Origin: Candidatus Omnitrophota bacterium
GTDB taxonomy: Bacteria; Hinthialibacterota; Hinthialibacteria; OLB16
Reading direction: 5' to 3'
DNA length: 64,000 nt
NCBI GenBank assembly: GCA_020632575.1
Contig: JACKFH010000006.1
Location: 10,117-74,116, forward strand
The notes below the pieces were generated by a model that had not been told where the DNA came from, searched no databases, and saw only the letters and a program-made list of their open reading frames with translations. How positions within the stretch are numbered: the stretch's first letter is position 1; each line of letters starts with the position of its first letter. The position numbers and the translations under genes are program-made. Below are positions 1-64,000 of this stretch, piece by piece.

Positions 1-1659
1 CTAAGCCAGGAAGTTCGTCTCGGAAATTAGCCACCGCCGGGTTTTGAGCATGACCGATGAAATGATGCTTGAGGATATTCCCCTTCATGTCCGCGAAGAA
101 CATGCCTTCATCGCTCGCCGCGCAGAGGAGGCGAATCTCATCCCCCATCTCCGGGTTGAAGTTGACCAGCGCCACTCCATCCGCATGGTCTTTGACCTCG
201 TCCTCCAAATTCCAGAGTTGAGTTCCGTCGTCGTCGTAGAGGGAATACCCGATTGAGAGTTCGTCCTTCCCATCGCCATCGATGTCGGCGGCGTAAGGGT
301 AGTGCCCCGTGTTGCACTCGCCGGTCCATAGAAGTTCGAGATCGCTGTTGTAAATCCAGAAGTTGGAATACCGATTCTTGACCAGGATATTCGAGGCGTG
401 TCCCTTCCCTTCAACATCGAGGAAGAAAAGGCAATCGCCCAGAATCTTAGGAAATCGGTTATAGGGTTCACGGACATTCTCCGGCGTATCGGGCATAGAA
501 ATCTTCTTGATCGTCTCTCCGGTGGCGCCTTCGGCGATTGTGAGTTGGAAGTCGCGGCAGTAAATGACCTCGTTTTTACCGTCGTTGTCGAGGTCGTGAA
601 TCTGAAACGCCACATCGGAGGTCTGATTGTCTTTCCAGGGATCCGGCATTCCGGATTGCCACAGGATGTCGCCATCGAAAGTCATTGCGGTCATGCAACC
701 CACCTCGCTGTTACGGTCTTTCGGGCCATGGTTGATCACCTGTCCAATCAACACATCCTTGTCCCCATCCCCGTCGAGGTCGCCAAACCGCAGATTGCGG
801 CCAACTCCAAAACCATCCACCTTTTGGACCTTGTTGATCACTCCCTCTGTCTTGAACGTCTTCCAGAGAACCATTTTCGGATTGGCATCTTGAAGGCTCT
901 TTTCCTCCGCGACACGCTCGGCGATTTCGGACTCGATCGCCTCCTTTGTTTCAGGTGTTGTGGTGATCCTGGCATAGTGATATTCGACAGGGAGATCGGA
1001 AGTGAGCGCGACCTTACCCTTCGGGAATGAATCATCGGTCGCCTCGATGGGACTGCCGCCATTCAACGACGCTTTGAGTTTCGGTCCGGTGCATGAGACC
1101 TTCAGTGATAATTGCTCTCCGGTCTCCCCCTCGATCACACGTTCCCCCAAAATCGTTTCGTCCGGTTTGTGAAACGCGGTCGCGTGATTCACTTTCATAA
1201 GAACCGCGCGATTCCCCTCGACTCCGAAGAAGTAATAACACCGGCTGTTCTTCACCCGGAATGCAACACCTGTCCTCCCCTTTCCCTGATGCGGAGTCAT
1301 TTCGACTTCGACCATGTAATCGCTCCATGCAGGATCGCCGGTCATCACCATGGGGCGGGTATGTCTTCTCAGATTTTGGATCGATTGAAATAAGGTCTTC
1401 TCGCCATCCTTCTCGAGAACCCGCCAGGCTCTTTGCGATTCCGGATCGGAGGTGAATGCCGCGACATACCAGTTCCCTTTGGGACCCGCCTCGGGCAGGA
1501 AGTGGTACTCGAGGTGCGCCCCGACCACCGAGAAGAGATGGCCGGTCGGAAGATCGGAGAAATCGTCATCCAGAAGCGGCGCCTCGCCTTGGCCAATGGC
1601 TTGTGCCGACAGAAACGAAAGAAACGCCGCGAGAAAAAAATCTTCACCACTCGAGTCAT
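1..1659 (-). CDS. Secreted FG-GAP/VCBS-repeat beta-propeller protein (possibly PL11-like polysaccharide lyase fold). The C-terminus runs off the left window edge. The N-terminus appears frameshifted at an A7 tract (1634-1640)
   Basis: The unlisted minus frame is open from nt 1 to ~1740. It shows repeated Ca-binding FG-GAP motifs (DIDGDGKDELSIGY, DLDGDGDKDVLIG, HDLDNDGKNEVIY). The ATG at 1659 is followed by a textbook signal peptide only if one extra T is added to the T7 run (MTRVVKIFF|LAAFLSFLSAQAIGQG). The listed plus ORFs here (398..1030 etc.) have junk composition. Confidence 0.6.
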
Positions 1660-1700
1660 TAGGGCCTCCGTTCGTCCAAGTACATTGAGATTGGCAGTCT

Positions 1701-1735
1701 AAACAAAACGCCGGTCTCTGATGAGACCGGCGTTT
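1701..1735 (-). terminator. Rho-independent terminator for the HEAT-repeat gene
   Basis: Perfect 13-bp stem aaacgccggtctc / gagaccggcgttt (1706-1735) with loop tgat. On the minus strand it is followed by a U-tract (plus-strand A-run 1701-1708). It lies 40 nt beyond the stop at 1776. Confidence 0.7.
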
Positions 1736-1775
1736 CACCGTATTCATTCACACCTATTCGACGGAATCGGAGACT

Positions 1776-3890
1776 TCAATCCAACAACTTGACCTCGTTC
1801 AGGTCGATGGGATTTCCATCCTTGTCGGCGATACGAACCACGAACTCCCAACCGCCACCCTCCTGGAGAACCTTGAGGAGTAGGGTGTTCTTGCCCTTCT
1901 TCAGGGTGACCGGAACCTTGTCGCCATCGACCTCGGCCCCGCGTGGCATATTCACCTCGAAGACCCTTTCGCCATTCACCCAGAATTCGCAACCATCATT
2001 GGTCCCGAACATCAACTGAACTTCCATCTCCTTGGGAGCGTTTAGTTCGGTGTAAGCGTAAGCGGTCACAAACTGATTCTGATCGAAGTACTCGGACATG
2101 CTGATCCGCGCCGGGATAGCCTCGGTCGTGACATCCTTCCACTCCATTTTTTGACCGTTGAACTCGCCGCCCGATTTTAAGTCGACCTTCTCCTCGGGGA
2201 AGTAGGCTTTGTGGAACGCCTCGCCGTTCTGGTTCGGGAAGGGTCCAATCAGATGCCACTCGTTAATGAACCCCTGACGCTTGGTGAAGATCGAACTGTC
2301 ATTGCCCAACGCCTTGAACTGATCGAGAGCGACATTTTTCACCTCGCCGACATTCGGGTGGTCGATGATGTCCATGATCATCGCAACCTGCTTGTCCTTA
2401 TCGCCAGCCTTGGCATAAGCCTCGGCAAGGGAAAGGTAAGTTCGAGCCGCATCCTGAGGGACGATTCCACGGTCGATGAGGTCTTTCACCTTGTCCACCG
2501 AGGTCGGATCTCCAAGGCCAGCAATCCCGGTCAGGGCTTTCCTTAGAGTCTCATCGTCATAAATGAACTCCAACGCTTGGAGATACATCCCGAGAGCATG
2601 CTTAGCGTCACCCTTCGCGAGCACGCGATCCGCCAGCTTCAGGTAACCCTCACGAGCCGCCTTGGCCACCGAGGGATCTTCGTTGCGAGCGTTCTCCAGA
2701 AAAACATTTTCCAGGTCCGCATCCGGGGAGTCGCCAAGAAGACCAAGAGCGGTGATCTTGGTGGCCTCATTTTCGCTGTTGATCGCGTTGCGGAGGATTT
2801 TATCGACTCCGGGAACCTCACGTTGGGCGAGGACACGTAGCAACGCGGCTTGTTCGGTTCCAGTCGCTTCCTCGTATCGCTTTTTCAACATGGAATCCAC
2901 ATCGCCACCCTTCCAGTTGATGATGGTTTGAGCGGCGATCTCACGAATGGCGGGGGAGGGATCGGCCATCTTCTTGCCGAACATCCCGATGGTTTCCGGA
3001 TCGTTCAGCTGGGCGATTCCGATCATCGCGCCGCAGACCACGTGCTCCAAAACGGCGCCATCCATCAACGCCTCATAAATCTTCAGGGCCTTTTTTTTGT
3101 GTCCCGCTTCCGCCTCGACATCCGCCATGCGGAGGAGAATCTCCGGAAGGCGCCGGTTGGCGCTCTCGGAGGCAATGGCCATCAGGGGCAGTTTGAACTT
3201 GGCGTCCACCGGCGTCCCTAGACGAGAGATGGCGTCGAGGGCGTCGATTTTCAACTGCGCCGGCGCGCCCTTATAGTATTCAACAAGTTCATCCGCCGAA
3301 CCCGGATCTCCCCGATGTCCAAGGGAGTCGAGGATCCGCCGTTGTTTGTCGACCGAGGCGTCCTCAAGAGCCTCGAGCAATTCCTCGGTTGCCTCATCTC
3401 CGGGGATTTCCTCCAAGCAGCGCGCGGCAGCCTCGAACAGATCATCCTCCTCGAGGCAATCCGAAATCGCGTCAACCGCTTCCTCGGTCCCAACGAAATG
3501 AAGGAGTTCAAGGGCTTCATTCTTGGCGGCGTGAGAACTGTCATTTTCGAGAACTTGGATGAGGGCCTCTTCCGCTTTCTCGGCTTCTCCCTCCGCCCCC
3601 GGGCGGCCGGCGTAATGAACGATGTGCATCATGGCGTGCTGGACATCCTTCACGACAAATTGGTCTTCGTTGTCCATTAAGCCGGCCAATGGCAACAGCG
3701 CGTCGACTCCCGCTTCAGCCGCCTTGTCGGCCGCTTCCACACGAACCTCCGAACTCGCCGATTGGACATTTTTTATGAGACTATCAACATCGCCCGCGAA
3801 GGAGGCGACAGACAACAGCCAGCCGAAAGCGCAAGCCGTAACTCCTAGACTCACCCTCCAGCCGATCGATTTATTATGAATCCGTTTCAT
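1776..3890 (-). CDS. Secreted HEAT-repeat (PBS-lyase-like) protein with a C-terminal GH2_N-like galactose-binding jelly-roll domain
   Basis: ATG at 3890 is preceded by AAGGAG (3900-3905, 9-nt spacing). Signal peptide MKRIHNKSIGWRVSLGVTACAFGWLLSVASFAG. Repeated HEAT-like helices. The C-terminus (FWVNGERVFEV...KGKNTLLLKVLQ) resembles a sugar-binding jelly roll. Confidence 0.7.
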   Translation of the reverse strand: MKRIHNKSIGWRVSLGVTACAFGWLLSVASFAGDVDSLIKNVQSASSEVRVEAADKAAEAGVDALLPLAGLMDNEDQFVVKDVQHAMMHIVHYAGRPGAEGEAEKAEEALIQVLENDSSHAAKNEALELLHFVGTEEAVDAISDCLEEDDLFEAAARCLEEIPGDEATEELLEALEDASVDKQRRILDSLGHRGDPGSADELVEYYKGAPAQLKIDALDAISRLGTPVDAKFKLPLMAIASESANRRLPEILLRMADVEAEAGHKKKALKIYEALMDGAVLEHVVCGAMIGIAQLNDPETIGMFGKKMADPSPAIREIAAQTIINWKGGDVDSMLKKRYEEATGTEQAALLRVLAQREVPGVDKILRNAINSENEATKITALGLLGDSPDADLENVFLENARNEDPSVAKAAREGYLKLADRVLAKGDAKHALGMYLQALEFIYDDETLRKALTGIAGLGDPTSVDKVKDLIDRGIVPQDAARTYLSLAEAYAKAGDKDKQVAMIMDIIDHPNVGEVKNVALDQFKALGNDSSIFTKRQGFINEWHLIGPFPNQNGEAFHKAYFPEEKVDLKSGGEFNGQKMEWKDVTTEAIPARISMSEYFDQNQFVTAYAYTELNAPKEMEVQLMFGTNDGCEFWVNGERVFEVNMPRGAEVDGDKVPVTLKKGKNTLLLKVLQEGGGWEFVVRIADKDGNPIDLNEVKLLD

Positions 3891-3899
3891 GGATTTTTT

Positions 3900-3905
3900 C
3901 TCCTT
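3900..3905 (-). promoter_or_regulatory. Shine-Dalgarno AAGGAG for CDS 1776..3890
   Basis: Plus-strand ctcctt, 9 nt 5' of the ATG on the minus strand. Confidence 0.6.
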
Positions 3906-3933
3906 TGTGTTTTCTCGGAGCGCTTTCTCCGGT

Positions 3934-5235
3934 TCAGAGGTGGTAACTCCCGCGTCCCGGACGGGCCAGATAACGGTTGGCTTCCGGATCGTTCTTGAAT
4001 TCCCGTTTGACCGGATCCCAATGGAGTTTCCGCCCGACCAGATAAGAGATGTTCCCAATAACGCACATATCGGCGACCGCGACTCCATCCTCGATCGGCA
4101 TGATCGGTTGCTCGCGGGTCTTCATGCAGTTATAGAAATTCTCCTCGTGCCCGGGGCTCCGGAAAACCTGGACGCCGCCAGGAGGGGGCGAATAACGCAT
4201 CGCCTTGTCCTCGGTGTCGCATCCACCATCTCCGCCATTAACCAGGAGTTGGCCTTTTGTGCCGTAGTAGGTGGCGCCGAATTCTCTACCCGATTGCGGC
4301 ACACCAGGTTGAGCCCAGACCACTTTCAGGTCGGGATCTTTGAACTCGTAGGTGACCTCCATATCGATCGGGCAATCGAAGATTCCTTTCTTCGGAGGGG
4401 TCCCTGTCGCCTCGACCGTAACGGGGGCCGCGTCGCGACGGTTCAGCACCCAGAGGATGACACTAAACACATGCGCTCCGCGGTCGCGGATGTTGCCTCC
4501 GCCGTAATCCATGAACCAACGGAAAAAGAAGTGAGAACGCATCGGGTTGTAGGGAACCCAGCGTGTCGGTCCAAGCCACATTTCCCAATCGAGTTCCGGC
4601 GGAATAGGTTCATCCTTGACCCAGTCGCTCTCACGGTTGACCGAGTGCCAGCAGATCACTTCTTTGACATCACCAATCTCGCCATTCTGGACATAGGTCG
4701 CCGCAGCATGTGCGGCAGGAGTCGAGCGTCCCTGGCTGCCGACCTGAACGATCCGCCCATACCGCTTGGCGGCGTCGACCATCGCCTTGCCCTCTTCGAT
4801 CGTGTTGCACGCCGGCTTTTGGACATAGACATCGAACCCCGCCTGACAGGCGTGCACACACTGCAAACCATGCCAATGGTCCGGCGTCGCAATCACCATG
4901 GCGTCTATATCCTTACGCTCGAGGAGTCTGCGATAGTCGGTGTACTGGTCCGGGTAACGTCCCCCACGCTCGACCACCAGATCGCAAGCCTCCTTCATGT
5001 GGTTGGTGTCGACCTCGCAGATCGCCACCGAGTGATTGCGAATATGGCTACGACCCATACCGCCAACACCGATATGCCCGGTGATAATCCGATCGTTCGC
5101 CCCGGGCCTTCCGGGCGCCGCAAGGACCTCTCGCGGGATAATCGTGGGGACAGTGATCGCCGCCCCCGCTAAGGTCGTCTTATTAAGGAACGACCGCCGG
5201 GAAATTTTCCCGTTTTGGATAAGTTTTTCCGACAT
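3934..5235 (-). CDS. Gfo/Idh/MocA-family NAD(P)-dependent oxidoreductase with twin-arginine (TAT) signal (periplasmic sugar/glycoside dehydrogenase-like)
   Basis: RRSFLNKTTLAGAAIT TAT motif. Rossmann motif GHIGVGGMG. Good homology pattern for Gfo/Idh/MocA. GGAGG sits 6 nt before the ATG at 5235, so I prefer it over the listed start at 5250. Confidence 0.8.
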   Translation of the reverse strand: MSEKLIQNGKISRRSFLNKTTLAGAAITVPTIIPREVLAAPGRPGANDRIITGHIGVGGMGRSHIRNHSVAICEVDTNHMKEACDLVVERGGRYPDQYTDYRRLLERKDIDAMVIATPDHWHGLQCVHACQAGFDVYVQKPACNTIEEGKAMVDAAKRYGRIVQVGSQGRSTPAAHAAATYVQNGEIGDVKEVICWHSVNRESDWVKDEPIPPELDWEMWLGPTRWVPYNPMRSHFFFRWFMDYGGGNIRDRGAHVFSVILWVLNRRDAAPVTVEATGTPPKKGIFDCPIDMEVTYEFKDPDLKVVWAQPGVPQSGREFGATYYGTKGQLLVNGGDGGCDTEDKAMRYSPPPGGVQVFRSPGHEENFYNCMKTREQPIMPIEDGVAVADMCVIGNISYLVGRKLHWDPVKREFKNDPEANRYLARPGRGSYHL

Positions 5236-5372
5236 GGATAGGACCTCCATCCTTTGGAGTTTGGTGCTTCAAATACCTCTCGAAAACTCCCCTCCGTGTC
5301 ATTCCGACGTCAGGAGGAATCTGTCGGGAGGTTACATTTCAAAATACTTTCTGACTCTCACTCGGCGCATTG

Positions 5373-5540
5373 AGTCCGTTTCAACGGACTTCGATGTGCG
5401 TAGCCACGGAATTGATTCCGTGGCGGACTTAGTCGGTTTCTCGCGGTTGAATCAGACCGACTGATTCTTCGGCATCGATTCCAAACCGCCACGGAATCAA
5501 TTCCGTGGCTACGAATAGAGAGGCGTCTGTTAAAACAGAC
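5373..5540. repeat. MITE/REP-like intergenic element: two ~50-bp inverted arms, each with an AGTCYGTTTYAACRGACT hairpin plus a TGCGTAGCCACG-loop-CGTGGC hairpin
   Basis: Left arm 5373-5424 and right arm 5488-5540 are reverse complements. The same arm family recurs at 30071-30124. Confidence 0.6.
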
Positions 5541-5576
5541 TCTCATTCGCCCGGAGCGACACCATTTTAAACTTCC

Positions 5577-6341
5577 TCAATCAGGGCTTGCATCCTCCAC
5601 CACGGCTAAAATTCCCACATAATTGAAACCGATATCCTCGCGTCCCAAGCAGGGGGCATACATCCCGGATAAGGCGCCGTCAAGGTAAAGAGCGTCCTTG
5701 CATCCGAGCCGGTCCCTGAAGTAGGAGGCGAAGGTGAACAAGTTTACAGGTTTTTGGCTGATCGCGAAAACCACCTTGCCCTCCGGGTCAACCCCCACTC
5801 CGTTACGGACATAGACGCTATCGGAGCCCTCGTTGAATTTTGGATGAATTTCGCCCTTGCGGAGTAGCAAGGGGCCCGATTGGACCGCGAGGTCGGGGGT
5901 TGCCTCTTGAGCCTCGTACTCCGAGGTTTCCAGAATCTTCGCTTTCCCGTTGTCGATGAAAAAGACTCCATTCGGTTTCATCGAAAAGTTCCCCTTGCCC
6001 CCCTTTGATTTGTTTAATCGACGGAGGATCTCTCCGTTTTCGACATGGAGGCCAAGTGGAGTGTAATCCTCGGCGTAAATCCCGGAATTCGTGGCGAACA
6101 GGAGTTTCTTCCCGGACTCCTCCAGGAATGCTTTGAGATTCAGGAAAGTCTGGTGACGGGCTCCGTCGGGGTGTTTCCAGAACAACTGGAGAGACCGATC
6201 GGTTAGATCGACCCAGACCGTGTCGAACCCGGTCTGCTTAAACTGGAGACTCTCGCAACGCAGTCCTTCAGCGTCGGTCCACCCAGGTGTGATCGAAAAA
6301 ATGAGTAGGAGCGGGATCAAAAAAAAGTTCCTGAAACGCAC
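5577..6341 (-). CDS. Phosphodiester glycosidase family protein (DUF2233, NAGPA-like), secreted
   Basis: GTG start with signal peptide (RFRNFFLIPLLLIFSITPGWTDA). Family-typical length and composition (LYLDGALSGMYAP..). Confidence 0.65.
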   Translation of the reverse strand: MRFRNFFLIPLLLIFSITPGWTDAEGLRCESLQFKQTGFDTVWVDLTDRSLQLFWKHPDGARHQTFLNLKAFLEESGKKLLFATNSGIYAEDYTPLGLHVENGEILRRLNKSKGGKGNFSMKPNGVFFIDNGKAKILETSEYEAQEATPDLAVQSGPLLLRKGEIHPKFNEGSDSVYVRNGVGVDPEGKVVFAISQKPVNLFTFASYFRDRLGCKDALYLDGALSGMYAPCLGREDIGFNYVGILAVVEDASPD

Positions 6342-6378
6342 CCTTTGAGGGTATCATCTTTCGGAACGATGAGGAGAT

Positions 6379-7623
6379 GTGAGTTCGAACCGAGCGGAGG
6401 AAGCACTTGACGTGAAAAGGAAAAGCATTGTCTGGGCGATAATCGGGATACTGGTCCAAGCCAGTTCGGCTGGGGAATGGCCAACCTTTCTTGGCCCTAA
6501 CCGAAATGGTGTTGTGGAAGACGCCAAATGGAATCCCACATTCCCAAAGGACGGCCCTAAGATTCTCTGGCGCGCAAGGGTGGGAACTGGATTCTCCGCC
6601 ATTTCTGTGAGCGATGGGCGCGCCCTTGTTGCTGGAAACAATGAGGGAGAGGACACACTGTACTGTTTCAACGCTGAAACGGGTAAAGAAATTTGGCGGC
6701 TTTCATACCCTTGTCCCATTTTGGATCGAAACCATGAGGGGGGACCCGCTGCGGCGGTCACGATTGATGGAGACCGGATCTATCACCTTTCCCGACAAGG
6801 TGAAATACGATGCATTGAGGCCGAATCCGGTTCAATCGTGTGGGAGAAAAATCTCCCCAAGGAGTATGAAATACCCTTCCCCAATTACGCTTTCTCAGCC
6901 ACTCCCTTAATCGAGGGGACTTGGGTGATCGTTGATGTGGGAACCGTTTTCGCGCTGAATAAAACCAATGGCGAGGTGGTCTGGAAATCTGAGCCGTATA
7001 TGGCGGGTTATGGTTCCCCCATTGCATTTACTGTTAAGGACCAACGAATTCTGGCTGTCCTCAACGCGCCGGGACTGACTCTATTCGACATGAAAACGGG
7101 TGTGACACTTTCCCAACGGGAATGGCACACTTACGACAACTGCAACACTACAACCCCCACGCTAGTTGGAAATGATCACATCTTCATTTCAACAGGATAC
7201 AATCGGGGTTGCTCGCTCTTCGATGTATCCGACCCAACCGAAATCCGAACCGTTTACGAAAACGGAAACATGAACAACCATTTCGCCAATTCGATTCTCG
7301 TTAATGGCTATCTCTATGGATTCGACGGCCAAATGCATAAGGGCCCTGTCCCTTTGAAATGCCTGAATGCGGAAACTGGTGAAAATGTCTGGCAAACTGA
7401 GCGAGTTTTGAACGGCGCTTTGATTGTCGCCAACGAAACGATGATCATCCTGACCGAAAATGGAGAATTAGTGACTGCGAAGGCCTCACCTGATGGGTAC
7501 GATGAAATCTCCCGGTCACAGGTTCTTGGCCGAAAAGCCTGGACCATGCCAGTGCTGGCGGAGGGGAAAATCTATTGCCGGAACGCGAGAGGGGACGTGG
7601 TGTGTGTGTCGGTGGACAAGTAA
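6379..7623 (+). CDS. PQQ-like beta-propeller repeat protein (BamB/PQQ-enzyme-repeat family), secreted
   Basis: Repeated PQQ-type blades (LYCFNAETGKEIW, IRCIEAESGSIVW, VFALNKTNGEVVW, LKCLNAETGENVW). The true start is likely GTG 6412 (VKRKSIVWAIIGILVQASSAGEW signal peptide, GGAGGA 13 nt upstream). Confidence 0.75.
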   Translation: MSSNRAEEALDVKRKSIVWAIIGILVQASSAGEWPTFLGPNRNGVVEDAKWNPTFPKDGPKILWRARVGTGFSAISVSDGRALVAGNNEGEDTLYCFNAETGKEIWRLSYPCPILDRNHEGGPAAAVTIDGDRIYHLSRQGEIRCIEAESGSIVWEKNLPKEYEIPFPNYAFSATPLIEGTWVIVDVGTVFALNKTNGEVVWKSEPYMAGYGSPIAFTVKDQRILAVLNAPGLTLFDMKTGVTLSQREWHTYDNCNTTTPTLVGNDHIFISTGYNRGCSLFDVSDPTEIRTVYENGNMNNHFANSILVNGYLYGFDGQMHKGPVPLKCLNAETGENVWQTERVLNGALIVANETMIILTENGELVTAKASPDGYDEISRSQVLGRKAWTMPVLAEGKIYCRNARGDVVCVSVDK

Positions 7624-7828
7624 GGCGCCTCACGCTACTCTTTATCACATTGATTTAATTGATGTTATCGAGGAGATTCTCATTCTAGAGAAATCTCCTC
7701 ACTCAGTCTTCCACCAGGTCGCAACGGCCTGAGCGAATCGGCTCCATGGTTTGTATTTCACATAACGCCTATTTGATCGACCATGACCCTAATGGCTGAA
7801 TGAAACTCTTGGATAGGATTGTTGTTAA

Positions 7829-10800
7829 ATGACTTGCCGCCTCGTCTATCTTGCTGTCGTGGGATTCTTGATCTCGTTTCTTCAACTTTCAGCCGTATCA
7901 GAAACCCTATATGTCAACAGCGCAGTCACTGGCGGTTCCAACGATGGAACCAGTTGGGACAACGCCTTCGAGCACCTGCAGGACGCGCTGAGCGATGCGA
8001 CCTCAGGAGATGAAATCTGGGTCGCCGAGGGAGTCTACTATCCGGATGAGGGCGTCGGAATTTCGGACAATAGCCAATCCGCCTTGTTTATCCTCACGGA
8101 GGGGGTGGAGATCTACGGCGGATTTTCAAATGCCGCGACGGACGAATCCGACTTCGCCGGGAGAGATTTCGAGCAAAATGTGACCATCCTGAGTGGAGAC
8201 ATCGACGGAAACGACATGACCAATGCCGATGGGATTGTCACAGATGTCGGCGGGATTAGTGGCTTTAACTCGACGCATGTTGTTTCCGCTTTCGGCGCTT
8301 CCGAAGCGACTCTTCTCGATGGGTTCACGATTACCGCCGGAGACGCCAAGGGCGGCGGATTAGCCAGCACAGGCGGCGGGATGTGGAACTCGGGAGTCAC
8401 TTCGGTTCGTCTTCGAAATCTCACCTTCCAAGGAAACCGCGCCGCCGACCAAGGGGGCGGAATGGCCAATCATACGGGCGCCTCTCCGGATCTGGGCAAT
8501 GTGCGCTTCATTGGCAACGAGACTCAAGGTTCGGGTGGGGGACTCTCGAATCAGAACGACTGTTCTCCAGTCCTCGCGGAAGTGACTTTTGAAAACAACC
8601 ACTCGTCCTTTATCGCTGGAGCGATGTCCTGTTCGACTAACTGCCACCCGACTCTGGTCAACGTCTTGTTCGAGGGGAACACCTCCGATAACGATTGCGC
8701 TGGAATGTGGGTGCGATATAGCTGTCATCCATACTTGGAAAACGTCCGTTTTGTTGGAAATCGATCGGCCGCCAATTGCGGTGGGTTAATGGTTCAAGAT
8801 GACTCGAACCCGGTCCTTATCAACGTCGCCTTCTCTAACAACTCAGCAGGAGGATCGGGCAGTGGTGGGGGAATGTACAACAATCTCAACTCGAGTCCGA
8901 TTCTAACCAATGTCACCTTTTGGAATAACACGGCGGGCGTTAGCGGTGGCGGGATATACAACCACCAAAACAGCGACCCGATTTTCCAAAACTGCATCCT
9001 TTGGGAAAACACCGCTACTGGAAGCAATCAGATCCACAACGATAAATTCGATTGCGATCCCGTATTGAGGAACTGCATCGTCGAAGGGGGATGCCCTGAC
9101 GGCCAGACCGATTGCACCCTAAACCTGTACACTTTCGATCCTCTCTTCACCGATCCGGATGGTCCGGACGACACAAGCGGGACTGCCGACGACAATTTGC
9201 GCCTCCAATCCAACTCTCCCGCCATCGACGCCGGTGACAACAATTATGACCCGGATCCGAGCGCCTCACCGCCGGACAGCCTTCTGGATATCGACAAGGA
9301 CCTCGATCAAAAGGAGCGCGTGCTCGGAGTCGTCGATCTAGGATCTTACGAATTTCAAGGCATCGCAAACATCCGCGCCGGGGGAGGCAAAGAGACCATT
9401 CGACTGATTTGGGATCGCAGCCCTTTGGATGGCGTGTTGGGATATAACGTTTACCGCTCGGATGAAAGCAGCGATTTCACCTCTAAAGCCAAAGTCAATT
9501 CCGAAATCCTCATCGACCCAGTTTATGTAGATGGAGAGATGACTCCGTTGTCGCAAGGGGAGGATTATTATTATCAAATCGAGGTTTTAGCCGACGCGAC
9601 CACGGAGATTGTGTCTGGAATCAGCGGCGAAGCGAGTGGAACCGAGGGCGAGTATGTCATGATCCTCCCCGACATCCGGACAGCGACGACGGAATCGGTT
9701 GTCCGATTCCCCATATCGACGTTGAACGCACGCGGAATCACGGACAACGCTTTTTTCGTCACCATCAACTTCCCAGCCGCAATGGTCGACGCCACCCAAA
9801 TCGGATTTGAACAGACCGCACTCACCGAGGCTTATCAGGATATCAAAATCGCCACGAACACTGCTGTCTCTCCTCCGCGGGTGTCCATCTTCTCCGAGGT
9901 TGGCTCAAGCCAGAATATCGAACTCAATGGTGAGGGAACCTTTATCAATCTGACCTTCCCTCTTAAACCAGGATTATCGCTCAACCAAACAGGCGAGTTC
10001 AGTTTCGACAGCGTCCTGCTCAGAGATAACGCCAATACTCCGGTGAACACTGTCATGACAGACACTGGCGCGCTAATCGTGTCCAACCATTTCAAATTAG
10101 GCGATGTCAATGGAGATGCGAATGTCGACTTCGAGGACCGAGACGAAGTGAGCGAAATCGCGGTCGGCAAGCCGCTTGAGGAGGTCGCCCTTCAAAATCC
10201 GCCCTCCGTTCCGGACCCCGACGTGGACACCATCCGCTCGGCCGCCGATGTCAACGCCGACGGGACGATCGATGTCGCCGATGTGAATCTAATCCGTCAA
10301 AGATTTGGCACCAAGAGTGTTGAGCCGTTGAAGGCGGCGGCAGGAGCCCTCAAGCAAACCGTACTCGACACGTACACACTGGATCTGAAAGACGCCTACT
10401 TTGAAACGCTGCCTGGACAGGTCGATATGTTTGTGTCACTCGATCAACCGGCTTCGGACAACATAGGGATCGCGGGAACTTCTTTCACTCTGGCCTACGC
10501 TACAGACGAGGTCGAACTTATAGGCGCCGAACTTGTGGGCGGAGGCGCGACCTTCGATCAATTGGTGTACGACCAACGGGACTATTCTCGTGGATGGAAG
10601 CCAGGCCAAATCCGTTTGGTGGTCAGCGCAAACAGCAACAAGGCCGTGTCGGCGGATTTCGTGAAGATCAAGTTTCGGGAAGTGGATCCGGTCACTGAAA
10701 TGTCCACCAACCTCAGGTTTAGAACCGCAAAGATTGCTCGCCGGTCCGGCGAGGACATACGCTGGAACAACAACATCCAGTTGCTGGATGGACAGATTTT

Positions 10801-11452
10801 CTTCATGGCTCCAACCCCAACAGAAACTCCCACAGACACCCCGCAGGACACTCCGACGAACACTCACACCCCATCCGAGACCCCAACCCCAAGTCACACC
10901 CCGATGGAGCCGACCGATACTTTCACCCCGACATCAACCGAGACGCCTATTGAAATCCCCACCGACACCCACACTCCCACGCCAACCGAGACGCCCACGG
11001 ACACATCAGTTCGCGAAGGTCTTATCGCGATGGCGGACGCCTATCCCAATCCCGCGGTGAGCGGGCAGTTGGTAACGCTCGATGGAACGGCAAGCACGGG
11101 AGAGCAGGTCAATGGATATTCCTGGGAACAATTGGGTGACAATCCGATGGTGGTCATCACTGCGCCGAATAACGCAACAGCCACCTTCGTGGCCCCGATC
11201 GTATCGGTGACAGAGACCCTCACCTTTCAACTCACAATTTTTGGAGTGGGAGGCAGCCCTCCCTCGTTTCAAGATACAGAACAGGTGACGGTCATTGTTT
11301 TTCCTTTGGAACCCATCGATTTGGACCTGTTTGAAGACAATCGAATTGATTCCCGGGACCTCGTTCTATTCCTGGAGATGTTCGGGCCAAGCGGGCCTTT
11401 CAAATCTGAGGATATCTTTCGCTTTTCAATGGAATGGCTTTCAACCAGGTGA
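7829..11452 (+). CDS. Large secreted multidomain protein: N-terminal right-handed parallel beta-helix, internal double dockerin-like EF-hand module, cohesin-like domain, Thr/Pro-rich linker, PKD-like domain and a short dockerin-like tail
   Basis: Signal peptide. [34 protein letters not shown] beta-helix N-cap motif. Many GG..N turn repeats. [12 protein letters not shown] and [21 protein letters not shown] dockerin-like repeats. [20 protein letters not shown] cohesin-like segment. [30 protein letters not shown] linker. YSWEQ PKD-like segment. C-terminal [18 protein letters not shown]. Confidence 0.8.
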   Translation: [1207 protein letters not shown]

Positions 11453-12058
11453 AGGTGATCGGGGGGACGCTTCATCGGGGGTTTCGTCGTTCTGCGGGGC
11501 TTTAGGCGCCAGCTCAACCAATTGGGCCACAACTTCATCCCCATCCCATTTCGCGCCTCCCACATGGGAATCCAGAATTCTCCCTTCCGAATCCAGGATA
11601 TAGGTGGCGGGGATCCCTTCCGAGGTCCACTTCCGGGCATCCCCCGGACTCCGGAAATACATCGCTTCAGGGTACTCGCGTTTCTCGATAAACGGCCTAA
11701 TCTCCGAGGGTTCCTCGCGCGATACGAAAATCACCTCGACGTTTTTTCCCCGAGTCTTCTCTCCAAGCGAAACAAGACTCGGCATTTCGCTCACACAGGG
11801 TGGGCACCAGGTTGCCCAAAAATTCACTACAAGGACCTTCCCGCTCCAATCCGCGATCGACCGCGCCTCCCCATCGAGAGTCTCGAGGTCCGGGATCTTC
11901 ATTTCCGATCCTCTCGAAACCTCAATATCGGGAGTGGGAAAGAAAGCGCCTCCTGCGAATAACCTCACCAGGATGAATGACCCAAACAATACGAGGAACA
12001 GGACAACAAATGGGTTGAACTTATTTTCGGTCTTAGCGGCGTTCATCTTCTTACTCAT
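11441..12058 (-). CDS. TlpA-family thiol:disulfide oxidoreductase (thioredoxin fold), membrane-anchored
   Basis: WATWCPPC active-site motif and an N-terminal TM anchor. The start could be the TTG at 12079 (TTGA overlap with the upstream stop) or the ATG at 12058. Confidence 0.8.
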   Translation of the reverse strand: MSKKMNAAKTENKFNPFVVLFLVLFGSFILVRLFAGGAFFPTPDIEVSRGSEMKIPDLETLDGEARSIADWSGKVLVVNFWATWCPPCVSEMPSLVSLGEKTRGKNVEVIFVSREEPSEIRPFIEKREYPEAMYFRSPGDARKWTSEGIPATYILDSEGRILDSHVGGAKWDGDEVVAQLVELAPKAPQNDETPDEASPRSPSPG

Positions 12059-12075
12059 TTTGGCGTCCCGCCCAA

Positions 12076-13230
12076 TCAATGGAGATCGGAACGTGGGGAC
12101 AGATCGATCCCTTCCATTTGATGGACTCGGTTTGGAGTGAAAGGCGAGACATCAAAAGAGAGGGGCTTTCCGAGCATCGATTCCGCCACCACCCTTGCGG
12201 TAATTGGGGACAAAATGATCCCGCTACGATAATGACCCGTCGCGCAGAGGAAACCCTCCAGCCCCTCAAAGGGACCGATAAAAGGCAAGCCATCCAATGT
12301 TAGCGGCCGAAAACCATGCCAGACATCTTCCACAGAGGATTTGTCCAAACAGGGGAAGAATCCTTTCGCGCTGGTCAGCAGGTGCGCGATCCCCTCAAGC
12401 GTGTTCCGCCTTTGGAATCCAACCCACTCCTCGGTCGATCCCACCACGATCCGCCCTTCATCGCGCGGCGTGAGATAGGTCTTGCCGTAATGGACAATGT
12501 GTTCGACCGGTCTCGATCGGTCGTTTAAGAGGATAATCTGCCCCTTCACCGGAACGCCGGGGATCTCCCTTCCCAGAAGTTGCGAAAGCGCCTGACTCCA
12601 GGGGCCCGCCGCTAGGATGACCGTGTCCGCGAAGCATTCCTCCCGGTCGGTTTTCACCCCAACCACCCGGTCCCCCTCGGTGATAAAACCCAGAACTTCG
12701 GTGTGGGTTTCGAGTTTCGCCCCTTTTTTAAGCGCCGAGGTCAGCAAAGCCCGAGTAAACCAAGGGGTGCGAACTTGGGTGAATTTTGGGAAAAGGGCGC
12801 CATGCTCGATCTCATCGGTCAGGTTCGGTTCCATCCGTCGCAGGTCAGATGCCGACAAACGCTCCACCTCAATGCCATATTTGCGCTGCCACCCGAGAAA
12901 TTCCTCGGACTGAGCAATATCCTCCTCGGTCGGAAACAGGTCGATTCCACCAGTCTTCCGAAACCCGGAGTCGATGCCAGTCTCCTCCCGGAGTTCGGAG
13001 CAAAGGTCCTCGAACATTCCAAGGCTCTGTTGTTTGAAGGCGAGTAAGGGCCCCTCCTCAGCTTCGTTGGCCCGGGCAATCAATGCCCCGGCCGCGGCCC
13101 ATGAGGCCTCGCGGCACGGTTCGCCTCTCTCCAGAATCGTGGATGAAATTCCCTCTTGGGCGAGTTCCCGCGCGATCGCGCATCCGATCACTCCCCCTCC
13201 AACAATAAGCACCTCGGTTTGAATCGACAT
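12076..13230 (-). CDS. FAD-dependent oxidoreductase, DAO family (glycine oxidase ThiO-like)
   Basis: N-terminal VLIVGGGVIGCAIARELA dinucleotide-binding motif. ATG at 13230 has an upstream GGAG. The listed TTG at 13251 is less likely. Confidence 0.75.
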   Translation of the reverse strand: MSIQTEVLIVGGGVIGCAIARELAQEGISSTILERGEPCREASWAAAGALIARANEAEEGPLLAFKQQSLGMFEDLCSELREETGIDSGFRKTGGIDLFPTEEDIAQSEEFLGWQRKYGIEVERLSASDLRRMEPNLTDEIEHGALFPKFTQVRTPWFTRALLTSALKKGAKLETHTEVLGFITEGDRVVGVKTDREECFADTVILAAGPWSQALSQLLGREIPGVPVKGQIILLNDRSRPVEHIVHYGKTYLTPRDEGRIVVGSTEEWVGFQRRNTLEGIAHLLTSAKGFFPCLDKSSVEDVWHGFRPLTLDGLPFIGPFEGLEGFLCATGHYRSGIILSPITARVVAESMLGKPLSFDVSPFTPNRVHQMEGIDLSPRSDLH

Positions 13231-13365
13231 AACATGAGACTCCAATTTCAAGGGATGCCCCTATTTTAGGACGCTCACCGCTGATGGAGAACCCTTGCGC
13301 CTTCCGCCCTCCCCATTGTGGACCTCCAACTCCTCCCGCATAATCGAGAAAACTCGGAATTATAT

Positions 13366-14751
13366 ATGACGACAGACATGGAAGAATACGAACGAGAACC
13401 CTTGGATTCCTTTTCTCTGAAGCGGTCCCCCTTGGTCCTCCTCCTCTTGATCGTGGGGGTTGTGGTTCGTTTTTTTGTGATTGAATATTTCGAGAACTCC
13501 CCGCTGACCGACGCTGAGAAGATTTACACTCAGGTCGGTGAAAATTGGGTGGGAACCTATGGATTGTCCATCGATGGTCAACCCACCGCGGCGGTGATGC
13601 CCGCCTACCCAATCCTTCTAGGGCTTCAGAAATGGCTCTATTCCGATTCCTGGCAACCGATCATCTGGCTGCAGATCGTCTTAGGCGCCCTCTCCGCCTG
13701 GCTCGGAGCGCGCATTGCCTGGAAAGTTTATCGCCAACCCGTCGCCTTTTGGGCCGCTTTCCTTATCCTCCTTCTCCACCCCGCTTTTTGCGCGATGTGT
13801 GGGAAGATCGAGCCGCTTTGCATCGCCACCTTTCTCTTCTTGCTCGGCGTCTGGTTTCTCACCTTTGTCTTCCGACCGTCTTTTCACCTCTTTTATTTCC
13901 TCATGGCCGCCGGGACTTTTTCGTTGGCCCTCTACTTCTCTCTCAAAATTCTGGTCATCGTCCCGCTACTCGCTTTGGGCATCGGCTTTTTGGCTTACGA
14001 AAGAATGGTCGGAGTGCTCGGAGGGATCACTGTCTGCCTCGCTTTATTGGTCGCTTTGATGCCCTGGATGGGTCGCAACCTGATCGTCATGGGGACCTTT
14101 ATTCCCCTGACCACCAGCCTCCCCGGCCAGATCGAAACCGCGCTGGTCAACCGCAACGAGCCCAGCGCCGGACAGATTAAGATCTCCTCAGGCAAGGGAG
14201 AGCTCGATGACTACCAACGATCCCTCGATCGAATCCCAGAGGAAATCAAAAGAGTCGGAGTCGGAGATTGGTTCGGAACTCTGGCGGGCGCGTTCACCAG
14301 TTGGTGGAGCGATTACCCCGTTCTCTTTCAGAAACTCCACACAGGCTCGAACATACTGGTGAGGACTGTCTTGTTCACCTTGGGAATCACTCTGTTCTTT
14401 CTCGCCTTGATCGGAATTCTGCCGACTTTGAACATGGGACAAACTTGGGTCTTTCTCATCGCCCTCTGCGCTTTCGGATTCCAGATCTCTTTTCTCGCCT
14501 CCCCACCCTATTACCACCTTCTCGGTTTTCCACTCTTAATCCTGTTCACCGCGCGGGGAGTCTCACAGATCGCGGTCTTATTCACTAAAAACTGGCGGTC
14601 AACCGAACCCGAGTCCGGTCCCCCAAAACCGACCTGGAAGAGCGAAACCGAGTACGAATACGAGGATCCCTACCTCGAACCGATCAAGGGACCCCAAAAG
14701 GTTTTCGACGATTCGGAGGAGGAGGACTCGAAGCCCGGTCCGCTCTTCTGA
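13366..14751 (+). CDS. GT-C fold membrane glycosyltransferase, PMT_2/ArnT (GT39/GT83)-like
   Basis: About 11 TM helices. The first periplasmic loop carries a DAE...SIDGQPTAAVMPAYPILL motif resembling the ArnT/PMT DE-loop. The start is uncertain (ATG 13366 or 13378). Confidence 0.65.
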   Translation: MTTDMEEYEREPLDSFSLKRSPLVLLLLIVGVVVRFFVIEYFENSPLTDAEKIYTQVGENWVGTYGLSIDGQPTAAVMPAYPILLGLQKWLYSDSWQPIIWLQIVLGALSAWLGARIAWKVYRQPVAFWAAFLILLLHPAFCAMCGKIEPLCIATFLFLLGVWFLTFVFRPSFHLFYFLMAAGTFSLALYFSLKILVIVPLLALGIGFLAYERMVGVLGGITVCLALLVALMPWMGRNLIVMGTFIPLTTSLPGQIETALVNRNEPSAGQIKISSGKGELDDYQRSLDRIPEEIKRVGVGDWFGTLAGAFTSWWSDYPVLFQKLHTGSNILVRTVLFTLGITLFFLALIGILPTLNMGQTWVFLIALCAFGFQISFLASPPYYHLLGFPLLILFTARGVSQIAVLFTKNWRSTEPESGPPKPTWKSETEYEYEDPYLEPIKGPQKVFDDSEEEDSKPGPLF

Positions 14752-14755
14752 TCCG

Positions 14756-17029
14756 ATGAAGAATCGAGAAACGCTTCTCTCCCTGATCTTCCTGACAGTC
14801 GCATTATCCATCCTGTTCGCCCCGGTTCTCTTAAGGGGGGAGACCTTTGCTTTGGGCGATGTTCCCGACCAGTTCCTTCCCTGGCGGATCTTCACTGCCG
14901 AGGAAATCGCGGATGGCCGCATCCCCCTTTGGAATCCCTATACCTTTTGCGGATCCCCTTTCCTCGCCAACATGCAGTCCGCCGTCCTATATCCAATCGA
15001 CCGGGCGGTCGATCTCTTTTTCCAACCGGAACAAGGCGTCGGAATCGGAATGATCCTGCACCTCTTCCTGGGTGGGTTCTTTCTCTTTCTCCTTGCGCGT
15101 TCATTCGGCGCTTCGGAGCTCCCCTCGGGGATCGTCGCCATTGGATACGCCCTCGGTGGTTTCCACGCCATCCATTTCCTTGGAGGCAATCTGCTCACGA
15201 TCACATCGTCCATCTACCTCCCCGGGCACCTCTGGGTTGTTCACTCCCTACGAAAGCGAATCGAGGAGGGAAGGAGGATGGGTTATCTCCCCTTGATCGG
15301 AGTCCTGCTCGCCGTCCTCCAGGTCCTTTCAGGCCACGCCCAAATGACCTTTTACAACGCTTTCTTTGTGGGCGTGTTTTTCGTTTTGAATCTCATTCAA
15401 ATGAAATCTGATCGATCGAGACTCATCGGAATTCTCTCGGGGATCGCGCTCTGCGCGGCTCTCCTCGCCGCTCCGCAGATCCTTCCCACACTCGAATACT
15501 CGCGTCACGCTTCACGGACTGGGACTCTTCCATACCTTCCCGCAACCGAGTTTTCGTTTGGGTGGGAGTTTCTCGCCTCATTCCTCCTCCCCGAATATTT
15601 GGGAACCCGCGCCGACCTTTACACCCCGCTGCGGGCGGACACCTATTGGGGGGACTGGAAGAACTGGTCGGCCGTCTATATCGGCCTCCTCCCCGCCCTC
15701 GGTTTCCTTTCATTCTTCATCTTCCGTTCCCCCTCCCCGCCATGCGGGGAGGGGGCTAGAGGGAGGGGTTCCGAAATTGGTTGGAGGGGTTCCGCCCTCA
15801 CCCTCCTACTCCCACTGCTCCTCATCGCCCTCGTCCTTTCCCTTGGCCGCAACACCCCCATCTACTGGTATGTCCACCACTACGCCCCGCTCTTCGGCAA
15901 GTTCCGGGCGCCTTCGAAATTCCTCCCTGGAGTGATTGTCCCCTTCGCGGTGATTGGAGCGCTCGGCCTCAACTCCCTCTTCTTTCGATTGAGCCAAATC
16001 CGGATGTGTCACAAACGCGCCTTCGCATGGGGCGGAGTCGCCATCTTCGCTGGAGGGCTGCTGTTCGGGTATTCGATGAATTCAGACTTTCTCAGTACAC
16101 CCGTTGAGAAAGGGGAGGTTGTATGGCGGGAGGCTCTCCGGTTTCTCTCCATGCTCGCGATGACTGTCGGAGTCCTCCTTTTTTATGTCCGCTCTCAGCG
16201 CCCCAAGAAAACCGAATTCGACATCTGGCTCGCGCAGCTGGCGCTATTGCTTCTCATATCGTTCGATGTCGGAGCCTACTGCCAGAAGTATCTGGTCTTT
16301 GGATCGTACGACCGCATAAAAGTCTTTCCCTCGGAATGGGTCCGGTCCGAGATCGGCGCAAACGGTCGGCTCCTCGTCTCGCCGGAGGTTCCTCAACTCG
16401 ATAACTGTGTCCCGGACAGGATTCTGACCGCGGGCGGATACGATCCCTTTCAGGTGGGGGATTATGTGGACTACTTCCGCGAAAAGGGTCAATTCGCCGA
16501 GGGTCAGATCCCCGACAGCTGGTCCCCAACTCTCGGTTCCGCCGAGGAACTGGGTGTCACCCACGTGCTCACTACCCGGGCGCTCAATTCCCCCCTGGTC
16601 GAACCCGACAAAAAGAATGGCCCTTGGATGTTGTACCGGGTTCTCGAGACCCAACCCCTGATTCAATTCGTTCCAGATGATAAGGTGGAATCCGCAACCG
16701 ATGTCTCCCTCTCGTTCGGCTGGGATGTTGGGACGCTACGAGTATCAGGGACTGCGCCGACCGAGGGCCGCTTACTAATTCGCAACGTGTATATGCCCGG
16801 GTGGTATGCGACCATTCCAAGGGCTGAAGAGATCCCGGTCGAAATGTCACCGCCCTTCTGGCAATCCTTCCCGGTCAAGGCCGGCGATTTCGACTACTCA
16901 TTGGAGTACCGCCCCGATTCCTGGAAATGGGGAATCCGTTTTTTTTGGGTGGGGGTTTTTGTTTGTTGCATTTTTCTTTTCTATCTTCGATTCGACATCC
17001 GATCAGTTGGGGGCGACACCGGGAACTGA
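14756..17029 (+). CDS. YfhO-family membrane protein (GT-C-type glycosyltransferase that uses undecaprenyl-phosphate-linked sugar donors)
   Basis: 757 aa, poly-topic with a large C-terminal extracytoplasmic domain. It starts 4 nt after the preceding GT-C gene, so they form an operon. Confidence 0.65.
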   Translation: MKNRETLLSLIFLTVALSILFAPVLLRGETFALGDVPDQFLPWRIFTAEEIADGRIPLWNPYTFCGSPFLANMQSAVLYPIDRAVDLFFQPEQGVGIGMILHLFLGGFFLFLLARSFGASELPSGIVAIGYALGGFHAIHFLGGNLLTITSSIYLPGHLWVVHSLRKRIEEGRRMGYLPLIGVLLAVLQVLSGHAQMTFYNAFFVGVFFVLNLIQMKSDRSRLIGILSGIALCAALLAAPQILPTLEYSRHASRTGTLPYLPATEFSFGWEFLASFLLPEYLGTRADLYTPLRADTYWGDWKNWSAVYIGLLPALGFLSFFIFRSPSPPCGEGARGRGSEIGWRGSALTLLLPLLLIALVLSLGRNTPIYWYVHHYAPLFGKFRAPSKFLPGVIVPFAVIGALGLNSLFFRLSQIRMCHKRAFAWGGVAIFAGGLLFGYSMNSDFLSTPVEKGEVVWREALRFLSMLAMTVGVLLFYVRSQRPKKTEFDIWLAQLALLLLISFDVGAYCQKYLVFGSYDRIKVFPSEWVRSEIGANGRLLVSPEVPQLDNCVPDRILTAGGYDPFQVGDYVDYFREKGQFAEGQIPDSWSPTLGSAEELGVTHVLTTRALNSPLVEPDKKNGPWMLYRVLETQPLIQFVPDDKVESATDVSLSFGWDVGTLRVSGTAPTEGRLLIRNVYMPGWYATIPRAEEIPVEMSPPFWQSFPVKAGDFDYSLEYRPDSWKWGIRFFWVGVFVCCIFLFYLRFDIRSVGGDTGN

Positions 17030-17121
17030 AAAAACTATCGAGATCCTGCTAGACCTGCTCCCTATATCCGATATAGAATACTTTGACATGAAACGATATC
17101 TTGGCTAGTCGAGGATCCCTA

Positions 17122-18945
17122 ATGCCTACGCCGATCCCGCGGTGTTTCATCTGGCTCTCAGTGGCGTGTCTCTCCTTCGGAACGCCCTCTCAGGCGAGGA
17201 CTCTAGTGGTTCGCCAAAACGGAACCGGAAACGCGACCACAATCAACCAAGCCTTGGAGATGCTCGACTACGACGACGGCGAGGCGGATCTCATCCTGAT
17301 CGGCCCGGGTGAATATGACGAACAACTCGCTCTGAAGGGGAACGCGGGAGTCGATTCCCAAATGTTCCCTAACACTTTTAACCTGACTCCAACCACTCTC
17401 GAGAGAGCCTTCCAAAGTCACCCAGACCCCCTGGCGCTTCGCGGAGAAGACCCCAATAATCCGCCGGTTTTCCTCGTTCGGGACGCATCGATTCAAACCT
17501 ATGGCTTCTTTCCCTCCGATAGGTTTAATTCTTTCGAATCGCAAATCGTTCACTGCGGGAATGGGATCGCGATCGAAAATATCGAAATACGGCACACCCT
17601 TGTGAACGGCTATGCTCTCAATGGTCAAGCGGCTGGAATCGAATATAAGGATTGCCTCTTCACGAATGGCCTGAGTTCATCTGACTTGGGTGAGGATTTC
17701 TTTGACGCGAGCAACAATGTGGAAATCACCTCGATGATCAATCCCGAAATTTCGGCGGACAATGGTTACCTCTTCGAAAACTGTCTAATGGATGGAAAGA
17801 GTCTTGTCGATGAATCGTTTCACGATTATGCCTTCAGCTATTTCCATGGGTACGATTTGGACGGCGCCCTAATCGGCAGAGAGGCAGTCGGCGGAATCGT
17901 ATACCAGGGATGTGTGGTTAAGAATTGGGACGATTCGGTCCACTGGTTGCGCGGCCGGGAGGTGCTCGCGCGCGGTTTGGGCCTGAGCATGGTGCAGGAT
18001 TGCTTTTTCGCTAACGTTCGTAATCCGGTTAGATGGGATGGCAACCAAGGTCCACGAGTCTTCAACCGAAACGTTGTTTACTTTTCGGAGGAACCTTGGA
18101 TACAAGTCCGCGAACGATCTGGAGGCAGACCAAGCGAGGTTTACATCGCGAACAGCATCTTTTCGGGCAGCATCGACCCAATCGGGGGTGTCCGTATCGA
18201 CCTGCGCGAGGAAAACATATCCCCCTCGAATGATTCCGAGGTTTGGATTGTCAACAACACCTTTCACGATTATTCCGACTACGCCATCCATGTCGAAGGA
18301 TCTTTTCCACGCGCCGCGGGAATGATCGCAAACAACATCTTTCAAGGCAGTGACGAAATGCCCCAGGGAATCGCCATTGGGATCGACGATCCAGCGACGA
18401 ATGTCTCGATCCTAACCAATCTCTTCTCTAACAATCTGGTCAACGTTCAAGGAATCCCCGATGTGGAGGAAGGCTCTTGCGATCACGACCCAGAATTCAA
18501 TTCCACGGAGATCGTAATACCGGAAGACCCGATTGGATTTGGGAGTTACCCTCCCGCTCGACAGAACTTCGAGCCATTCGCGTATCCTCTGTATAACTCC
18601 GGGACTCTAGGTGTTTATGCTGAAGTGGCTCATTACGCGGGAAATCTCGATGTTGACCAGACTCACAGTCGTTACCAAATTTGCGGCTTCGACGAAACTT
18701 ATGAAAGCTACATCCATTGCCCAGGCGTGGGGGCGCAGGGAATAACCGGTCCCGATTTCTTTCCTTTTAATCGCAGTGAACCCGGGCATGGAAAGACTTT
18801 CGATTCGGACTTTCTCTGTGAGCCAACGCCGATTTCCGTCCCGACCTTCGTTAGTGAACGATCCGATGTGAACGTCGACGGTGTCGTGAACGAGACGGAT
18901 CTCCTGCTTCTCCTACAGGATTGGGGGCGGGTCAGCGGTCCCTAA
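17122..18945 (+). CDS. Secreted right-handed beta-helix protein with C-terminal dockerin-like module
   Basis: Signal peptide MPTPIPRCFIWLSVACLSFGTPSQA. The C-terminus SDVNVDGVVNETDLLLLLQDWG matches a dockerin calcium-binding repeat. Confidence 0.75.
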   Translation: MPTPIPRCFIWLSVACLSFGTPSQARTLVVRQNGTGNATTINQALEMLDYDDGEADLILIGPGEYDEQLALKGNAGVDSQMFPNTFNLTPTTLERAFQSHPDPLALRGEDPNNPPVFLVRDASIQTYGFFPSDRFNSFESQIVHCGNGIAIENIEIRHTLVNGYALNGQAAGIEYKDCLFTNGLSSSDLGEDFFDASNNVEITSMINPEISADNGYLFENCLMDGKSLVDESFHDYAFSYFHGYDLDGALIGREAVGGIVYQGCVVKNWDDSVHWLRGREVLARGLGLSMVQDCFFANVRNPVRWDGNQGPRVFNRNVVYFSEEPWIQVRERSGGRPSEVYIANSIFSGSIDPIGGVRIDLREENISPSNDSEVWIVNNTFHDYSDYAIHVEGSFPRAAGMIANNIFQGSDEMPQGIAIGIDDPATNVSILTNLFSNNLVNVQGIPDVEEGSCDHDPEFNSTEIVIPEDPIGFGSYPPARQNFEPFAYPLYNSGTLGVYAEVAHYAGNLDVDQTHSRYQICGFDETYESYIHCPGVGAQGITGPDFFPFNRSEPGHGKTFDSDFLCEPTPISVPTFVSERSDVNVDGVVNETDLLLLLQDWGRVSGP

Positions 18946-18996
18946 GTTCGTTCTTCCCTCCCCATTTTGATCTTTTCCGCTATATTGAAACTCCGA

Positions 18997-20265
18997 ATGA
19001 ACACTCAGAGAAAACCGCGTATCGCGTTTATCGATTTGACTTTCAACTGGCCGCCGGTGGGGGGATGCTGGGTCGATCTCATGCAGATCTGCTCGCGCCT
19101 TCAGAGCCGAGGTTTCGAGACCAAACTCTTTGTCCCGGTCTGGACCGACTATTATCCGCGCGGGCGTATCGAATCCGATCTCCCTTTTCCGGTCGAGAAG
19201 ATCCATTTCAGCCGTTTCACCTTCAACGCTTACCACCTGCGAAAACGATTTGGCAAAGCGGTCGGCGAGTGGAAACCCGACTATGTTTTCCTCGGCGATG
19301 GGTACCATCTGAAACCGCATCTGCTCGACCATTTCTCAAAGAAGGTCCCGACTTATTGCCGGCTCTACGCCTACGATGTCAATTGCCTGAACCTTCATTA
19401 CTGGCTCTATGACGAGGGACGAATTTGTGACGGCGGTTTTTTGACCGACCCCGACCGATGTCACCGCTGCTGGCACCCGGGGAAATCCTTTTATAAGCGC
19501 GCGGCGAAGATTGCCCTGGGTTATCCCGACCAGCATCCTCAACTTCATTTTTCGCAGGAGTACATGAGTTCCCTCGCCTTCACGGGCTGGTATCGAAAGC
19601 GGCTCCCCGAGTGGTTGGCTCGAGCTGAGGGGTTGATTGTGTACAACGAGTTCACCGCGGACTTCTTCCGTCCGATCACCGACAAGATCCATGTCATCCC
19701 CTCCGGAATCGACACCGCCCGATTCCAACCGGTTGAGAAACAGAACAGAGAGCGGCCTGTCCTATTCGTTCCGGGCCGAGTCAATGACGAACTCAAAGGT
19801 TTTTCGACTGTGTTCGAGGCCTGCAAGAAACTCCGCGAAGAGGGGTTCGATTTCGAGGTCCGAATCACCGCCGCTTTCGACATGCATTTCGAGGAGAAAT
19901 GGATCGTCAACCTTGGGTGGGTCCCTCAAGAAAAAGTCCCAAGCCTGTACGATGAAGTCGACATCGCCATTGTTCCCAGTCTCTGGGTCGAGCCCTTCGG
20001 CATCACCACCCTTGAGGCGATGGCTTCCGGAGTGCCGGTGGTTGGCTCCAAGATTGGGGGCATTGCTGAGACCCTGGTCGATGGAGAGACCGGGCTGCAC
20101 TATCCATCGGGCGATTCAGGCCGATTGGCAGAATCCCTCAAGAAACTCCTGGAGTCTCCCGACTTCCGCAAACAATTTGGAGAGTCGGGGAGAAAACGCG
20201 CGGTCGAGGTCTACGATTGGGAGCGAGTGGTCGATAACCACTACATGGACCTCTTTCGATCATGA
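18997..20265 (+). CDS. Glycosyltransferase family 4 (GT-B) with a Cys-rich insertion
   Basis: C-terminal Glycos_transf_1 signature (EPFGITTLEAMASGVPVVGSKIGGIAETLVDGETG). The insert CDGGFLTDPDRCHRCWH is a possible Zn site. Confidence 0.8.
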   Translation: MNTQRKPRIAFIDLTFNWPPVGGCWVDLMQICSRLQSRGFETKLFVPVWTDYYPRGRIESDLPFPVEKIHFSRFTFNAYHLRKRFGKAVGEWKPDYVFLGDGYHLKPHLLDHFSKKVPTYCRLYAYDVNCLNLHYWLYDEGRICDGGFLTDPDRCHRCWHPGKSFYKRAAKIALGYPDQHPQLHFSQEYMSSLAFTGWYRKRLPEWLARAEGLIVYNEFTADFFRPITDKIHVIPSGIDTARFQPVEKQNRERPVLFVPGRVNDELKGFSTVFEACKKLREEGFDFEVRITAAFDMHFEEKWIVNLGWVPQEKVPSLYDEVDIAIVPSLWVEPFGITTLEAMASGVPVVGSKIGGIAETLVDGETGLHYPSGDSGRLAESLKKLLESPDFRKQFGESGRKRAVEVYDWERVVDNHYMDLFRS

Positions 20266-21953
20266 AAATTCTGGGGATCAGCGAACTCGATAACGACGCC
20301 GGAGCCTGTGCGCTCATCGATGGGAAAGTGGCGGCCGCCGCCAATGAGGAACGGTTCTCCCGTATCAAACAGCACGCGGGCTTTCCTTTCCAGGCAGTCG
20401 AATGGATTTGCAAACACACTGGAATCGAACCCAAGGATTTCGACGCGATCGCGATCGCCAAACCGGAAGCCGAGGAGGAAATCCGTCTCGTTCGAAAACC
20501 CGTTCTCGAATATGGTTGGAACCAAGAACGACGTTCCTCCTTCCTGGACAAGAAACTGACACAAGCCGCCTTTCGATTCTATCGATTCCCCAAACACAAA
20601 AGCTCGGTGCTTGACCTCAATGCGGAACTAGAGACCTGGCTTCGACAATCCGACATCGACCGATCCAAGATCTATCGAGTCGATCATCACCGCGCTCATG
20701 CTCTTTCCGCCCAAGTCGCGAGCGGTTTCGACGCCTGCCTCGCGGTCACCTGCGATGGTCAGGGGGCCGGGGTGACCGGCACGGTTTGGAAGGGAGAGGG
20801 AATCCGCCTCCATCCAATTCAGAAAATCTATCTCCCCCATTCCATGGGAAATTTTTACGCCGCCGCCACCAAAGCCCTTGGATTCATTCCGAACCGTCAC
20901 GAGGGAAAGGTGACCGGACTCGCCGCTTACGCCGAACCGGCCGAGGAAGATCTGGCCACGCTCCGTCGGATCGCTTGGGCTGAGGGCGGCGCCTATTACG
21001 CACCCTGTGTCTACGGAGCCTACCCGAAGATCAAAAGATTTCTCGACAATGCGGGCAGGGAGCGTTTCGCCGCCACCTTTCAAAAGGTGCTCGAGGAGAC
21101 TGTGGTCGATTGGGTTCGGTTCCATGTCGAGCAGACAGGACTGAGCCGAGTGGTCCTGTCTGGGGGAGTCTTCGCGAATGTGAAACTCAACCAGCGAATC
21201 GAGGAGATCGAGGGAGTCGAGGAGGTCTTTGTCTTCCCGGGCATGGCCGATGGCGGTCTCGGTCACGGCGCCGCGGTCGGCTGGGATTGGGACTGTGGAG
21301 AGAACGAAACAGTCCCCGGACTCGACCATGTTTATTGGGGGCCGGAACCTACTGGCGAGGAATGCGCTCGATCAATCCGAGACTCGGGTTTGGAGGCCAC
21401 CCAGCCCGAAGATCTGGTCGGTGAGACTGCGCGGTTACTAGCGGAGGGAAAAGTGGTGGCGGTCTGCCGAGGCGCTCTCGAGTTCGGCCCGCGCGCGCTC
21501 GGCCACCGCAGCATCCTCTACCAACCGACCGACCCCTCGGTTAACGACTGGTTGAATGTTCAACTCCGTCGGACCGAGTTCATGCCCTTCGCCCCGGTCA
21601 CCCGGATGGAGAATGCCTCGAGGTGTTATCCGAAACTGTCCTCGAAATCGACCGCGAGGTTCATGACCATCACCACGGATTGTTCCCAGGAAATGGCAAA
21701 GAAATGTCCGGCGGTGACTCATGTCGATGGCACGGCCCGACCGCAACTCATCGACCGTGAGACCGATCCTTTTTACTACGATGTCTTAAAGAGGTATGAG
21801 GAAGCGACCGGCAATCCCAGTCTGATCAACACCAGTTTCAACCTGCACGAGGAACCGATTGTGGCGACTCCAAGTGAAGCGATCCAAGCGGCCAAACAAG
21901 CCTCTTTGAACTATCTGATCCTCGCCGACACGCTGATTCGAATTGTCGATTAG
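20262..21953 (+). CDS. Carbamoyltransferase, NodU/CmcH family
   Basis: N-terminal MKILGIS..DAGACALIDGKV ASKHA-like fold plus a C-terminal carbamoyltransferase domain. ATGA overlap with the GT4 gene. Confidence 0.8.
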   Translation: MKILGISELDNDAGACALIDGKVAAAANEERFSRIKQHAGFPFQAVEWICKHTGIEPKDFDAIAIAKPEAEEEIRLVRKPVLEYGWNQERRSSFLDKKLTQAAFRFYRFPKHKSSVLDLNAELETWLRQSDIDRSKIYRVDHHRAHALSAQVASGFDACLAVTCDGQGAGVTGTVWKGEGIRLHPIQKIYLPHSMGNFYAAATKALGFIPNRHEGKVTGLAAYAEPAEEDLATLRRIAWAEGGAYYAPCVYGAYPKIKRFLDNAGRERFAATFQKVLEETVVDWVRFHVEQTGLSRVVLSGGVFANVKLNQRIEEIEGVEEVFVFPGMADGGLGHGAAVGWDWDCGENETVPGLDHVYWGPEPTGEECARSIRDSGLEATQPEDLVGETARLLAEGKVVAVCRGALEFGPRALGHRSILYQPTDPSVNDWLNVQLRRTEFMPFAPVTRMENASRCYPKLSSKSTARFMTITTDCSQEMAKKCPAVTHVDGTARPQLIDRETDPFYYDVLKRYEEATGNPSLINTSFNLHEEPIVATPSEAIQAAKQASLNYLILADTLIRIVD

Positions 21954-24067
21954 ACCGGGTTGCCACTCTCCAGCTCCAGCCTGGAAGCGGACACTTTCGG
22001 TTTCTTCTCAATAGTCTCGCGCAAAACCCCAATGAGTTCCCGGTAAGTGTAAGGCTTTTGAATGAAGCCGAGGCCATCCCGGTCCTCGAGATCGATCAGG
22101 TACGCGTCATGATTGAAACCGCTGGTGAATATGACCCGGATGTCGGGATCGATCTCCTTCATCTTCCGGTAAGTCTCGACTCCATTGAGGCCGGGCATGG
22201 TCCAGTCCAGAAGAACCGCCTCGAACCGAGCTGGGTGCTCCTCGAGGATTCGAATCCCCTCTCTTCCGCTCGAGGCCACAGTCACATCGAATCCCGACCT
22301 AAAGAGCATGGCATTCGCGATGTTTCGAACGCTCGCTTCGTCATCGACAACCAGCACTTGACCCGTCCCTTTCCAGGCGGGGTCGAAGGTGGCCTGAGTC
22401 GGCCTCGATGGGATCGGCGTCGTGGACACCGGAAACAGCAAGAGAACAGTGGTTCCATACCCTTTTTCGCTCGCCACTTTGATCACGCCATGGTGGGCGC
22501 GGACCACTCCTAAAACCATCGACATTCCTAGGCCACGCTTCTCGGGTTTGGTGGTGAAGAAGGGGTCGAACATTCTGGACCGAGTCTCCCGATCCATTCC
22601 CGCGCCTGTGTCCGAAACCTCTACGAAAACATACTCCCCCTCCTCATAAGATCCACAGTAATGGGCTTCCGCTAGATACCGTCGACTGCATCTGAGCGAT
22701 CCCGTTCGAATGGTGATCACCGCATCCTCATTCTCGATGGATTCCGCGGCGTTTGTCACGAGATTGACCACCGCCTGCTGGATCTGATCGACATCCCCCT
22801 CTACGGGGGGCGGAGATTCTTCGAAAAACAATTCTAAGACCGCTCGATCCGAGGCCGAAATTTTAAGCATTTGATCGATGCTTCGCACGACATCCGTCAG
22901 ATTCACGGACACACTGCGAGACTTCCCTTTCCCTGAGAATGCGAGCATCTGATTGCACAAATCCGACATCCTCTCACCTGCGGTTTGGATCTCCCGAATC
23001 ATTTGGCGCGGCCATTGGTCGGGGCCAAGTTCGCTCAGAATCATGTCTGAGTTTCCCATGATGGTCAGAAGCTGATTGTTGAGATCATGCGCGACTCCGC
23101 CCGCGAAGATTCCGAGACTCTCGAGTTTCTGAGCAACTTGAATCTGCCCGACCAGTTCCTCTCGTTCCTCCTCGGCCAAGATCCGGTCGGTCAAATCCAG
23201 GATCGTCGCGATTAATCGGCTCGGTCGACCCTCCTTGTCGAATAGAATAATCCCTTCACTCTCAATGTGACGGACTGTCCCATCCGCCGGGATAACTCGA
23301 TATCGAATGGGTTGGAGATTGAGTTCGTTGATGGCGTCTTCGCGCGCTGCTTTGACTTTCTCACGGTCATCGGGGTGGATTCGCCTCTCCATTTTTAACG
23401 CCAAGTCCTCCCCACGGTCCTTGGGGGACAACCCGTGTATCCGAAGCGCCTCGTCAGAAATTTGGAAGGATCCCGAGTCGAAATCCCATTCCCAGCTTCC
23501 GAGATGAGCAATCTCCTGCGAACGACTCAATAGAGTTTGGCTCCGACGAAGGTCTTCCTGCGATCGAATTCTTTCCTCGATTTCGTTCTTTAGTTCCTCT
23601 CGTTCTTTGGCAAGTAGATCCTTGATGGTGTTTGCATTGACCGTCGAAAAATAAAAGGCGGCGAGAATCAGAAACATCCCGGACCAAATAAGGATGTCCT
23701 GCAGAACCACATCCCAACTATTCCCACCGCCGAACAGAGGTTGTGTCTCAATATTTGTTAGCACGATGGCGCAGTTGATAGTCTGAGAGAGAATCAGGAA
23801 GGACCCGCCGACCAAGGAGAGGATTCGAATCGACCAAACCTGGTGGACTTTCCATAGCAAGAAAATCGATGCGACCGCGAAAACAGTCACGGCTGTTAAA
23901 CTGAGAGAGGCTTTGGCTATTTCGTATACCCACTCATGGTTGGGTAGGTTTCGAGAGAGGAGCGACAAACCGACGGCAAGAAGGAAGGCAAAAATGGAGA
24001 TCTGCCTGAGACGGAGATTTTCACCCCATGCGCCGTCATCAATGGAAAGTGAACGGGACGACTCCAA
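21950..24067 (-). CDS. Hybrid sensor histidine kinase/response regulator (multi-TM sensor, PAS, HisKA, HATPase_c, REC)
   Basis: TTG start with GAGGAGG 8 nt upstream. H-box AHDLNNQL, followed by an ATPase domain and a C-terminal receiver domain. Confidence 0.85.
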   Translation of the reverse strand: MESSRSLSIDDGAWGENLRLRQISIFAFLLAVGLSLLSRNLPNHEWVYEIAKASLSLTAVTVFAVASIFLLWKVHQVWSIRILSLVGGSFLILSQTINCAIVLTNIETQPLFGGGNSWDVVLQDILIWSGMFLILAAFYFSTVNANTIKDLLAKEREELKNEIEERIRSQEDLRRSQTLLSRSQEIAHLGSWEWDFDSGSFQISDEALRIHGLSPKDRGEDLALKMERRIHPDDREKVKAAREDAINELNLQPIRYRVIPADGTVRHIESEGIILFDKEGRPSRLIATILDLTDRILAEEEREELVGQIQVAQKLESLGIFAGGVAHDLNNQLLTIMGNSDMILSELGPDQWPRQMIREIQTAGERMSDLCNQMLAFSGKGKSRSVSVNLTDVVRSIDQMLKISASDRAVLELFFEESPPPVEGDVDQIQQAVVNLVTNAAESIENEDAVITIRTGSLRCSRRYLAEAHYCGSYEEGEYVFVEVSDTGAGMDRETRSRMFDPFFTTKPEKRGLGMSMVLGVVRAHHGVIKVASEKGYGTTVLLLFPVSTTPIPSRPTQATFDPAWKGTGQVLVVDDEASVRNIANAMLFRSGFDVTVASSGREGIRILEEHPARFEAVLLDWTMPGLNGVETYRKMKEIDPDIRVIFTSGFNHDAYLIDLEDRDGLGFIQKPYTYRELIGVLRETIEKKPKVSASRLELESGNPV

Positions 24068-24107
24068 ACCAAAACCCTCCTCGTATCCGAAATATCTCGA
24101 TTTAAAT

Positions 24108-24134
24108 TATTGTAGCATATCGAGCATAAATCAA
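24108..24134 (-). promoter_or_regulatory. Candidate sigma-70 promoter with extended -10 (TGCTACAAT) for the hybrid kinase gene
   Basis: On the minus strand TTGATT-N12-TGCTACAAT, about 40 nt upstream of the start, inside an AT-rich 98-bp spacer. Confidence 0.3.
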
Positions 24135-24165
24135 AAGAGGAAAAAGAAGAGGGATTATCTAGGAC

Positions 24166-25404
24166 TCATTCCTCCGGTTTTCGGTTGACTTTGGTCTCCT
24201 TCCCACCCTGAATTCTTTTGATTTTTTCAAGGCTTTTCTGGACAGAAGATGGGTCTGGAAGAACTTCGAAAGCGATTTGAAACTGCCGACTCTCGCCGGG
24301 CTTGAGCTTGGGCACTCGCCCTTTCTCCCTCTCGATCTGACGGTTGTGGGGAAAGCTGGTTCCCGGTTCGATTCCAGTCACATATCCCGCATCCAACGCG
24401 GGAAGATTCTTCCATTGGGTCAGGAATGGCAGTTCCTCCACCGAAAAGGACATCGAGACCCCGCGATTCCCGCTCGCGTTCTTCAGCATTACTTGAGTGA
24501 GATCGTCGTCACCCGCGTAGAGTTCCATACAATAGACCTGCTCCACGAACCCCGGAGTGGGCCCATCGTAAACCGCGGCCCGGTCGATCGATTGAGCCGC
24601 GTGCTCGTTGAACGGGGTGACCTCTCGAATGGGAGCGACAAATTCGGCGCCCTTCTCCAATAGCGGTGGTCCGAAATTCGTGTGGTAAAGCATCTGGAAC
24701 TCTTGATCGTCCGCCCCCTCGTTGACCAACCGATCGGTGACGGTGAGCTGCAGTGATCCAGGCGTCGTGGAAATCTCGGTCCAGAGTTCAAGTTGCGGCC
24801 CATAGAACATCCGCTCGTCGACCCGCCCACGCACTCGAATCGTATGTGGCGGTTCCTCATCGATGACCACCTCCACCTCCGAGGCCGGGATATTGGCCAC
24901 CTTGCCATGGAGCGTGAGGTCCATGACCGCCTCATCGCCGACATTATTGATGAACTTGTCCTCACCGGGATGGCCAACCCATTCGAGACCGCATCGAACC
25001 ATCCATTCGTTGAACCCTTCGAGCCAGCCTAATCCACCCCGTGAACTCAGATTGATAAAGGAGGGGTGAACAATCTCTTTGACGGGCGAATTCCACCCAA
25101 GGCGCAGGTCTCCCGAAACCACTTCGTAAATCCCCATTCCTCGGGTTGGGATCATTGTGAAGCGGAGTTTGCCGTTGTCCACATGGATGACATCGACTCC
25201 CTCCTGCTTGCCACCATGGAGAACGTCCTTTCGGATGGAGACCGAGGAGTCCGTTTTGAAGGGAAATTCGGAGCCGGAAAGACTCCACTCCTCGACCCGG
25301 ATGTTCTTCTCCACACTAATTAAGAGCTGACGGAAATCCTCCGCGTGGGACTTCGGTATCGTCAGGAATACGAACAGCACGATGATCGCGTGAGTCTTCA
25401 TCAT
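24166..25404 (-). CDS. DUF4432 / aldose-1-epimerase-like secreted protein
   Basis: Signal peptide MKTHAIIVLFVFLTIPKSHA. All-beta composition typical of the galactose mutarotase-like fold. Confidence 0.5.
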   Translation of the reverse strand: MMKTHAIIVLFVFLTIPKSHAEDFRQLLISVEKNIRVEEWSLSGSEFPFKTDSSVSIRKDVLHGGKQEGVDVIHVDNGKLRFTMIPTRGMGIYEVVSGDLRLGWNSPVKEIVHPSFINLSSRGGLGWLEGFNEWMVRCGLEWVGHPGEDKFINNVGDEAVMDLTLHGKVANIPASEVEVVIDEEPPHTIRVRGRVDERMFYGPQLELWTEISTTPGSLQLTVTDRLVNEGADDQEFQMLYHTNFGPPLLEKGAEFVAPIREVTPFNEHAAQSIDRAAVYDGPTPGFVEQVYCMELYAGDDDLTQVMLKNASGNRGVSMSFSVEELPFLTQWKNLPALDAGYVTGIEPGTSFPHNRQIEREKGRVPKLKPGESRQFQIAFEVLPDPSSVQKSLEKIKRIQGGKETKVNRKPEE

Positions 25405-25429
25405 CTTCACCTCCATGTCGGTTAAGCGT

Positions 25430-27061
25430 TCACTTCAAGGGTTGCAGATAGATGTTTCGAAATTCGAGAACATCCCCATGACCGGCGAATCCAATGTGGC
25501 CGCTTTCACGTGCGGCGCCGGGGTGCTCGCTCCCGTCCATGGGTCCGTTCTTCAGTTCTTCATCGAGATTAATGTCCACGATGGTGAATCCGTTGACGGT
25601 GACCTGGATATCCCGCCCCTTGGCCACAACCTCCTCGGAATTCCACTCGCCGACCGGGTTCTTGAATCCATGGATGGCAGGCGCGATGCCATAAACCGAA
25701 CCGTGGTATTGCCAGGGTTTGAGATGGAGATATTTATCCGAGGTGTCCTCGAGGATCTGCAGTTCCATTCCCGCGTAGGCCGGGGTTCCCTCCAAAGGCG
25801 ACCGAATCGCGAGACCGTTGTTGGCGCCGGGAGTGAACTTGAAATCGAAACGGAGGACAAAATCGGAATACTCTTTTTCGGTGAACAGATTTCCCCCCGG
25901 CTTACAGAGCAAGATCCCGTCCCGCGCCTGATACCCTTTGGTGTCCCCCACCCAACCGGACAGGTCTTTTCCATTGAAAAGCGAAACAAAACCTGGCGGT
26001 AGATAATCCTCGGAATAGGGCCAAAGGTCATTCAGACGGACCCGCTGCTGAATCGCAACCTTGCCCGAACCATCGAGAACCTGTAAGCGGATCAGTGGAT
26101 CCTCCTGGGACCAATCGATATCGATCATCCCGAAATTATCGTCGAAATACATGCCGCCGACGCGGTGTTCGTTAACCTCGCTCCGCCAAGGGTGCCCCTG
26201 GTTTAAGCTGCTTGAGGTCACATCGTAGAGCGGGTATCCAACTTCCCCTTCGATTCGGTCAATTTCAGCGGTGTGTCGGTCTCCAGAAACGATCACCACC
26301 CCGTTGGCCTTGGTCTTTTTGATAAGGTCAAACAACCTCTGACGCTCGAGAGGGAAGTTCCCCCATTTCTCGAATCGGTGACGGTTGGCGATCACTTGTA
26401 CGCTGGAGGCGATAATCCTGAGATCGGCCGGGACTTTCAGTTGCTCCTCCAACCATGCCCACTGAGCCTCTCCCAGCATGGTGGACGCGGGATCGTAGTC
26501 GGGAACGTAGGAACCGCCGACTCCCTCGCCTTCTTCAAAGGGATTCTCCTCGGTCTTGAGCGGGCTTCTAAAGTAGCGTGTGTCGAGGAGGATCACCTGA
26601 ACTCGCTTTCCCTCCGGCCCGAAAACTTTCGCGTCATAAACGCCGTCGCTCTTCCGGCGGGGGGAGTCTTGAGGTTCGCCGAAGAAATCGAGAAAGACCT
26701 TTTGCGACTCCTTCTTCATGGGATAGTCGGCCCCGCCATCGTTGACCCCGTAGTCGTGGTCATCCCAGGTGGCCAGAATCGGGCAGGTCTCTTTCAATTT
26801 CTGATACCCGGGTTCGCTCGCCAACATGTTCCACTTCTCCTTGAGGACCTCCATGTCCTCCGAGTCTCCATAGATGTTGTCGCCAATAAATAGAAAGACA
26901 TCGGGATCGCTGGCGGCAATCGAATCCCAAATCGGTTGGGGTTGCCCCTGACGGGCGCAGGACCCGAAAGCAATCCTCGAAAGGACCCCTTCTTCGGCCC
27001 GCGCGGTTAAGGGAGTCAGAACAAACAGGATGGACAGAACAAAACCAAAGAATTTACGCAT
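25430..27061 (-). CDS. PhoD-like metallophosphatase fused to a C-terminal DUF1080 (3-keto-disaccharide hydrolase/GH16-like) domain, secreted
   Basis: Signal peptide. FIGDNIYGD and ATWDDHDYGVNDGG PhoD motifs. The C-terminus ...IGFAGHGDVLEFRNIYLQPL is a typical DUF1080 ending. Confidence 0.75.
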   Translation of the reverse strand: MRKFFGFVLSILFVLTPLTARAEEGVLSRIAFGSCARQGQPQPIWDSIAASDPDVFLFIGDNIYGDSEDMEVLKEKWNMLASEPGYQKLKETCPILATWDDHDYGVNDGGADYPMKKESQKVFLDFFGEPQDSPRRKSDGVYDAKVFGPEGKRVQVILLDTRYFRSPLKTEENPFEEGEGVGGSYVPDYDPASTMLGEAQWAWLEEQLKVPADLRIIASSVQVIANRHRFEKWGNFPLERQRLFDLIKKTKANGVVIVSGDRHTAEIDRIEGEVGYPLYDVTSSSLNQGHPWRSEVNEHRVGGMYFDDNFGMIDIDWSQEDPLIRLQVLDGSGKVAIQQRVRLNDLWPYSEDYLPPGFVSLFNGKDLSGWVGDTKGYQARDGILLCKPGGNLFTEKEYSDFVLRFDFKFTPGANNGLAIRSPLEGTPAYAGMELQILEDTSDKYLHLKPWQYHGSVYGIAPAIHGFKNPVGEWNSEEVVAKGRDIQVTVNGFTIVDINLDEELKNGPMDGSEHPGAARESGHIGFAGHGDVLEFRNIYLQPLK

Positions 27062-27247
27062 CGTTGTGGCCTCACAAGTCATTGAAATCGAATTGAACGG
27101 TCGATGGTAACTTGACGGGGCGGATCTCGCAATTCAGCGCGCACAACCCCAAAAGGATTGGGTTGCCGACCCTTTCCGTAACCACTAACCTAACGTCAAT
27201 TGTGACAAGAACGAAGGTTCAGACGAAATCGATGGGAGGACCGAAAC

Positions 27248-27667
27248 TTGAAAGTATTGAGAATCTCATTGCCGGCGGTCGTTGTTTGCCTCGCCTTAGC
27301 GCTTTACGCCGAACCCAATGACAACGCCAGAGTCGAGGTCCTCGCCAAGACTTCCAAGATGTGGGATGGCTCCCCGCTCCCGGATTACCCCAAGGAGAAT
27401 CCGGAAGTCACCATCCTCAAAGTCACCATACCCGCGCACACCGAACTTCCGATGCATAAACATGCGGTGATCAATGCGGGATATGTCCTGTCGGGCGAAT
27501 TGACGGTGGTCTCCGAGGAGGGGCCGGAAATGACTTTGAAGGCCGGAGACACTCTCGTCGAACTGGTGGACAAATGGCACTATGGGAAGAACGAGGGAGA
27601 CGAGGATGTCGAAATCGTCGTCTTCTACGCTGGCGAGAAAGACAAACCGATCACAATAAAAAAATGA
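27248..27667 (+). CDS. Secreted cupin-domain protein
   Basis: TTG start with GGAGGA 7 nt upstream. Signal peptide. Cupin-like HxH...E segment (PMHKHAVINAGYVLSGEL). Confidence 0.65.
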   Translation: MKVLRISLPAVVVCLALALYAEPNDNARVEVLAKTSKMWDGSPLPDYPKENPEVTILKVTIPAHTELPMHKHAVINAGYVLSGELTVVSEEGPEMTLKAGDTLVELVDKWHYGKNEGDEDVEIVVFYAGEKDKPITIKK

Positions 27668-27726
27668 ACGCTTCACCTGTCAAAGAAGCGTTCGCATTCG
27701 AATCGAAATAAGGATTCATTGACTCT

Positions 27727-28842
27727 ATGGTTTCACTCTTAATCGTATTCGCCCTGATCGCAATTCTCATCTCCTTCCTCTGCTCGATGTGGGAGGCGGT
27801 CCTTTTGAGCATCACCCCCTCTTACGCCCAAATTAAACTCCAAGACGGAACCAAAACCGGGAAACTGATCGAAGCCTTCAAGCAGAACATCGACCGTCCC
27901 CTCTCGGCCATCCTGACCCTCAACACAATCGCCCACACAGTCGGGGCAATCGGTGTTGGACATCAGGCCGCGATGATCTGGGAGGAAACCAACCCCTTCA
28001 TCACCAATTTGGTCGTGCCTGTGGTCATGACCCTGGCGATTCTGATCCTTTCGGAAATCATTCCGAAAACAATTGGGGCCAATTATTGGCCCGAACTGGC
28101 GCCATTCACCGTTCAATCCTTATCGTTCATTATCACATGTCTCTATCCACTGGTTTGGGTTAGCCAACTCATCACCAAAGCCCTGAAAAAAGACAAATCG
28201 AGAAGCATCTTTTCACGAACCGATTTCCTCGCCATGGCCGAGATCGGAGTACGAGAGGGGCTCTTCGAACAGTCGGAGTCGGAGATTCTCCACAACCTGC
28301 TCCGGTTCAACACCATTCAGGTCAAGGATGTCATGACTCCTCGCACCGTGGTCAAAGTCGCTCCCGAGGAAATGACCCTTCAGGAGTTCTACGATCGGAA
28401 TAAAACCTTGCGTTTCTCTCGCATCCCGATTCACCAGGGCGAGCACATGGAGCATGTCACGGGATACATCCTCAAGGATGAGTTGCTTGGTAAATTGGTC
28501 CAGGACAAAGGGGAGGAACGTCTCTCTTCCATCAAACGCGAAATCCTGGTTGTCCATGAAAACTTCCCCATCCCCGAGATCTTCAGTCGATTCCTCGAAA
28601 AGCGGGAACACATCGCGTTGGTGGTCGATGAGTTCGGCGGCATGGAGGGGATCGTGACTATGGAGGATGTGATCGAAACGCTGCTCGGGATGGAAATTGT
28701 CGATGAGTATGACAGCACCGCCGACATGCAGGCCCTGGCCCGCAAGAACTGGGAAAGACGCGCCAAACACCTCGGCCTAATCGAGGAAAAACAAAACTCG
28801 GAAGAAAAGCGCAAGTTCGGGCACGACACCGAGAATGAGTGA
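27727..28842 (+). CDS. Hemolysin-family membrane protein (CNNM/DUF21 transmembrane domain plus CBS pair plus CorC_HlyC)
   Basis: N-terminal 4-TM DUF21, then a CBS pair, then a C-terminal transporter-associated domain (MEGIVTMEDVIETLLG). Confidence 0.8.
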   Translation: MVSLLIVFALIAILISFLCSMWEAVLLSITPSYAQIKLQDGTKTGKLIEAFKQNIDRPLSAILTLNTIAHTVGAIGVGHQAAMIWEETNPFITNLVVPVVMTLAILILSEIIPKTIGANYWPELAPFTVQSLSFIITCLYPLVWVSQLITKALKKDKSRSIFSRTDFLAMAEIGVREGLFEQSESEILHNLLRFNTIQVKDVMTPRTVVKVAPEEMTLQEFYDRNKTLRFSRIPIHQGEHMEHVTGYILKDELLGKLVQDKGEERLSSIKREILVVHENFPIPEIFSRFLEKREHIALVVDEFGGMEGIVTMEDVIETLLGMEIVDEYDSTADMQALARKNWERRAKHLGLIEEKQNSEEKRKFGHDTENE

Positions 28843-28867
28843 CCGCCCTAAGAGAGGCCCCCTCCCC

Positions 28868-29917
28868 ATGAGACTACCCCCCCTTTTCATCCTACCCGTA
28901 TTGCTATTCTTAACTCTGCCATGTCTGTCCCATGCGGAGAATGTTTTTCCCGGCGATCATTGGGAAACCCGATCTCCAGAGGAGGTGGGATTAAAAAAGG
29001 AGCCACTCGATCAACTCGCGAAAGATCTCGGCGGACGGGGGTGTGTCGTCAAGGATGGCTATCTTGTCCAAGAATGGGGGGACACCTCCGAGCGCGGAGA
29101 TTGGCTCTCCTCGGCCAAGCCGGTCCTCTCGACTCTCCTCTTCTTCGCCATCGAGGAGGGGCTTGTAGAGAGCGTCGATCAACCCATCGCTGAATTCGGA
29201 TGGGACTTGAAGGACAAGGACCAAGGGATCACGTTTCGTCATCTCGGGGCCATGACAAGTGGCTACGCTCGCCCAGAAGGGCCGGGTGAGGCCTTTGCCT
29301 ACAACGACTTCGCGATCCAACTCTACCAAAAAACCCTCTTCGATAAGGTTTTCAAGCAAGACCCGAAAGAGGCTGCCGAGCAACCCAACCGTTTGGGAGC
29401 ACTCAATCTCGAAAGGGGATTGAGTTTTCGCGAGGGCAACCGTCGTCTCTCAGCGTCGGCAAAGGATTTCGCGCGCATCGCCTGGTTCTGGCTGAACAAG
29501 GGCGCCTGGAACGGAACTCAGGCGCTTCCCGAGAAATACTTCGACGACTACCTGAAGCCGCTGGTTCCCAAGGACCTGCCCCACACCAAGAAGGCTGAAA
29601 CCGACGATTATCTCGGGATCGGCTCATTCGGGGGCGGGTCCGATCATTTCACCGAATTCGGCCCCGGCATCTACGGTTTCAATTGGTGGTTCAACTCAAC
29701 CGGCCGTGACCATCCCGACACACTCACTTGGCCCGACGCTCCCCCCGACGCCTACATGTCAATCGGCGCCGGCGGAAACTGTTCCATCATCATCCCCTCC
29801 GAGAGTCTCGTGATTGCCTGCGCCAAAGGAGATTGGGGAAAACTCAAAGCCGGCGTAAAGAACACACGAATGAACCATCACTTCCAACTCATCAATCAAG
29901 CGCTTGGCAAGGATTAG
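28868..29917 (+). CDS. Serine hydrolase, beta-lactamase/transpeptidase-like family, secreted
   Basis: Signal peptide MRLPPLFILPVLLFLTLPCLSHA. SxxK motif (SSAK). The listed start at 28835 overlaps the previous gene. Confidence 0.6.
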   Translation: MRLPPLFILPVLLFLTLPCLSHAENVFPGDHWETRSPEEVGLKKEPLDQLAKDLGGRGCVVKDGYLVQEWGDTSERGDWLSSAKPVLSTLLFFAIEEGLVESVDQPIAEFGWDLKDKDQGITFRHLGAMTSGYARPEGPGEAFAYNDFAIQLYQKTLFDKVFKQDPKEAAEQPNRLGALNLERGLSFREGNRRLSASAKDFARIAWFWLNKGAWNGTQALPEKYFDDYLKPLVPKDLPHTKKAETDDYLGIGSFGGGSDHFTEFGPGIYGFNWWFNSTGRDHPDTLTWPDAPPDAYMSIGAGGNCSIIIPSESLVIACAKGDWGKLKAGVKNTRMNHHFQLINQALGKD

Positions 29918-29992
29918 GGTCTAAGAGTCTATCAAGTGTCATTTCGAGCCTGCAGCGGCGTGGCCGCTGATTAGTAAAAGGAAACCGAATGC

Positions 29993-30124
29993 GTCATACC
30001 CGCGAAGGCGGGTATCCAGGGCAGGACCTCCCCCTCTGGATTCCCGCCTTCGCAGGAATGACTCCATCCCAGTCTGTTTCAACAGACTTTGTATTGCGTA
30101 GCCACGTCTCTTTAGAGCGTGGCG
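29993..30124. repeat. Intergenic palindromic repeat cluster: 25-bp imperfect inverted repeat GTCATACCCGCGAAGGCGGGTATCC / GGATTCCCGCCTTCGCAGGAATGAC, then AGTCTGTTTCAACAGACT hairpin, then TGCGTAGCCACG..CGTGGC hairpin
   Basis: The last two hairpins are the same arm type as the element at 5373-5540. It lies between convergent genes. Confidence 0.6.
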
Positions 30125-30167
30125 AGTTCGATCGCACCTGATGATTTGATCCTTCAATCGAGTTTTC

Positions 30168-31448
30168 TCACCCAAACCGCCCCAACCCCACCCCCTTCAA
30201 ATCCATCTCCGGCTCCTCACCCATCGCCAACCGCGCGGTCAGCTTCCCGGTGATCGGCCCAAGCAATATCCCGATCTTCGCGTGTCCCGCGGCGATAGTG
30301 AGGTTCTCGATCCCATTCGGTTTCCCAATCACGGGGAGTCCATCGGGAAGACAGGGACGCAACCCCGCCCAGGTCTCAACTGTCTCCCACTCTCCAAGGC
30401 CAGGCAGGAATCGGTGAATCGACTTGAGGATGCCATCAATGCGCCGAGGACTGATGGTGTAGTCGACACCCGTCAGTTCAAGAGTTCCCGCGAATCTAAG
30501 CAGGTCCCCCATTGGTGTGACTGCGACATAGGCCTCGGCGAGGATCATAGGGAGAGGAGGCATCTCTCCATCGAGTCGCACCGAAAGGCTGTACCCTTTG
30601 GCGGGTTGAAGCGGTATCCGCACCCCGATTTTTTTGAGGAGGGATGGAGACAAAGCGCCGGACGCCAAGACAACTCGCTCGCCATGAAAGTCCCCATGGT
30701 CGGTCTTCGCACTCGTCACCCTTCCCTTCTCGATTGCGAGTTCCGTGACCTTGGTTCCCGTATGCACCTCCACGCCAAGATGTCGAACCGTCCTCAAAAG
30801 TCGCTCCATCAGCCGGTCGGGGATCACATGAGCGCTCTCAACATGATGCACGCCCCCCGCGATATCTTCCGAGGCGCTTGGAACTCGTTCACGAACCTTC
30901 TTCGAATCGAGGACTTCCATCTCGAATCCCTCGGACTCGAGGTGCTTGGCCTCCTCAATCCCATTCTGGAAGTTGGCCTCCTCCTCATAGACATAGAGAA
31001 GGCCCTTGCGCGTATAACAGTCATCCCCGATGACCCCAGCATCCTCGAGTTCTCGATAGAGTCTCGCGCTCGCGACATTTAGTTCGAGCAGAGTCTTCGA
31101 AGCCGCTTGCACATGAGCCTCGGTGCAATGACTCCGAAACGCCCAAAGCCAACGAAGTAGATCGAGGTCCCAGCGCGGCCGAATATAAAAAGGACTTTCC
31201 GGGTCGAGCATCCATTTGAGTCCCTTCCCGATGATGGATGGCGCGGCGAGAGGAACGATATGACTGGGCACGACAAGACCCGCGTTGCCGTGGGTCGCCC
31301 CGGAACCGATTTCGTCCTTCTCCAATAAGAGGACGCTCACGCCCGCTTTGGCGGCATAATAAGCGGTGCAAAGTCCCATGATCCCGCCGCCGATAATCAA
31401 CAGATCGGCTGAATTCGACTGCGATAAATGACTGAATTGTTTCTCCAT
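30168..31448 (-). CDS. FAD-dependent oxidoreductase (D-amino-acid dehydrogenase DadA-like)
   Basis: LLIIGGGIMGLCTAYYAAKAG FAD-binding motif. ATG at 31448 with a GGAGAGGG RBS. Confidence 0.7.
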   Translation of the reverse strand: MEKQFSHLSQSNSADLLIIGGGIMGLCTAYYAAKAGVSVLLLEKDEIGSGATHGNAGLVVPSHIVPLAAPSIIGKGLKWMLDPESPFYIRPRWDLDLLRWLWAFRSHCTEAHVQAASKTLLELNVASARLYRELEDAGVIGDDCYTRKGLLYVYEEEANFQNGIEEAKHLESEGFEMEVLDSKKVRERVPSASEDIAGGVHHVESAHVIPDRLMERLLRTVRHLGVEVHTGTKVTELAIEKGRVTSAKTDHGDFHGERVVLASGALSPSLLKKIGVRIPLQPAKGYSLSVRLDGEMPPLPMILAEAYVAVTPMGDLLRFAGTLELTGVDYTISPRRIDGILKSIHRFLPGLGEWETVETWAGLRPCLPDGLPVIGKPNGIENLTIAAGHAKIGILLGPITGKLTARLAMGEEPEMDLKGVGLGRFG

Positions 31449-31542
31449 TTTTCCCTCTCCCCCTCTTCCGTAAAGCTCATAATTCAAGATACTTCCATGA
31501 ACCGAGAGCCGCCCAGCAAATCCTGTCTTTCGGCCTCTCCCA

Positions 31543-31548
31543 AAGGAG
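31543..31548 (+). promoter_or_regulatory. Shine-Dalgarno AAGGAG for the GTG-initiated beta-helix gene
   Basis: 7 nt upstream of GTG 31556. Confidence 0.55.
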
Positions 31549-31555
31549 TTTCAAC

Positions 31556-33445
31556 GTGCAAACTTTCACCCCATCGATGGCATGGCGTTCGGTCGTCTTT
31601 ATCCTGACAACAATCGCGGCGCCCACTTTCTCTGCCACTTTTGTGGTCGAGAATGTCAATGACGCCGGCTCTGGCTCCTTGCGCCAGGCTATTTTAGACG
31701 CAAACGCTTCGATGGGCGAGGATTTCATCGGGTTCAATATTCCGGGATTCGGGCCCCACACCCTCTCGCCTCAATCCGGCTACCCAGAGATCACCGAGGC
31801 GGTCACCATCGATGGCTTCACTCAGGGCAGCCAAACAGCGAGCCCGGATGACGACGCCATCCCCAATAGCAACCTCATCGATCAACCCATCAACGCTGTC
31901 TACAAGATCGAACTTGACGGGATCAATGTGTTCAATTCCTCCGGACTCACCATCTCTGGAAGCGGCGTCACCATTCGAGGTTTGGTCATTGGCCGGTTCC
32001 GACACAACGGAATTCTCATTCAGGGCGGGGTCAACATTTCGATCGAGGGGTGCTTCATCGGCACAAGTGTTGGCGGCTCCATGGGGCGAGGAAATTTCGA
32101 GGACGGAATCAACCTGAGCGGGGCCGAGAATTGTCGGATCGGCGGACAAAATCCCGCACAGCGCAACCTGATCTCGGATAACGACGATGGGATCGATATT
32201 CAGGACTCCTCCACCGGCATCCTGGTGGGAGGGAACTTCATCGGGATCAATGCCTCTGGATCTCAGGGACTCGGAAACAGTCAGCAAGGAGTGAAGGTCG
32301 AGAATTCGTATGACAACATAATTGGAGGATCCACCTCACAATTGAGAAATGTGATTTCCGGCAACTCTCTCGCTGGGGTCGGACTTATCGGAGGTTCCAG
32401 TGGGAATACCGTTCAAGGAAACTATATTGGCGCCACGCCCAATGGCCTTTTTTCGATCGGCAACCTCGGCGAGGGAGTCGAAATCGATGATTCCCCCAAC
32501 AACCTCATCGGCGGGACCGATGGAGTCACTCCGGGAGAGGGCTGCAACGGCGCCTGCAACCTGATCTGTGGCAACAACCAGGAAGGACTCGCGATCGATG
32601 GAACCGGAGCGGTCGAGAACCGTGTCTCGGGGAATTATATTGGAACGGACCAGGCCGGAACCGCGAACCTTGGTAACGGGTTCGATGGCATCCTCATTGC
32701 CGTTGGCGGCGATGGAACCTTCATCGGCGGGACCGATCCCGGCTCTGGAAATGTGATAGCGCATAGCGGCCAGGATGGCATCGCTCTCGGCGGCGATGCG
32801 GGAACCGGCGTCTCGATTATCGGGAACTCCATTTACGATAACGGAACCCTCGGGATCGATCTGAATAACAATGGTCTCTCCGAGAACGATCTTGGATCCC
32901 CGCCCGATCAGGACACCGGCGCCAACAACCTCCAGAATTTTCCGGTTCTCTCCTCCGCAACCGTTCAAGGCGGGGAGACGCATATCACGGGAACCCTGGA
33001 AAGCCTCCCTGATTCGGATTTTCGAATTGAGTTCTTCGCCAACTCGCAATGCGATGGAACCAATCATGGCGAGGGAGAGCGGTTCCTCGGGTTCGAATTG
33101 GTTTCTACCGACAGTCTGGGCGCAGCCAACTTTGCCGCCACTCTTCCCGTCGCCGCCTCGACCGAGGCATTCATCACCGCCACCGCCACACTCCGGGACA
33201 CCCCCAACAGCCATGCCGACACCTCGGAGTTTTCAATGTGCCTCCCTGTTTTAGCGGATTGTCTCTGCCCCTCTCCCATTCCCGATTTCGTGGTGAACGG
33301 CCGAGTGGATGGGGCTGATCTGATGGCGCTTCTGCAAGCGCTCCATGATGGGGAGCCCGCCATCAATGTAAGCGGTGACGCCAGAATTACGGCACAGGAT
33401 TTCTTCCAGTTCGCGTGCTGCTGGTACGACACCGAAATGCCCTGA
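31556..33445 (+). CDS. Secreted right-handed parallel beta-helix (NosD/CASH-type) repeat protein with Cys-rich dockerin-like C-terminus
   Basis: Signal peptide. About 15 Gly/Asn-rich beta-helix coils (GNxIGxxxxG). C-terminus VNGRVDGADLMALLQAL. Confidence 0.75.
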   Translation: MQTFTPSMAWRSVVFILTTIAAPTFSATFVVENVNDAGSGSLRQAILDANASMGEDFIGFNIPGFGPHTLSPQSGYPEITEAVTIDGFTQGSQTASPDDDAIPNSNLIDQPINAVYKIELDGINVFNSSGLTISGSGVTIRGLVIGRFRHNGILIQGGVNISIEGCFIGTSVGGSMGRGNFEDGINLSGAENCRIGGQNPAQRNLISDNDDGIDIQDSSTGILVGGNFIGINASGSQGLGNSQQGVKVENSYDNIIGGSTSQLRNVISGNSLAGVGLIGGSSGNTVQGNYIGATPNGLFSIGNLGEGVEIDDSPNNLIGGTDGVTPGEGCNGACNLICGNNQEGLAIDGTGAVENRVSGNYIGTDQAGTANLGNGFDGILIAVGGDGTFIGGTDPGSGNVIAHSGQDGIALGGDAGTGVSIIGNSIYDNGTLGIDLNNNGLSENDLGSPPDQDTGANNLQNFPVLSSATVQGGETHITGTLESLPDSDFRIEFFANSQCDGTNHGEGERFLGFELVSTDSLGAANFAATLPVAASTEAFITATATLRDTPNSHADTSEFSMCLPVLADCLCPSPIPDFVVNGRVDGADLMALLQALHDGEPAINVSGDARITAQDFFQFACCWYDTEMP

Positions 33446-33493
33446 CCTTGAGGGTGAGAGCGATTTGACTCAAACGCCGTTCAAACGGTCGGT

Positions 33494-34075
33494 TCACTCA
33501 TTCGCTTTCTTCCACTCGATGGTCAACGCCCCTCGGAAATCGCCCATTTCGTATCCGGTCGCTTTATCTTTTGGGTAATGGACGGCCAAAGATTCCTTCA
33601 GTTCTGATGAAAAGGTTTCGGGATCTCCATGACACATCAGGCAAAGGGACTTTTGAATGGCGATCGGAAAAAGGACGGTGGTCATGGTGGCGCTCTCGAT
33701 CACATCCGGTTCAGGGGAGGGTTTCTCTTTCCAGTTCTGTTCCATCCCTTCCAACCACTTGCGTTGTTCCTCGGTCGGCGTGTGCAATTCCGGATTGCGG
33801 GTTTTGAGAGTGATACGTCGGACTCGGAGGATGTCCTCATGCTTTTCCCGAAAATCATTCTCGACCTGGGCCGACACCTCTTTGCAAACCTCGATCGCCC
33901 CTGCGGGTCCCCCTTGAGAAATCGCGACACTCAGCTCCTTCATGAGCGTTTTCATGAACTCCTGGGCGAGGGGTTTGCTCCGTTCCAGGGGCGATTGCGA
34001 CTCGTCGGCGACCGCATCACACAATGGCAAAGTAAGAATTCCAACCAGAAGTATAGGGAAACTCTTTCTCCACAT
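33494..34075 (-). CDS. DUF3365 (Tll0287-like) secreted heme-binding protein with CxxCH motif
   Basis: Signal peptide. CLMCHG c-type heme site. ATG with AAGGAGG 9 nt upstream. Confidence 0.65.
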   Translation of the reverse strand: MWRKSFPILLVGILTLPLCDAVADESQSPLERSKPLAQEFMKTLMKELSVAISQGGPAGAIEVCKEVSAQVENDFREKHEDILRVRRITLKTRNPELHTPTEEQRKWLEGMEQNWKEKPSPEPDVIESATMTTVLFPIAIQKSLCLMCHGDPETFSSELKESLAVHYPKDKATGYEMGDFRGALTIEWKKANE

Positions 34076-34158
34076 CGAATTCGTCCTCCTTCGATTAGCG
34101 GGCGGGTTTCGATTGTATCAATTCGGCCGTCTCTCAGCGATAGAAAAGTGAGGGCGGG

Positions 34159-35166
34159 TTATTTCGCGTCGTCGGCGTAGATATCGAAAACGAGTTGCAT
34201 TGCTTTGAGGGCTTGCTCGGAATTACCGGACTCCACAGGCGAGTCCTCGGTGATGTGACGGATAAAGTCGGCGACCTCGAGCTCCCACGAGGGATCGGTG
34301 TCGAAGTAGATGATTTCCTCGCGCGGTTTTCCGGTGGCGAATCCCTCATCGAATTTCTTACGGGCGATTGTCACCGTCTCATCCCCATAACTCCGAGTCG
34401 AAGAGAGGATTCCATTGACCGAAAGATACCCCTCGGACATGTAGATCTCGAGATTAAATCGGTGCTTCCACTGTGTGCTCGAACTGTGAAGCATCGCGGT
34501 TCGCCCCTCGGTGTCGCGCAGGATAGCAAACACATTGTCCTCGACATCGACATTCCAGAAATGGGTCGAAACGAGGCTCTTCACCTCGACAAAATCGCCA
34601 CAGAAGAGACGGAATAGATCGAGCATGTGGATCCCCTGATCCAGAAGGATGCCGCCGCCGCAAACCTCTTTCGAACTGCGCCACTCCTTTTCGAATCCCT
34701 CGCCACCGGACTTTCCGTAGACGCCTCTCAAAAACAGGATCTTCCCAAGTCTTCCAGTTTTCACGATGCGTTGCGCCTCTTGTATGCCGCCGTGATACCG
34801 GTGATTGAACCCGAATTTGAGTTTCAATTCGGGATTTCTCTTTTCGGCCTCGATAATGGCTTCAACATCCTCAACAGTCCGACCCGGCGGCTTCTCGCAA
34901 AAGACATGTTTCCCAGCATCGAGGGCGGCGATCACCGCGTCGGGGGTAAACCGGTTCGGAGTCGCCACAAACACCGCGTCGACATCCGAGTCGATCACCC
35001 TCCCGATATCCGTGAAACATTCGACCTCGGGGTAATCCTTATGAGTCGATATATTCGGATCGGCGCCTACAGTCACCTGGGCTTGAGGGTGACGCGCGAT
35101 TTCCCGGGCCCTTGTGAGCCCCATCTTTCCAAGGCCGATCAGGCCAATCTTCAGGACATCGTTCAT
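34159..35166 (-). CDS. Gfo/Idh/MocA-family NAD-dependent sugar dehydrogenase (WbpB-like)
   Basis: IGLIGLGKMG Rossmann motif. ATGA overlap with the upstream gene. Confidence 0.8.
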   Translation of the reverse strand: MNDVLKIGLIGLGKMGLTRAREIARHPQAQVTVGADPNISTHKDYPEVECFTDIGRVIDSDVDAVFVATPNRFTPDAVIAALDAGKHVFCEKPPGRTVEDVEAIIEAEKRNPELKLKFGFNHRYHGGIQEAQRIVKTGRLGKILFLRGVYGKSGGEGFEKEWRSSKEVCGGGILLDQGIHMLDLFRLFCGDFVEVKSLVSTHFWNVDVEDNVFAILRDTEGRTAMLHSSSTQWKHRFNLEIYMSEGYLSVNGILSSTRSYGDETVTIARKKFDEGFATGKPREEIIYFDTDPSWELEVADFIRHITEDSPVESGNSEQALKAMQLVFDIYADDAK

Positions 35167-36167
35167 GATTTCTTTTTGGCGGCGACCCTTAAGTGTGAAC
35201 TCAGCCGGTGCTTCTGAAGAAAGGCTTGAAAATCCTCGTGCGCCTCCGCGTCACGATGAGTCAGAAGGTAAGAGATCCATGCGGGAATCCGGATATTCGG
35301 ATCTTGTTCCACCGTGTGATGAACAAACTGGAGGTCGAGCTGACCCGGGGTGCTGAGTTCGAGGATTTCCAAACCAGCCCGGTCCAGAAGTTTTTCGATC
35401 CCATCAATCGACATCAGATTCAAATGTTCGGGAACAAAAATGTAAGGGGCGTTTCCACCGAGCACCTGTAAGTCAAAACCGCTGACCGTTCGGGTGGTGA
35501 AAAAGAAGATACCTTCATCGGAAAGCATGTCTTTCACCGAGACCAGATAATCGTATGGGGAAAACTGATGTTCGAGTTTCTCGAAGGAACTCACCGCGGT
35601 CTGTTCGCTTGGTCTGGATTCAGCGACGTTCACCTTCAAATCCGAATACACACTATCTAACGGGGAAACCGGTTCAAAAGTTGTCAACGCGTCAAAGAGG
35701 TCGAATGACGCCATCTCCTCGAAGAGTTGGGGGAGAGTGGTTCCAATATCCGTGTAGCTTTTGGAGGTCGATTGAGTGGACTCATCGACTATTCGCCCCA
35801 TCCAATTGGCGTTGGCGGCAATCTGGTGACGGTGACGGGCCTGCGCGGTGTTCCTCGCAAGGTGATCCACTCGATACCGACTTGCCTTGGATTCGGAATA
35901 GTAGTGGGCGAGAGCCTCATCGGTCGGCCGTGGGGAGACATAGATGCTCTTGCAGTCCGCACATAAGAGATAGGAAAACCCGTACTTTTCGAAAACCTTT
36001 GAGTTGAGGTGCGATCCACAAGCCGGGCAGTCGATCTCCTCGACCTCTCCCGGATCGAGAAAGTACGTTTTCGACTCCTCGATGCTGAGACGTTTGAACT
36101 CGGACATGAGAGTTGATGGCCGGATCTCCGACTCCTGCAGCCCGCTGGACACCGCGACATGTCTCAT
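35163..36167 (-). CDS. Zinc-ribbon (Methyltransf_13-like) plus methyltransferase-like protein with a degenerate SAM motif
   Basis: CPACGS..CADCKS N-terminal Zn ribbon. There is no clear GxGxG. GGAGG 6 nt upstream of ATG 36167. Confidence 0.55.
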   Translation of the reverse strand: MRHVAVSSGLQESEIRPSTLMSEFKRLSIEESKTYFLDPGEVEEIDCPACGSHLNSKVFEKYGFSYLLCADCKSIYVSPRPTDEALAHYYSESKASRYRVDHLARNTAQARHRHQIAANANWMGRIVDESTQSTSKSYTDIGTTLPQLFEEMASFDLFDALTTFEPVSPLDSVYSDLKVNVAESRPSEQTAVSSFEKLEHQFSPYDYLVSVKDMLSDEGIFFFTTRTVSGFDLQVLGGNAPYIFVPEHLNLMSIDGIEKLLDRAGLEILELSTPGQLDLQFVHHTVEQDPNIRIPAWISYLLTHRDAEAHEDFQAFLQKHRLSSHLRVAAKKKS

Positions 36168-36212
36168 GATTCGCCTCCAATTTGCCGGTCGCAACCCGTG
36201 GATTCTATCATA

Positions 36213-37082
36213 CTATCGCCTGCTTGCCGCGAGAAACAGGCTGCTCCCAAAAGGTAAATTGACACCAAGACGAATTAGAGATTGCTCCAAGGCCAATGCG
36301 CTTCCGAGAAGGCCGTTGGAAAAATCTCCGATTCGGTATTCGCTAGCCGGATCGAAATCTCCAGGGTCCTTCGGCATTCTTAATCTGGACAGTAGAAAGA
36401 GCGGAAGAAGAACGGTCACAAAAGAGGTGCATCTTGAGACCTTGAATCCTGCGCGCGCGACCTTTTCAACAAGTTCTTTTCGAGTGTACCTGCGTTTGTG
36501 GTAAGAGAAATCATCCACAACGCTCCAGAGAAATGGATGTTGAGGGACCGTGATCAGGATCCCCCCACCCGGCCTAATCGCCCGGTGAATTTCCGACAAG
36601 ACTGCCTCATCTTCTTCAATATGCTCGAGCACATCGAATGCCCCGATAACATCGAACTCTTCGGTAAAAGGAATCTTACGCCCGTCCATTTGAAATACGT
36701 CAGCGTCTGGAACACGTCTCTTAGCAAACGGGAGGCTTTCCAATGTGATGTCACTCGCTGAAAGTCGGAGATGGGGAAAATCCTTACGGACCCCGCTGAG
36801 GACGAATCCGGTTCCACAGCCAAGTTCAAAATAGTCTGCCGCCTCGGGAAAGAACCTCTGAATTGCCCACACAATCAATCGGTTGCGATTTACAAACCAG
36901 AAGTGTTTCTCCTCATCCCTGGCCATCCGCTCGGAGAAATCTGAACTCCAACCGTCATTGATTTCGGCGAGATCGGGTGCAAAGACTCGGATTCCCTCTC
37001 GCTCTTCTGGGTGGAAACCACAATCCGGGCAAATCCAATCGCTGTTTTCGAAAAGGCCGGCGCATTGGAGACACCGTCTCAC
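36213..37082 (-). CDS. Class I SAM-dependent methyltransferase with N-terminal zinc ribbon
   Basis: CLQCAG..CPDCG ribbon. ELGCGTG motif I. GTG start with GTGA overlap of the downstream stop. Confidence 0.75.
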   Translation of the reverse strand: MRRCLQCAGLFENSDWICPDCGFHPEEREGIRVFAPDLAEINDGWSSDFSERMARDEEKHFWFVNRNRLIVWAIQRFFPEAADYFELGCGTGFVLSGVRKDFPHLRLSASDITLESLPFAKRRVPDADVFQMDGRKIPFTEEFDVIGAFDVLEHIEEDEAVLSEIHRAIRPGGGILITVPQHPFLWSVVDDFSYHKRRYTRKELVEKVARAGFKVSRCTSFVTVLLPLFLLSRLRMPKDPGDFDPASEYRIGDFSNGLLGSALALEQSLIRLGVNLPFGSSLFLAASRR

Positions 37083-37465
37083 GTACGACTCCCGATGATC
37101 AATCCGGCGACAATGAGCGCGAGGCCGATGACTTTTTCCTTGGTGAGCGCTTCGCCGAAAATAAAGGCGGAACTGACGCCAACCAGGATAAAGGAGAGAC
37201 TCATGAAGGGATAAGCATAGTTCAATTCAAACTTGGTCAGAGCGGCCATCCAACAGAAAAACGCGCCAAGACCAGCAGCAAAACAACTGAGAATCCAAGG
37301 ATTGGGAACGATGGAGGCGAGGAAGAGAATCTTATCGAACAATTCTTCCGGCGGTTGACCCGCTTCATTCACCTTCCATTTCAAAACTAGGTTTCCGTAG
37401 ACGGTGAACATCACCGCACCAAAGATGAATACATAACCCATAGCGCTTGCTGTCCTTTCAATCAC
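37079..37465 (-). CDS. Small 4-TM DMT/SMR-like membrane protein (ArnE/ArnF- or GtrA-like candidate lipid-linked sugar flippase)
   Basis: About 120 aa with four hydrophobic helices. Start GTG 37465 (GTGA coupling) or ATG 37441. Confidence 0.55.
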   Translation of the reverse strand: MIERTASAMGYVFIFGAVMFTVYGNLVLKWKVNEAGQPPEELFDKILFLASIVPNPWILSCFAAGLGAFFCWMAALTKFELNYAYPFMSLSFILVGVSSAFIFGEALTKEKVIGLALIVAGLIIGSRT

Positions 37466-38373
37466 CTCTCATCGAGAATCGCGAGACCGAATCCCGACTG
37501 ACCATAGCCATTCCCATTGTAAAGCATGTATAAATGTCCCTGATGCCGCAAGACAAAAGGGTATTCAATCATTTCTGAATCCCAGCCGGAATCCGAAACG
37601 TCGATGCCCGTCTCCTGGAGCCGGAGTTCCCAATCTTCCCCATCGGGGCTGAATGCGTGACCGATTCGATAGGTGGTCCCTGTCCCGCTTCGATAGGAAA
37701 ACCACATTCGACACTCGCCACTTGGCTCGCGGACAACTGTCGGGCGTGAAAATGCCTGTGCCACGCCAACCTCGTAGGGAACTGAAACTCCGAGTCGACT
37801 CCACTGATGACCGTCTTCGGAGGTCGCCGCTTTGATCACGTGGACCATTTCTCCATTCCCGGCATCCCAGTTCACGGTCGAACCGTACCACATTCGATAA
37901 TTGTTATTCCCCTCACCCTCCACCCAGGGATAGGAAAGACTGATCGGGTCGGTCTTATCCAAGGGCATGAAAGGTCGATCACCTTCCAGTTCAAGCGAAC
38001 CCTCGGAGGTCAAGATGAGACGACCGACTTCTCCTCGCCAATGCTCTCCCGGCGGGCATTGCCAGCCCATAAAAAGAATATATCGATTCCCATCCGCCTC
38101 GTAACAGTTCCCGATGCTAACTCCATGGGAATAGAAACTCCCATCAGCGCCATGCTCGAAGACCGGTTCTTGGTGGACATACACGGTTTTCCCCTTGGCG
38201 ATGTCAACATCGACATAGCCCACTGAAGACCGTTTCTTGTCGTCGCGGCCGCTATAGAAAACACGAAAGAGATCGCCCTCCAAATGGATTGGGAGCGGGT
38301 TGGCGGCGTGACTCACCAGTTTCGGGTGAAGGGGTTCCGGGGCGTAAAGATTCCCCAGCTTTTTCCATTTCAT
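37462..38373 (-). CDS. Five-bladed beta-propeller glycosidase/glycoside-phosphorylase-like protein (GH43/GH130 superfamily)
   Basis: Composition and W/G-rich blade motifs. Cytoplasmic (no signal peptide). Confidence 0.45.
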   Translation of the reverse strand: MKWKKLGNLYAPEPLHPKLVSHAANPLPIHLEGDLFRVFYSGRDDKKRSSVGYVDVDIAKGKTVYVHQEPVFEHGADGSFYSHGVSIGNCYEADGNRYILFMGWQCPPGEHWRGEVGRLILTSEGSLELEGDRPFMPLDKTDPISLSYPWVEGEGNNNYRMWYGSTVNWDAGNGEMVHVIKAATSEDGHQWSRLGVSVPYEVGVAQAFSRPTVVREPSGECRMWFSYRSGTGTTYRIGHAFSPDGEDWELRLQETGIDVSDSGWDSEMIEYPFVLRHQGHLYMLYNGNGYGQSGFGLAILDER

Positions 38374-38421
38374 TTAGATTTAATCTTCGATCTCTCCGCA
38401 AAGCACCGGTGAAGACCTTGT

Positions 38422-39081
38422 TCACATTTCGATCTCATCGCTCTTCTTCTTGAAAAGTTTCGCTCGCTCGGGGACATACACATCCTTTTCGTTCGTGTCC
38501 TTCATAATGATCGCCCCCGCCCCGATCAGCGTGAACGGAGCAACGGTCAGCGAATTCCTCAGTGTTGCGTTGACTCCAATGAAGCAGTTCTTCCCTATAT
38601 GGCAATTGCCTGAAACCACCACATGGGAGGTGATGAAGCAGTTGTCGTCGATGGTCGAATCATGCCCGATGTGATTCCCGCTCCACAGAGTGACATTGTC
38701 CCCCAATTTCACAAAGGGTTGGACCGTGTTGTCCTCGAGAATAAAACAGTTCTCCCCCACCGGATGCTCGGTCAGATAGGAGCATCGACTGCTGACATAG
38801 GAAATCACCTCATAACCGAGTTCCTTGCATTTCAGATATTTCTCGGTTCGCACTTGATTCATCTTCGCATAGGAGAGCGCGACAAAAGCCTGATACTCCG
38901 AAGGAGGATAGGTGTCCGTGATGTTCTCGAAATCCACAAGTGGAAGCCCCTGACATTCATCCGCCTCCCGATAGGCTTTGTCGACCGTGAAAGCGACCAC
39001 TTCGTGTTCCGTATCGGTTTTGAAATAGAAATGAGCGAGACGCGCGATGTCGCCCGCGCCGAAGATGATGAGGTTGGCCAT
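38422..39081 (-). CDS. Sugar N-acetyltransferase, hexapeptide-repeat LbH family (PglD/WbpD/NeuD-like)
   Basis: N-terminal Rossmann-like IIFGAGDIAR, then hexapeptide repeats. Confidence 0.8.
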   Translation of the reverse strand: MANLIIFGAGDIARLAHFYFKTDTEHEVVAFTVDKAYREADECQGLPLVDFENITDTYPPSEYQAFVALSYAKMNQVRTEKYLKCKELGYEVISYVSSRCSYLTEHPVGENCFILEDNTVQPFVKLGDNVTLWSGNHIGHDSTIDDNCFITSHVVVSGNCHIGKNCFIGVNATLRNSLTVAPFTLIGAGAIIMKDTNEKDVYVPERAKLFKKKSDEIEM

Positions 39082-39150
39082 ATCGTTTACTCCCTTCGAT
39101 TTTTGTCGATGGAGCCGAGACCTTAGTCTCCCAACAGAAGACTGAAGCCT

Positions 39151-39792
39151 CTACTCCTTCATGGCATTGTCGGCCCTTACTAGGATCGTGAATTCATAAA
39201 GCCCGTAATCGTGCAGCAACGAAACCCAACGCGAGTATTGTCGCTTACAATGATCGAAGAGAAAACAGGGATCGGCGTAGTAAAGGTCGGGCCGCATGTA
39301 TTCCGCGTCGGAGTAGCTCGTCAGCACATTAAACGCAAACCCTTTGTTCGACAGACCCGCCAATTTGTCGATCGTCTTTAGGCAATAGTCCTTCCATTCT
39401 TCCACCGGAGTTTCCATCTTCACATTGAAAATCCCGCTTGCGACCGTGTAGTCGGCCTTTTCAAGTTGCGTTTCATCTTGGACAAACCGGCAGTTTGCTT
39501 TGGCGCCATGGATCTCTCTGGCGCGCCCGACCATCGCTTGCGAAATGTCGAATCCTCTGTACTCGAAAGGGCAATCGAGAGTCTCCAAGTACTCGACCAG
39601 CCCCCCGTAGCCACACCCAAAGTCGTTAATCGAAAAAGGACTGTCCCCCTCAGCCACTCTTAGAAGCTGCTTAAATCGCAAGAATTGAGACTCCGTCGAG
39701 TTCCAATCGACTCCTTGAGCCGAGGGACCATGCGTTTCCACTTTCTGGGTGTAGTAATCGCCAACTTGGCGAATGATCTTGTCATGGGGCAT
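39151..39792 (-). CDS. Class I SAM-dependent methyltransferase
   Basis: DFGCGYGG motif I. Confidence 0.75.
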   Translation of the reverse strand: MPHDKIIRQVGDYYTQKVETHGPSAQGVDWNSTESQFLRFKQLLRVAEGDSPFSINDFGCGYGGLVEYLETLDCPFEYRGFDISQAMVGRAREIHGAKANCRFVQDETQLEKADYTVASGIFNVKMETPVEEWKDYCLKTIDKLAGLSNKGFAFNVLTSYSDAEYMRPDLYYADPCFLFDHCKRQYSRWVSLLHDYGLYEFTILVRADNAMKE

Positions 39793-40724
39793 TAACGGTC
39801 ACCGCTCTCCGAGTCGTAAATGTGTCTGATTAAAGTGTAGGGTCTCTGCTTGGTCTCGACAAAGATTTTCGAAAGGTAAATGCCGATGACCCCCAAACAA
39901 AAGATGGTCAACCCTCCCAGGAACCACACGGAAACCATGACCGAAGCCCATCCCGCCACTCCGATGCTGAAAAAGAAGCGACGGATCACCAAGTATCCCG
40001 CCATAACCGCGGAGATGCACATGATGAAAAAGCCGAGATAAAAGATATAAACAAGCGGCCGATTGCTGAATGAGGTGATCGAGTTCACCAAGTGAGCCGC
40101 CTTCTTCCGGAAAGTGTAGGTGGTGCTCCCCTTGAAACCTTTCTTGATGGGAACCGCGATCTGATCGAAACCCGTGATCGCCCAGAGACCCGCAATCAGA
40201 ATTTCTCGCTCACGGAATTGAAGAAGCGAGTCGACATACCGCCGTGTCATGAGGCGAACGGTCAGGACATTCAGTGGAAGCGGATCCGAGGAAAGCGCGT
40301 TGAAAATCGTATAAAAGATCCTCCCTGTGATTCGTTCCCACACACCTCCCTTGCGGCTCTCCTGCACACCATAGACGACATCGGCGTTCGTCTCCCGCAT
40401 TCGTTCCTGGAACGCCGCGAGAAGTTCCGGCTCCTCCTCCAGATCGCAATCGATGAGAAAGACCAGATCGCCACTGGATTGGGCCAATCCGGTCATCATC
40501 GCCTTGTGGTGGCCAAAATTTCTGGAAAAGTCGACCACTTTGACTCGAGGATCGGAGCGATGAATGTCAACCGCCACCTCAAGCGAGTCGTCGGGAGAAC
40601 CGTCGTTGACAAAAACGAACTCATAGTCCTCCGTAATGGCGGTCACATTGGCCCGTGCGCGTTCATAGAACTCCTTGAGGTAAGGAGCCGAACGATACAT
40701 CGTGGTGACGATGGAGATCTTCAT
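39792..40724 (-). CDS. GT2 polyprenyl-phosphate glycosyltransferase (GtrB/ArnC/CsbB-like) with C-terminal 2-TM anchor
   Basis: MKISIVTTMYRSAPYL...FVNDGSPDDS DxD region. C-terminal TM pair. The listed upstream extension to 40946 overlaps the neighbouring gene. Confidence 0.8.
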   Translation of the reverse strand: MKISIVTTMYRSAPYLKEFYERARANVTAITEDYEFVFVNDGSPDDSLEVAVDIHRSDPRVKVVDFSRNFGHHKAMMTGLAQSSGDLVFLIDCDLEEEPELLAAFQERMRETNADVVYGVQESRKGGVWERITGRIFYTIFNALSSDPLPLNVLTVRLMTRRYVDSLLQFREREILIAGLWAITGFDQIAVPIKKGFKGSTTYTFRKKAAHLVNSITSFSNRPLVYIFYLGFFIMCISAVMAGYLVIRRFFFSIGVAGWASVMVSVWFLGGLTIFCLGVIGIYLSKIFVETKQRPYTLIRHIYDSESGDR

Positions 40725-40737
40725 GACCGGGAAATTC

Positions 40738-42438
40738 TTACCCAGAATGACCGGCAGGTGAAGGTTGGCGCTCTTTGAGGATTTCAAGGGATCGCGCGGC
40801 TCGTTCAGCCGCGCCCCAATGCCCCGGCCCCAAGACAAAGGTGAAGGGAGCGTCCTTAGAAATTTTCTTAGCGACCGCCGGTTGGAGATGATATTCCTTT
40901 TCGACCAAAGTCTCCCAATCCCCCCAAACCAGGAAGTAATCTCCATCCTGAAGGCTCCTGCGACCTATCTCCATACGATAGGTCCGACCGGGAGTCGGCC
41001 CCGTGACCGCCGCGTCAAGAGTGATCATCGTGTTGAGAACCTGCTTGGTCTTGTCACCCAGATTTTCATAATCTCCATCGACAAACTTCTCGGACTCCGG
41101 TGCGCGAAGCCATCGGAGAACTCGGCCATAGTAGATATAATCGTTGCGGAGGTAGTCCAGCCTGCCTCCATTGAGATCCATGAGAGGGACGAGGCGGATA
41201 GGAACTCCCTCCTCATCAACCTCATAGAGCACCATTCGATACCCACCGGTCGCGAGATCGTCACGATTGAATACGTTCACCGCCTCATAAGCAAATGTCC
41301 GATGAACCGCGCGCCACACCGGCTGGTTCCAAGGCCAATAGCCGTTCCAAGGATGTCCACAAATCCTGGCAAAATTCAACAAGTTGAAGATGAACCCGAT
41401 CGTGAACGCCAACGTGATCAGGCCATTGATAGGATGAGGGCCGAAGTTGGCGATCCTCTCCTCTCCCGCCTTTTTCGCGCCTCGGTCTAAAAAGGGAAAC
41501 ATGGCGGGCAGGTACCCGAAAAGGATTCCCCACATCACTAACTCATGGAGTGGAAGGTATCCCAGATTGAAAAACAGGAGACTCATCAGAAAAAAACCGA
41601 GGCCCTGGAGGAAGACAAACATCCTTCCTGGCCAGCCCAAGTACATGAATAACAACAGGAAAGTCTCGAATATGGCCTGAATATAAAGGCCTGCCCGACA
41701 CAGCGTGTGAAACAAGAGCGGATAACCATCCTTCACAGCGTTGGCGAATTGGTAATGGTCGTTCCAAAAACCTGTCGCCATGGCAACTTGAAGAACATCG
41801 CCCTGGAGCCAGAACTCATCGAAGAAGTGGAAAGCCACGGCCGAAAAATTAACTCCCCAAAAAACCATGATCCCAAAAAAACGAACTCGAGCAAAATTCT
41901 CCGGGGTGAGTCGCACTGCAAAGAAATAAAGACTCTCAATCGGTCGCTTCAGCGGAGACCAACGAGAAAGAAGAGAATCGACGCTATAGTGCTTTCCCCC
42001 TCCAAGAAGAATAAGCAGCCAAAAAACAATGATTGCCGCTTGATCGCCCAGGGTTCCAAAGAGAGGAGGGCTAATCAGAAACAGACTGGTGAAGAGAACA
42101 ATTGCGATGGGAGTCATGAATCCGATCGAGATGAGCACCCCCAGAAAAGCGCCACTCGCCATGAGCAGCCGGATCCCCTCCGGACTGCTTACAACCGCCA
42201 CACCAAAAACCACCAAAAATCGATGGGCGACAAGTATCCCCATGACGAAGCGGAAGAAATTTACATTTCGGATGATTTGTTTTTCATGAACCGGAAGCAG
42301 AAAAGGACCAAACAGGTAGTTCGAGAAATGAGACCCGATTTGGCTTTCTCCTTTTTTATGGGTCAAGGCAGCCAACAATAGGTACAACGCGAAAGCGATG
42401 AGGAGAAAAAGAGAGGGATTCAGAAATGAAAGGTCCAA
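40738..42438 (-). CDS. HTTM/LMF-like polytopic membrane protein (vitamin-K-dependent gamma-carboxylase-like fold) with C-terminal soluble domain
   Basis: TTG start. About 8-10 TM helices, then a ~200-aa hydrophilic C-terminus. The domain call rests on architecture and composition only. Confidence 0.45.
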   Translation of the reverse strand: MDLSFLNPSLFLLIAFALYLLLAALTHKKGESQIGSHFSNYLFGPFLLPVHEKQIIRNVNFFRFVMGILVAHRFLVVFGVAVVSSPEGIRLLMASGAFLGVLISIGFMTPIAIVLFTSLFLISPPLFGTLGDQAAIIVFWLLILLGGGKHYSVDSLLSRWSPLKRPIESLYFFAVRLTPENFARVRFFGIMVFWGVNFSAVAFHFFDEFWLQGDVLQVAMATGFWNDHYQFANAVKDGYPLLFHTLCRAGLYIQAIFETFLLLFMYLGWPGRMFVFLQGLGFFLMSLLFFNLGYLPLHELVMWGILFGYLPAMFPFLDRGAKKAGEERIANFGPHPINGLITLAFTIGFIFNLLNFARICGHPWNGYWPWNQPVWRAVHRTFAYEAVNVFNRDDLATGGYRMVLYEVDEEGVPIRLVPLMDLNGGRLDYLRNDYIYYGRVLRWLRAPESEKFVDGDYENLGDKTKQVLNTMITLDAAVTGPTPGRTYRMEIGRRSLQDGDYFLVWGDWETLVEKEYHLQPAVAKKISKDAPFTFVLGPGHWGAAERAARSLEILKERQPSPAGHSG

Positions 42439-42486
42439 TAGCTTCCCGCCTGCAATATTTATAAGGGCCTCATGGGTGAGACAGCC

Positions 42487-43173
42487 TCATTCCGCCCAGA
42501 TATATTTTGGAGCCTCTTCGCCCACCATGAAAAGCAAATCGAGAATGGTGACTCCATGTTCGAAAGGCTCGGAAATCTGCTCGTATGTCGGGTAATGGGA
42601 GTAGTCCATGTACTCCAGGCCGATTCCCGCCTTCTCAAATTTCTCATCGACAATGTAATCGCGGGCGGCCGGGCCGGAAAGGTAACTGTCCCCTCCGACT
42701 TCTCGAATGATACCAATCAGTTTGTCATCCTTCGACCCCGGAACGCCAAATTCCTTCGAACTTCTCAACTCGGTCCTAATTCCCAGCCAACCACAAATCC
42801 TCTCCACCAAAGTCCGATTCAATTGCGAGAGCAATTCCGGCGAGCCCTCCAGGATCTCCTTAATCGCTGGGAAATAGCGGTCGAAATGAGACGTCTTTCC
42901 GTAGCTGTGCCGAAGAGCCTCGAGGTGCTTGTTGGCCCAGTTCGAGGAATAGTCGATCTTCGCTTCACAGATCAATTGATCGCGCCCGCCCGTCACTGGA
43001 ACCGAAATCCACTTGGCGCTCCCATCCGCCATCTTGATCTTGTTCCGATTCCGCCAATCCCGCGTGGTGTATTGGACATCATCGAGAAAGACAAACGCAT
43101 CCACCCGATGGATCATGTCGAAATACCCTTTCCAGGGGAGGTAATTCGATTGAATAATGGCGACCTTTTTCAT
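42487..43173 (-). CDS. WbqC-family protein
   Basis: MKKVAIIQSNYLPWKGYFDMI is the family-typical N-terminus. Found in O-antigen-like loci. Confidence 0.8.
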   Translation of the reverse strand: MKKVAIIQSNYLPWKGYFDMIHRVDAFVFLDDVQYTTRDWRNRNKIKMADGSAKWISVPVTGGRDQLICEAKIDYSSNWANKHLEALRHSYGKTSHFDRYFPAIKEILEGSPELLSQLNRTLVERICGWLGIRTELRSSKEFGVPGSKDDKLIGIIREVGGDSYLSGPAARDYIVDEKFEKAGIGLEYMDYSHYPTYEQISEPFEHGVTILDLLFMVGEEAPKYIWAE

Positions 43174-43286
43174 AGGCTGGGGACAATAACGACCCGATTG
43201 CTGGTTCGTCAACCGCGGTAGGGCTCGTAGTCCAAGAAATAGGGCTGCATCGATTCGATCAACTCGCCGAAAATAATGGAATCGAG

Positions 43287-44369
43287 ATGAAACATGTTCC
43301 CGCGCTCGACAGTCTTCGCGGCATCGCCGTCCTGTTGGTGGTCTTCCACCATTTCAAGTGGCTTGGCATCGGCTGGATAGGCGTCCAAATCTTCTTTGTC
43401 CTCTCGGGATTCCTCATCACCTCAATTCTCTGGGAACAGAAGGATCGACGCCTCCGACATTACCTGGGGCGCTTTTACTGGAGGCGAATTCTAAGGATCT
43501 TTCCGGTTTACTACGGTTTCCTGTTCGCGGTCAGCCTCGCCTACCTCTCGGTGGGGGAACCGGTCGCCTTCGGAGATTTGGCGCCCTGGTTGTTCAGCTA
43601 CACCTACAACTTCGCCCGTTTTTTCGAACCGGAGATGACTTGGCGCTACTTCGGACACCTTTGGTCATTGGCCATCGAGGAGCAATTTTATCTGGTCTGG
43701 CCATTCGTGGTGTACTGGGTCTCCAAACGCAGTTTTCTGCGATTGTGCATTGCCTTGGTCATGGTTGCCCCCCTTTTCCGGTGGGCGGCGGGACTCTACT
43801 TCCTGGCGCATGATTATCCGCCTGTGCGGTTGGCTCAGTGCGTCTACACCCTTCCAACAACTCATCTCGACGCCTTCGCGGTGGGAGCGGCGCTTTCGGT
43901 GATGGACTCCCGAAAACTGCCCAGCCCGAGGTCGGTCTTTCTTGGAGTCTTCATCGCTTTAACGCTACTCGGCTTCTATCAGTGGGGACTTCTCGACCCC
44001 CACTCCCGAGTCGCTTCGGATTTTGGGTATCCCATCTATCTGAGCGCGAATCTTCAATACATCTGGGGGTACACACTCGTCAATCTTTTGGGAGGAGCGA
44101 TGATTCTATGCGCCGTCAGGGGGGTCGATTTATTCCCGGGGTGGAACAACCGAACGCTCAGGTTCTATGGGAAAATCTCCTACGCCCTATACGTCTGTCA
44201 TTGGCCGCTACTTGGCGCCATAGGGCGGGCGCACGCTTACAACCCCTGGAGCCTTGAGGGGCTCTGTATTTTTGTCCTCTTTTTCGCCACAGCAACCTTC
44301 ATATCCTGGTTGAGCTACCGCTACTACGAAACTTGGTTTCTGCGCCTGAAGGACCGTCACCCGTTTTGA
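43287..44369 (+). CDS. Acyltransferase family 3 (OafA/YrhL-like O-acetyltransferase), 10-TM
   Basis: N-terminal LDSLRGIAVLLVVFHH motif. Confidence 0.8.
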   Translation: MKHVPALDSLRGIAVLLVVFHHFKWLGIGWIGVQIFFVLSGFLITSILWEQKDRRLRHYLGRFYWRRILRIFPVYYGFLFAVSLAYLSVGEPVAFGDLAPWLFSYTYNFARFFEPEMTWRYFGHLWSLAIEEQFYLVWPFVVYWVSKRSFLRLCIALVMVAPLFRWAAGLYFLAHDYPPVRLAQCVYTLPTTHLDAFAVGAALSVMDSRKLPSPRSVFLGVFIALTLLGFYQWGLLDPHSRVASDFGYPIYLSANLQYIWGYTLVNLLGGAMILCAVRGVDLFPGWNNRTLRFYGKISYALYVCHWPLLGAIGRAHAYNPWSLEGLCIFVLFFATATFISWLSYRYYETWFLRLKDRHPF

Positions 44370-44956
44370 AGACACCAGAGAAGCAGATTCTTGATCTCCA
44401 TCTCTTGAATTTTCTCCAACAGATCCACCACCTCCGGCGGTTCTTTCCCACGGACCGCCTTCTCGCATCGATCCACGAAACCGAAAGCGTCCCAGCCCCC
44501 AACCTCCAATTCGCTCTTGAAAGTCTGCGAATACCCATCGCCATAATCCCGGAGCAAGAGGACGGCCGCTTCGGCGAGAGACCGATATGCCGCGTGATCC
44601 CCCACTTTCCGAAACCAGTATTTGGCATTGCCGAAATCGGGTTCGCGACGGTGCATGATGCCATGCCAGTAGGAGCCTGTCGCCGAGTGAAGGCTCTGCG
44701 ATAGCGTGTGCGAGGGTTCAAGGGCGTCGTTCCACAATAGCAATCCGCTCTGAAAGCAGAGCGCGAGTTCGAGGTCGGCTGGAACCTCGACAAAAATCTC
44801 CTCCGGCGAGGCCGCCGATATCTCAGAGGTCAGATAGGAGTCCCAGTCCGAGCTCGGCGCGAGTTCGGGTAGGGGGTCGCGATTCCCCAGTTTATCCACC
44901 CAAGCGCGGGGGCGGTCCTGGAGCGGTTTCTTGATTTCTTCAATTGGCATTTCCAT
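44357..44956 (-). CDS. Hypothetical protein (199 aa)
   Basis: Long ORF with protein-like composition, convergent with the acyltransferase gene. No recognisable family. Confidence 0.45.
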   Translation of the reverse strand: MEMPIEEIKKPLQDRPRAWVDKLGNRDPLPELAPSSDWDSYLTSEISAASPEEIFVEVPADLELALCFQSGLLLWNDALEPSHTLSQSLHSATGSYWHGIMHRREPDFGNAKYWFRKVGDHAAYRSLAEAAVLLLRDYGDGYSQTFKSELEVGGWDAFGFVDRCEKAVRGKEPPEVVDLLEKIQEMEIKNLLLWCLQNG

Positions 44957-45004
44957 TCCTTTCCTTCTCGGATTCGGGAGAGATTGTCGTGGAGGCCGCG
45001 GGAA

Positions 45005-47893
45005 TCACTGGGAGGTATTCAACATCTGCTCCACTTTTTCAAGCAGTTGACGACTCCTGTAAGGCTTGGGGAGGAATTCGATCTCTTTCTTTTTGATTTT
45101 TTCGTCGAGAGAAGATTTCGGGGCGTAACCACTGGAAAGCAAGATGGGAAAATCGGGACGAATCTTCGCAATTTCCTGAACCAACTCCTCTCCCCCCATC
45201 ACCGGCATCAAAACATCGACGATCGCCAAGGAGAACGAATCGGGGTCCGCCTTAAACTTATCGAGCGCCGCTTCGCCATCGGCGGCGGAGACCACTTGGT
45301 ATCCCGTCGATTCGAGCACCGTGGTCGCCAGCTCCCGCACCAACGGTTCGTCATCCACCACAAGAATCAGCTGATTCTGGCGAGACTCATTCGAGGCGCC
45401 CTCCGCACCAGAATCCTCCCGAGAGGTCGTACCAAGCGGGAGACCAACCCGAAAAATCGACCCTCGCCCCTTCCGGGAATCCAATTGGAGCCAACCCCCA
45501 TGGTCGACAATCACTCGGCAAACCATCGCGAGCCCCAAACCACTCCCTTTTCCAACCGATTTTGTCGTAAAGAAGGGTTTGAATATCTCGTCACGGATCG
45601 AGTCGTCGACACCCGGGCCGTTGTCCTCCACCTCCAACACAATCCAGTTGGCGCTGGAATCCCCTGAGGCGTTGACCACGGTTTGAGAAGGAACTTCTTT
45701 GGCCCGATCGACACGGAGGGCAATCTGTCCGTCTTCGCCAAGGACATCCCGAGCGTTCAGACAGAGATTAAGCACCACCTGTTGGATGGCGGTTGGGGCC
45801 ATCCAGACCTCCATCGACTCCTCGGGAAGGGAAACCTCGAACTTGACTCCCACCGGCATCGAGGGATGGACAAGCTCGTAACAATCCTCGAGCACCTGCC
45901 GAATCCCAGCGAGGACCTTCTGTTCGGTCGATCCCTTCGCGAAATCGAGGAGTTTGCGAGTTAGCTGGCTGGCCTGCTCCGCCGTCGATTCGATCACCTC
46001 CGCGTACCGGGTGTTCTTATCCTCATCCGCCAGCTGGCTCCGGAGAAAACTCGAATACCCCAGAATGGCTCCGATCAGATTGTTGAAATCGTGGGCGATC
46101 CCCCCCGCCAACACCCCAACCGATTCGAGCTTCTGCGCCCTCATGAGCTGATCGCGAAGTTCGACCATCTTTCGAATGTCCTCGACCACAAAGACCAAGC
46201 CTCGCTTCGTTCCTTCGGTGTTCGGGTAGGGATGGAGAATCTGTCTAGTGATCACACTCTCTCCGGATTTGGTCCGTATATCGATCTCCCCGCTCCAATC
46301 GTCCAGAGACTTCAAGGATTTCAGAAACCCCTCCGCATCTGGACAATCATCCAAGGGATAGAAATTAGAAATGTGCTTGCCAACCGCGTCACCGGCGCTC
46401 CAGCCGAATAATTGTTCGGAGGCGTCGTTCCAGGTGTCCACATGCCCGTTCTCGTCGACCGAGAAGATCGACACCGGCACTGACTCCAGGATCGACCTCA
46501 GGTGAATCTCCGAGTGCCGAATGCGCTCAACGAGAAACGATTTCTCGAGAGCCGTGGCGCCGGCCAAGGTGAGCGAGTCCAAAAGATCCTCGTCGTGACG
46601 ACGAAACGCCCTCGGATCGTCGAAAGAGACCAAGATGAGAAAACCGACCTGCGCCTGCTGCGAAACCAGCGGATGGACTAGCGTCGACCGCACGGCCTTC
46701 GGTCTTATCGACTCCTCCCAAATGGTCATGGCTTCGGAAGAAAGGCTTCCCTCCCCCTCCATGGTGAGATGGCGCCAGAGGATTTCCGAGGAGACGCCCG
46801 GCAACCCCTCCCCCTGCTTCAACGAAATCTCCGCGATTCTGTCCGGACGAGGAAACCCGATCGTGGCCTGAGCCTTGAGCCGATTCAGAGTCGAATTGAA
46901 CAACAGAATCACTCCCGCCTCGGCCTCTGGAACGACTTCCATCGCCCCATCAAGCAGCGAAAAACAGAGCGGCTCCCGCTCCAATAAACGGTTGAAATCC
47001 CGGGCGCGTTTTTCGAGGAAGGACAGGTCACGGAGGGTGCCCTTCAATTGTCTCTGCAGATTCCGATTCTCGATTTCGAGATTCCATTCGGGAGTGACAT
47101 CTTTGCAGACCGCGAGGATCGCCCCCTCCGATGGGTAGTCGATCGGGATGTACGTCACCTTCAGTTCGCGCCGAAGATTGTCAGCGAATTGCCAGGTTTG
47201 GTCGATCGATTTGGTGGGATATCGAATCGTGGCGGAACCATCCTCCCAAGGTTTCCCCTCACCCGCCAACTCATGACATAGGTCGTAAACGGAGATCGTT
47301 TCGATTTCAGGGTCGATTCCCCCCAGCAACTCCAACAAAGAGGGATTCCCCACAAGAAGTCGACCGCATTCCGGGTCGAAGATGAGAACCATGTCCGAAA
47401 CGTTTTCCAAGAGCGATCGCGCCAGCTCCTCCGCGAAATTCGATCGGCTTTCCGCCTGGCTAATCCGTTGCACTTGCTCGTCTTGATCATCGGAGGTCGG
47501 ATCCGGCCCCCTTTCATCGGTGGCTATCGAATCGTCCCTCTCCTCGCCTTCCACGGTAGGTTTCTCGCTCTCGATATTCAGCAATGCGTCGAGTCGGGAG
47601 AGTTTTAAGATCTTGATGATGCTGGAGGGGACCGAACGAAGGGTCAGGACCCTTCCCTGCGCTTTGTATTCGTTGTGCTTGCCCACAAGGAGCGCGATGT
47701 TTGGAGTGTCTATGTGGACGAGATTCTCGCAGTCAATGGTTAGATGCCTGGAGGAGGCCTGATCCACTGTTGAAAAAGCCCGCTCCAAATCTTCCATGTT
47801 CTTCTGATTGAAGAAACCGGAGATTTTGACCACGGATTCCTCGGGATCGATCTTCGGGATTTCCAGATTCTTACGGGTCTGTTTCTCGTCCAT
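45005..47893 (-). CDS. Hybrid histidine kinase with N-terminal STAS domain, PAS-GAF-PAS sensory region, HisKA/HATPase and C-terminal receiver
   Basis: STAS-like N-terminus. H-box AHDFNNLIGAILGY. G-boxes. Receiver LILVVDDEPLVREL...D. Confidence 0.85.
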   Translation of the reverse strand: MDEKQTRKNLEIPKIDPEESVVKISGFFNQKNMEDLERAFSTVDQASSRHLTIDCENLVHIDTPNIALLVGKHNEYKAQGRVLTLRSVPSSIIKILKLSRLDALLNIESEKPTVEGEERDDSIATDERGPDPTSDDQDEQVQRISQAESRSNFAEELARSLLENVSDMVLIFDPECGRLLVGNPSLLELLGGIDPEIETISVYDLCHELAGEGKPWEDGSATIRYPTKSIDQTWQFADNLRRELKVTYIPIDYPSEGAILAVCKDVTPEWNLEIENRNLQRQLKGTLRDLSFLEKRARDFNRLLEREPLCFSLLDGAMEVVPEAEAGVILLFNSTLNRLKAQATIGFPRPDRIAEISLKQGEGLPGVSSEILWRHLTMEGEGSLSSEAMTIWEESIRPKAVRSTLVHPLVSQQAQVGFLILVSFDDPRAFRRHDEDLLDSLTLAGATALEKSFLVERIRHSEIHLRSILESVPVSIFSVDENGHVDTWNDASEQLFGWSAGDAVGKHISNFYPLDDCPDAEGFLKSLKSLDDWSGEIDIRTKSGESVITRQILHPYPNTEGTKRGLVFVVEDIRKMVELRDQLMRAQKLESVGVLAGGIAHDFNNLIGAILGYSSFLRSQLADEDKNTRYAEVIESTAEQASQLTRKLLDFAKGSTEQKVLAGIRQVLEDCYELVHPSMPVGVKFEVSLPEESMEVWMAPTAIQQVVLNLCLNARDVLGEDGQIALRVDRAKEVPSQTVVNASGDSSANWIVLEVEDNGPGVDDSIRDEIFKPFFTTKSVGKGSGLGLAMVCRVIVDHGGWLQLDSRKGRGSIFRVGLPLGTTSREDSGAEGASNESRQNQLILVVDDEPLVRELATTVLESTGYQVVSAADGEAALDKFKADPDSFSLAIVDVLMPVMGGEELVQEIAKIRPDFPILLSSGYAPKSSLDEKIKKKEIEFLPKPYRSRQLLEKVEQMLNTSQ

Positions 47894-47944
47894 GTTTCTC
47901 GATGATAAACTTGACCGAGGGATTTAGGGAGGGTGTGGAACTCA

Positions 47945-49447
47945 TTATTCCAATTTCTTTTCACCCTCTCGAGCGGATTCAATGGCGTCAATAAGCAGAT
48001 TGGCGTTCTTGAGGAAGGTGGCGGTTCTTATTCCGCGAAACTTCTCCGGAGGGTTGTTCATATAGTCCACCGTATTTGGAAAAGTCAAATCCTCCACCCA
48101 AGCTCCCCTCTCGTCCAAACTGGAGATGACACCCTCAACACTCTCTAACGCCACCATTGGGGAGCTCGGAGCGCTTTCAATCTCCCGCTTCGCTCGGGCA
48201 ATCTCCGATTGTCCCATCTTGGTCAAGCCTTGATAACGCTCCCACATCGCCTTCGTGTTCAGATTGAAAGTGTACCCATATCCTCTCAGAAGGTTTTCCG
48301 GGTTGTGGTCGTTCCAGTATCGACCGGTCTCTTTGGTTGTCCCCTCACGATGACCGTAAATTGGCTGATTCGTTCCAATCTCGATGAAAGTGGCGTGGGT
48401 GTGGCCCTCCGTCGAGTGACTTTTGGGAATGACCGATGCCTCCAACCATTCGATGGCGGGTGGTATCGCATCCAAATAACGTCGGTCTCCCGTCTCCAGA
48501 AAAAAATCTCCCAACGCGCTAAGGTTGTGCACTGTATCCAAAGTGGAGAGGGCGACAGGCTCATACGAACGCGCGGCGGCGGGCTTGAGGTCGAGACCGT
48601 ATTGCTGAGCCCACCCCGCCTGGGGGCTCGGCAGTTGCGAAAGGAGGACAAAATCCATCCCACGTACTGCCGAACGACGGTAGCGATCATCTCCCAACGC
48701 CCGGTAAGCCTCCAAAAGAAATCGGATGTTTCCGAGAATGACATCGTCATTGAAGGTGTAGTACTCCGTGTAGTCGATATCCCCATCTGTCAGCTCTTCG
48801 GGATCGAGTGGATATCTTTGAGGCCAAGCCCCATTTGGATATTGCGATTGGAGAAAGAAATCGAGCGCCTTCAACAAAACTTCCTTGTAGACCGGCTCGC
48901 TGGTCTCTTGGTATAGGTGGAGCAGGAAGCGAGTCGCGTCGACTGTCACACTGTCATCGAAGGTGCAGTTCCCATAGTTGTGATAAAACTCCTCCCACCC
49001 CCAACATCGGAAACCGACCTCCTCATACCACTCCTCGGTTCGATCCGGTTCGAAGTCGATAAAGTAGTGCCAACCGCCGGAAGGGTGCTGCCCGTAGATG
49101 AGCGCTGAGGCGACTTTCTCCGCGGCCCCGAGGTAAAATTTGTCCCCGGTAACCCGATAGGCGCGGAGCATCGCCTCGCCGACACCGACCGTCGCGGGAT
49201 CCTGCACCCAAATCATCGTCTCTCTGGCCGGCAGTTCTCCCCAGCGCCGGGAAAGGTCTTCGCTGTAAATCATGACGAACCCGCCTCGGTAGGCCACTTT
49301 GTCCATCATGAAATGGCAACTTCGATCAAGGGCCTCCCGCAGCTTTGTATCGGGATCCATCGCAAATGACGCAGTCCAACATAGAAAAAGTTGGGCGCCA
49401 ATAACGATCCACTGTCTTCTGAATAGGCCGGTTCGTTTGTCCGTCAC
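47945..49447 (-). CDS. Pectate lyase, PL10 (PelA/Pel-15E) family, secreted
   Basis: GTG start with a GGGGGA RBS. QYPNGAWPQRYPL and YTFNDDVILGNIRFLLEAY match conserved PL10 blocks. Confidence 0.7.
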   Translation of the reverse strand: MTDKRTGLFRRQWIVIGAQLFLCWTASFAMDPDTKLREALDRSCHFMMDKVAYRGGFVMIYSEDLSRRWGELPARETMIWVQDPATVGVGEAMLRAYRVTGDKFYLGAAEKVASALIYGQHPSGGWHYFIDFEPDRTEEWYEEVGFRCWGWEEFYHNYGNCTFDDSVTVDATRFLLHLYQETSEPVYKEVLLKALDFFLQSQYPNGAWPQRYPLDPEELTDGDIDYTEYYTFNDDVILGNIRFLLEAYRALGDDRYRRSAVRGMDFVLLSQLPSPQAGWAQQYGLDLKPAAARSYEPVALSTLDTVHNLSALGDFFLETGDRRYLDAIPPAIEWLEASVIPKSHSTEGHTHATFIEIGTNQPIYGHREGTTKETGRYWNDHNPENLLRGYGYTFNLNTKAMWERYQGLTKMGQSEIARAKREIESAPSSPMVALESVEGVISSLDERGAWVEDLTFPNTVDYMNNPPEKFRGIRTATFLKNANLLIDAIESAREGEKKLE

Positions 49448-49540
49448 AGTAATCCCCCGAGGAAATGATAGGCGTGTGTGGGAAAATTAAAATGGGGGGT
49501 GCAAAACGCTTGGGAGCCAGGGTTGCCCCCGAAATGGCAT

Positions 49541-49569
49541 AAAAAAAACGGCCGCCAATTTGGCGGCCG
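49541..49569 (-). terminator. Rho-independent terminator of the secretin gene
   Basis: GC stem cggccgcc...ggcggccg (49549-49569). On the minus strand it is followed by U8 (plus-strand A8 49541-49548). It lies 29 nt after the stop at 49598. Confidence 0.8.
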
Positions 49570-49597
49570 TCATCCAATTTCTTTTTGTTTCGTTGAA

Positions 49598-52500
49598 TCA
49601 GTCGTCGACAATCAATCGGGCGGTTACAAGAATGAGAAGATTCTGAGTGGTCTCCACATCCGATTTGTCGGTGAAGAGGAAGGAAAGTCCGGGGATGAAG
49701 CCAAGACCGGGCAAACGACCCTCGACATGATTCAACTGACGGCGCAGCAATCCACCGATCACTAGGGTGTCGCCATCGTCGACTCGAACCCTTACGGTCG
49801 CCCGACGGGTCTGAGTGCTGGGACGCCCCTGTAAGGGATTGCCGTTCGCGTCGAAGAGCACCAGTCGATCGCCGGGAATTTCCAGTTCCGGTTCGAGATT
49901 CATTTCAATGTGTCCATCGCCAGTCACACTCGGTGTGACAATGAGGGTGAAACCGAATTCCTCGAAGTCCGTGTTGACCTGCTGCGTGGTGGTTTGGTTG
50001 TTACCGCCGGGCTGCGAGACGTTTTGGGTGTCGTCGATGAAGGGGATTTCCTCGCCCAAGAAGACCTCGCCCTCCGCGCCGTTGACCACAGTGATCTTGG
50101 GGGCCGTTAGGATTCGGATATCCGTGAAGCGAGACAACATGGAAAGAGTCGACTCGATCCGAGTCCGGCCCAAAGTAGCCAAAGTGAGATTCGATCCGCC
50201 CGGGTTGCCCGGCTGACTGTCGAGAACCAAACTTCCGTTGGAGGTCGTCAACGAGGGGCCTTCCCCGCCGTCGTCGATTTCCAACAAGTTGTCGATCGTC
50301 ATCTGGACACCCAACTCGTCATTCGAATTGTATTGAAGTTCGACAAGACGGGTTTCCACTTCGACCTGGTCGACCGGAAGGTCGAGCCGTTCGATCAGTT
50401 CGACCGCTCGCTCGATGTCCGAGAGACGCGAGCCGGTGATGATCATCGTCTTGGTGGAGATATCGCCTTTCACAATAACGGGGATGATTCCGAGGAATGA
50501 GAAGGCCCCTAAACCTCCGCCGAAGCCGCCGCCAAAACCGCCGGCTCCGCCGATTCCACCGCCAATTCCGCCGATGCCTCCGCCAATCCCTCCGATACCA
50601 CCACCTATGCCGCCAATTCCCCCGCCGATTCCACCGCCAATTCCGCCGATGCCGCCACCGAAACCGCCTTGGCCAATGCCTGGCTGCTGAGTTCCGCCGA
50701 CACCCGCGCCACCAACGGGTTGACTAATCAAAACCGCTAGCACGAGCCCTTGCAGTGAGTTCGCGATATCGACAACTGAACGCTGCCGGACCTCGACGAC
50801 ACGCGATAAACTCGTCGTTTCAGTGATTCCCGTTAGGTACTCTTGAATCTTGGCCAGATTCTCGGGGGTGTCGACCACGTCGATCGTCCCCTCATCCAGG
50901 TCGGGATACATGACTCGCCCCTCGGCCGCCGCCTCTTCGATACTCTGGCTGCCGTAGAGAAGGCTCTGGAAAACTTGTTTCGTGAAATTCACCTGCTTCC
51001 GGCGTCGGAGCACGGCGTCCGGGGTGTCGGTGCGCAAATCCTCGGCGGGCACAACGGTGAACTTTCTGGCTTTAAGTTCGCGGTCGACAACCTTGTCGAT
51101 GAATTTGGGATCCTGCATGAGCCGCTTGACCAACTCTAATTTCTCGGGGGTCTGACGGATCATGAGAAGGCCAGATTCGTTGTCGTACACCAGGTAAGGA
51201 TCCTGGTCCGAGAAGTCGGTGTCGATTTCCGCTTTCCCGAATAGACGCAAGTTGATGATTTTCGCCAAATCCTCGCCACCGGTCTGCGGGAGACGGAAGG
51301 TTTCGACCACCATCGGCGGTTCGACCAGGTCGATTTCATCGCGTCGATAGAGATCCAGGAACTGGCGCACGAGATCGACATTGTAACGGCTGTCGCGGAC
51401 CACGAGCTCGAGAAGGAATTTGTTGAGAATGAAGGTGCGACCGGGAACTTGGGCGTCGATATTCTTCTTGATTTCGTCGGTTTCGACTTTGCCCAGCACG
51501 ACTTCGCGAAGCGCCTCGGAATAATCGTCGGTCTCTTTCCCGCCAAGCGCTCCCATCGCAAGCCGCTTGAGCGCCTGGTACTGCTCCTCGGTTAGCGGGA
51601 ACCTTTGGGTGATGATATCCCGAGTCACCTCAATGATGTTGGTCCCGGGTTGACGCTGCCAGGTGTAACCGTTGAGTTTCAAAACCTTGTCGAGAAACTC
51701 GCGGTAGGTGAGTTCCGTTGTCCGAAGGGCGTTGATTTGTCCATCGACCCCCTCGCCGGTAATGATCTGCAAGTCCGCGATAGCGCCCATGGTCGACAAG
51801 ATTTCGTTCACGTTCACCGGTGTGGATTGCTCCAGGACGAAGGTCTTTTCGTCAAGCACCCTCGAGACCCTGTCGTCAACTTCCTCACGTTGGGTGTCCA
51901 TGGCCAAACGACGGTCGGCTTCGGCCTTCTCCTCGGCGTACTTGTCAAGGAAGGCGCGCGCAACTTGGTTGTTTGGCTCGAGCTGGATGGCTCGCTCCCA
52001 CAATTCATATCCGGAAATGATCCGTCCCTTTTGGACCTCGCTGATTCCCTTTTCGATAAGAAGATTGACTTCGTCGTTCGGGGATGAAGTGATGTTAACT
52101 TGGTTTTGTGGGGCGGGCGCCATCGGAGCGCTATTCTGGGGAATTGGGCTTGGAGCGGTCGCCGAGTCGGCTTGGGCGACTGTGTAGTACGATTCCTCGG
52201 AGCCGATCTCTCTTAACTTTTCGGTCGTGCCGGGCGAGTCCTGGAACCACGGGTCCACAGCCTTGGCGGGGGCTGATTCGACTCTTCTCGCCTCTCTTTC
52301 GATTGGCGGAGTCTCCATCCCATTTACGGGTCGAATAACTTCGGGTCGATCGGGAGATTGGTAATCGAGATCGAGACTCGCCACCTTCATCGAATCTTCC
52401 ATTTTTTGGCATTCCAGATAATACCGCTGCGCCGCCGGATGGTCCGGAACCTTTCCAAGGACCTTCCGAAACATCTGACGCGCCTGAGAGTAGTTGCCGG

Positions 52501-53440
52501 CGTTGAACATTTGCACGCCTCTGTCGAAATCGGGTGCGATTTCGACGAGCAGGTCGCCGCGATCACCTTGTTTCGCATTCTGCGCATCAACCACTTGGGT
52601 GGCGCGTTTGGATTCCAATGCCAACAGACGAGTCTGCGCGTCTTTGGAGTTCGGGAACAGACGAAGCACCTCGCGATACAGGTTCGCGGCTTTTTCCGTA
52701 TCCCCCGCTTGCTCCGCGACAAAGCCCTCGGAAAACAATTCAGCCGCCTTCTCCAAGGCGACATCCTCTTGCATGGAAGCGTCGTCGCTCGTCTCCTCTG
52801 GAAGCAGCAACTCCCCGAGGTTGTTCGAGGAGGGCTCATTCATCGCGACCAGCTGCGGGCGTGAACTCGAACGCGTTCCGCTGGCGGCCGACCGAGCTTC
52901 TTCCAGTCCTCGTCGCGCCTGGACATTCGTGGGGTCAATGCTCAAGACCTGCTGGAAAGAAGTCTCGCTCGAGGCGTAATCGCCCCTCTTGAGCGCGGCG
53001 ATTCCTTGAGCGAGAAGATTGTTCGTTCCCTCATCGATTTGGGTGAGACGGGCATCTCTTTCGCGAGCGCTCATCGAGGCGCGCCCTTCGGCTTCCTCGA
53101 TCATTCTCGCAGCCATTTTGGCGTTTTCGAGTTGTTTGCGGAGGTTGGAGGCAATGCTGGAATGCACGGGAGATTGCTCCCAAACGGAGATGGCCGAATC
53201 CGCCTTGGGAAACTCGCCGCGCTTGATCAGGTTCTCGATCTCTTGGATCGGCAGTCGTCCCCCAGGGGTCGCCTGGGTGTGAACCGCGCCGACAGACGTC
53301 GCGCTTTCAGCAAGCACGGCGGGAACCGGGAGCGCTCCTATCAGAATTGTTGAAAGAGTGATAATTGTCCCTACAACCCCGAATACCCCGTTTCGATTCC
53401 TCGCGGTTGCGGCACAGACCCTGCCCATGCGGCTGTGCAT
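49598..53440 (-). CDS. pilQ: Secretin (PilQ/GspD family) with N-terminal TPR-repeat domain and internal Gly-rich (GGIGGIG)n insert
   Basis: C-terminal secretin core (TAPKITVVNGAEGEVFLGEEIPF.., VRVRVDDGDTLVIGGLL.., LPGLGFIPGLSFLF). About 5 TPR-like repeats in the N-terminal 500 aa. I prefer the start at ATG 53440 (GGAGGA 8 nt upstream, MHSRMGRV.. TM) over the listed 53482. Confidence 0.85.
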   Translation of the reverse strand: MHSRMGRVCAATARNRNGVFGVVGTIITLSTILIGALPVPAVLAESATSVGAVHTQATPGGRLPIQEIENLIKRGEFPKADSAISVWEQSPVHSSIASNLRKQLENAKMAARMIEEAEGRASMSARERDARLTQIDEGTNNLLAQGIAALKRGDYASSETSFQQVLSIDPTNVQARRGLEEARSAASGTRSSSRPQLVAMNEPSSNNLGELLLPEETSDDASMQEDVALEKAAELFSEGFVAEQAGDTEKAANLYREVLRLFPNSKDAQTRLLALESKRATQVVDAQNAKQGDRGDLLVEIAPDFDRGVQMFNAGNYSQARQMFRKVLGKVPDHPAAQRYYLECQKMEDSMKVASLDLDYQSPDRPEVIRPVNGMETPPIEREARRVESAPAKAVDPWFQDSPGTTEKLREIGSEESYYTVAQADSATAPSPIPQNSAPMAPAPQNQVNITSSPNDEVNLLIEKGISEVQKGRIISGYELWERAIQLEPNNQVARAFLDKYAEEKAEADRRLAMDTQREEVDDRVSRVLDEKTFVLEQSTPVNVNEILSTMGAIADLQIITGEGVDGQINALRTTELTYREFLDKVLKLNGYTWQRQPGTNIIEVTRDIITQRFPLTEEQYQALKRLAMGALGGKETDDYSEALREVVLGKVETDEIKKNIDAQVPGRTFILNKFLLELVVRDSRYNVDLVRQFLDLYRRDEIDLVEPPMVVETFRLPQTGGEDLAKIINLRLFGKAEIDTDFSDQDPYLVYDNESGLLMIRQTPEKLELVKRLMQDPKFIDKVVDRELKARKFTVVPAEDLRTDTPDAVLRRRKQVNFTKQVFQSLLYGSQSIEEAAAEGRVMYPDLDEGTIDVVDTPENLAKIQEYLTGITETTSLSRVVEVRQRSVVDIANSLQGLVLAVLISQPVGGAGVGGTQQPGIGQGGFGGGIGGIGGGIGGGIGGIGGGIGGIGGGIGGIGGGIGGAGGFGGGFGGGLGAFSFLGIIPVIVKGDISTKTMIITGSRLSDIERAVELIERLDLPVDQVEVETRLVELQYNSNDELGVQMTIDNLLEIDDGGEGPSLTTSNGSLVLDSQPGNPGGSNLTLATLGRTRIESTLSMLSRFTDIRILTAPKITVVNGAEGEVFLGEEIPFIDDTQNVSQPGGNNQTTTQQVNTDFEEFGFTLIVTPSVTGDGHIEMNLEPELEIPGDRLVLFDANGNPLQGRPSTQTRRATVRVRVDDGDTLVIGGLLRRQLNHVEGRLPGLGFIPGLSFLFTDKSDVETTQNLLILVTARLIVDD
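50509..50700. repeat. Coding minisatellite (imperfect ~18-21 bp tandem units ccgccaattccgccgatgcc) that encodes the secretin Gly/Ile repeat
   Basis: Directly visible tandem periodicity in the DNA. The antisense frame reads PPIPPPIPP. Confidence 0.7.
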
Positions 53441-53900
53441 CAAGTAAATCCTCCGATTATGGCGTAGATACGACGTCGACATTCGGCCTCATTAGAGGGA
53501 TGCGTGAGCAATGAAACCACATCCCCTTCTCTACCAAGTCTAGTTATCGTTGAGACTTAGCGCCAACTTAAGCCTTTTTATCGGCGTCTCGCTCTGCTGT
53601 TTTGAGGGTCAACATTCTCGACCCAAAATTTTCTTGGAGAATCCAAGAATTCCCATTTGTTTAACCCGCGCCCTTGAGCGCTTGAGCAATTTAAAACCTA
53701 ACCTCTCCCCGACTTTCCGCCAACGTCGAGAACACGATTCTAGCGACCCAAGATAGCGGTTGACAACCTAGTTCGGTTCCCGAGACGCCAATGCTACACG
53801 AAACGGGCTTGAAACGGAATCGGTCGGGGCTCCACCCCACCCGACCCTGAAATGAATTCGTTTCAGGCGCCGTCTCCTCGCTTTCTCAGTCGCCTCCGTT

Positions 53901-55406
53901 TCAGCGTTGAAGACTACTGATCCGAGCGTTCAATCGTTTAATCAGGTTCCTTAGCTCGTTATACTCGCTGCGCAGTTCCCCATACCCGGGAACGCGTCGT
54001 ATATCTTTCGTTCGCCCTTGAATTCCTTGAACTTCCGCCATTCTGTCGTTAATCGTCGAGAGAGTGTCCTGAGGAACTCGGCCACCCGAAATGTCTTCCT
54101 CCGCCTTATCGATCAGGGAGCGCACTTCTCGTAGTTTTTCGCGCATGTCCCGCACGGCGTCGCTCGCCTCGAGCTTGGAAAGGTTCGATTCCCATCTCCG
54201 TCGCTCGCGGGCGATGTCACCATCCGAGATCTTCAACACTTCCAGAATATCGTACAACCTCAGGATCTCCCGAATCCCCTCCACATCTCTGCCAGTCGCC
54301 TCGTCAGTGGCGAGTCGGGCGATCTCCTGTCGGACTCGTTTGACAATTTGGTCCTTGTTTTGGTCAAGATTGGCCTTCAGCTCATTCAACCGGTCAATCT
54401 GGCTCTGCGTCAGATAATCGCTGTTCCGCTCTTCCAATATCCTGTCGAATTGAGTCAAGGATTGAATGGCTTGCGACACCTGCTCCGGCTCCGAATCGGC
54501 GGTAATCGCGCTAACACGTCTGACCACGTCCTCATAACGCTGAAGAACAAGAGTCTTGTTGAGATTCTCTCGGGATTGCAGGAGTCGTTCATGCGTGTCC
54601 TCTAGCGAGGTGATCTGACCCTGCGTCACATCCGTCCCTTCGAGACAGGATTGATTTTGTCCCGCCTCTTGGATGCTTCTTTCGATCAAGGTGATTGTCG
54701 AGTCCAAAGACTCGATCGACTGAAGCAAATCGCCTCCGGTTTGACCCGCCGACTGCAGAGCCGCTTCCCCCTGTTTGGCCGCCTCGGAAATGGACCGGCT
54801 GAGTTCCGCGCATTTGTGGTTCTGCAGCAGGTTGACCGGCGGAGTCGGCCACTCCAACAACTTCCCTTGGGGATCGTCCTTCACATACTCTTCAAGTTTC
54901 TTGATCGCGAGCGGAATATTCCCATTTTTGACCGCGTCCTGATACTCCTCCCGAAGTGTGGTCAACCTTTTGATTAACTGGCTAAAATTGGCTGCTGGAG
55001 TGAAAACCGGGTGATAGGAAACCGGGCCGATTTCAGACTTGGGAACAGGAGTGAAATCGATATTTCCCGTGACGATGTCCCCGCCTTGCTCAGCCCCTCC
55101 AGGGGCGCCTCCCGGAACCCCTCCCGGCATACCGCCAGGTGCGCCACCCGGCATCCCCCCAGGCATCCCCCCCGGCATGCCTGGTCCTCCTGGAAGACCG
55201 CCACCGGGCATCCCCCCCCCGGGAACGTTCACTGGAGTCCGAACCTGATCCCCGTATTGGCCGATCCAGATGGATTCGGGCGATTGCCCGTCAATGGCCT
55301 GTGAGGTTTGCATGGCGATTAATATCGCCACACCGATCAGCACCATGATCACATAGTCGCGCACTTGCGAGAAACGTTGCACCAACTTCGCCAATAGTTG
55401 TTTCAT
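53901..55406 (-). CDS. Bitopic membrane protein with (GMPGG)n low-complexity linker and long coiled-coil periplasmic domain. Candidate PilO/PilP-like pilus platform component
   Basis: N-terminal TM VIMVLIGVAILIAM. PGGGMPGGGLPGGPGMPGGMPGG... repeats. Heptad-rich C-terminus. Sits between the PilMN fusion gene and the secretin gene. Confidence 0.6.
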   Translation of the reverse strand: MKQLLAKLVQRFSQVRDYVIMVLIGVAILIAMQTSQAIDGQSPESIWIGQYGDQVRTPVNVPGGGMPGGGLPGGPGMPGGMPGGMPGGAPGGMPGGVPGGAPGGAEQGGDIVTGNIDFTPVPKSEIGPVSYHPVFTPAANFSQLIKRLTTLREEYQDAVKNGNIPLAIKKLEEYVKDDPQGKLLEWPTPPVNLLQNHKCAELSRSISEAAKQGEAALQSAGQTGGDLLQSIESLDSTITLIERSIQEAGQNQSCLEGTDVTQGQITSLEDTHERLLQSRENLNKTLVLQRYEDVVRRVSAITADSEPEQVSQAIQSLTQFDRILEERNSDYLTQSQIDRLNELKANLDQNKDQIVKRVRQEIARLATDEATGRDVEGIREILRLYDILEVLKISDGDIARERRRWESNLSKLEASDAVRDMREKLREVRSLIDKAEEDISGGRVPQDTLSTINDRMAEVQGIQGRTKDIRRVPGYGELRSEYNELRNLIKRLNARISSLQR

Positions 55407-55449
55407 GATGATTTCGACTCCCGATCTCGGATCGCTCGTAGGGGCCCGA

Positions 55450-57456
55450 TCATCCGCCCTGAACCGGGGGGATCAATGTCAAGTCGCTGACCTCCATCTC
55501 GGCCTTGAGGAGGGCTTTCGCCTCCTGAGGCCCGATTTTGTAGGAACCGACCTCTTCTCTTCGGCTGGTTTGAAACCTGATTTCGTAGTTCTCTTCCTCA
55601 TACCCCAAAGCGGCGTCCCCCACCGCGCCGAGGATGTTCATCACCAGCACGGCTCTTTCGGCCTCGTTGACCGGATCCGGCGCCTCGACACCCAGGAGAA
55701 ACTTCTGCTTGCTGCCTTTTGGAGTGCTGTGGTCTTGAAAATAGACCTGGTAAACCTCCACTCCTCGGTTCGAAAGTTTCTCCCGGAGAACCGATTGCTC
55801 GGGGGAGGGGTCTTTTTCAATGCCCGCGGAAACCTTGAACTCCACCGTATTATCCGATCTCAAATCCTGTGAGGTGATGTTCGGAACCAGCAAGTGTTCG
55901 GCGGAATCCATTTGCTCTTTGAACGGCCCCAGGGTTTTGATATCCGTCCCCATTACCGTCATCGTCAGGTTCGTCGTGTCCGCGTCGACCCGAGTCAACC
56001 AAGTCTCACCCAAGGGGACATTGCTGGCCACATCCGCGAGAGTTTCAGAAATGACTCCCCGAGTCCTGTCGATTTCATTGAACAGCGCGAATCGGTCTTC
56101 CAGCAAGCGTGTGTTGTCCATGTATGTGCCGATTTGAGTCGCGATATCGTTCTTGGGACCGGCGCCGTCGGTCGGCCGCGCCAAGTGACGATCCAACTCC
56201 TGACGCGCTTGTTCGTAAAGCTCGATATTGGCTCGTACCGCTGAGATCGAAAGGAAGACAAAACATCCCAGCAGGATGCCCTCGACCAATAACCAAGTAC
56301 GCCGCTTTTCGAATTCTTTCTTGCGAACGATATAGGACGGCAGGAAATTCATCCGGAGGGGAACGTCGCCGATGTTCTTCTGGCACTGCCCCACCAGAAC
56401 GCCTGTGGTCTGGGCGAGAGGCTCAGAATCCAACTCGGAAACATTGACAAGCGTGTCCTGAAAAACGTCCGCCACTTCGCAAGGCGTCCCCAACCGTTGC
56501 TCAAGGTATTCCGCGATTCCGGGACACTGGGAGGTTCCCCCGGTCAGCAGCACCTTCTCCACTGGCTCGCCATCCGGTTGGGAAACATAGAAGTCGAGGG
56601 TCCTGCGAATCTCGTTAGAGATCGCGTCAAAGGATTTGGAAAGAAACACCTTCACACGCGCGGATTGGTCATCCTCCCCGTACGCTAGCGGATCGGTCTG
56701 ACGGTCGATCGAGGGGTCGATTTCACCCACAGTCACTTTCAATTCCTCGGCTTCGTCCCACTCGACACCGAGCTGGTCCGCGAGAGCCTTGGTGAGATGA
56801 TCGCCAGCCTGAGGAGCACTGCGAATAAACTCGACATGGCTTTCCCGACAGACCACGATGTCGGTGGTCGAGGCGCCGATATCGACAAAAGCGACCACTT
56901 CCTCGTCCGCCGCTTTCAATTGAGGGTAAAAACAATTGAAAAGACTCAGAGTCGTCACATCGATCGTGTCCGGCACCAATCCGGCCGATTTGAGCATCGC
57001 GCAGTACTGATCGACGATATTCTTTCGGATGGCGACCAGGGTGACCGCCAATTCGGGACCCGCCGTGTCGAAAACATGAGAATCGAGGATGATATCCTCG
57101 AGGGGGAATGGAATCTGTTGACGGGCCTCGTACTGAATCAGTCGATCCAGACGATCCCCGGACACTTTCGGTATCCGCAATTGGCGAACAAAACTCGCTC
57201 GACCGGGAATCGCGAAGGAAACTTGCTTGGCGGAAAGGCCGTGTCTTTTAAGGACTTCCTGAAGCAACACGCCACTGCGCTCGATCACCTCCTCGGGAGA
57301 TGCCGAGGGGTCGAGACCGGTCTTGACGGTGTAGACGGATTGAATCTTCGCCGATTTCCCCTTGACTCCAAGGGTTCCAACACCAACTTTTAGCGTGTGG
57401 CGACCCGGATCGATGACGACTAGCGAGGTGGATCCGAAACCGATCGACAAAGCCAT
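55450..57456 (-). CDS. pilM: Type IV pilus / T2SS inner-membrane platform protein, PilM-PilN(-PilO-like) fusion
   Basis: Actin-like PilM motifs (VVIDPG, VAFVDIGASTTDIVV, VLLTGGTSQCPGIAEYL). A TM segment WLLVEGILLGCFVFLSISAV plus coiled coil (PilN). An additional ~200-aa C-terminal domain. Confidence 0.75.
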   Translation of the reverse strand: MALSIGFGSTSLVVIDPGRHTLKVGVGTLGVKGKSAKIQSVYTVKTGLDPSASPEEVIERSGVLLQEVLKRHGLSAKQVSFAIPGRASFVRQLRIPKVSGDRLDRLIQYEARQQIPFPLEDIILDSHVFDTAGPELAVTLVAIRKNIVDQYCAMLKSAGLVPDTIDVTTLSLFNCFYPQLKAADEEVVAFVDIGASTTDIVVCRESHVEFIRSAPQAGDHLTKALADQLGVEWDEAEELKVTVGEIDPSIDRQTDPLAYGEDDQSARVKVFLSKSFDAISNEIRRTLDFYVSQPDGEPVEKVLLTGGTSQCPGIAEYLEQRLGTPCEVADVFQDTLVNVSELDSEPLAQTTGVLVGQCQKNIGDVPLRMNFLPSYIVRKKEFEKRRTWLLVEGILLGCFVFLSISAVRANIELYEQARQELDRHLARPTDGAGPKNDIATQIGTYMDNTRLLEDRFALFNEIDRTRGVISETLADVASNVPLGETWLTRVDADTTNLTMTVMGTDIKTLGPFKEQMDSAEHLLVPNITSQDLRSDNTVEFKVSAGIEKDPSPEQSVLREKLSNRGVEVYQVYFQDHSTPKGSKQKFLLGVEAPDPVNEAERAVLVMNILGAVGDAALGYEEENYEIRFQTSRREEVGSYKIGPQEAKALLKAEMEVSDLTLIPPVQGG

Positions 57457-57531
57457 ATCTCAAATTTCTCCCAACCGGAACAGTGACTTTAATTGGTACA
57501 ATACTAGACCCGTGACACGCGCCCTGTGAAG

Positions 57532-57554
57532 ATTGTATCAAAATATTTGTCAAG
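57532..57554 (-). promoter_or_regulatory. Candidate promoter with extended -10 (TGATACAAT) upstream of the pilMN fusion gene
   Basis: Minus strand TTGACA...TGATACAAT, about 75 nt 5' of the ATG at 57456. The spacer is short, so this is an extended -10 type. Confidence 0.3.
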
Positions 57555-57577
57555 TGACCCAACGGATCATGGGGGAA

Positions 57578-59302
57578 TCAGCGGACGGGGTCAATATCCG
57601 CCGAAAGATAATCTCTCCTAGGTACGATTGAGACGGTGGAGCCAATGGTTCCGTCCCGGGGAAACTCGGTGTCTCCCAGCACATCGGACCGCCGGTAACT
57701 CAGACGTGTCCCACTTTTCGAGGCCGGGGAGGGGTCCATGTGAAAATACACCGGCGTCTCCGCGGTTGTTTTTAGACCCTTGAATCGAATGGTCGCGATT
57801 GTCCCCTCTTTTTCGAACGCCTGACGAAACACCCCGTTTTCGTAAAGAATTCGCCCTTCATCCTGACGGACCAAATTTTGTCGCATCCAGTCAAAAGGAA
57901 AACGAGTATGGTAAGGACCATCCAGAATGTTCGTTCCGATCGAAACCCAATTCCCCTCGTCTTGGTCCACGACTTCCAGGAATCGAGGGTCGAAACGGAT
58001 GTCGAGGCGGATCTGATCCCAGGGAACCTGTTCCGGGTTCACCACCCGGACATTTAGGTCGAATTCCTTCCCCTCCTCGACCGCGGCGGCGGGGGGGTCC
58101 AACACAATCAGTGTCTTGAGTTCACCCTCGGGAACAGTGGTCTTCCTTTCGATCATCTCCTCCTTATCCAAAGCCTGCACGGTCACCCCGCCGCTAATAA
58201 CACCATCCTTGGAGTCGGTGGAGTCCCCCAACACATTCCTAAAGACCATTGGGCCGCCTTCCTCCGATTCCAAGAGACCCACATAGGTCATCTCCTCGGG
58301 CCAAGTCCATTCCTGATCCGACTGGATCGGAGGAGCCAACACCTCTGGCCATTCCGCGAAAAGAAATTGAATCGGCGAACGATCGGTTGGCGAAAGAACT
58401 CGGAATTTCATGGAAAGCACAAAACCTTGACCGGTTTCGGTCTCCCCGGAGGCGGATCGGGCACGGTAATAAATCATGCCGTTCTCCGTATCCGCACGAT
58501 TCAGGTAGAAGAGATCCTCACCTCGATCCCGAACGAAGTCGAAGGACTCCAGTGTCTTTTCGGACAGGTCGTACGAGGAATGAACTCCCGCGGTCCCACC
58601 GGGGGCGTCAATGAATTCGAGCACATCCGGATCGTACGAGAGCGCGAACGAAAGGACGTTGAACTCCTTTTCGAGCGGGTTGTCGAGCCAAACATGAACC
58701 GGAACAATCTCATCCACCGCGACCTTCTGCTGAAGCGGAGCCAACCGTAAAACGAGATCCCCCTGTAATGGGACGCCAACAGCCGCCTCTCCTTCCTTGC
58801 CTTGTCCGGGCGGAGTCTGACCGGGTGGCAGCGGCTTCGCTCCGGGAGGAAGCGCTCGACGGACCCCTGGAACGCCCGGTTGCGGAACCGCGGCGGGAGG
58901 TTGTTGGGGGCGTGGCGCGGGAGCGGGAGGCTCCTGCGGCTCCTGTTCTTGCTGGGAGGGCGCCTGTTGTTGGTTTTGATAATCCGGTGGGGGGGGAGGT
59001 TGATTGTAATCGTCCTCGTACCGTGTGGACCGACGGCTGTCGCGAGACCGACGGCTCCGGAAAACGGATTCGTCGCGACCAGCGCCAAACCCCTGACACC
59101 ACGCTGTCTCCTCGTGTCCGCCTCCGAAGAAGGGGATGTCTTCGCCGGGAGCAAATATGAAAAGCGCCGCCAAGGCGCACTTCGCCGCAGCACCGATGCG
59201 CACGCACGTGCGTGCGTCCCTCGGCGACACGAATAGCGCGCGAATGGATTTGAGATTTGAGAAATACAAGATCACTGACCCCACCTTTCTTTGCAGGGGC
59301 AT
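57578..59302 (-). CDS. Tandem cohesin-domain protein with Arg-rich and Pro/Gln-rich N-terminal region
   Basis: Two cohesin-like modules (LSFALSYDPDVLEFIDAPGG...IQFLFAEWPEV, and DLNVRVVNPEQVPWDQIRLDIRFDPRFLEVVDQ). The start is uncertain (ATG 59302 or GTG ~59203). A signal-like ALAALFIFAPG segment. Confidence 0.7.
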   Translation of the reverse strand: MPLQRKVGSVILYFSNLKSIRALFVSPRDARTCVRIGAAAKCALAALFIFAPGEDIPFFGGGHEETAWCQGFGAGRDESVFRSRRSRDSRRSTRYEDDYNQPPPPPDYQNQQQAPSQQEQEPQEPPAPAPRPQQPPAAVPQPGVPGVRRALPPGAKPLPPGQTPPGQGKEGEAAVGVPLQGDLVLRLAPLQQKVAVDEIVPVHVWLDNPLEKEFNVLSFALSYDPDVLEFIDAPGGTAGVHSSYDLSEKTLESFDFVRDRGEDLFYLNRADTENGMIYYRARSASGETETGQGFVLSMKFRVLSPTDRSPIQFLFAEWPEVLAPPIQSDQEWTWPEEMTYVGLLESEEGGPMVFRNVLGDSTDSKDGVISGGVTVQALDKEEMIERKTTVPEGELKTLIVLDPPAAAVEEGKEFDLNVRVVNPEQVPWDQIRLDIRFDPRFLEVVDQDEGNWVSIGTNILDGPYHTRFPFDWMRQNLVRQDEGRILYENGVFRQAFEKEGTIATIRFKGLKTTAETPVYFHMDPSPASKSGTRLSYRRSDVLGDTEFPRDGTIGSTVSIVPRRDYLSADIDPVR

Positions 59303-59414
59303 CCGGCTTCACTGTCACCGCCACTCGAATCTGAAGACCGGATTGAAAGGTTGAGGATTCTCCCCCGACTTCGCTCGATAACACCGGGCTCAATCAATGT
59401 CATCGGCAGAAGTA

Positions 59415-60395
59415 TTATTCGCGCTTTAGACGATATTTGTCAATCTTACGATCCAGAGTCGGTCGAGATATCCCCAGAATTCTCGAAGCCTGAGTCTTAT
59501 TCCAGTTGAGGTGGTCGAGAACCCTCTTAAGATGACGCGCCTCGAGCTCATCGAGCGAAATCATTTCGACCGCCCCGTCGCCTCCTCTACGCCCCCCCTC
59601 GCTCGAGCCGAAACCGGAATCGGTGAACGTCGTGTTGGGCAAATGTTCCACCCACACGGTCGAGCCATCGGCCATCAAGACCGCGTGATGAATGACATGC
59701 TCCAACTCGCGGACATTCCCCGGCCAAGCGTGGCGCTTAAGAACCTGGAGCGCCGCCGGTGAGATGGTTCGCACTTTCTTGTCGTACTGACGGTTGAAGA
59801 CCCCAATGAAGAGTTCGATCAATGGCTCCAAATCCTCCAACCTTTCGCGAAGCGGAGGAATTCGAATGCTCACCTCGTTCAAACGGTAAAAGAGGTCCTG
59901 TCGGAAATCGCCCTTGGCCACGAGATCCGATAGATTTCGATTGGTCGCGCAAACCACTCGGATATCCACCGGGATGTCCTGGTTGCTACCGATGCGTTGG
60001 ATAGTCTTTTCCTGAAGTGCTCGGAGAATCTTGGCTTGGGACTGAAGCGCCATGTCCCCGATTTCGTCCAAGAAAATTGTCCCGCCGGAAGCGGATTCGA
60101 ATTTCCCCTCACGAGTCGACACCGCCCCCGTGAAGGCCCCCTTCTCATGGCCGAATAACTCGGACTCAAGTAGGGCGCTCGGCACCGCCGCGCAATTCAC
60201 CGCCACAAAGGGCCCCTCGGCTCTTCGACTCGACAGATGAATTCCCCTCGCGAAGAGTTCTTTACCCGTCCCGCTCTCCCCCGTGATCAATACTACCGCT
60301 CGGCTCGGAGCAACCTTTTCCGCCAGAGAAATCAACTCATGCATCGAGTCGCTTCGATGTACTATCCGGTCGAGCCCAAATCTTTCGCCGTCCAT
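59415..60395 (-). CDS. Sigma-54-dependent transcriptional activator (bEBP AAA+ domain plus Fis-type HTH, no receiver/sensor domain)
   Basis: Walker [15 protein letters not shown] motif. C-terminal [16 protein letters not shown]. Start candidates are 60395 (GGAG upstream), 60440 and 60473. Confidence 0.8.
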
Positions 60396-60482
60396 TTTGT
60401 CCCGCTCCGCACTCTTGCCGTTTTCCAAGTGAATCGGCATACTGGTGATGGAGATTCGAGGGGAGTGTATCATTTCTTTTCA

Positions 60483-61979
60483 ATGCGGTCAATTTTTAAG
60501 TCAATAAAGAAATCCCTATTACAAACTTTCGCTCTCTCCGCCCTCCTTGTCCCAATCATCGCGGCAACCACGGTCCGCGACGGGGCCTGGGCGGTGACGG
60601 ACTCGGATTTCGCCCGCATCTTTCGACCCGAGGAGAGTTGGTCGGTGGTGATCGCCGACGCCCAAAACGGGCGAGTGGTCTACCGACAAAACCCCCAAAC
60701 TCCCCGGATGCCCGCCTCGAATCTCAAGGTGTATGTCACCGCCGCCGCCTTCGACCTCCTCGGCAGTCATTATCGTTATCGCACCCCTTTCCTGGTGCGA
60801 GGGAAACTCAGCCCACAGGGAGTTCTCGTGGGAGACCTGTTGGTTCGTGGGAGTGGAGACCCGACATTCAGCGGACGATTCGAGGAAGACTCGAAGGATG
60901 TCACCGCTCGATTCTCCCGCTGGGCCGACCGAATGAAGGAACTTCATATTCGCACGGTGAAAGGGAACCTCTACGGCGACGACAGCATCTTCGACAAAAA
61001 CTATTGGGGAAGAGAATGGCCTGAGGATGAATACTGCAATTGGTACACCGCGCCCTCAGGCGGGTTGATTCTTAACGATAGCTGCCTCGATATTGGAGTC
61101 TTCCCCGGGACCGCCGTAGGGTCTCCGCCTAGGATCGAGACCATTCCCGATACGAAGTATCTCCGCATCGAAAACAATGCGCGGACCATCGCGCGAGGAC
61201 AGAAGAACGGTGTCAGCTTCCGGCGCCCCTTCGATTCGAACGATCTCGCGATGTATGGAAAAGTCGCCGCCGACTCGAGAGGGACTCAACATGTGGTCGC
61301 GTTGACCGACCCGACAGGTTACTTTGTCAATGTTCTTAAAGAGACCCTAGAGAAAGAAGGAATCGAAATCCTCGGCGAGGCCAAGGACGCTCGCGAGGAA
61401 CCCGACCTCCCGCGTCACGGCTGGAAAGTCTTAACCATCGAAAACTCTCCTCCGTTGAAAGAATTGGCGAAAGTCATCAACACCCGCTCGCAAAACCTCT
61501 TCGCCGATTCGCTCCTGAAGACCTTGGGGGCGAAAAAGGCCGGGATGGGGAATTGGGCCGGCGGATCGATGGCCGTCCGGGAATGGGTCCGCGAGCAGGG
61601 TCTCCCTGTCGAGCACCTGCACCTGGAGGATGGGTCCGGCCTTTCGCGCTTGAATCGAGTGACCGCCGAAACCACCTGCGACCTCCTGCACCACATTCAG
61701 AAAAAACCGTGGTTCCCGCTTTGGAAAGAGACCCTCGCGGTTTCCGGTGAGTATCCCGGCTCACTGCGAAATCGTCTAAAGACCTCGACTCTCAAAGGCA
61801 AGGTAAGGGCAAAGACGGGTTACATCGACGATGTCTATTGCCTCTCGGGATATGTCGAGGCCAAAAGCGGCAAGGAATACGTCTTCAGTTTGCTTTTCAA
61901 TGGAAAATCCCACGCCGGCAAGCACCCCCACCACCGGATGGAGGAGGCGTTGACTTTGGTGGCGCGGGAGGAGCCGTAG
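60483..61979 (+). CDS. D-alanyl-D-alanine carboxypeptidase/endopeptidase, PBP4 (peptidase S13) family
   Basis: Signal peptide MRSIFKSIKKSLLQTFALSALLVPIIAA. SxxK (ASNLK). Family-typical architecture. The listed upstream extension overlaps the divergent EBP gene. Confidence 0.75.
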   Translation: MRSIFKSIKKSLLQTFALSALLVPIIAATTVRDGAWAVTDSDFARIFRPEESWSVVIADAQNGRVVYRQNPQTPRMPASNLKVYVTAAAFDLLGSHYRYRTPFLVRGKLSPQGVLVGDLLVRGSGDPTFSGRFEEDSKDVTARFSRWADRMKELHIRTVKGNLYGDDSIFDKNYWGREWPEDEYCNWYTAPSGGLILNDSCLDIGVFPGTAVGSPPRIETIPDTKYLRIENNARTIARGQKNGVSFRRPFDSNDLAMYGKVAADSRGTQHVVALTDPTGYFVNVLKETLEKEGIEILGEAKDAREEPDLPRHGWKVLTIENSPPLKELAKVINTRSQNLFADSLLKTLGAKKAGMGNWAGGSMAVREWVREQGLPVEHLHLEDGSGLSRLNRVTAETTCDLLHHIQKKPWFPLWKETLAVSGEYPGSLRNRLKTSTLKGKVRAKTGYIDDVYCLSGYVEAKSGKEYVFSLLFNGKSHAGKHPHHRMEEALTLVAREEP

Positions 61980-62015
61980 GTGGCAAGGTCCTCCCTTAGT
62001 CGTTTCGCTGTGCGC

Positions 62016-62547
<532 letters not shown>

Positions 62548-62569
62548 CTAGATATGGGATTCCAGGTGA

Positions 62570-63106
62570 ATGCGCAATATCGAACTTAAAGCGCGTCTCC
62601 CCAACCGCGAACGCGCGATCCGGATCTGCAAGGAAATGTCCGGCGCTCGGTTCGAGGGAGACATCCGCCAAACCGACACCTACTTCAAGGTCCCGAAGGG
62701 TCGTTTCAAACTCCGCGTTTGCGAACCGGGGGAAACCTATCTCGTCTACTACGAACGTGAGGACGCGACCGAGGCAAAGGGGTCGGATTACCATATCGAG
62801 TTCGTTCGGGCGAGTGTTCGGGACGTCCTCGATCGCGCCCTGGGAACGATCGCCGAAGTGAGAAAGGTTCGCACACTTTATCTCTGGGAGAATGTGAGAA
62901 TCCATTTGGATCGAGTCGAGGAGCTGGGTGACTTCATCGAATTTGAAGCTGTGCTACGCCACTCCAACACCGAAGAAGAGGGTTATCGGAAGGTGGCTGA
63001 ACTGAAATCTCTCTTCGGAATCGAGAACACGGATCTGATCGAGGGTTCGTACTTGGAAATGGTGAATCCTATTTCGGCTTCCCATGAAAAAACGGTCGCT
63101 CCATAG
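62570..63106 (+). CDS. CYTH-domain protein (class IV adenylate cyclase CyaB / triphosphate tunnel metalloenzyme-like)
   Basis: MRNIELKARL..ERAIR N-terminus and a ~178-aa length typical of the CYTH fold. Confidence 0.6.
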   Translation: MRNIELKARLPNRERAIRICKEMSGARFEGDIRQTDTYFKVPKGRFKLRVCEPGETYLVYYEREDATEAKGSDYHIEFVRASVRDVLDRALGTIAEVRKVRTLYLWENVRIHLDRVEELGDFIEFEAVLRHSNTEEEGYRKVAELKSLFGIENTDLIEGSYLEMVNPISASHEKTVAP

Positions 63107-63121
63107 AGCGACCGTTTTTTT
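63093..63121 (+). terminator. Bidirectional Rho-independent terminator between convergent genes
   Basis: Stem cggtcgctc/gagcgaccg with loop cata, flanked by A6 (63085-63090) and T7 (63115-63121). The TAG stop of the CYTH gene lies in the loop. Confidence 0.8.
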
Positions 63122-63153
63122 GGTCCAATTGACAGATTCATCCAGAGTCAAGT

Positions 63154-64000
63154 TCATTGCCACGTTGGCGATGTCTCCGAGGTCGACGCCGTCTCCCAAG
63201 GTCTCGGTTTCTCGTTCCACTCATTAACCTCGAAGAAGGCGATCAAACCGACATCCCCAAGCGCCTCGTCGTAGTGGAATTCCCCGTTCCCGCTGACATC
63301 GACCTTCCCGCCGACAGCCGCGCCATAAATATCGCCGCCACCAGTGAGAGTGATATGAGCGTCGGGTGCATAGATCACTCCTGCATACCCCGCTCCACCA
63401 TTGATGGTGATGTCCGTATCGAGCGTTCCGCTTGAGTAAATCATGAGTCGTTCGGGTGGACCGGACCCGCCATTGTTGACGACGGTGCCGCCATTCCAGT
63501 CCAAATTTCCATCCGTAAAGATCACCACATGGCCATCCACGATCAGATTGGAATTCCCTCCCAAATTCGAGGATGAAAGGTAGTAGACTTTGGGATTGTC
63601 CTGAGTCCCCCCCGGCAATGTGAGTGTGGCGCCGGAAACCACATTCAATTCTCCAGTGGACGGATTGAAGGCGTCCACCAATTGGCCGTTGCTTTTGACA
63701 GCTTGTGGGATATCCGCGTTATCGTTTTCGAGCTTCGCCGCATCGACCAGGGTGTTGACCGGAGGAAGATCGATCTTGGTCATCCCGCCTTCAACCTCGC
63801 CTGTGATTTCCGCGTTGTTTCCAACGAGCACCACACTCCCGCCGGCCGAGGCGTCGCCGTCGATGATCGGCGTCCCGTTCAGCAAGATGTCGTGGTTCGA
63901 CCCGGCGTCGCCATTGCTGTAGATATTTCCACCCACCCCATAAAAACCGTCGCGGGAATCGAAACTATCCACGACGGTCGTTCCGCCCAGTTCCAGGTCC
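63154..64000 (-). CDS. C-terminal part of a large secreted beta-helix/adhesin-like repeat protein (the N-terminus lies beyond the right window edge)
   Basis: The frame is open to the window end. Gly/Asn/Asp-rich beta-solenoid-like repeats (GGxGxxG..., NGGAGYAGVIYAPDAHITLTGGGDIYGA). Confidence 0.6.
   Translation of the reverse strand, partial: DLELGGTTVVDSFDSRDGFYGVGGNIYSNGDAGSNHDILLNGTPIIDGDASAGGSVVLVGNNAEITGEVEGGMTKIDLPPVNTLVDAAKLENDNADIPQAVKSNGQLVDAFNPSTGELNVVSGATLTLPGGTQDNPKVYYLSSSNLGGNSNLIVDGHVVIFTDGNLDWNGGTVVNNGGSGPPERLMIYSSGTLDTDITINGGAGYAGVIYAPDAHITLTGGGDIYGAAVGGKVDVSGNGEFHYDEALGDVGLIAFFEVNEWNEKPRPWETASTSETSPTWQ

Follow-up and report, generated by a model that had tools for sequence, protein, structure and literature searches.

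Introduction

The closest described systems to the repeat studied here are the REP, BIME and REPIN sequences with RAYT of Escherichia coli and Pseudomonas fluorescens, which are short extragenic hairpins with an unpaired tag at the foot (PMC3116915). Their stems are compensatory, and they mostly form inverted dimers with a short spacer that can be folded into one long hairpin. They are non-coding and non-autonomous, lie between convergent or same-direction genes, and their families are usually specific to a genus. A role as terminator or in mRNA 3′-end protection has been proposed for many of them.

The GTAG-tagged REP super-family consists of tagged stem-loops of 6–13 bp in head-to-head or tail-to-tail dimers, often inside longer palindromes. 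Its members have been described from Cyanobacteria, Chloroflexi and the PVC group. Among them are "double palindromic" repeats, found in P. putida and P. fluorescens, that combine a degenerate GTAG unit with an adjoining, unrelated stem-loop (PMC3733652). The CGTC-tagged REPs have a CGTC or TGTC tag, a stem of 8–9 bp starting with AT, a loop of 4–5 nt and a CCA tail, and occur mostly as head-to-head dimers. The Neisseria repeat dRS3 is the same as CGTC-1, and a dedicated transposase is not known (PMC3733652).

In cyanobacteria, the SDR repeats have been reported only in Nostocaceae. Elhai and co-workers reportedly found in 2008 that SDRs have a compensatorily kept hairpin and sit inside mini-transposons. 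The Nezha MITEs of Anabaena and Nostoc are 130–170 bp long (PMC3184786). The ends of IS200/IS605 elements and their ORF-less derivatives (PATE) carry subterminal hairpins with conserved feet. Recognition of these hairpins takes place on one strand, in single-stranded form, and no target duplication is produced.

Here we describe REP-like repeats of two kinds that are clustered on the 3′ side of genes in an uncultured bacterium. The main family, named F1, is a 55-nt unit of hairpin A, linker, hairpin B and a GGCGG foot. It resembles the REPs and REPINs in its short extragenic hairpins, compensatory stems, inverted dimers, gene context and non-coding, non-autonomous nature, and its three copies in the window (the whole 64-kb stretch of DNA that was analysed) carry the tag GTAG at the foot. 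Unlike a REP, which has one hairpin, F1 has two hairpins and a conserved linker of 11–15 nt. Moreover, most members carry TTAG, TGAG or TAAG in place of GTAG; no RAYT association was found; and F1 spans several phyla with an 18-nt hairpin A that is almost invariant. Its breadth is like that of the GTAG super-family, with whose groups GTAG-12, -15 and -16 it was compared by description only, the F1 tag being degenerate in most copies (PMC3733652).

Genomic Context of the Two Sites

The window has a GC content of 54.5%. Its proteins are 95–98% identical to those of the MAG GCA_020430105.1, labelled "Candidatus Omnitrophica bacterium", and their remoter homologues carry the Hydrogenedentes label. 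Site 1 is a 341-bp spacer between a NAGPA-like gene (5577–6341, − strand) and a gene for a Gfo/Idh/MocA oxidoreductase (3934–5235, − strand). Site 2 is the convergent spacer between a beta-lactamase-like gene (28835–29917, + strand) and a gene for a DAO-type oxidoreductase (30168–31487, − strand). Both sites are located downstream of a gene.

No transposase gene was found in the window by tblastn or by a Pfam scan of 37 ORFs (best 25 of 79 families), nor was the RAYT or IS200-like gene for which an initial annotation of this DNA had proposed a search. No recombinase or integrase gene was present near either site. A tRNA or tmRNA as integration site was rejected, since the window contains neither, and a CRISPR reading was rejected because there was no array. 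Furthermore, no Rfam family matched in the window at the gathering threshold, and an E-value scan of nine unit-bearing loci gave sub-threshold chance matches only.

Three Copies of a Two-Hairpin Unit

F1 was present at 5373–5426 (+ strand), inverted at 5486–5541 (− strand), and at 30071–30125 (+ strand). Hairpin A of these copies reads AGTC-YGT-TTYA-ACR-GACT (family form AGTC-NNN-TTYA-NNN-GACT) and is followed by a linker of 12–15 nt ending in CGTAGCC, by hairpin B (GCCACG...CGTGGC) and by GG or GA. In unit 1, hairpin A (5373–5390, + strand) is AGTCCGT-TTCA-ACGGACT, with a seven-pair stem and a TTYA loop. The linker TCGATGTGCGTA (5391–5402, + strand) occupies the family's conserved linker position, with the GTAG tag at 5400–5403, and hairpin B, GCCACGGAAT-TG-ATTCCGTGGC, spans 5403–5426 (+ strand) together with the GG of the GGCGG foot; the inner stem pairs at this position covary family-wide. 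The inverted unit 2 has hairpin A at 5541–5524, the reverse complement of GTAG in its linker at 5512–5509 (− strand), hairpin B at 5509–5488 and a foot that extends to 5486. In unit 3, hairpin A (30071–30088) is followed by the linker TTGTATTGCGTA, GTAG at 30098–30101 and hairpin B at 30101–30123, whose distal stem differs (CTC/GAG) with the pairing kept. Between both arms of site 1 lies a central A-like hairpin, AGTCGGT-(18-nt loop)-ACCGACT (5431–5462), which was also present in the predicted fold and gave a weak covariance-model match of 20.2 bits at 5465–5395 (− strand).

The inverted pair was confirmed and lies well beyond chance expectation. The arms at 5399–5426 and 5486–5513, comprising the linker end, hairpin B and the foot, were complementary at 28 of 28 positions; beyond this core the difference between the linkers (TCGATGTGCGTAGCC and CCTCTCTATTCGTAGCC) leaves them alike but no longer complementary. 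Hairpin A of units 1 and 2 is distinguished by one compensated C-G to T-A change, and unit 3 showed 83% identity to the first arm over 36 nt. The hairpin-A pattern AGTCYGTTTYAACRGACT, with up to three mismatches, was found at these three sites only, giving 6 strand-hits compared to 0.20 expected (0 of 100 shuffles). The three copies reached 63.5, 48.5 and 46.7 bits (E 1e-13 to 1e-9) with a covariance model of 61 family members, the inverted unit matching at 5544–5480 (− strand) with E 5e-10 and unit 3 with E 1.4e-9. With the filters off, this model detected no further full copy in the 64-kb window. The initial annotation had described inverted arms at 5373–5540, two stem-loops in each arm and a recurrence of the arm at 30071–30124, and all of this was confirmed.

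The region 5365–5550 was predicted to fold into one long hairpin, with a DNA folding energy of −61.9 kcal/mol (z = −12 versus shuffles). The pair has the A-outside orientation with a spacer of 59 nt. Neither a terminal repeat beyond the units nor a target duplication was detected at the site-1 pair, so that the check for duplications proposed in the annotation gave a negative result. A 12-nt direct repeat, GACTCTCAYTCG, was rejected as a target duplication and treated as chance, because it is not adjacent to the left arm.

CGTC-Type Palindromes Beside the F1 Units

The second kind of repeat, F2, also has three copies. F2a (29992–30018, + strand) reads CGTC-ATACCCGC-GAAG-GCGGGTAT-CCA, with an 8-bp stem, the loop GAAG and the tail CCA. 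Its inverted partner F2b (30037–30063, − strand) has the tag AGTC, and the tags point outward, which makes the two a head-to-head dimer. F2c (5297–5323, + strand) is degenerate, with a TGTC tag and an imperfect stem (ATTCCGAC-GTCA-GGAGGAAT). The pattern GTCATWCC-N(8-14)-GGWAT occurred three times (5298–5320, 29993–30015 and 30040–30062) against 0.04 expected, and the second palindromic unit of 25 bp reported in the initial annotation is thus real. The annotation had also recognised a tgtcattccgac motif near 5290–5340 as shared with 29938–29950. The kinship stood, whereas the best match proved to be the palindromes at 29992–30063, to whose family the motif at 5297–5323 belongs; the stretch at 29938–29950 looks like a decayed half-copy of the palindrome.

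Judged from their tags, stems and tails, these 25–27-nt palindromes belong to a family that is already known, the CGTC-tagged REPs of the Neisseria dRS3 type. Like CGTC-1/dRS3, F2 has a CGTC or TGTC tag, an 8-bp AT-initial stem, a 4-nt loop, a CCA tail and a head-to-head dimer. The AGTC tag of F2b is outside the variants given for CGTC-tagged REPs, and the host, an uncultured bacterium labelled Ca. Omnitrophica/Hydrogenedentes with three copies in 64 kb, belongs to a phylum absent from the published list (PMC3733652). The novelty claimed for this palindrome was not sustained, as it fits the published definition (PMC3733652).

Conservation of Structure and Sequence

Alignment A1, comprising 61 units aligned with MAFFT, was the source of covariance model R1. 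A larger alignment of 138 distinct copies was fitted to the covariance model and hence leans towards structure; 94.7% of its cells were paired, and both-sided changes were seen in 14 of the 16 pairs. The covariation score was 0.478 compared to 0.149 in shuffles (reached in 0 of 500) and at most 0.09 with partners slid. Alignment A1 gave the same picture for hairpin B. The alignments show both stems to be maintained by compensatory substitution. The initial annotation had suggested a hairpin-rich intergenic repeat family and had named structural covariation and further genomic copies as its tests; the covariation was strong and further copies were present in other genomes, which supports this view.

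Several parts of the unit are conserved in sequence. In hairpin A these are the outer four pairs (AGTC/GACT), and in hairpin B the outer three (GCC/GGC) together with the GG that follows the hairpin; the loops TTYA and TTNA and the linker are conserved as well. The AGTC/GACT foot was near-invariant (at least 134 of 138 rows at each position), and the central loop base is free to vary. The cyanobacterial consensus at the linker position is TTAGCTATTAG, and the family consensus is AGTCCGTTTYAACGGACT-TTAGCTATTAGCC-stem-TTNA-stem-GGCGG. With 22–23 nt and a stem of 9–10 pairs, hairpin B is a short extragenic stem-loop within the limits of a REP (20–40 bp, 6–13-bp stem). The tag GTAG was present in all three window copies, in the relative L126 described below and in 14 GC-rich metagenomic copies. 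In the 138 cyanobacterial rows, column 32, which is aligned to the G of GTAG, was T in 128 and G in none, giving T-N-A-G. Among the same 138 copies, G-T/T-G mismatches numbered 52 and A-C/C-A mismatches 19, which suggests selection for the fold on the strand of the unit itself. This signal is modest, because 18 of the 52 fall at one pair in one subfamily. The combination of a near-invariant 18-nt hairpin across phyla with a freely covarying second hairpin is unusual.

Distribution of F1 in Other Genomes

The hairpin-A pattern was scanned against one genome per species (596 Gb), giving at least 117 stretches. Matches to hairpin A alone mean little, because such a short pattern gives about 100 chance hits in 596 Gb. 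However, 105 of 124 among the matches listed had a hairpin downstream, nearly all in the A-linker-B layout. This one scan gave more than 100 copies of the F1 architecture, among the matches listed mostly from cyanobacteria, including Nostoc, Dolichospermum, Brasilonema, Leptolyngbya, Phormidium, Symploca and others. In 720 kb of cyanobacterial loci, the covariance model matched 180 copies with E ≤ 1e-5. Outside cyanobacteria, full units were present on a complete Armatimonadota chromosome (L004), in Anaerolineales (L018, three copies), Chloroflexota (L081), KSB1 (L091) and Latescibacterota (L097), and in Thiotrichaceae and a related gammaproteobacterial MAG. This range, which takes in Leptolyngbya, Phormidium, Symploca and non-cyanobacterial phyla, is unlike that of the SDRs.

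A GC-rich GTAG variant was present in metagenomes, where the pattern scan was non-specific, with real units in 14 of 120 loci. Three contigs binned as Acetobacteraceae carried the Nostoc form of the element, and we suspect that they are mis-binned. The 21 hairpin-A matches in viruses were all AT-rich single hairpins without hairpin B, and viral carriage of F1 was rejected.

Neither 10–14-mers of the F1 linker and MITE ends nor a name for the widespread two-hairpin family was found in the literature searched. Nevertheless, public cyanobacterial genomes contain the two-hairpin unit in abundance, several other phyla have it too, and the family cannot be called novel, as the initial annotation had done. 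Since it is common in cyanobacteria and scattered over phyla, we regard it as an ordinary selfish or structural repeat and not as a new class of element.

Arrangement of the Units and Neighbouring Genes

The arrangement was analysed for 154 units located by regular expression, with an ORF threshold of at least 90 aa. Only 10 of them were inside ORFs; outside ORFs, 42 were between convergent, 61 between tandem and 12 between divergent genes. Neighbouring units formed 50 A-inside inverted dimers with a typical gap of 13–20 nt, 3 A-outside pairs and 7 tandem pairs. As in REPINs, the inverted doublet that folds into one hairpin is therefore the main form. The pair in the window also folds as one long hairpin, yet it is of the rare A-outside type and thus has an uncommon orientation. 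Relative to the gene ending beside them, 14 single units were co-directional and 21 anti-directional. This lack of orientation bias argues against a strand-specific RNA role, and together with the absence of an Rfam match it speaks against the structured RNA that the annotation had considered. The 140 ORFs flanking the units matched 264 Pfam families, and no transposase was among the top 25 of these by member count (at most 4 members each). F1 copies were thus shown to avoid genes and to favour 3′ intergenic space, without a linked gene.

F1 Dimers Inside Larger Mobile Elements

The core of a 168-bp Nostocales element is an F1 dimer. This element has the ends CAGGGCTATTTCATTC, sharp borders and a 9–10-bp flank duplication in 14 of 20 copies. 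As judged from these borders and duplications, the element is a genuine MITE, and the comparison of its copies shows the F1 dimer moving as the core of a MITE in this order. F1 resembles Nezha and the SDRs in that the dimer forms the body of such a MITE; it was set beside Nezha and SDR1–8 by description and not by sequence, and the 168-bp element is compatible with Nezha in a comparison by size only. The CAGGG ends and the duplications of 8–10 bp presumably fit the ISAs1 family. The 9–10-bp duplication belongs to the larger MITE, and its length points to a DDE transposase and not to an HUH enzyme.

F1 was also found inside an element of about 270 bp with ends GCGAATTCTATGAGACTGTTGG in Nostoc NMS8, and the dimer was found inside a frame with ends CAATGCCAGTGAGTTAAGC in GC-rich metagenomic copies. 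Thus at least three terminal-repeat frames, unrelated to one another, enclose the dimer, and often there is no frame at all. In a Phormidium locus (L030), the copies had no common flank past the GGCGG foot, and in the GC-rich copies contiguous conservation stopped within a few bases of CCGCC/GGCGG. This nesting matches the published insertion of REP dimers within longer palindromes, which is often observed (PMC3733652).

No pair of Nostocales MITE ends 1–3 kb apart, as in a full-length IS, was present in the loci examined, and blastn gave no match of this MITE to plasmids. Between distant unit pairs in two loci (L007 and L036) there were ordinary genes and no autonomous element. An autonomous F1 element was rejected, as there was neither transposase enrichment in the flanking ORFs nor a distant pair of MITE ends. 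Four RAYT proteins (E. coli RayT and three others) were used as tblastn queries against about 1.9 Mb of unit-bearing DNA, and a single gene was found (L103), none being in the window. This gene was flanked by other, classical GTAG REPs (GTAGGGTGGGTAGGAGCGAAGC...) and not by F1. Similarly, a cyanobacterial RAYT gene on a Kovacikia plasmid (L130) was flanked by other GTAG REPs (GTAGGATGCGTTAGC...), and with the covariance model no F1 was detected closer than 3 kb to any of the three plasmid RAYT genes that were searched. A RAYT-linked membership of F1 (REPtron) was rejected for the DNA searched, as both RAYT flanks that were read carry other REPs. In addition, no tnpA or tnpB was found beside about 150 F1 units among the top 25 of the 264 flanking Pfam families, and F1 mostly forms symmetric inverted dimers and not the distinct left and right ends of IS200/IS605.

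Two proposals of the initial annotation were thus upheld in part. The term MITE-like is apt for the 168-bp element of Nostocales but not for the pair in the window, which has neither terminal repeat nor duplication and is of the rare A-outside type. The proposed REP/RAYT substrate is useful as an analogy, whereas the window holds no RAYT gene and the RAYT flanks carry different REPs. Since the association with RAYT was tested and not found, the analogy stands only for how F1 might work.

Comparison with Relatives of the Window

Relatives were reached by homologue searches, in which three window proteins had no exact record. In a close relative (L119/L120, GFO protein 89% identical), the spacer between the NAGPA and GFO genes at site 1 was 142 bp and contained no unit. 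The 199 bp by which it falls short of the 341-bp spacer are close to what the F1 pair (169 bp) and F2c (27 bp) add up to. This comparison shows the cluster of the window to be absent from the orthologous site, which is too diverged for defining the borders of an insertion. In a nearer relative (L121, 94% identical), the contig ended inside hairpin A, which was the same as in the window at 15 of 15 nt. Moreover, a 34-nt stretch over the F2c core was the same as in the window, compared to about 55–60% identity in the intervening spacer and 80.6% in coding DNA. The identity of hairpin A and the F2c core may reflect constraint or homogenisation.

At site 2, the relative L126 was 98.3% identical to positions 30069–37911 of the window, with the unit present (43.5 bits). 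The homology ended at 30069, and the far flank of L126 (DUF4279, pheS, rplT and others) was absent from the window. Its linker, TCGATGTGTGTAGCC, differed from that of unit 3 at 5 of 10 positions and from the site-1 linker at one. Being nearer to the site-1 linker, it places the real junction within the unit and close to the hairpin-B foot. Such a junction fits recombination between dispersed F1 copies. The break in synteny may also be an assembly chimera, as both sequences are metagenomic.

Discussion

The reading that we favour is that F1 belongs to a widespread family of non-autonomous hairpin elements that is shared horizontally and whose usual replicating form would be the inverted dimer, comparable to a REPIN. 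On balance, we think it probable, though by no means assured, that F1 spreads as non-autonomous DNA whose folded single strand is recognised by an enzyme encoded elsewhere. The obvious candidate for an enzyme acting in trans on the folded unit would be an HUH/Y1 transposase of the RAYT or IS200 kind. F1 would be carried as a passenger in this genome, with side effects such as recombination among its copies.

In Nostocales the dimer is carried by a MITE, and F1 might simply be the inner sequence of MITEs moved by DDE transposases that recognise the outer terminal repeats, so that the copies in the window would be decayed, inactive fragments. The 9–10-bp duplications in 14 of 20 copies of the 168-bp element, the two other elements, with ends GCGAATTCTATGAGACTGTTGG and CAATGCCAGTGAGTTAAGC, and the Nezha MITEs of 130–170 bp in Anabaena and Nostoc (PMC3184786) are in agreement with such an origin. 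However, the frames are unrelated and often missing, the flanks in the Phormidium locus are not shared, and the contiguous conservation of the GC-rich copies ends close to the foot. A model in which only the terminal repeats are recognised does not require compensatory stems or fixed loops and feet, and the window has neither terminal repeat nor target duplication; we consider this explanation unlikely, although it deserves some weight. The F1 dimer itself may be mobile, for which the one indirect sign is the absence of the cluster from site 1 of L119/L120, the known target duplications being those of the larger MITE. A bolder form of this idea, in which F1 is a self-contained mobile entity defined by its fold of two TTNA-looped hairpins and a linker, read as single-stranded DNA, moved in trans, spread across phyla and inserted preferentially into the centres of other palindromic elements, is quite doubtful. 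If it were true, F1 would be a parasite of MITEs and not a piece of them, and its spread would link Cyanobacteria, Chloroflexota, Armatimonadota, Thiotrichaceae and the Omnitrophica/Hydrogenedentes-labelled lineage.

A use to the host as RNA, as a terminator or in the protection of mRNA 3′ ends, is improbable. It would be consistent with the larger number of units between convergent than between divergent genes (42 versus 12), with the position of both window sites downstream of a gene and with the tolerance of G-U pairs; furthermore, hairpin A with TTTGTATT at 30071–30098 was flagged as terminator-like, and in GC-rich variants a T run follows straight after hairpin A. On the other hand, single units lie in either direction (14 co-directional, 21 anti-directional), most copies have no U-run, and no Rfam family matched. 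The T-rich linker of unit 3 is lost in the 98%-identical L126, which has TCGATGTG there, and a transcript coming from the upstream gene at site 1 would reach unit 2 first, where hairpin A is followed by CCTCTC. F1 as an intrinsic terminator was rejected, since unit 3 was the only unit flagged, its linker is not kept in L126, and there is no orientation bias. Least probable of all, in our opinion, is a duplex-DNA site for protein binding or recombination, be it BIME-like, for a site-specific recombinase or for phage integration. In Neisseria, dRS3 is a phage integration target, and the palindromes beside F1 are CGTC REPs of this type; the sequence-conserved feet and loops would fit protein recognition, and synteny with L126 ends at 30069 with a chimeric unit. 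But that breakpoint could come from ordinary homologous recombination between repeats or from a chimeric assembly, neither site has a recombinase or integrase gene nearby, and the variable central loop base and the excess of G-T mismatches favour a folded single strand over a duplex palindrome.

For the window itself, the repeats are non-coding clutter in two intergenic regions and of little consequence. They explain a length difference of 200 bp from relatives and probably one rearrangement breakpoint. For the family, the pattern of hairpin A across phyla implies that a recognition protein is shared or that transfer between mat-dwelling bacteria is frequent, and intergenic repeats common to Beggiatoaceae and cyanobacteria provide a precedent (PMC4679880). 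The covariance model could be used for a census of the family and for a search for its enzyme.

Structure of the third repeat copy and its surroundings

The third copy of the 55-nt two-hairpin unit (window 30071-30125, + strand) was compared with the locus of a 98.3%-identical relative (L126). Collinearity between the two stops within this unit, at window 30069-30106 versus L126 7843-7806. Over this interval, the linker of the third unit looks as if it had been exchanged for that of another copy. Such a break could reflect a rearrangement by recombination between repeats or an assembly chimera.

Just past the stop of the gene at 28835-29917, the segment at window 29937-29975 contains a CGTC-type tag with a partnerless half stem, TGTCATTTCGAGC, followed by the GC hairpin CAGCGGC-GTG-GCCGCTG. 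These may represent a decayed repeat and a terminator-like hairpin.

In the relative L119 (2830-2880; also L120), the unit-less "empty" spacer between the NAGPA and GFO genes carries four tandem 12-nt repeats, CGGAATTTCAAG, CGGAATTTCAAA, CGGAATTCGAAC and CGGAAGTTCAAAC, possibly an operator-like array, which is absent from the window. In the 94%-identical relative L121 (143-514), an additional 123-aa ORF without a Pfam match is inserted in the stretch that separates the small palindrome from the GFO gene. A repeat of about 27 bp, derived from the upstream region, flanks this ORF on both sides.

Repeats within coding regions

Periodic 9- and 12-nt repeats (CCGCCGATTCCACCGCCAATTCC...) were found at window 50517-50668 within a 1294-aa ORF (49598-53482, - strand), where they presumably encode a glycine-rich repeat. 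Three copies of a 17-nt motif, TTCCATTGAAAAGCGAA, were found in the window against 0.02 expected, at 11418-11434 (-), 25969-25985 (+) and 61889-61905 (-), each time within an ORF. Since one of the three copies is located where a 3-keto-disaccharide hydrolase domain begins, the motif may not be a DNA element but the trace of a common protein motif of the LFNGK type.

Elements in other genomes

At the gammaproteobacterial locus L103, three exact 60-bp tandem repeats (1-180), each with a classical GTAG REP, precede the RAYT gene, and two further REPs follow it (750-850). The arrangement is that of a textbook REPtron and has no relation to the two-hairpin unit.

The copies of the Nostocales 168-bp MITE in Nostoc sp. 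CHAB 5836 (L001, L009, L055, and L116) were 260-291 bp long. Alignment revealed that in L009 and L116 the MITE is interrupted by another small element, which has inverted ends of its own (ACACTTGGGTTAAGC...), and thus forms a nested MITE. The Nostoc form was also present, nearly unchanged, in L024, L043, and L063 of a MAG labelled Acetobacteraceae (Green_W.bin.2), which may be mis-binned cyanobacterial contigs.

Follow-up and report, generated by a model that had tools for sequence, protein, structure and literature searches.

Gene content of the locus

We analyzed a 64,000-nt window from a Candidatus Omnitrophota MAG and examined the interval at positions 13366-21953, which carries five genes, all on the plus strand, with successive spacings of 4, 92 and 51 nt followed by a 4-nt overlap. 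The gene positions originally predicted for this interval all held after small corrections of starts. The first gene, ORF1 (13366-14751, 461 aa), encodes a PMT_2/GT39-like putative GT-C recognized by profile and transitive homology, and the second, ORF2 (14756-17029, 757 aa), a YfhO-like GT-C recognized by phmmer, an AlphaFold model and Foldseek. They are followed by genes for a right-handed beta-helix-like secreted protein (17122-18945, 607 aa), a cytoplasmic GT4-family glycosyltransferase of GT-B fold (18997-20265, 422 aa) and an O-carbamoyltransferase of the NodU/CmcH/TobZ type (20262-21953, 563 aa). Two genes elsewhere in the window bear on the function of the interval: a secreted Thr/Pro-linker protein with a signal peptide (7829-11452, plus strand, 1207 aa) and a GtrB/ArnC-type GT2 with two C-terminal TM helices (39792-40724, minus strand, 310 aa).

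Family assignment of ORF1 and ORF2

The original prediction identified the first two genes as PMT/ArnT-like and YfhO membrane glycosyltransferases and named PF13231 and PF09586 as the profiles with which to check this. Up to E = 10, neither profile matched either protein, and the family assignments therefore rest on remote homology; placing both proteins among the GT-C enzymes is correct, but it required profile searches, transitive homology and structure prediction. By these routes they emerge as relatives of PMT_2/GT39 and of YfhO, respectively.

For ORF1, searches of Pfam and NCBIfam likewise gave no match, and a word-indexed search returned 5 homologs and no more. An ORF1 profile run against 1.84 billion representatives gave 2439 matches, and PF13231 was present in 38 of the 50 members of an alignment of these matches, 10 of whose rows belong to the ORF1 family. 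Comparison of the ORF1 profile with PMT_2-bearing "GT39" proteins by hhalign yielded a probability of 100% (E 3.9e-42 over 385 columns), and 'glycosyltransferase family 39 protein' is the annotation carried by its closest named relatives. The ORF1 family keeps an invariant acid, E51, in the first hydrophilic loop, a PTA..MP.YP motif and W234-R237-N238. The acid and the PTA..MP.YP and PW..RN motifs are common to ORF1 and its PMT_2 subfamily, with E51 one position off the subfamily's conserved Asp. This subfamily comprises proteins of 390-450 aa with the PW..RN motif; we found in it no characterized member and no solved relative detectable by sequence. Also conserved in the ORF1 family is an acidic tail at the C-terminus, which closes with GP[LI]F. 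The AF2 model of ORF1 was poor and unreliable (pLDDT 46), and a Foldseek search with it was not significant. Grouping with ArnT, which the original prediction had raised as the contrary outcome, was not seen: at E<=1, PDB chains of ArnT or Pmt were matched neither by the ORF1 profile nor by that of its PMT_2 relatives. From these sequence comparisons we regard ORF1 as a divergent PMT_2/GT39-like polytopic membrane protein and a putative GT-C glycosyltransferase. Its start is the ATG at 13366; a longer ORF beginning with GTG at 13318 was rejected on the lengths of the homologs (458-461 aa).

ORF2 starts 4 nt past the ORF1 stop, as expected of the operon that had been predicted for the two genes. 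It has no NCBIfam match and scores below the Pfam YfhO threshold, and phmmer against full-length PF09586-bearing proteins revealed homology along the whole length at E 1e-42 to 1e-17; YfhO was matched by 37 of 56 aligned ORF2 homologs. The AF2 model of ORF2 is confident (pLDDT 93.5, pTM 0.94), and its top Foldseek matches in the PDB were AftD, ArnT, PglB, AglB, STT3, DPY19 and AftA (probability 0.99-1.0), with GT-C structures alone matching above noise. An N-terminal polytopic domain is followed by a beta-rich region (residues ~511-720) predicted to be extracytoplasmic and by a terminal TM helix (721-749). D35, just past TM1, is conserved in 79% of the alignment. Homology and the predicted structure together indicate that ORF2 is a divergent YfhO-like GT-C glycosyltransferase.

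Conservation of the ORF1-ORF2 cassette

Homologs of ORF1 and ORF2 are adjacent or overlapping in ~10 independent Omnitrophota/Hinthialibacterota loci, with spacings between an 11-nt gap and a 4-nt overlap in L001, L003, L004, L005, L006 and L008. This adjacency exceeds chance, and the conserved gene order could in part be due to shared ancestry. The cassette is kept in Omnitrophota (L009, the closest related locus, with an ORF1 72% identical) and in Hinthialibacterota (L013), and ORF1 identity between clades is 29-35%. One locus, L007, has ORF2 without ORF1, and another, L014, apparently has ORF1 without ORF2.

The ancestral and commonest third gene of the cassette is a GH141-like beta-helix glycosidase, which follows the pair in 6 of ~10 loci (L003/13, L005/11, L008, L009, L010 and L012) and in L003 overlaps the stop of the ORF2 homolog. 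It matches the parallel beta-helix protein 9RX2 at 1.9e-77 and BT_1002 (PDB 5MQP) at 5.7e-36, is secreted and has no Ser/Thr/Pro tract. This partner is not obligatory, since the window, L001, L004, L006 and L007 lack it. Thr/Pro-linker proteins occur near the pair in 3-4 of ~12 loci: they lie 0.5-4.8 kb away in the window, L001 (two) and L007, and none was found within 10 kb in L004, L005/11, L008, L009, L010 and L012. Of the related loci, 7 have Pfam annotation, and none of them has a GT2 within 10 kb of the pair.

Downstream genes and other candidate components

The beta-helix gene most likely starts at ATG 17122 and not at TTG 17101, which leaves a 92-nt gap after ORF2 that contains a weak promoter-like site. 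Its product gives weak NosD, Beta_helix and Pectinesterase signals in Pfam; the N-terminus resembles a signal peptide and the C-terminus a dockerin (match to 2y3n at 5.8e-5). No homology was detectable between this product and the GH141-like protein encoded third in related loci. The GT4 starts at ATG 18997 and matches Glycos_transf_1 (2.2e-29) and Glyco_trans_1_4 (1.1e-24) while falling far under the cut-offs of all NCBIfam equivalogs. As predicted, it is translationally coupled to the carbamoyltransferase, whose ATG overlaps the GT4 TGA by 4 nt (ATGA). The carbamoyltransferase matches Carbam_trans_N (2.6e-40) and Carbam_trans_C (7e-56) and, in the PDB, GdmN (4e-66), NovN (8e-65) and TobZ (5e-54); against the NodU equivalog it scores 105.9 bits, with a cut-off of 1000 bits. 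None of the three genes has a counterpart in any related cassette locus, L009 included, and a carbamoyltransferase adjoins the GT-C pair in no related Omnitrophota/Hinthialibacterota locus. The beta-helix gene of the window is thus lineage-specific and lies outside the conserved cassette.

The 1207-aa protein (7829-11452) combines its signal peptide with PMP-type beta-helix repeats, dockerin- and cohesin-like segments, a Thr/Pro linker and a PKD domain. The linker, APTPTETPTDTPQDTPTNTHTPSETPTPSHTP..., spans residues 994-1060 (nt 10808-11008, plus strand) and is present as predicted at a length of 67 aa, not 60. This protein is a candidate acceptor for the GT-C pair, 1.9 kb downstream; two minus-strand genes, for a thioredoxin-like protein and a DAO oxidoreductase, lie between it and ORF1. 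The GT2 at 39792-40724 is GtrB-like, as had been proposed (Glycos_transf_2 at 6.8e-28, Synechocystis GtrB sll0501 over the full length at 7.5e-55, and ArnC at 1e-26). The further proposal that it completes a three-component system was not supported: it lies 22.8 kb from the pair in a separate operon on the opposite strand, among genes for methyltransferases, a hexapeptide acyltransferase and an oxidoreductase, no locus links it to the GT-C pair, and a search for a GtrA/GtcA-type flippase found none. It is a possible donor synthase for the pair.

Interpretation of the interval

We tentatively favor a reading in which the interval holds two unrelated units, a GT-C cassette that acts on an envelope glycan or glycolipid and an independent, lineage-specific set. 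We divide the interval after ORF2 because the downstream genes have no homologs in related loci and because of the 92-nt gap with its promoter-like site. The first unit (13366-17029) would be the conserved, translationally coupled cassette of PMT_2/GT39-like ORF1 and YfhO-like ORF2. Like other GT-C enzymes, each protein most likely draws on a polyprenyl-phosphate sugar on the outer side of the inner membrane and passes the sugar on to an extracytoplasmic acceptor; E51 of ORF1 and D35 of ORF2 are putative metal ligands or catalytic bases. A GtrB-type GT2, for instance the one at 39792-40724, would synthesize the donor in the cytoplasm before it is flipped. The close coupling points to successive action of the two proteins, or action as a complex, on one acceptor, and a cell-envelope glycan or glycolipid (LPS or other surface polysaccharide) is favored for this role by a small margin because the cassette's ancestral and commonest partner is a secreted glycosidase. 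The second unit (17122-21953) would comprise the secreted beta-helix/dockerin protein and the cytoplasmic GT4/O-carbamoyltransferase pair, whose product is probably a carbamoylated glycan or glycoconjugate made independently of the first unit.

It is also possible, if less probable, that ORF1 and ORF2 O-glycosylate Ser/Thr in disordered, Thr/Pro-rich linkers of surface or secreted proteins, for example the 7829-11452 protein, as originally proposed, using polyprenyl-phosphate sugars as donors as in GtrB/PgtC2, Pgf and the GT39 Pmt enzymes. Protein glycosylation is known from both GT-C families: the YfhO-family enzymes PgtC2 and PgfM1 glycosylate Ser/Thr-rich disordered regions (PMC12041528), two YfhO-type GT-Cs of the Pgf cluster adjoin their adhesin substrates (PMC12041528, PMC5856776), and the GT39 enzyme Cbes_1864, encoded near its substrate celA, glycosylates Thr/Pro linkers of secreted multidomain enzymes (PMC6151902). 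The teichoic acids that serve characterized YfhO enzymes as acceptors are Gram-positive cell-wall polymers (PMC5836110). The window, L001 and L007 encode linker proteins no more than 5 kb from the pair, which favors such a role, as does the separation of ORF1 from ArnT. Production of teichoic acids is not expected of Omnitrophota, which also argues for it. However, most related loci have no linker protein within 10 kb, the sampled sequence is too little to show enrichment of linker proteins near the pair, the conserved partner is a glycosidase devoid of a Ser/Thr/Pro tract, and glycans or lipids are the acceptors of most characterized bacterial GT-Cs whose donors are polyprenyl-phosphate monosaccharides. 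Protein O-glycosylation has good precedents in PgtC2/Pgf and Cbes_1864, yet it is no better supported than envelope-glycan decoration.

We consider it unlikely that ORF1 and ORF2 form an obligate hetero-complex with one catalytic subunit, the other serving in donor or acceptor binding or in stabilization, a loose parallel to Pmt1-Pmt2 heterodimers or to accessory subunits of GT-C fold. That the two genes stay strictly adjacent and translationally coupled despite deep divergence would fit this arrangement, as would the conserved C-terminal tail of the ORF1 family and the shift of its acid relative to the PMT_2 consensus Asp, but both proteins keep the first-loop acid and their family's invariant motifs, and ORF2 occurs apart from ORF1 in L007, as ORF1 apparently does from ORF2 in L014. 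More improbable still is the original prediction that all five genes and the distant GT2 form one pathway adding a carbamoylated sugar to secreted beta-helix proteins. The shared strand, the short gaps and overlap and the lack of a convincing terminator between the five genes would accord with it, and a remote PMT_2-like locus of Acidobacteriota (L015) also has a carbamoyltransferase 6 kb away. Against this, the ORF1-ORF2 pair alone is conserved, and a search for close relatives of the carbamoyltransferase gave one (L017, 65% identity), on a contig with no GT-C gene. GT-C donors, moreover, come from GT2 and not GT4 enzymes, the GT2 belongs to another operon, and no step joins a cytoplasmic O-carbamoyltransferase to a polyprenyl-phosphate monosaccharide. 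Nothing ties the carbamoyltransferase to a polyprenyl-phosphate sugar donor.

Comparison with known systems

CsbB/YfhO of Bacillus and GtlA/GtlB/GtcA of Listeria are three-component systems for teichoic acid glycosylation (PMC5836110, PMC8035078). The window shares with them a YfhO-type GT-C, a predicted user of C55-P-sugar, and a GtrB-type GT2, but it differs in the sub-threshold YfhO score of ORF2, an Omnitrophota host in which teichoic acids are not expected, an unlinked GT2 with no flippase found, and a second, PMT_2-like GT-C coupled to the YfhO-like gene. In the ArnC/ArnT system for lipid A aminoarabinose and in Gtr O-antigen glucosylation, a GT2 polyprenyl-phosphate sugar synthase is paired with a GT-C that acts on an envelope glycolipid. 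The GT2 matches of the window (ArnC and GtrB) and the presence of ArnT among the top fold matches of ORF2 recall these systems, whereas ORF1 and its relatives have no sequence match to ArnT and no arn-type sugar-modification genes adjoin the pair. GH141 glycoside hydrolases such as BT_1002 resemble the third gene of related loci, unlike that of the window, which encodes a non-homologous beta-helix protein.

ORF1 is related at the profile level to the GT39 protein O-mannosyl/glycosyltransferases (actinobacterial Pmt, Cbes_1864), although, at 461 aa, it is the shorter protein, and no similarity to the solved Pmt chains could be detected. GtrB/PgtC2 and the Pgf cluster (PgfS, PgfM1, PgfE, PgfM2) carry out streptococcal O-glycosylation of Ser/Thr-rich regions (PMC12041528, PMC5856776). 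Unlike in Pgf, the GT-Cs of the window belong to different families (PMT_2-like and YfhO-like), the cassette includes neither a GT2 nor an epimerase, and the proposed substrate gene does not accompany the pair consistently from locus to locus. What the window has in common with Pgf is the clustering of two GT-C genes, with a Thr/Pro-linker protein encoded 1.9 kb upstream.

A coupled pair of predicted GT-C genes

Two polytopic membrane protein genes, ORF1 (13366-14751, + strand) and ORF2 (14756-17029, + strand), lie 4 nt apart in the window and form a conserved cassette (13366-17029); they are translationally coupled and encode predicted GT-C glycosyltransferases of two different families. ORF listing and domain scans place them downstream of genes for a PQQ_2/BamB-like propeller (6379-7623, +), a 1207-aa secreted protein (7829-11452, +), a thioredoxin-like protein (11441-12079, -) and a DAO-type FAD oxidoreductase (12076-13251, -). 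They are followed on the + strand by ORF3, which encodes a beta-helix-like secreted protein (17122-18945), a GT4 gene (18997-20265) and a carbamoyltransferase gene (20262-21953), and then by a convergent hybrid histidine kinase gene (21950-24067, -). The spacer between ORF2 and ORF3 is 92 nt and holds a weak promoter-like site, that between ORF3 and the GT4 gene is 51 nt, and the GT4 stop and carbamoyltransferase start share ATGA. The closest database entries, at 97-99% identity, are hypothetical proteins of Candidatus Omnitrophica metagenome-assembled genomes (MAGs).

Beyond the kinase, a DUF4432 protein (24166-25416) adjoins a single 550-aa protein (25430-27082, -) combining PhoD-like phosphatase and 3-keto-disaccharide hydrolase domains. 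Farther along, a pilus or secretion cluster (49598-57456, -) encodes a 1294-aa TPR-secretin fusion, an uncharacterised 501-aa protein and a 668-aa PilM/FtsA-like protein, with a sigma-54 activator downstream at 59415-60473.

Related loci came from contigs that encode ORF2 homologs and from a scan of GTDB species genomes, for which we used the profile of the ORF1 family. In L001/L002, L003/L013, L004, L005/L011, L006, L008, L009, L010 and L012, the gene directly upstream of the ORF2-like gene is ORF1-like; where genes were called, at six of these loci, the distance between the two runs from a gap of 11 nt to an overlap of 4 nt. L009 belongs to an Omnitrophota MAG, and L013 to Candidatus Hinthialibacteria OLB16, assigned by NCBI to a separate phylum. 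Each gene can also be found alone: L007 has ORF2 without ORF1, L014 apparently has ORF1 without ORF2, and YfhO homologs at ~30% identity lack an adjoining ORF1-like gene both in L019, where a PMT_2 gene lies 1.5 kb off, and in L018, where there is none. A search for PMT_2-YfhO fusions among the long matches returned only PMT_2 tandems and one PMT_2-DUF748/YhdP fusion.

The YfhO-like gene of L009 (Omnitrophota OFTM149, the closest species-level genome; 4887-7192) is broken into two overlapping frames, which points to a pseudogene with a frameshift or to a mistake in the assembly.

Family assignment of ORF1 and ORF2

The original prediction had assigned ORF1 to the PMT/ArnT-like proteins and ORF2 to YfhO, and proposed confirming this with the Pfam profiles PF13231 and PF09586. 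Those searches returned no match to either protein, even at E = 10. The remote homologies themselves are correct, as profile and hhalign comparisons and the predicted fold of ORF2 indicate.

ORF2 has no match to any Pfam or NCBIfam model, with Pfam searched to E = 10, and does not reach the gathering score of YfhO; its 17 nearest aligned homologs (42-98% identity) also show neither YfhO nor any other Pfam domain. Among 307 relatives retrieved by phmmer, those at ~27% identity and below are nearly all PF09586 proteins; their alignments cover 50-98% of ORF2, with E values of 1e-42 to 1e-17, the strongest being P0023 (E = 1.3e-42, 92% coverage). YfhO is matched by 37 of the 56 sequences in the ORF2 alignment, at best with 5e-30. 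An AlphaFold2 model built from this alignment (pLDDT 93.5, pTM 0.94) has a GT-C layout, consisting of a polytopic N-terminal module, a beta-rich, presumably extracytoplasmic domain at residues ~511-720 and a last transmembrane (TM) helix. Foldseek comparison of the model to the PDB returned AftD, ArnT, PglB, AglB, STT3, DPY19, AftA, ALG3 and Pmt4 at probabilities of 0.95-1.0, with the first seven at 0.99-1.0; all of them are GT-C enzymes that depend on polyprenyl-phosphate sugars, and matches outside GT-C stayed at noise level (probability at most 0.2). A PDB sequence search with the ORF2 profile gave no meaningful match. Residue D35, directly after TM1 in the model, is kept in 44 of 56 aligned sequences (79%). 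Based on the homology to PF09586 proteins, the exclusively GT-C fold matches and the conserved D35, we assign ORF2 as a divergent YfhO-like putative GT-C glycosyltransferase.

ORF1 is equally remote from domain models, with nothing from Pfam PMT_2 (PF13231) or PMT at E = 10 and nothing from NCBIfam, and a word-indexed search found only five relatives. A profile built from these, run against 1.84 billion representatives, gave 2439 matches; outside the family these are proteins of 390-450 aa at E values of 1e-27 to 1e-11. PF13231 is present in 38 of 50 aligned members (10 of the 50 being ORF1-family rows) and PF02366 in 13, and named relatives are annotated 'glycosyltransferase family 39 protein'. 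In hhalign, the ORF1 family (14 members) matches a set of 30 proteins carrying PMT_2 over 385 columns with a probability of 100% and E = 3.9e-42. ORF1 and its PMT_2 relatives have in common the motifs PTA..(M/R)P.YP, Q103, P139, PW..RN and P389, and W234, R237 and N238 of the PW..RN motif are invariant. E51 is invariant across the 14-member family and aligns one position off an Asp that is at least 90% conserved in the PMT_2 subfamily.

The structural view of ORF1 is poorer: a crude hydropathy scan gave no clear topology, and an AF2 model from six sequences was unusable (pLDDT 45.8). A Foldseek search with this low-confidence model found nothing at E <= 0.001, and eight of its nine top matches were GT-C-type (PIG-U, PglB, STT3, Pmt1/2). 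The original prediction had named ArnT as the grouping that would count against it. Run against PDB sequences, the ORF1 profile (A2) and that of its PMT_2 relatives (A6) gave no meaningful match, and at E <= 1 no chain of ArnT or Pmt was detected, which sets the ORF1 family apart from ArnT.

The acidic C-terminal tail of ORF1 (residues ~409-461, nt 14590-14751) is conserved and ends in ...LEPI..P...GP[LI]F, with P439 and P459 invariant in the 14 family sequences, down to 28% identity. This tail could be a docking motif.

Genes flanking the pair

In six independent lineages (L003/L013, L005/L011, L008, L009, L010, L012), the gene after the pair encodes a secreted right-handed beta-helix protein of ~690 aa. 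These proteins are 50-100% identical among themselves and match in the PDB the parallel beta-helix protein 9RX2 (1.9e-77) and the GH141 enzyme BT_1002 (5.7e-36). The GH141-like genes lie at 12283-14358 in L003, where the gene overlaps the stop codon of the YfhO-like gene, 4188-6263 in L005, 7152-9140 in L009, 5218-7302 in L010 and 5444-7528 in L012. The window lacks such a gene and has ORF3, a non-homologous beta-helix/dockerin protein, in its place. We rejected ORF3 as a diverged GH141-like gene, as BLASTP and hhalign found no similarity, and it likewise did not match the beta-helix/dockerin protein of L007.

A second beta-helix protein in the window (629 aa, 31556-33445) is 74% identical to the L009 protein that adjoins the DAO gene and the cassette (L009 24-3116). 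The window has two DAO paralogs, one of them at 30168-31487. This displaced beta-helix neighbor and the two DAO paralogs indicate that the two genomes have probably been rearranged around the cassette. Two secreted beta-helix proteins (7829-11452 and 17122-18945) carry EF-hand segments resembling dockerin, and cohesin-like domains are present on the 1207-aa protein (weak) and a 574-aa protein (57578-59302; 1.9e-10), which suggests a cohesin-dockerin-type surface assembly in this Omnitrophota genome.

The GT4 protein carries a Glycos_transf_1/GT-B C-terminal domain (2.2e-29) and reaches no NCBIfam equivalog. The product of 20262-21953, originally predicted to be a NodU-type carbamoyltransferase, has both Carbam_trans_N (2.6e-40) and Carbam_trans_C (7e-56) and matches GdmN (4e-66), NovN (8e-65) and TobZ (5e-54) in the PDB. 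By sequence it is a member of the NodU/CmcH/TobZ-type O-carbamoyltransferase family, so the family held up; NodU itself did not, at 105.9 bits against the 1000-bit cut-off of the NCBIfam equivalog NF041651. We found no GT4 or carbamoyltransferase homologs in the cassette loci, including L009, where the upstream DAO gene is 74% identical to that of the window. A metagenome scan retrieved a single close relative of the carbamoyltransferase (65% identity), on a 4.8-kb contig that has no GT-C gene and is uninformative on the upstream gene. Annotation of the pair's system should leave out the GT4 and carbamoyltransferase genes.

In an Acidobacteriota MAG (L015, 9755-18997), a carbamoyltransferase gene (33% identity to that of the window) lies 6 kb from a PMT_2-like gene that is remotely related to ORF1 (27%). 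Besides the window, this was the one locus in which we saw both families close together, probably by coincidence.

A distant GT2 gene

The original prediction drew a GtrB-like GT2 (39792-40724) into a CsbB/YfhO-style three-component logic with the pair. The enzyme is well supported: it aligns over its full length with Synechocystis GtrB sll0501 (7.5e-55) and ArnC (~1e-26), has two C-terminal TM helices, and is predicted to be a genuine GtrB/ArnC-type polyprenyl-phosphate glycosyltransferase. Its linkage to the pair did not stand, as the gene lies 22.8 kb away on the opposite strand in its own operon, and none of seven Pfam-annotated related loci has a Glycos_transf_2 gene within 10 kb of the pair. 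Among the window ORFs scanned, systematically from ~150 aa up, none matched a GtrA/GtcA-type small flippase. The GT2 operon (34159-42438, -) encodes three SAM methyltransferases, a hexapeptide acyltransferase, a GFO/IDH/MocA oxidoreductase and an uncharacterised 303-aa protein, and from this gene content looks like a separate lipid-linked modified-sugar pathway. A neighboring gene upstream encodes a polytopic membrane protein of 566 aa, whose family is rare (14 matches in 5.8 billion proteins); some relatives also carry, as a fusion, a DCC1-like thiol-disulfide oxidoreductase domain (PF04134). We found no evidence that this protein, which lacks a recognisable GT-C character, is the GT2's own GT-C partner.

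Mechanism and acceptor

Established knowledge of GT-C enzymes would have the pair work on the outer side of the inner membrane with polyprenyl-phosphate sugars as donors, the acid of the first loop (E51 in ORF1, D35 in ORF2) playing a catalytic role and a GtrB-type GT2 supplying the donor. As the acceptor we tentatively favor a glycan or glycolipid, because the GH141-like glycosidase recurs by the pair and is sometimes translationally coupled to it, because linker proteins are not conservedly associated with the pair, and because most characterised bacterial enzymes of this kind decorate LPS, teichoic acids or wall polysaccharides. Teichoic acid is the acceptor of characterised YfhO-type enzymes (PMC5836110, PMC8035078).

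Protein O-glycosylation has precedents in both families and is nevertheless somewhat unlikely here. The YfhO-family enzymes PgtC2 and PgfM1 glycosylate Ser/Thr-rich disordered regions (PMC12041528), the Pgf system places two GT-Cs beside their own substrates (PMC5856776), and the GT39 protein Cbes_1864 modifies Thr/Pro linkers of secreted enzymes by glycosylation (PMC6151902). The originally predicted Thr/Pro linker of the 1207-aa protein is real (residues 994-1060), and strong Thr/Pro tracts occur in large secreted proteins less than 5 kb from the pair in the window, L001 (two proteins) and L007. However, L003 has only a short tract and the remaining loci have none, so the association is not conserved across loci; the sequence sampled is nearly all less than 10 kb from a pair, and these counts thus have no background against which to judge enrichment. 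A still more specific proposal, that ORF1 and ORF2 form a previously undescribed heterotypic GT-C complex which O-glycosylates, in two steps, the Thr/Pro linkers of secreted beta-helix/dockerin-bearing surface proteins, is improbable; if true, no earlier system for protein O-glycosylation would be known from the uncultured Omnitrophota/Hinthialibacterota, and PMT_2-like and YfhO-like GT-C families would be functionally paired for the first time. To a five-gene pathway for a carbamoylated sugar, which would unite the pair with its neighbors and the distant GT2 as originally envisaged, we give very little credence: only the pair is conserved, the GT4 and carbamoyltransferase genes are lineage-specific, and the GT2 is unlinked.

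Significance

This two-GT-C cassette is missed by standard domain models and marks a lineage-specific step of envelope or protein glycosylation. Through it, PMT_2/GT39 and YfhO gain two deep-branching subfamilies, and it merits better annotation; our literature search found nothing on the surface glycobiology of uncultured Omnitrophota/Hinthialibacterota. E51 and W234-R237-N238 of ORF1 and D35 of ORF2 are direct targets for mutation. With a glycan as the acceptor, as we favor, the GH141-like partner would make the cassette a new synthesis-and-trimming module; were Thr/Pro linkers the acceptor, the range of YfhO/PMT-type protein O-glycosylation would widen beyond Firmicutes and Actinobacteria to include candidate phyla thought to be diderm. 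Compared with known transmembrane glycosylation systems, the cassette is a variant that is heterotypic, joining a PMT_2-like to a YfhO-like protein, has no linked GT2 and frequently has a GH141-like partner.

What the first reader, a model, noticed from the sequence alone, without database searches (positions are those of the whole stretch)
34159..44369. Eleven-gene sugar-modification cluster (ten co-oriented plus a divergent acyltransferase) combining a GtrB/ArnC-like GT2, a small flippase-like protein, three methyltransferases, an N-acetyltransferase, WbqC, an HTTM-like membrane protein and an O-acyltransferase
Ten genes are co-oriented on the minus strand with ATGA/GTGA/TAATG overlaps. The content predicts synthesis of a methylated or acetylated (amino)sugar on a polyprenyl-phosphate carrier. 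That sugar would be flipped and transferred in the periplasm, in the style of Gtr/Arn/CsbB-YfhO systems. No aminotransferase, initiating transferase or Wzx/Wzy is present, and an HTTM-fold protein and a GH-like propeller are unusual members. The acceptor could be LPS, a lipid, or a secreted protein, and is unknown.
Basis: partly seen in the sequence, partly recalled or inferred. Interest (0 to 1): 0.6.

Follow-up and report, generated by a model that had tools for sequence, protein, structure and literature searches.

The report
Sugar-modification operon with GGCX-fold membrane enzyme
This is an Omnitrophota copy of a widespread but unstudied gene cassette that loads a modified sugar onto a lipid carrier for transfer outside the cell membrane. 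Its unusual feature is an unannotated membrane protein with the fold of the human vitamin K-dependent carboxylase.

Summary
In detail: ten tightly packed minus-strand genes (34159-43212) plus a divergent Acyl_transf_3 gene (43287-44369).

Domain searches confirm:
- an ArnC/GtrB/PgfS-like GT2;
- an ArnE/F-like 4-TM protein;
- three SAM methyltransferases;
- a NeuD/PglB/VioB acetyltransferase;
- WbqC;
- a GH130/GH117/GH43-like propeller.

The gene the title leaves unnamed is a GFO/IDH/MocA oxidoreductase.

The core order (WbqC, GT2, MT, LbH, propeller, small flippase, MT) recurs in cyanobacteria, Cupriavidus and others. There it sits next to a GT-C (PMT_2 or YfhO) and often RmlA/RmlB/DegT. The system is therefore a three-component polyprenyl-phosphate-sugar glycosylation cassette.

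The 566-aa protein has no Pfam or NCBIfam match. A pLDDT 92 model matches only human gamma-glutamyl carboxylase. The GGCX active-site tryptophan is kept, but the catalytic Lys218 is not. Its family (464 clusters at 50% identity) lies in this cassette in 14 of 15 informative loci.

No GT-C lies in the cluster. A distant YfhO homologue lies about 17 kb away.

The sugar, the acceptor and the role of the GGCX-fold protein remain inferred. Verdict: a new variant of a known kind, of moderate to good interest.

The parts
34159..35166 (-). g1: GFO/IDH/MocA NAD(P)-dependent sugar oxidoreductase, 335 aa, last gene of the operon
   Evidence: PF22725 at 8e-26 and PF01408 at 1.5e-20. Partial matches to inositol 2-dehydrogenase and UDP-GlcNAc 3-dehydrogenase models are below their cut-offs. 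90% identical in L001. A GFO fusion protein sits in the related locus L017.
35163..36194 (-). g2: class I SAM methyltransferase (Methyltransf_23). The probable start is ATG 36167, giving 334 aa
   Evidence: PF13489 at 8.6e-10. The L001 orthologue is called at 334 aa and is 80% identical.
36213..37082 (-). g3: class I SAM methyltransferase (Methyltransf_11) with an N-terminal CxxC...CxxC zinc-ribbon-like motif, 289 aa
   Evidence: PF08241 at 1.3e-15. Orthologues of 46-52% identity occur in cassettes L003, L008, L010, L013 and L017. It is absent from L001.
37079..37465 (-). g4: small multi-TM EamA/ArnE-ArnF-like protein, 120-128 aa, candidate polyprenyl-phosphate-sugar flippase
   Evidence: EamA scores 29.7 bits against a cut-off of 28.2. 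ArnF 1.7e-13 and ArnE 2.6e-8 are below the equivalog cut-offs; EbrB is 5.8e-5. The hydropathy scan gives 5 segments, two of which overlap, so about 4 TM. The same position is held by EamA in L010, L011, L003 and L013, and by GtrA in Cupriavidus L008.
37462..38373 (-). g5: cytoplasmic five-bladed beta-propeller of the GH130/GH117/GH32/GH43 superfamily, 303 aa, hallmark of the cassette
   Evidence: No Pfam hit for the protein itself. The family profile A4 hits 1,2-beta-oligomannan phosphorylase (GH130) at 1e-9, GH117 at 2e-9, GH32 at 2e-6 and GH43 at 1e-3. More than 5100 homologues; most of the 120 best are 64-70% identical, from hosts that include Gallionella, Cupriavidus, a cyanobacterium and Acidobacteria. 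No TM segment.
38422..39081 (-). g6: left-handed beta-helix sugar N-acetyltransferase of the NeuD/PglB/VioB family, 219 aa
   Evidence: TIGR03570 scores 163.4 bits against a cut-off of 160.8. Hexapep 5e-23. 47-89% identical in 9 related loci.
39151..39792 (-). g7: small class I SAM methyltransferase, 213 aa
   Evidence: Methyltransf_12, _25 and _23 score 1.7e-6 to 1.5e-5, with only Methyltransf_25 just above the Pfam cut-off. Conserved next to the GT2 in L010, L011, L017 and L022.
39792..40724 (-). g8: GT2 polyprenyl-phosphate glycosyltransferase (ArnC/GtrB/PgfS type), 310 aa from ATG 40724. The longest ORF runs to 40946
   Evidence: PF00535 at 6.8e-28. PgfS 3.7e-52 and ArnC 2.9e-32 are below the equivalog cut-offs. 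Processive synthases score only about 1e-9. C-terminal hydrophobic segments lie at 224-280. L001 has a 310-aa orthologue, 83% identical.
40738..42438 (-). g9: 566-aa polytopic membrane protein with a periplasmic C-terminal alpha/beta domain. It has a GGCX/HTTM-like fold and no Pfam or NCBIfam model. The start is uncertain (TTG 42438, or about 24 codons later as in NCBI's 542-aa call)
   Evidence: No family hit even at E = 1. AF2 model: pLDDT 92.3, pTM 0.92. In Foldseek against the PDB the top 11 hits are all human GGCX (prob 0.90-1.00, E 6e-3 to 0.12, TM 0.31-0.36), and no GT-C ranks among the 50 best hits. hhalign against GGCX gives E 1.5e-4 and prob 52% over residues 54-230. Invariant residues are R63, G106, H204, W210, F282, R426 and Y487. 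7 of 73 relatives carry a DCC1-like insert. The family has 464 clusters at 50% identity. It lies in the cassette in 14 of 15 informative loci.
42487..43212 (-). g10: WbqC-family protein, first gene of the operon. The probable start is ATG 43173, giving 228 aa
   Evidence: PF08889 scores 257.9 bits against a cut-off of 21.3. No solved relative. No functional literature was found. Present in 11 related loci.
43287..44369 (+). g11: divergent Acyl_transf_3 (AT3) membrane O-acyltransferase, 360 aa
   Evidence: PF01757 at 3.6e-32. The same divergent position next to WbqC is seen in L001, L002 and L019, at 61-72% identity.
14756..17029 (+). Candidate trans-acting GT-C partner: a distant YfhO-family membrane protein, 757 aa, about 17 kb from the cluster
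   Evidence: No direct Pfam hit. Homologues at E 1e-42 to 1e-17 carry PF09586 and are named YfhO family protein. About 10 TM plus a C-terminal TM. Linkage to the cluster is not shown.

Best explanation
**What it is.** The cluster is the Omnitrophota version of a widespread, experimentally uncharacterised cassette for periplasmic glycosylation through a polyprenyl-phosphate-linked sugar. This is the Arn / Gtr / CsbB-GtcA-YfhO / Pgf type of three-component system.

**Inferred cytoplasmic steps.**
1. A nucleotide sugar is oxidised by the GFO/IDH/MocA enzyme g1. In related cassettes the keto-sugar comes from RmlA/RmlB instead.
2. It is aminated by a DegT-type aminotransferase. That gene is part of most related cassettes but is not in this window.
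3. It is N-acetylated by g6 and further tailored by WbqC (g10), the methyltransferases g2, g3 and g7, and the GH130-like propeller g5.

**Inferred membrane steps.**
4. The GT2 g8 transfers the sugar to undecaprenyl phosphate.
5. The ArnE/F-like g4 flips it.
6. At the periplasmic face it is transferred to an unknown envelope acceptor. AT3 (g11) may O-acylate it.

**The distinctive component.** g9 is a divergent GGCX/HTTM-fold membrane enzyme. Its conserved His-x-x-Asp-x-x-Trp motif and its C-terminal domain face the periplasm. I infer that it acts on the flipped lipid-linked sugar or on its acceptor, as a pathway-dedicated extra enzyme. It is not a vitamin K-dependent carboxylase. The glycosyl transfer itself most likely needs a GT-C encoded elsewhere, for example the YfhO-like gene at 14756-17029.

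**Shown versus inferred.** Shown: family assignments, gene order, conservation of the cassette, fold similarity of g9, and the genomic coupling of g9 to the cassette. Inferred: the order of reactions, the identity of the sugar, the acceptor and the chemistry of g9.
For: -
- The GT2 matches PgfS and ArnC far better than processive synthases. The 4-TM protein matches ArnF and ArnE better than SMR exporters.
- The same core order occurs with a GT-C directly attached in a cyanobacterium (PMT_2-WbqC-GT2-MT-LbH-propeller-EamA-MT-MT). It also occurs with RmlA, RmlB, DegT and YfhO in L011. In Cupriavidus it occurs with GtrA, DegT and rml genes.
- DegT orthologues of 51-59% identity occur in six related cassettes.
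- g9 model: pLDDT 92.
- hhalign aligns the HTTM core. It maps H204 to K217, F205 to K218, D207 to D220, W210 to W223 and G213 to G226. In GGCX, W223 is the residue that stacks on the catalytic K218 (PMC12647623).
- DCC1-like inserts occur in 7 of 73 relatives. They copy a known bacterial HTTM-DCC architecture (bioRxiv 10.64898/2026.08.19.745780).
- The positive-inside count is 9 K+R in cytoplasmic loops against 1 in the short periplasmic loops. This places the motif and the C-terminal domain in the periplasm.
- g9 relatives down to 26% identity sit inside the cassette in 14 of 15 informative loci, which include Omnitrophota, Bdellovibrionaceae and Polyangiales MAGs.
- Most non-Omnitrophota g9 loci also carry a PMT_2, a YfhO-like protein, DUF6044 or other 9-11-TM proteins. 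This argues that g9 is an addition and not a GT-C replacement.
- A distant YfhO homologue lies in the window.
Against: - No component has been studied experimentally. WbqC and the propeller have no known activity.
- No aminotransferase or nucleotidyltransferase is in the window, so the substrate of the N-acetyltransferase is unexplained here.
- GT2 and ArnE/F scores are below the NCBIfam equivalog cut-offs.
- The fold match of g9 to GGCX is remote (Foldseek E about 6e-3, TM about 0.35, RMSD 13-16 A).
- No sequence-model evidence places g9 in HTTM. No Pfam model matches any of 73 family members at E 0.01, and the profile against PDB sequences finds nothing.
- The YfhO-like gene is 17 kb away. 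It sits in a different gene group with a GT4 and a carbamoyltransferase and may serve another pathway.
- The two Omnitrophota loci and L022 show no obvious GT-C in the cluster. That leaves room for g9 being the transferase.
Confidence: 0.6

Rival explanations
1. g9 is itself the periplasmic glycosyltransferase. It would be a non-GT-C, GGCX-fold enzyme that binds the polyprenyl-phosphate-sugar in the membrane, as GGCX binds the isoprenyl quinone, and transfers the sugar to the acceptor. In the Omnitrophota cluster it would replace the GT-C.
For: - In the cyanobacterial cassette a PMT_2 GT-C sits directly upstream of WbqC. In the window and in L001 no GT-C is in the cluster, and g9 lies between WbqC and the GT2. 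L022 also shows g9 with no recognisable GT-C.
- g9's conserved polar residues (H204, D207, E299, R63, R426) and its C-terminal domain face the periplasm.
Against: - Most other g9 loci also encode PMT_2, YfhO-like, DUF6044 or other large polytopic proteins next to g9.
- A YfhO-family gene exists in the window.
- No glycosyltransferase activity is known for any HTTM-fold protein.
Confidence: 0.2
2. g9 is a quinone- and O2-dependent GGCX/MloH-type enzyme. It would carry out a carboxylation or other oxidative modification of the sugar substituent or of a protein acceptor in the periplasm.
For: - The only structural relatives are GGCX.
- The W223 and D220 equivalents are invariant or nearly so.
- DCC1-like thiol-disulfide oxidoreductase inserts in 7 of 73 relatives suggest redox chemistry.
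- A bacterial HTTM enzyme, MloH, carboxylates a small-molecule intermediate.
Against: - The catalytic base K218 aligns with a hydrophobic residue (F, L, V or I at position 205).
- H160 of GGCX aligns with a glycine in the hhalign output.
- No family member reaches any Pfam model at E 0.01, the HTTM model PF05090 included.
Confidence: 0.1
3. The cluster is an ordinary cytoplasmic NDP-sugar and O-antigen/EPS decoration locus. The GT2 would add a sugar to a Und-PP-linked repeat unit, the small membrane protein would be a drug/metabolite exporter, and g9 would be an unrelated neighbour.
For: - GT2, ArnF and ArnE scores are below the equivalog cut-offs.
- L022 places the cassette inside a Wzy-containing polysaccharide locus.
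Against: - The best GT2 matches are to the polyprenyl-phosphate transferases PgfS and ArnC, over the full length including the membrane tail.
- The small protein position is filled by GtrA in Cupriavidus.
- GT-C genes are attached to the cassette in several phyla.
- g9 is coupled to the cassette in 14 of 15 informative loci.
Confidence: 0.08

Closest known systems
Three-component periplasmic glycosylation systems: ArnC/ArnE-F/ArnT (lipid A L-Ara4N), GtrB/GtrA/Gtr-type (O-antigen glucosylation), CsbB/GtcA/YfhO (teichoic acid glycosylation; PMC5836110, PMC7389260, PMC8035078) and PgfS/PgfM1/PgfM2 of Streptococcus mutans
   Same: The cluster has a GT2 of the ArnC/PgfS type with a C-terminal membrane tail and a small multi-TM ArnE/F-like (EamA) protein. 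Upstream sugar-nucleotide tailoring genes sit in the same operon, as in arn. Related cassettes carry a PMT_2 or YfhO GT-C next to these genes.
   Different: - No GT-C lies in this cluster. The only candidate is a distant YfhO homologue 17 kb away.
- The tailoring set (WbqC, GH130-like propeller, three methyltransferases, NeuD-like acetyltransferase, GFO oxidoreductase) is unlike any characterised system.
- An additional GGCX-fold membrane protein is present.
- The sugar and the acceptor are unknown.
[quoted passage not shown]
   Same: - The overall architecture is shared: a polytopic HTTM-like membrane domain followed by an extracytoplasmic domain.
- GGCX is the only significant fold match in the PDB.
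- The F-R-x-x-x-G, S-x-D-x-L-L and D-x-x-W-x-x-G motifs align.
- A DCC1-like domain is inserted after the membrane core in some relatives.
   Different: - No hit to any Pfam model (PF05090 included) for any of 73 members.
- The catalytic Lys218 is replaced by a hydrophobic residue, with an invariant His one position earlier.
- The genomic context is sugar modification, not a peptide or RiPP or polyketide substrate.
- TM-score is only about 0.35.
GH130 beta-mannoside phosphorylases, and the GH117, GH43 and GH32 five-bladed propellers
   Same: The g5 family profile matches 1,2-beta-oligomannan phosphorylase (1e-9), GH117 (2e-9), GH32 and GH43 structures. Faint Pfam hits to GH43_rel, GH130 and GINT1_N occur in relatives.
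   Different: g5 itself has no Pfam match. It is cytoplasmic, about 300 aa, embedded in a biosynthetic operon, and 64-70% identical across distant phyla. This is atypical for catabolic glycoside hydrolases. Its catalytic residues were not examined.
dTDP-4-amino-4,6-dideoxyhexose N-acetylation pathways (VioA/VioB-type; own knowledge, offered as a lead)
   Same: g6 passes the NeuD/PglB/VioB family cut-off. Related cassettes carry RmlA, RmlB and DegT.
   Different: This window has none of RmlA, RmlB or DegT. It has a GFO/IDH/MocA oxidoreductase instead. The actual sugar is not determined.

Membership tests
Three-component polyprenyl-phosphate-sugar glycosylation system (Arn/Gtr/CsbB-YfhO type) | GT2 that makes a polyprenyl-monophosphate-sugar (ArnC/GtrB/CsbB/PgfS family, C-terminal TM helices) | tested here: met
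   PF00535 at 6.8e-28. PgfS matches at 3.7e-52 over 300 residues and ArnC at 2.9e-32 over 305 residues, both below the equivalog cut-offs. Processive synthases score about 1e-9. Hydrophobic segments lie at 224-280. Enzyme activity was not tested.
Three-component polyprenyl-phosphate-sugar glycosylation system (Arn/Gtr/CsbB-YfhO type) | Small 4-TM flippase (GtrA or ArnE/ArnF type) in the same operon | tested here: met
   EamA scores 29.7 bits against a cut-off of 28.2. ArnF 1.7e-13 and ArnE 2.6e-8 are below their cut-offs. It is positionally replaced by GtrA (PF04138) in Cupriavidus L008.
Three-component polyprenyl-phosphate-sugar glycosylation system (Arn/Gtr/CsbB-YfhO type) | GT-C fold transferase acting at the outer face | tested here: inconclusive
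   None lies in the cluster, and g9 does not match GT-C folds. A distant YfhO-family gene lies at 14756-17029, but its linkage to the cluster is unproven. Related cassettes have PMT_2 or YfhO adjacent.
HTTM / vitamin K-dependent carboxylase superfamily (PF05090) | Match to the Pfam HTTM model | tested here: not met
   No Pfam hit for g9 at E up to 1. None of 73 family members hits PF05090 at E 0.01.
HTTM / vitamin K-dependent carboxylase superfamily (PF05090) | GGCX-like three-dimensional fold (HTTM membrane core plus extracytoplasmic domain) | tested here: met
HTTM / vitamin K-dependent carboxylase superfamily (PF05090) | Profile-level sequence similarity over the HTTM core | tested here: inconclusive
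   hhalign of the 73-sequence profile against human GGCX gives E 1.5e-4, probability 52%, 156 columns, residues 54-230 against 59-237. hmmsearch against PDB sequences finds nothing.
HTTM / vitamin K-dependent carboxylase superfamily (PF05090) | Catalytic general base Lys218 (vitamin K hydroquinone deprotonation) | tested here: not met
   K218 aligns with position 205, which is F, L, V or I in 66 of 73 members (the four commonest residues). The invariant H204 aligns with K217. The W223 equivalent, W210, is invariant (role of K218 and W223 from PMC12647623).
WbqC-like family (PF08889) | Match to the Pfam model above the gathering score | tested here: met
   257.9 bits against a cut-off of 21.3, full-length.
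NeuD/PglB/VioB sugar acetyltransferase family (TIGR03570) | Match above the curated cut-off, with the N-terminal PglD_N-like domain plus hexapeptide repeats | tested here: met
   163.4 bits against a cut-off of 160.8 over residues 3-206. Hexapep 5e-23. PglD_N is weak at 0.007.
GH130 / GH43-type five-bladed beta-propeller | Sequence similarity to solved members | tested here: met
   The family profile hits GH130 at 1e-9, GH117 at 2e-9, GH32 at 2e-6 and GH43 at 1e-3.

The most novel reading that the evidence does not exclude
The g9 family is a new, unannotated branch of the GGCX/HTTM fold that has been recruited into envelope glycoconjugate biosynthesis. It would be a periplasm-facing enzyme that binds a polyprenyl-phosphate-linked aminosugar. 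It would either transfer the sugar to the acceptor, which would make it a glycosyltransferase that is not GT-A, GT-B or GT-C. Or it would chemically modify the sugar at the membrane surface using a His-Asp-Trp site derived from the carboxylase active site. This would be the first role of this fold outside vitamin K-dependent carboxylation of peptides or metabolites.
Probability: 0.4. Interest if true: 0.8.

Novelty: new variant of a known kind. Interest (0 to 1): 0.6.

Why it matters
- **A widespread uncharacterised cassette.** The WbqC, GT2, methyltransferase, NeuD-like acetyltransferase, GH130-like propeller and small flippase cassette is very widespread. The propeller alone has more than 5100 homologues, in Proteobacteria, cyanobacteria, Acidobacteria, Omnitrophota and others. 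I found no functional study of it. It probably decorates LPS, other glycans or proteins with a tailored aminosugar. That is relevant to phage and host recognition and to envelope charge.
- **A new setting for the HTTM fold.** Bacterial HTTM/GGCX-like proteins are almost entirely uncharacterised. Here a family missed by Pfam and NCBIfam is tied to a defined pathway, with a clear topology and a small set of invariant residues (R63, H204, W210, R426, Y487). That makes its function directly testable. It also offers a view of what the GGCX fold does when the vitamin K base is absent.
- **Envelope biology of an uncultured phylum.** The cluster gives a concrete handle on the envelope of Omnitrophota.

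Tried and rejected
- **Direct searches that found nothing.** Pfam and NCBIfam searches of g9 and g5 were empty even at E = 1. PDB sequence searches with g9, with the g9 profile, with WbqC and with the two membrane ORFs at 13318-17029 gave no meaningful match.
- **Locus scans with low yield.** The search for related loci with the 73-sequence alignment failed because no stretch was conserved enough. With the 23-sequence alignment, the single pattern used found only 4 genome loci and 5 metagenome loci.
- **Uninformative scan.** The promoter and terminator scan found no more sites than in shuffled sequence.
- **Literature.** Searches for WbqC and for HTTM plus glycosyltransferase gave no functional information.
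- **Rejected: g9 is a GT-C enzyme.** No GT-C ranks among the 50 best structural hits listed.
- **Rejected: g9 is a bona fide vitamin K carboxylase.** K218 is not conserved.
- **Rejected: the 4-TM protein is a drug exporter.** ArnF and ArnE score better, and GtrA occupies the same position in Cupriavidus.
- **Rejected: the GT2 is a processive synthase.**
- **Rejected: 13318-14751 is a recognisable GT-C.** No evidence either way.

Full report
**1. The observation**

The region holds ten co-oriented minus-strand ORFs between 34159 and 43212, and a divergent plus-strand ORF at 43287-44369.

- ATGA between g2 and g1.
- GTGA between g4 and g3, and between g5 and g4.
- TAATG between g8 and g7.
- The remaining gaps are 13-69 nt.

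Three starts need trimming:
- The GT2 most likely starts at ATG 40724, giving 310 aa. This is 13 nt after the stop of the preceding gene, and it matches the 310-aa gene called in a syntenic MAG.
- g2 probably starts at 36167.
- WbqC probably starts at 43173.

G+C in the cluster is 0.51-0.53, against 0.54-0.58 in most of the window. A 99-100% identical protein is on record from a Candidatus Omnitrophica MAG.

**2. Gene content**

Pfam and NCBIfam give the following.

| Gene | Assignment |
|---|---|
| g2, g3, g7 | class I SAM methyltransferases |
| g4 | small EamA protein; best specific matches are ArnF (1.7e-13) and ArnE (2.6e-8), ahead of the SMR exporter EbrB (5.8e-5) |
| g6 | NeuD/PglB/VioB-family acetyltransferase, above the curated cut-off (163.4 against 160.8 bits) |
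| g8 | GT2; PgfS (3.7e-52) and ArnC (2.9e-32) match over the full length, while PgaC and NodC reach only about 1e-9 |
| g10 | WbqC (258 bits) |
| g11 | Acyl_transf_3 |

g8 has C-terminal hydrophobic segments.

g5 has no Pfam hit. A profile of its family matches solved GH130 (1,2-beta-oligomannan phosphorylase, 1e-9), GH117, GH32 and GH43 propellers. It has no TM segment.

g9 (566 aa) has no hit in Pfam or NCBIfam (Pfam even at E = 1).

**3. The cluster is one version of a widespread cassette**

The propeller g5 has more than 5100 homologues. Most of the 120 best are 64-70% identical, and their hosts include Gallionella, Cupriavidus, a cyanobacterium, Acidobacteria and Syntrophales.

Neighbourhoods of three of them are:

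| Locus | Organism | Gene order |
|---|---|---|
| L010 | Leptothermofonsia | PMT_2 (GT-C), WbqC, GT2, MT, LbH, propeller, EamA, MT, MT |
| L011 | not named | RmlA, RmlB, WbqC, GT2, a 212-aa protein (51% identical to g7 by tblastn), LbH, propeller, EamA, two membrane proteins, DegT, YfhO |
| L008 | Cupriavidus pauculus | GT-C-like 519-aa protein, propeller, GtrA, MT, WbqC, MT, LbH, PhyH, GT2, DegT, next to rml genes |

The window has the same order: WbqC, [g9], GT2, MT, LbH, propeller, EamA, MT, MT, GFO. It differs in three ways:
- No GT-C is attached.
- No DegT, RmlA or RmlB is present anywhere in the 64 kb (tblastn).
- g9 is inserted between WbqC and the GT2.

Taken together, the cassette has the three parts of an Arn / Gtr / CsbB-GtcA-YfhO type system: a polyprenyl-phosphate glycosyltransferase, a small flippase and a GT-C. 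The scheme is described in PMC5836110, PMC7389260 and PMC8035078. The cassette adds a conserved set of sugar-nucleotide tailoring enzymes.

The RmlA, RmlB, DegT and NeuD/VioB-like combination in relatives suggests an N-acetylated amino-deoxyhexose that is further methylated. This is an inference.

**4. The GGCX-fold protein g9**

*Family size.* A word-based search found only 8 relatives. An exhaustive profile search found 464 representatives at 50% identity.

*Fold.* With a 73-sequence alignment, AlphaFold2 gives a confident model (pLDDT 92.3, pTM 0.92). It has about ten membrane helices and a C-terminal alpha/beta domain (residues 360-566). In Foldseek against the PDB, human vitamin K-dependent gamma-carboxylase fills the top 11 places (probability 0.90-1.00). 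The next hits have probability 0.13 or less, and no GT-C enzyme ranks among the 50 best hits. A first, weaker model gave the same answer. The match is remote: E 6e-3 to 0.12, TM 0.31-0.36.

*Sequence.* hhalign of the family profile against the GGCX sequence gives E 1.5e-4 and probability 52%. The alignment covers residues 54-230 against GGCX 59-237 and lines up these motifs:
- the F-R-x-x-x-G helix;
- the S-V-D-x-L-L motif;
- HFFDEFWLQG with KKLDADWVEG.

| g9 residue | GGCX residue | Conservation in the g9 family |
|---|---|---|
| H204 | K217 | invariant |
| F205 | K218 | F, L, V or I in 66 of 73 (the four commonest residues) |
| D207 | D220 | 71 of 73 |
| W210 | W223 | invariant |

In GGCX, K218 is the general base and W223 stacks on it (PMC12647623). 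The pocket scaffold is therefore kept but the vitamin K base is not. This argues against carboxylase chemistry and for an active enzyme of a different kind.

*DCC1-like inserts.* Seven of 73 relatives carry a DCC1-like thiol-disulfide oxidoreductase domain in the loop after the membrane core. An HTTM plus DCC1-like fusion is a known bacterial architecture (bioRxiv 10.64898/2026.08.19.745780).

*Limits.* No family member matches any Pfam model at E 0.01, so none matches PF05090. The profile finds nothing among PDB sequences.

*Topology.* Counting K+R in the loops between the model's helices gives 9 in the loops assigned to the cytoplasm and 1 in the short loops assigned to the periplasm. This puts the H204/D207/W210 motif at the periplasmic membrane boundary and the C-terminal domain in the periplasm. 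It matches the luminal orientation of GGCX as I recall it from the literature.

**5. g9 is coupled to the cassette**

I collected 17 distinct loci with a g9-family gene and scored them by tblastn with the window's proteins.
- Fourteen carry cassette genes (GT2, propeller, WbqC, LbH or MT). Most of those outside Omnitrophota also carry DegT.
- They include a relative only 26% identical to g9 (L022: WbqC, MT, LbH, GT2, propeller, g9, DegT, RmlA).
- They include MAGs assigned to Omnitrophota, Bdellovibrionaceae and Polyangiales, and a TARA ocean contig.
- Two of the three exceptions are contigs of 2-5 kb.
- The third (L005) has g9 next to a PMT_2 GT-C and a DegT.

g9 is absent from the three cassettes found through the propeller. 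It therefore marks a subset of cassettes.

Outside Omnitrophota, g9 loci usually also encode large polytopic proteins:
- PMT_2 (L005);
- a PMT_2-related 531-aa protein (L003);
- a YfhO-like protein (L013);
- two DUF6044 proteins (L020);
- 9-11-TM proteins of unknown family (L006, L012, L014, L017).

This favours g9 as an additional periplasm-facing enzyme of the pathway and not a general substitute for the GT-C. In the window, L001 and L022 no GT-C is seen in the cluster, so replacement in those lineages is not excluded.

**6. The suggested partners at 13366-17029**

Neither ORF has a Pfam hit even at E = 5, and neither has a solved relative.
- A database search with the 757-aa ORF (14756-17029) found homologues at E 1e-42 to 1e-17 that carry PF09586 and are named YfhO family protein. 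It also shows weak BLAST links to a YfhO-like protein next to a g9 cassette. It is a distant YfhO-family member.
- The 477-aa, roughly 11-TM ORF (13318-14751) remains unassigned.

Both sit with a beta-helix protein, a GT4 and a carbamoyltransferase. Their link to the cluster is possible but unproven.

**7. Most likely mechanism**

See the Best explanation section. In short:
1. Cytoplasmic tailoring of a nucleotide sugar: g1 oxidation, amination by an enzyme encoded elsewhere, g6 N-acetylation, and methylation or other tailoring by g2, g3, g7, g10 and g5.
2. Transfer to undecaprenyl phosphate by g8.
3. Flipping by g4.
4. Periplasmic transfer to an unknown acceptor by a GT-C in trans or by g9, with g9 acting at the periplasmic face and g11 possibly O-acylating.

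Only the family assignments, the conservation and the fold are shown. The reaction order, the sugar, the acceptor and g9's chemistry are inferred.

**8. Comparison and novelty**

The system works like Arn/Gtr/CsbB-YfhO systems and meets two of their three defining features in cis. g9 resembles GGCX in fold and partly in motif. It fails the Pfam model test and lacks the catalytic lysine. I therefore call it a divergent GGCX/HTTM-fold family, not a member of PF05090 and not a carboxylase.

I found no literature on WbqC function, on this cassette, or on an HTTM-fold protein in glycan biosynthesis.

I rate it a new variant of a known kind, with interest 0.6. The cassette logic is familiar. The dedicated GGCX-fold component and the very highly conserved GH130-like propeller are unexplained and testable.

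Noticed in passing
window 37462-38373 and loci L008, L010, L011: The GH130-like propeller g5 is 64-70% identical between Omnitrophota, Cupriavidus, Gallionella, a cyanobacterium and Acidobacteria. The other cassette proteins are mostly 42-67% identical in the non-Omnitrophota cassettes. Either the constraint on this enzyme is unusually strong, or the cassette has been transferred between phyla recently. Its activity is unknown.
   Followed up: partly
window 13318-21953: This looks like a second glycan-related gene group. It holds an unassigned protein of about 11 TM (13318-14751) and a distant YfhO homologue (14756-17029). It also holds a 614-aa beta-helix/dockerin-like protein (17101-18945), a GT4 (18967-20265) and a carbamoyltransferase (20262-21953).
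   Followed up: partly
window 44357-49447: A 199-aa protein with no family, a hybrid STAS-GAF-PAS histidine kinase/response regulator, and a pectate-lyase-like protein are syntenic with the cluster in L001 and L002. Whether the kinase regulates the operon is unknown.
   Followed up: no
window 49598-57456: A very large (1294 aa) TPR-secretin fusion and a 668-aa PilM/FtsA-like protein suggest a type IV pilus or type II secretion-like apparatus just beyond the cluster.
   Followed up: no
window 24166-27082 and 3934-5250: A PhoD-like phosphatase is fused to a 3-keto-disaccharide hydrolase domain. A DUF4432 protein and a second GFO/IDH/MocA oxidoreductase are also present. This may be a 3-keto-glycoside pathway.
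   Followed up: no
L003 5532-7505 and 6 other relatives in alignment A2: Some g9-family proteins carry a DCC1-like thiol-disulfide oxidoreductase domain (CxxC). It is inserted in the loop predicted to be cytoplasmic, before the last TM helix.
   Followed up: partly
L006, L007, L012, L014 (Polyangiales and Bdellovibrionaceae-type loci): A distinct sub-type of the g9 cassette lacks WbqC and LbH. It carries an Amidohydro_2 protein, a conserved 256-273-aa protein with no family, and PhyH. L006, L012 and L014 also have an NAD epimerase/dehydratase and DegT; L006 further has an LPG_synthase_TM protein.
   Followed up: partly
window 31556-33445 (+) and 32336-33214 (-): A 629-aa beta-helix ORF and a 292-aa ORF with no family overlap on opposite strands. 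Only one of them is likely to be real.
   Followed up: no
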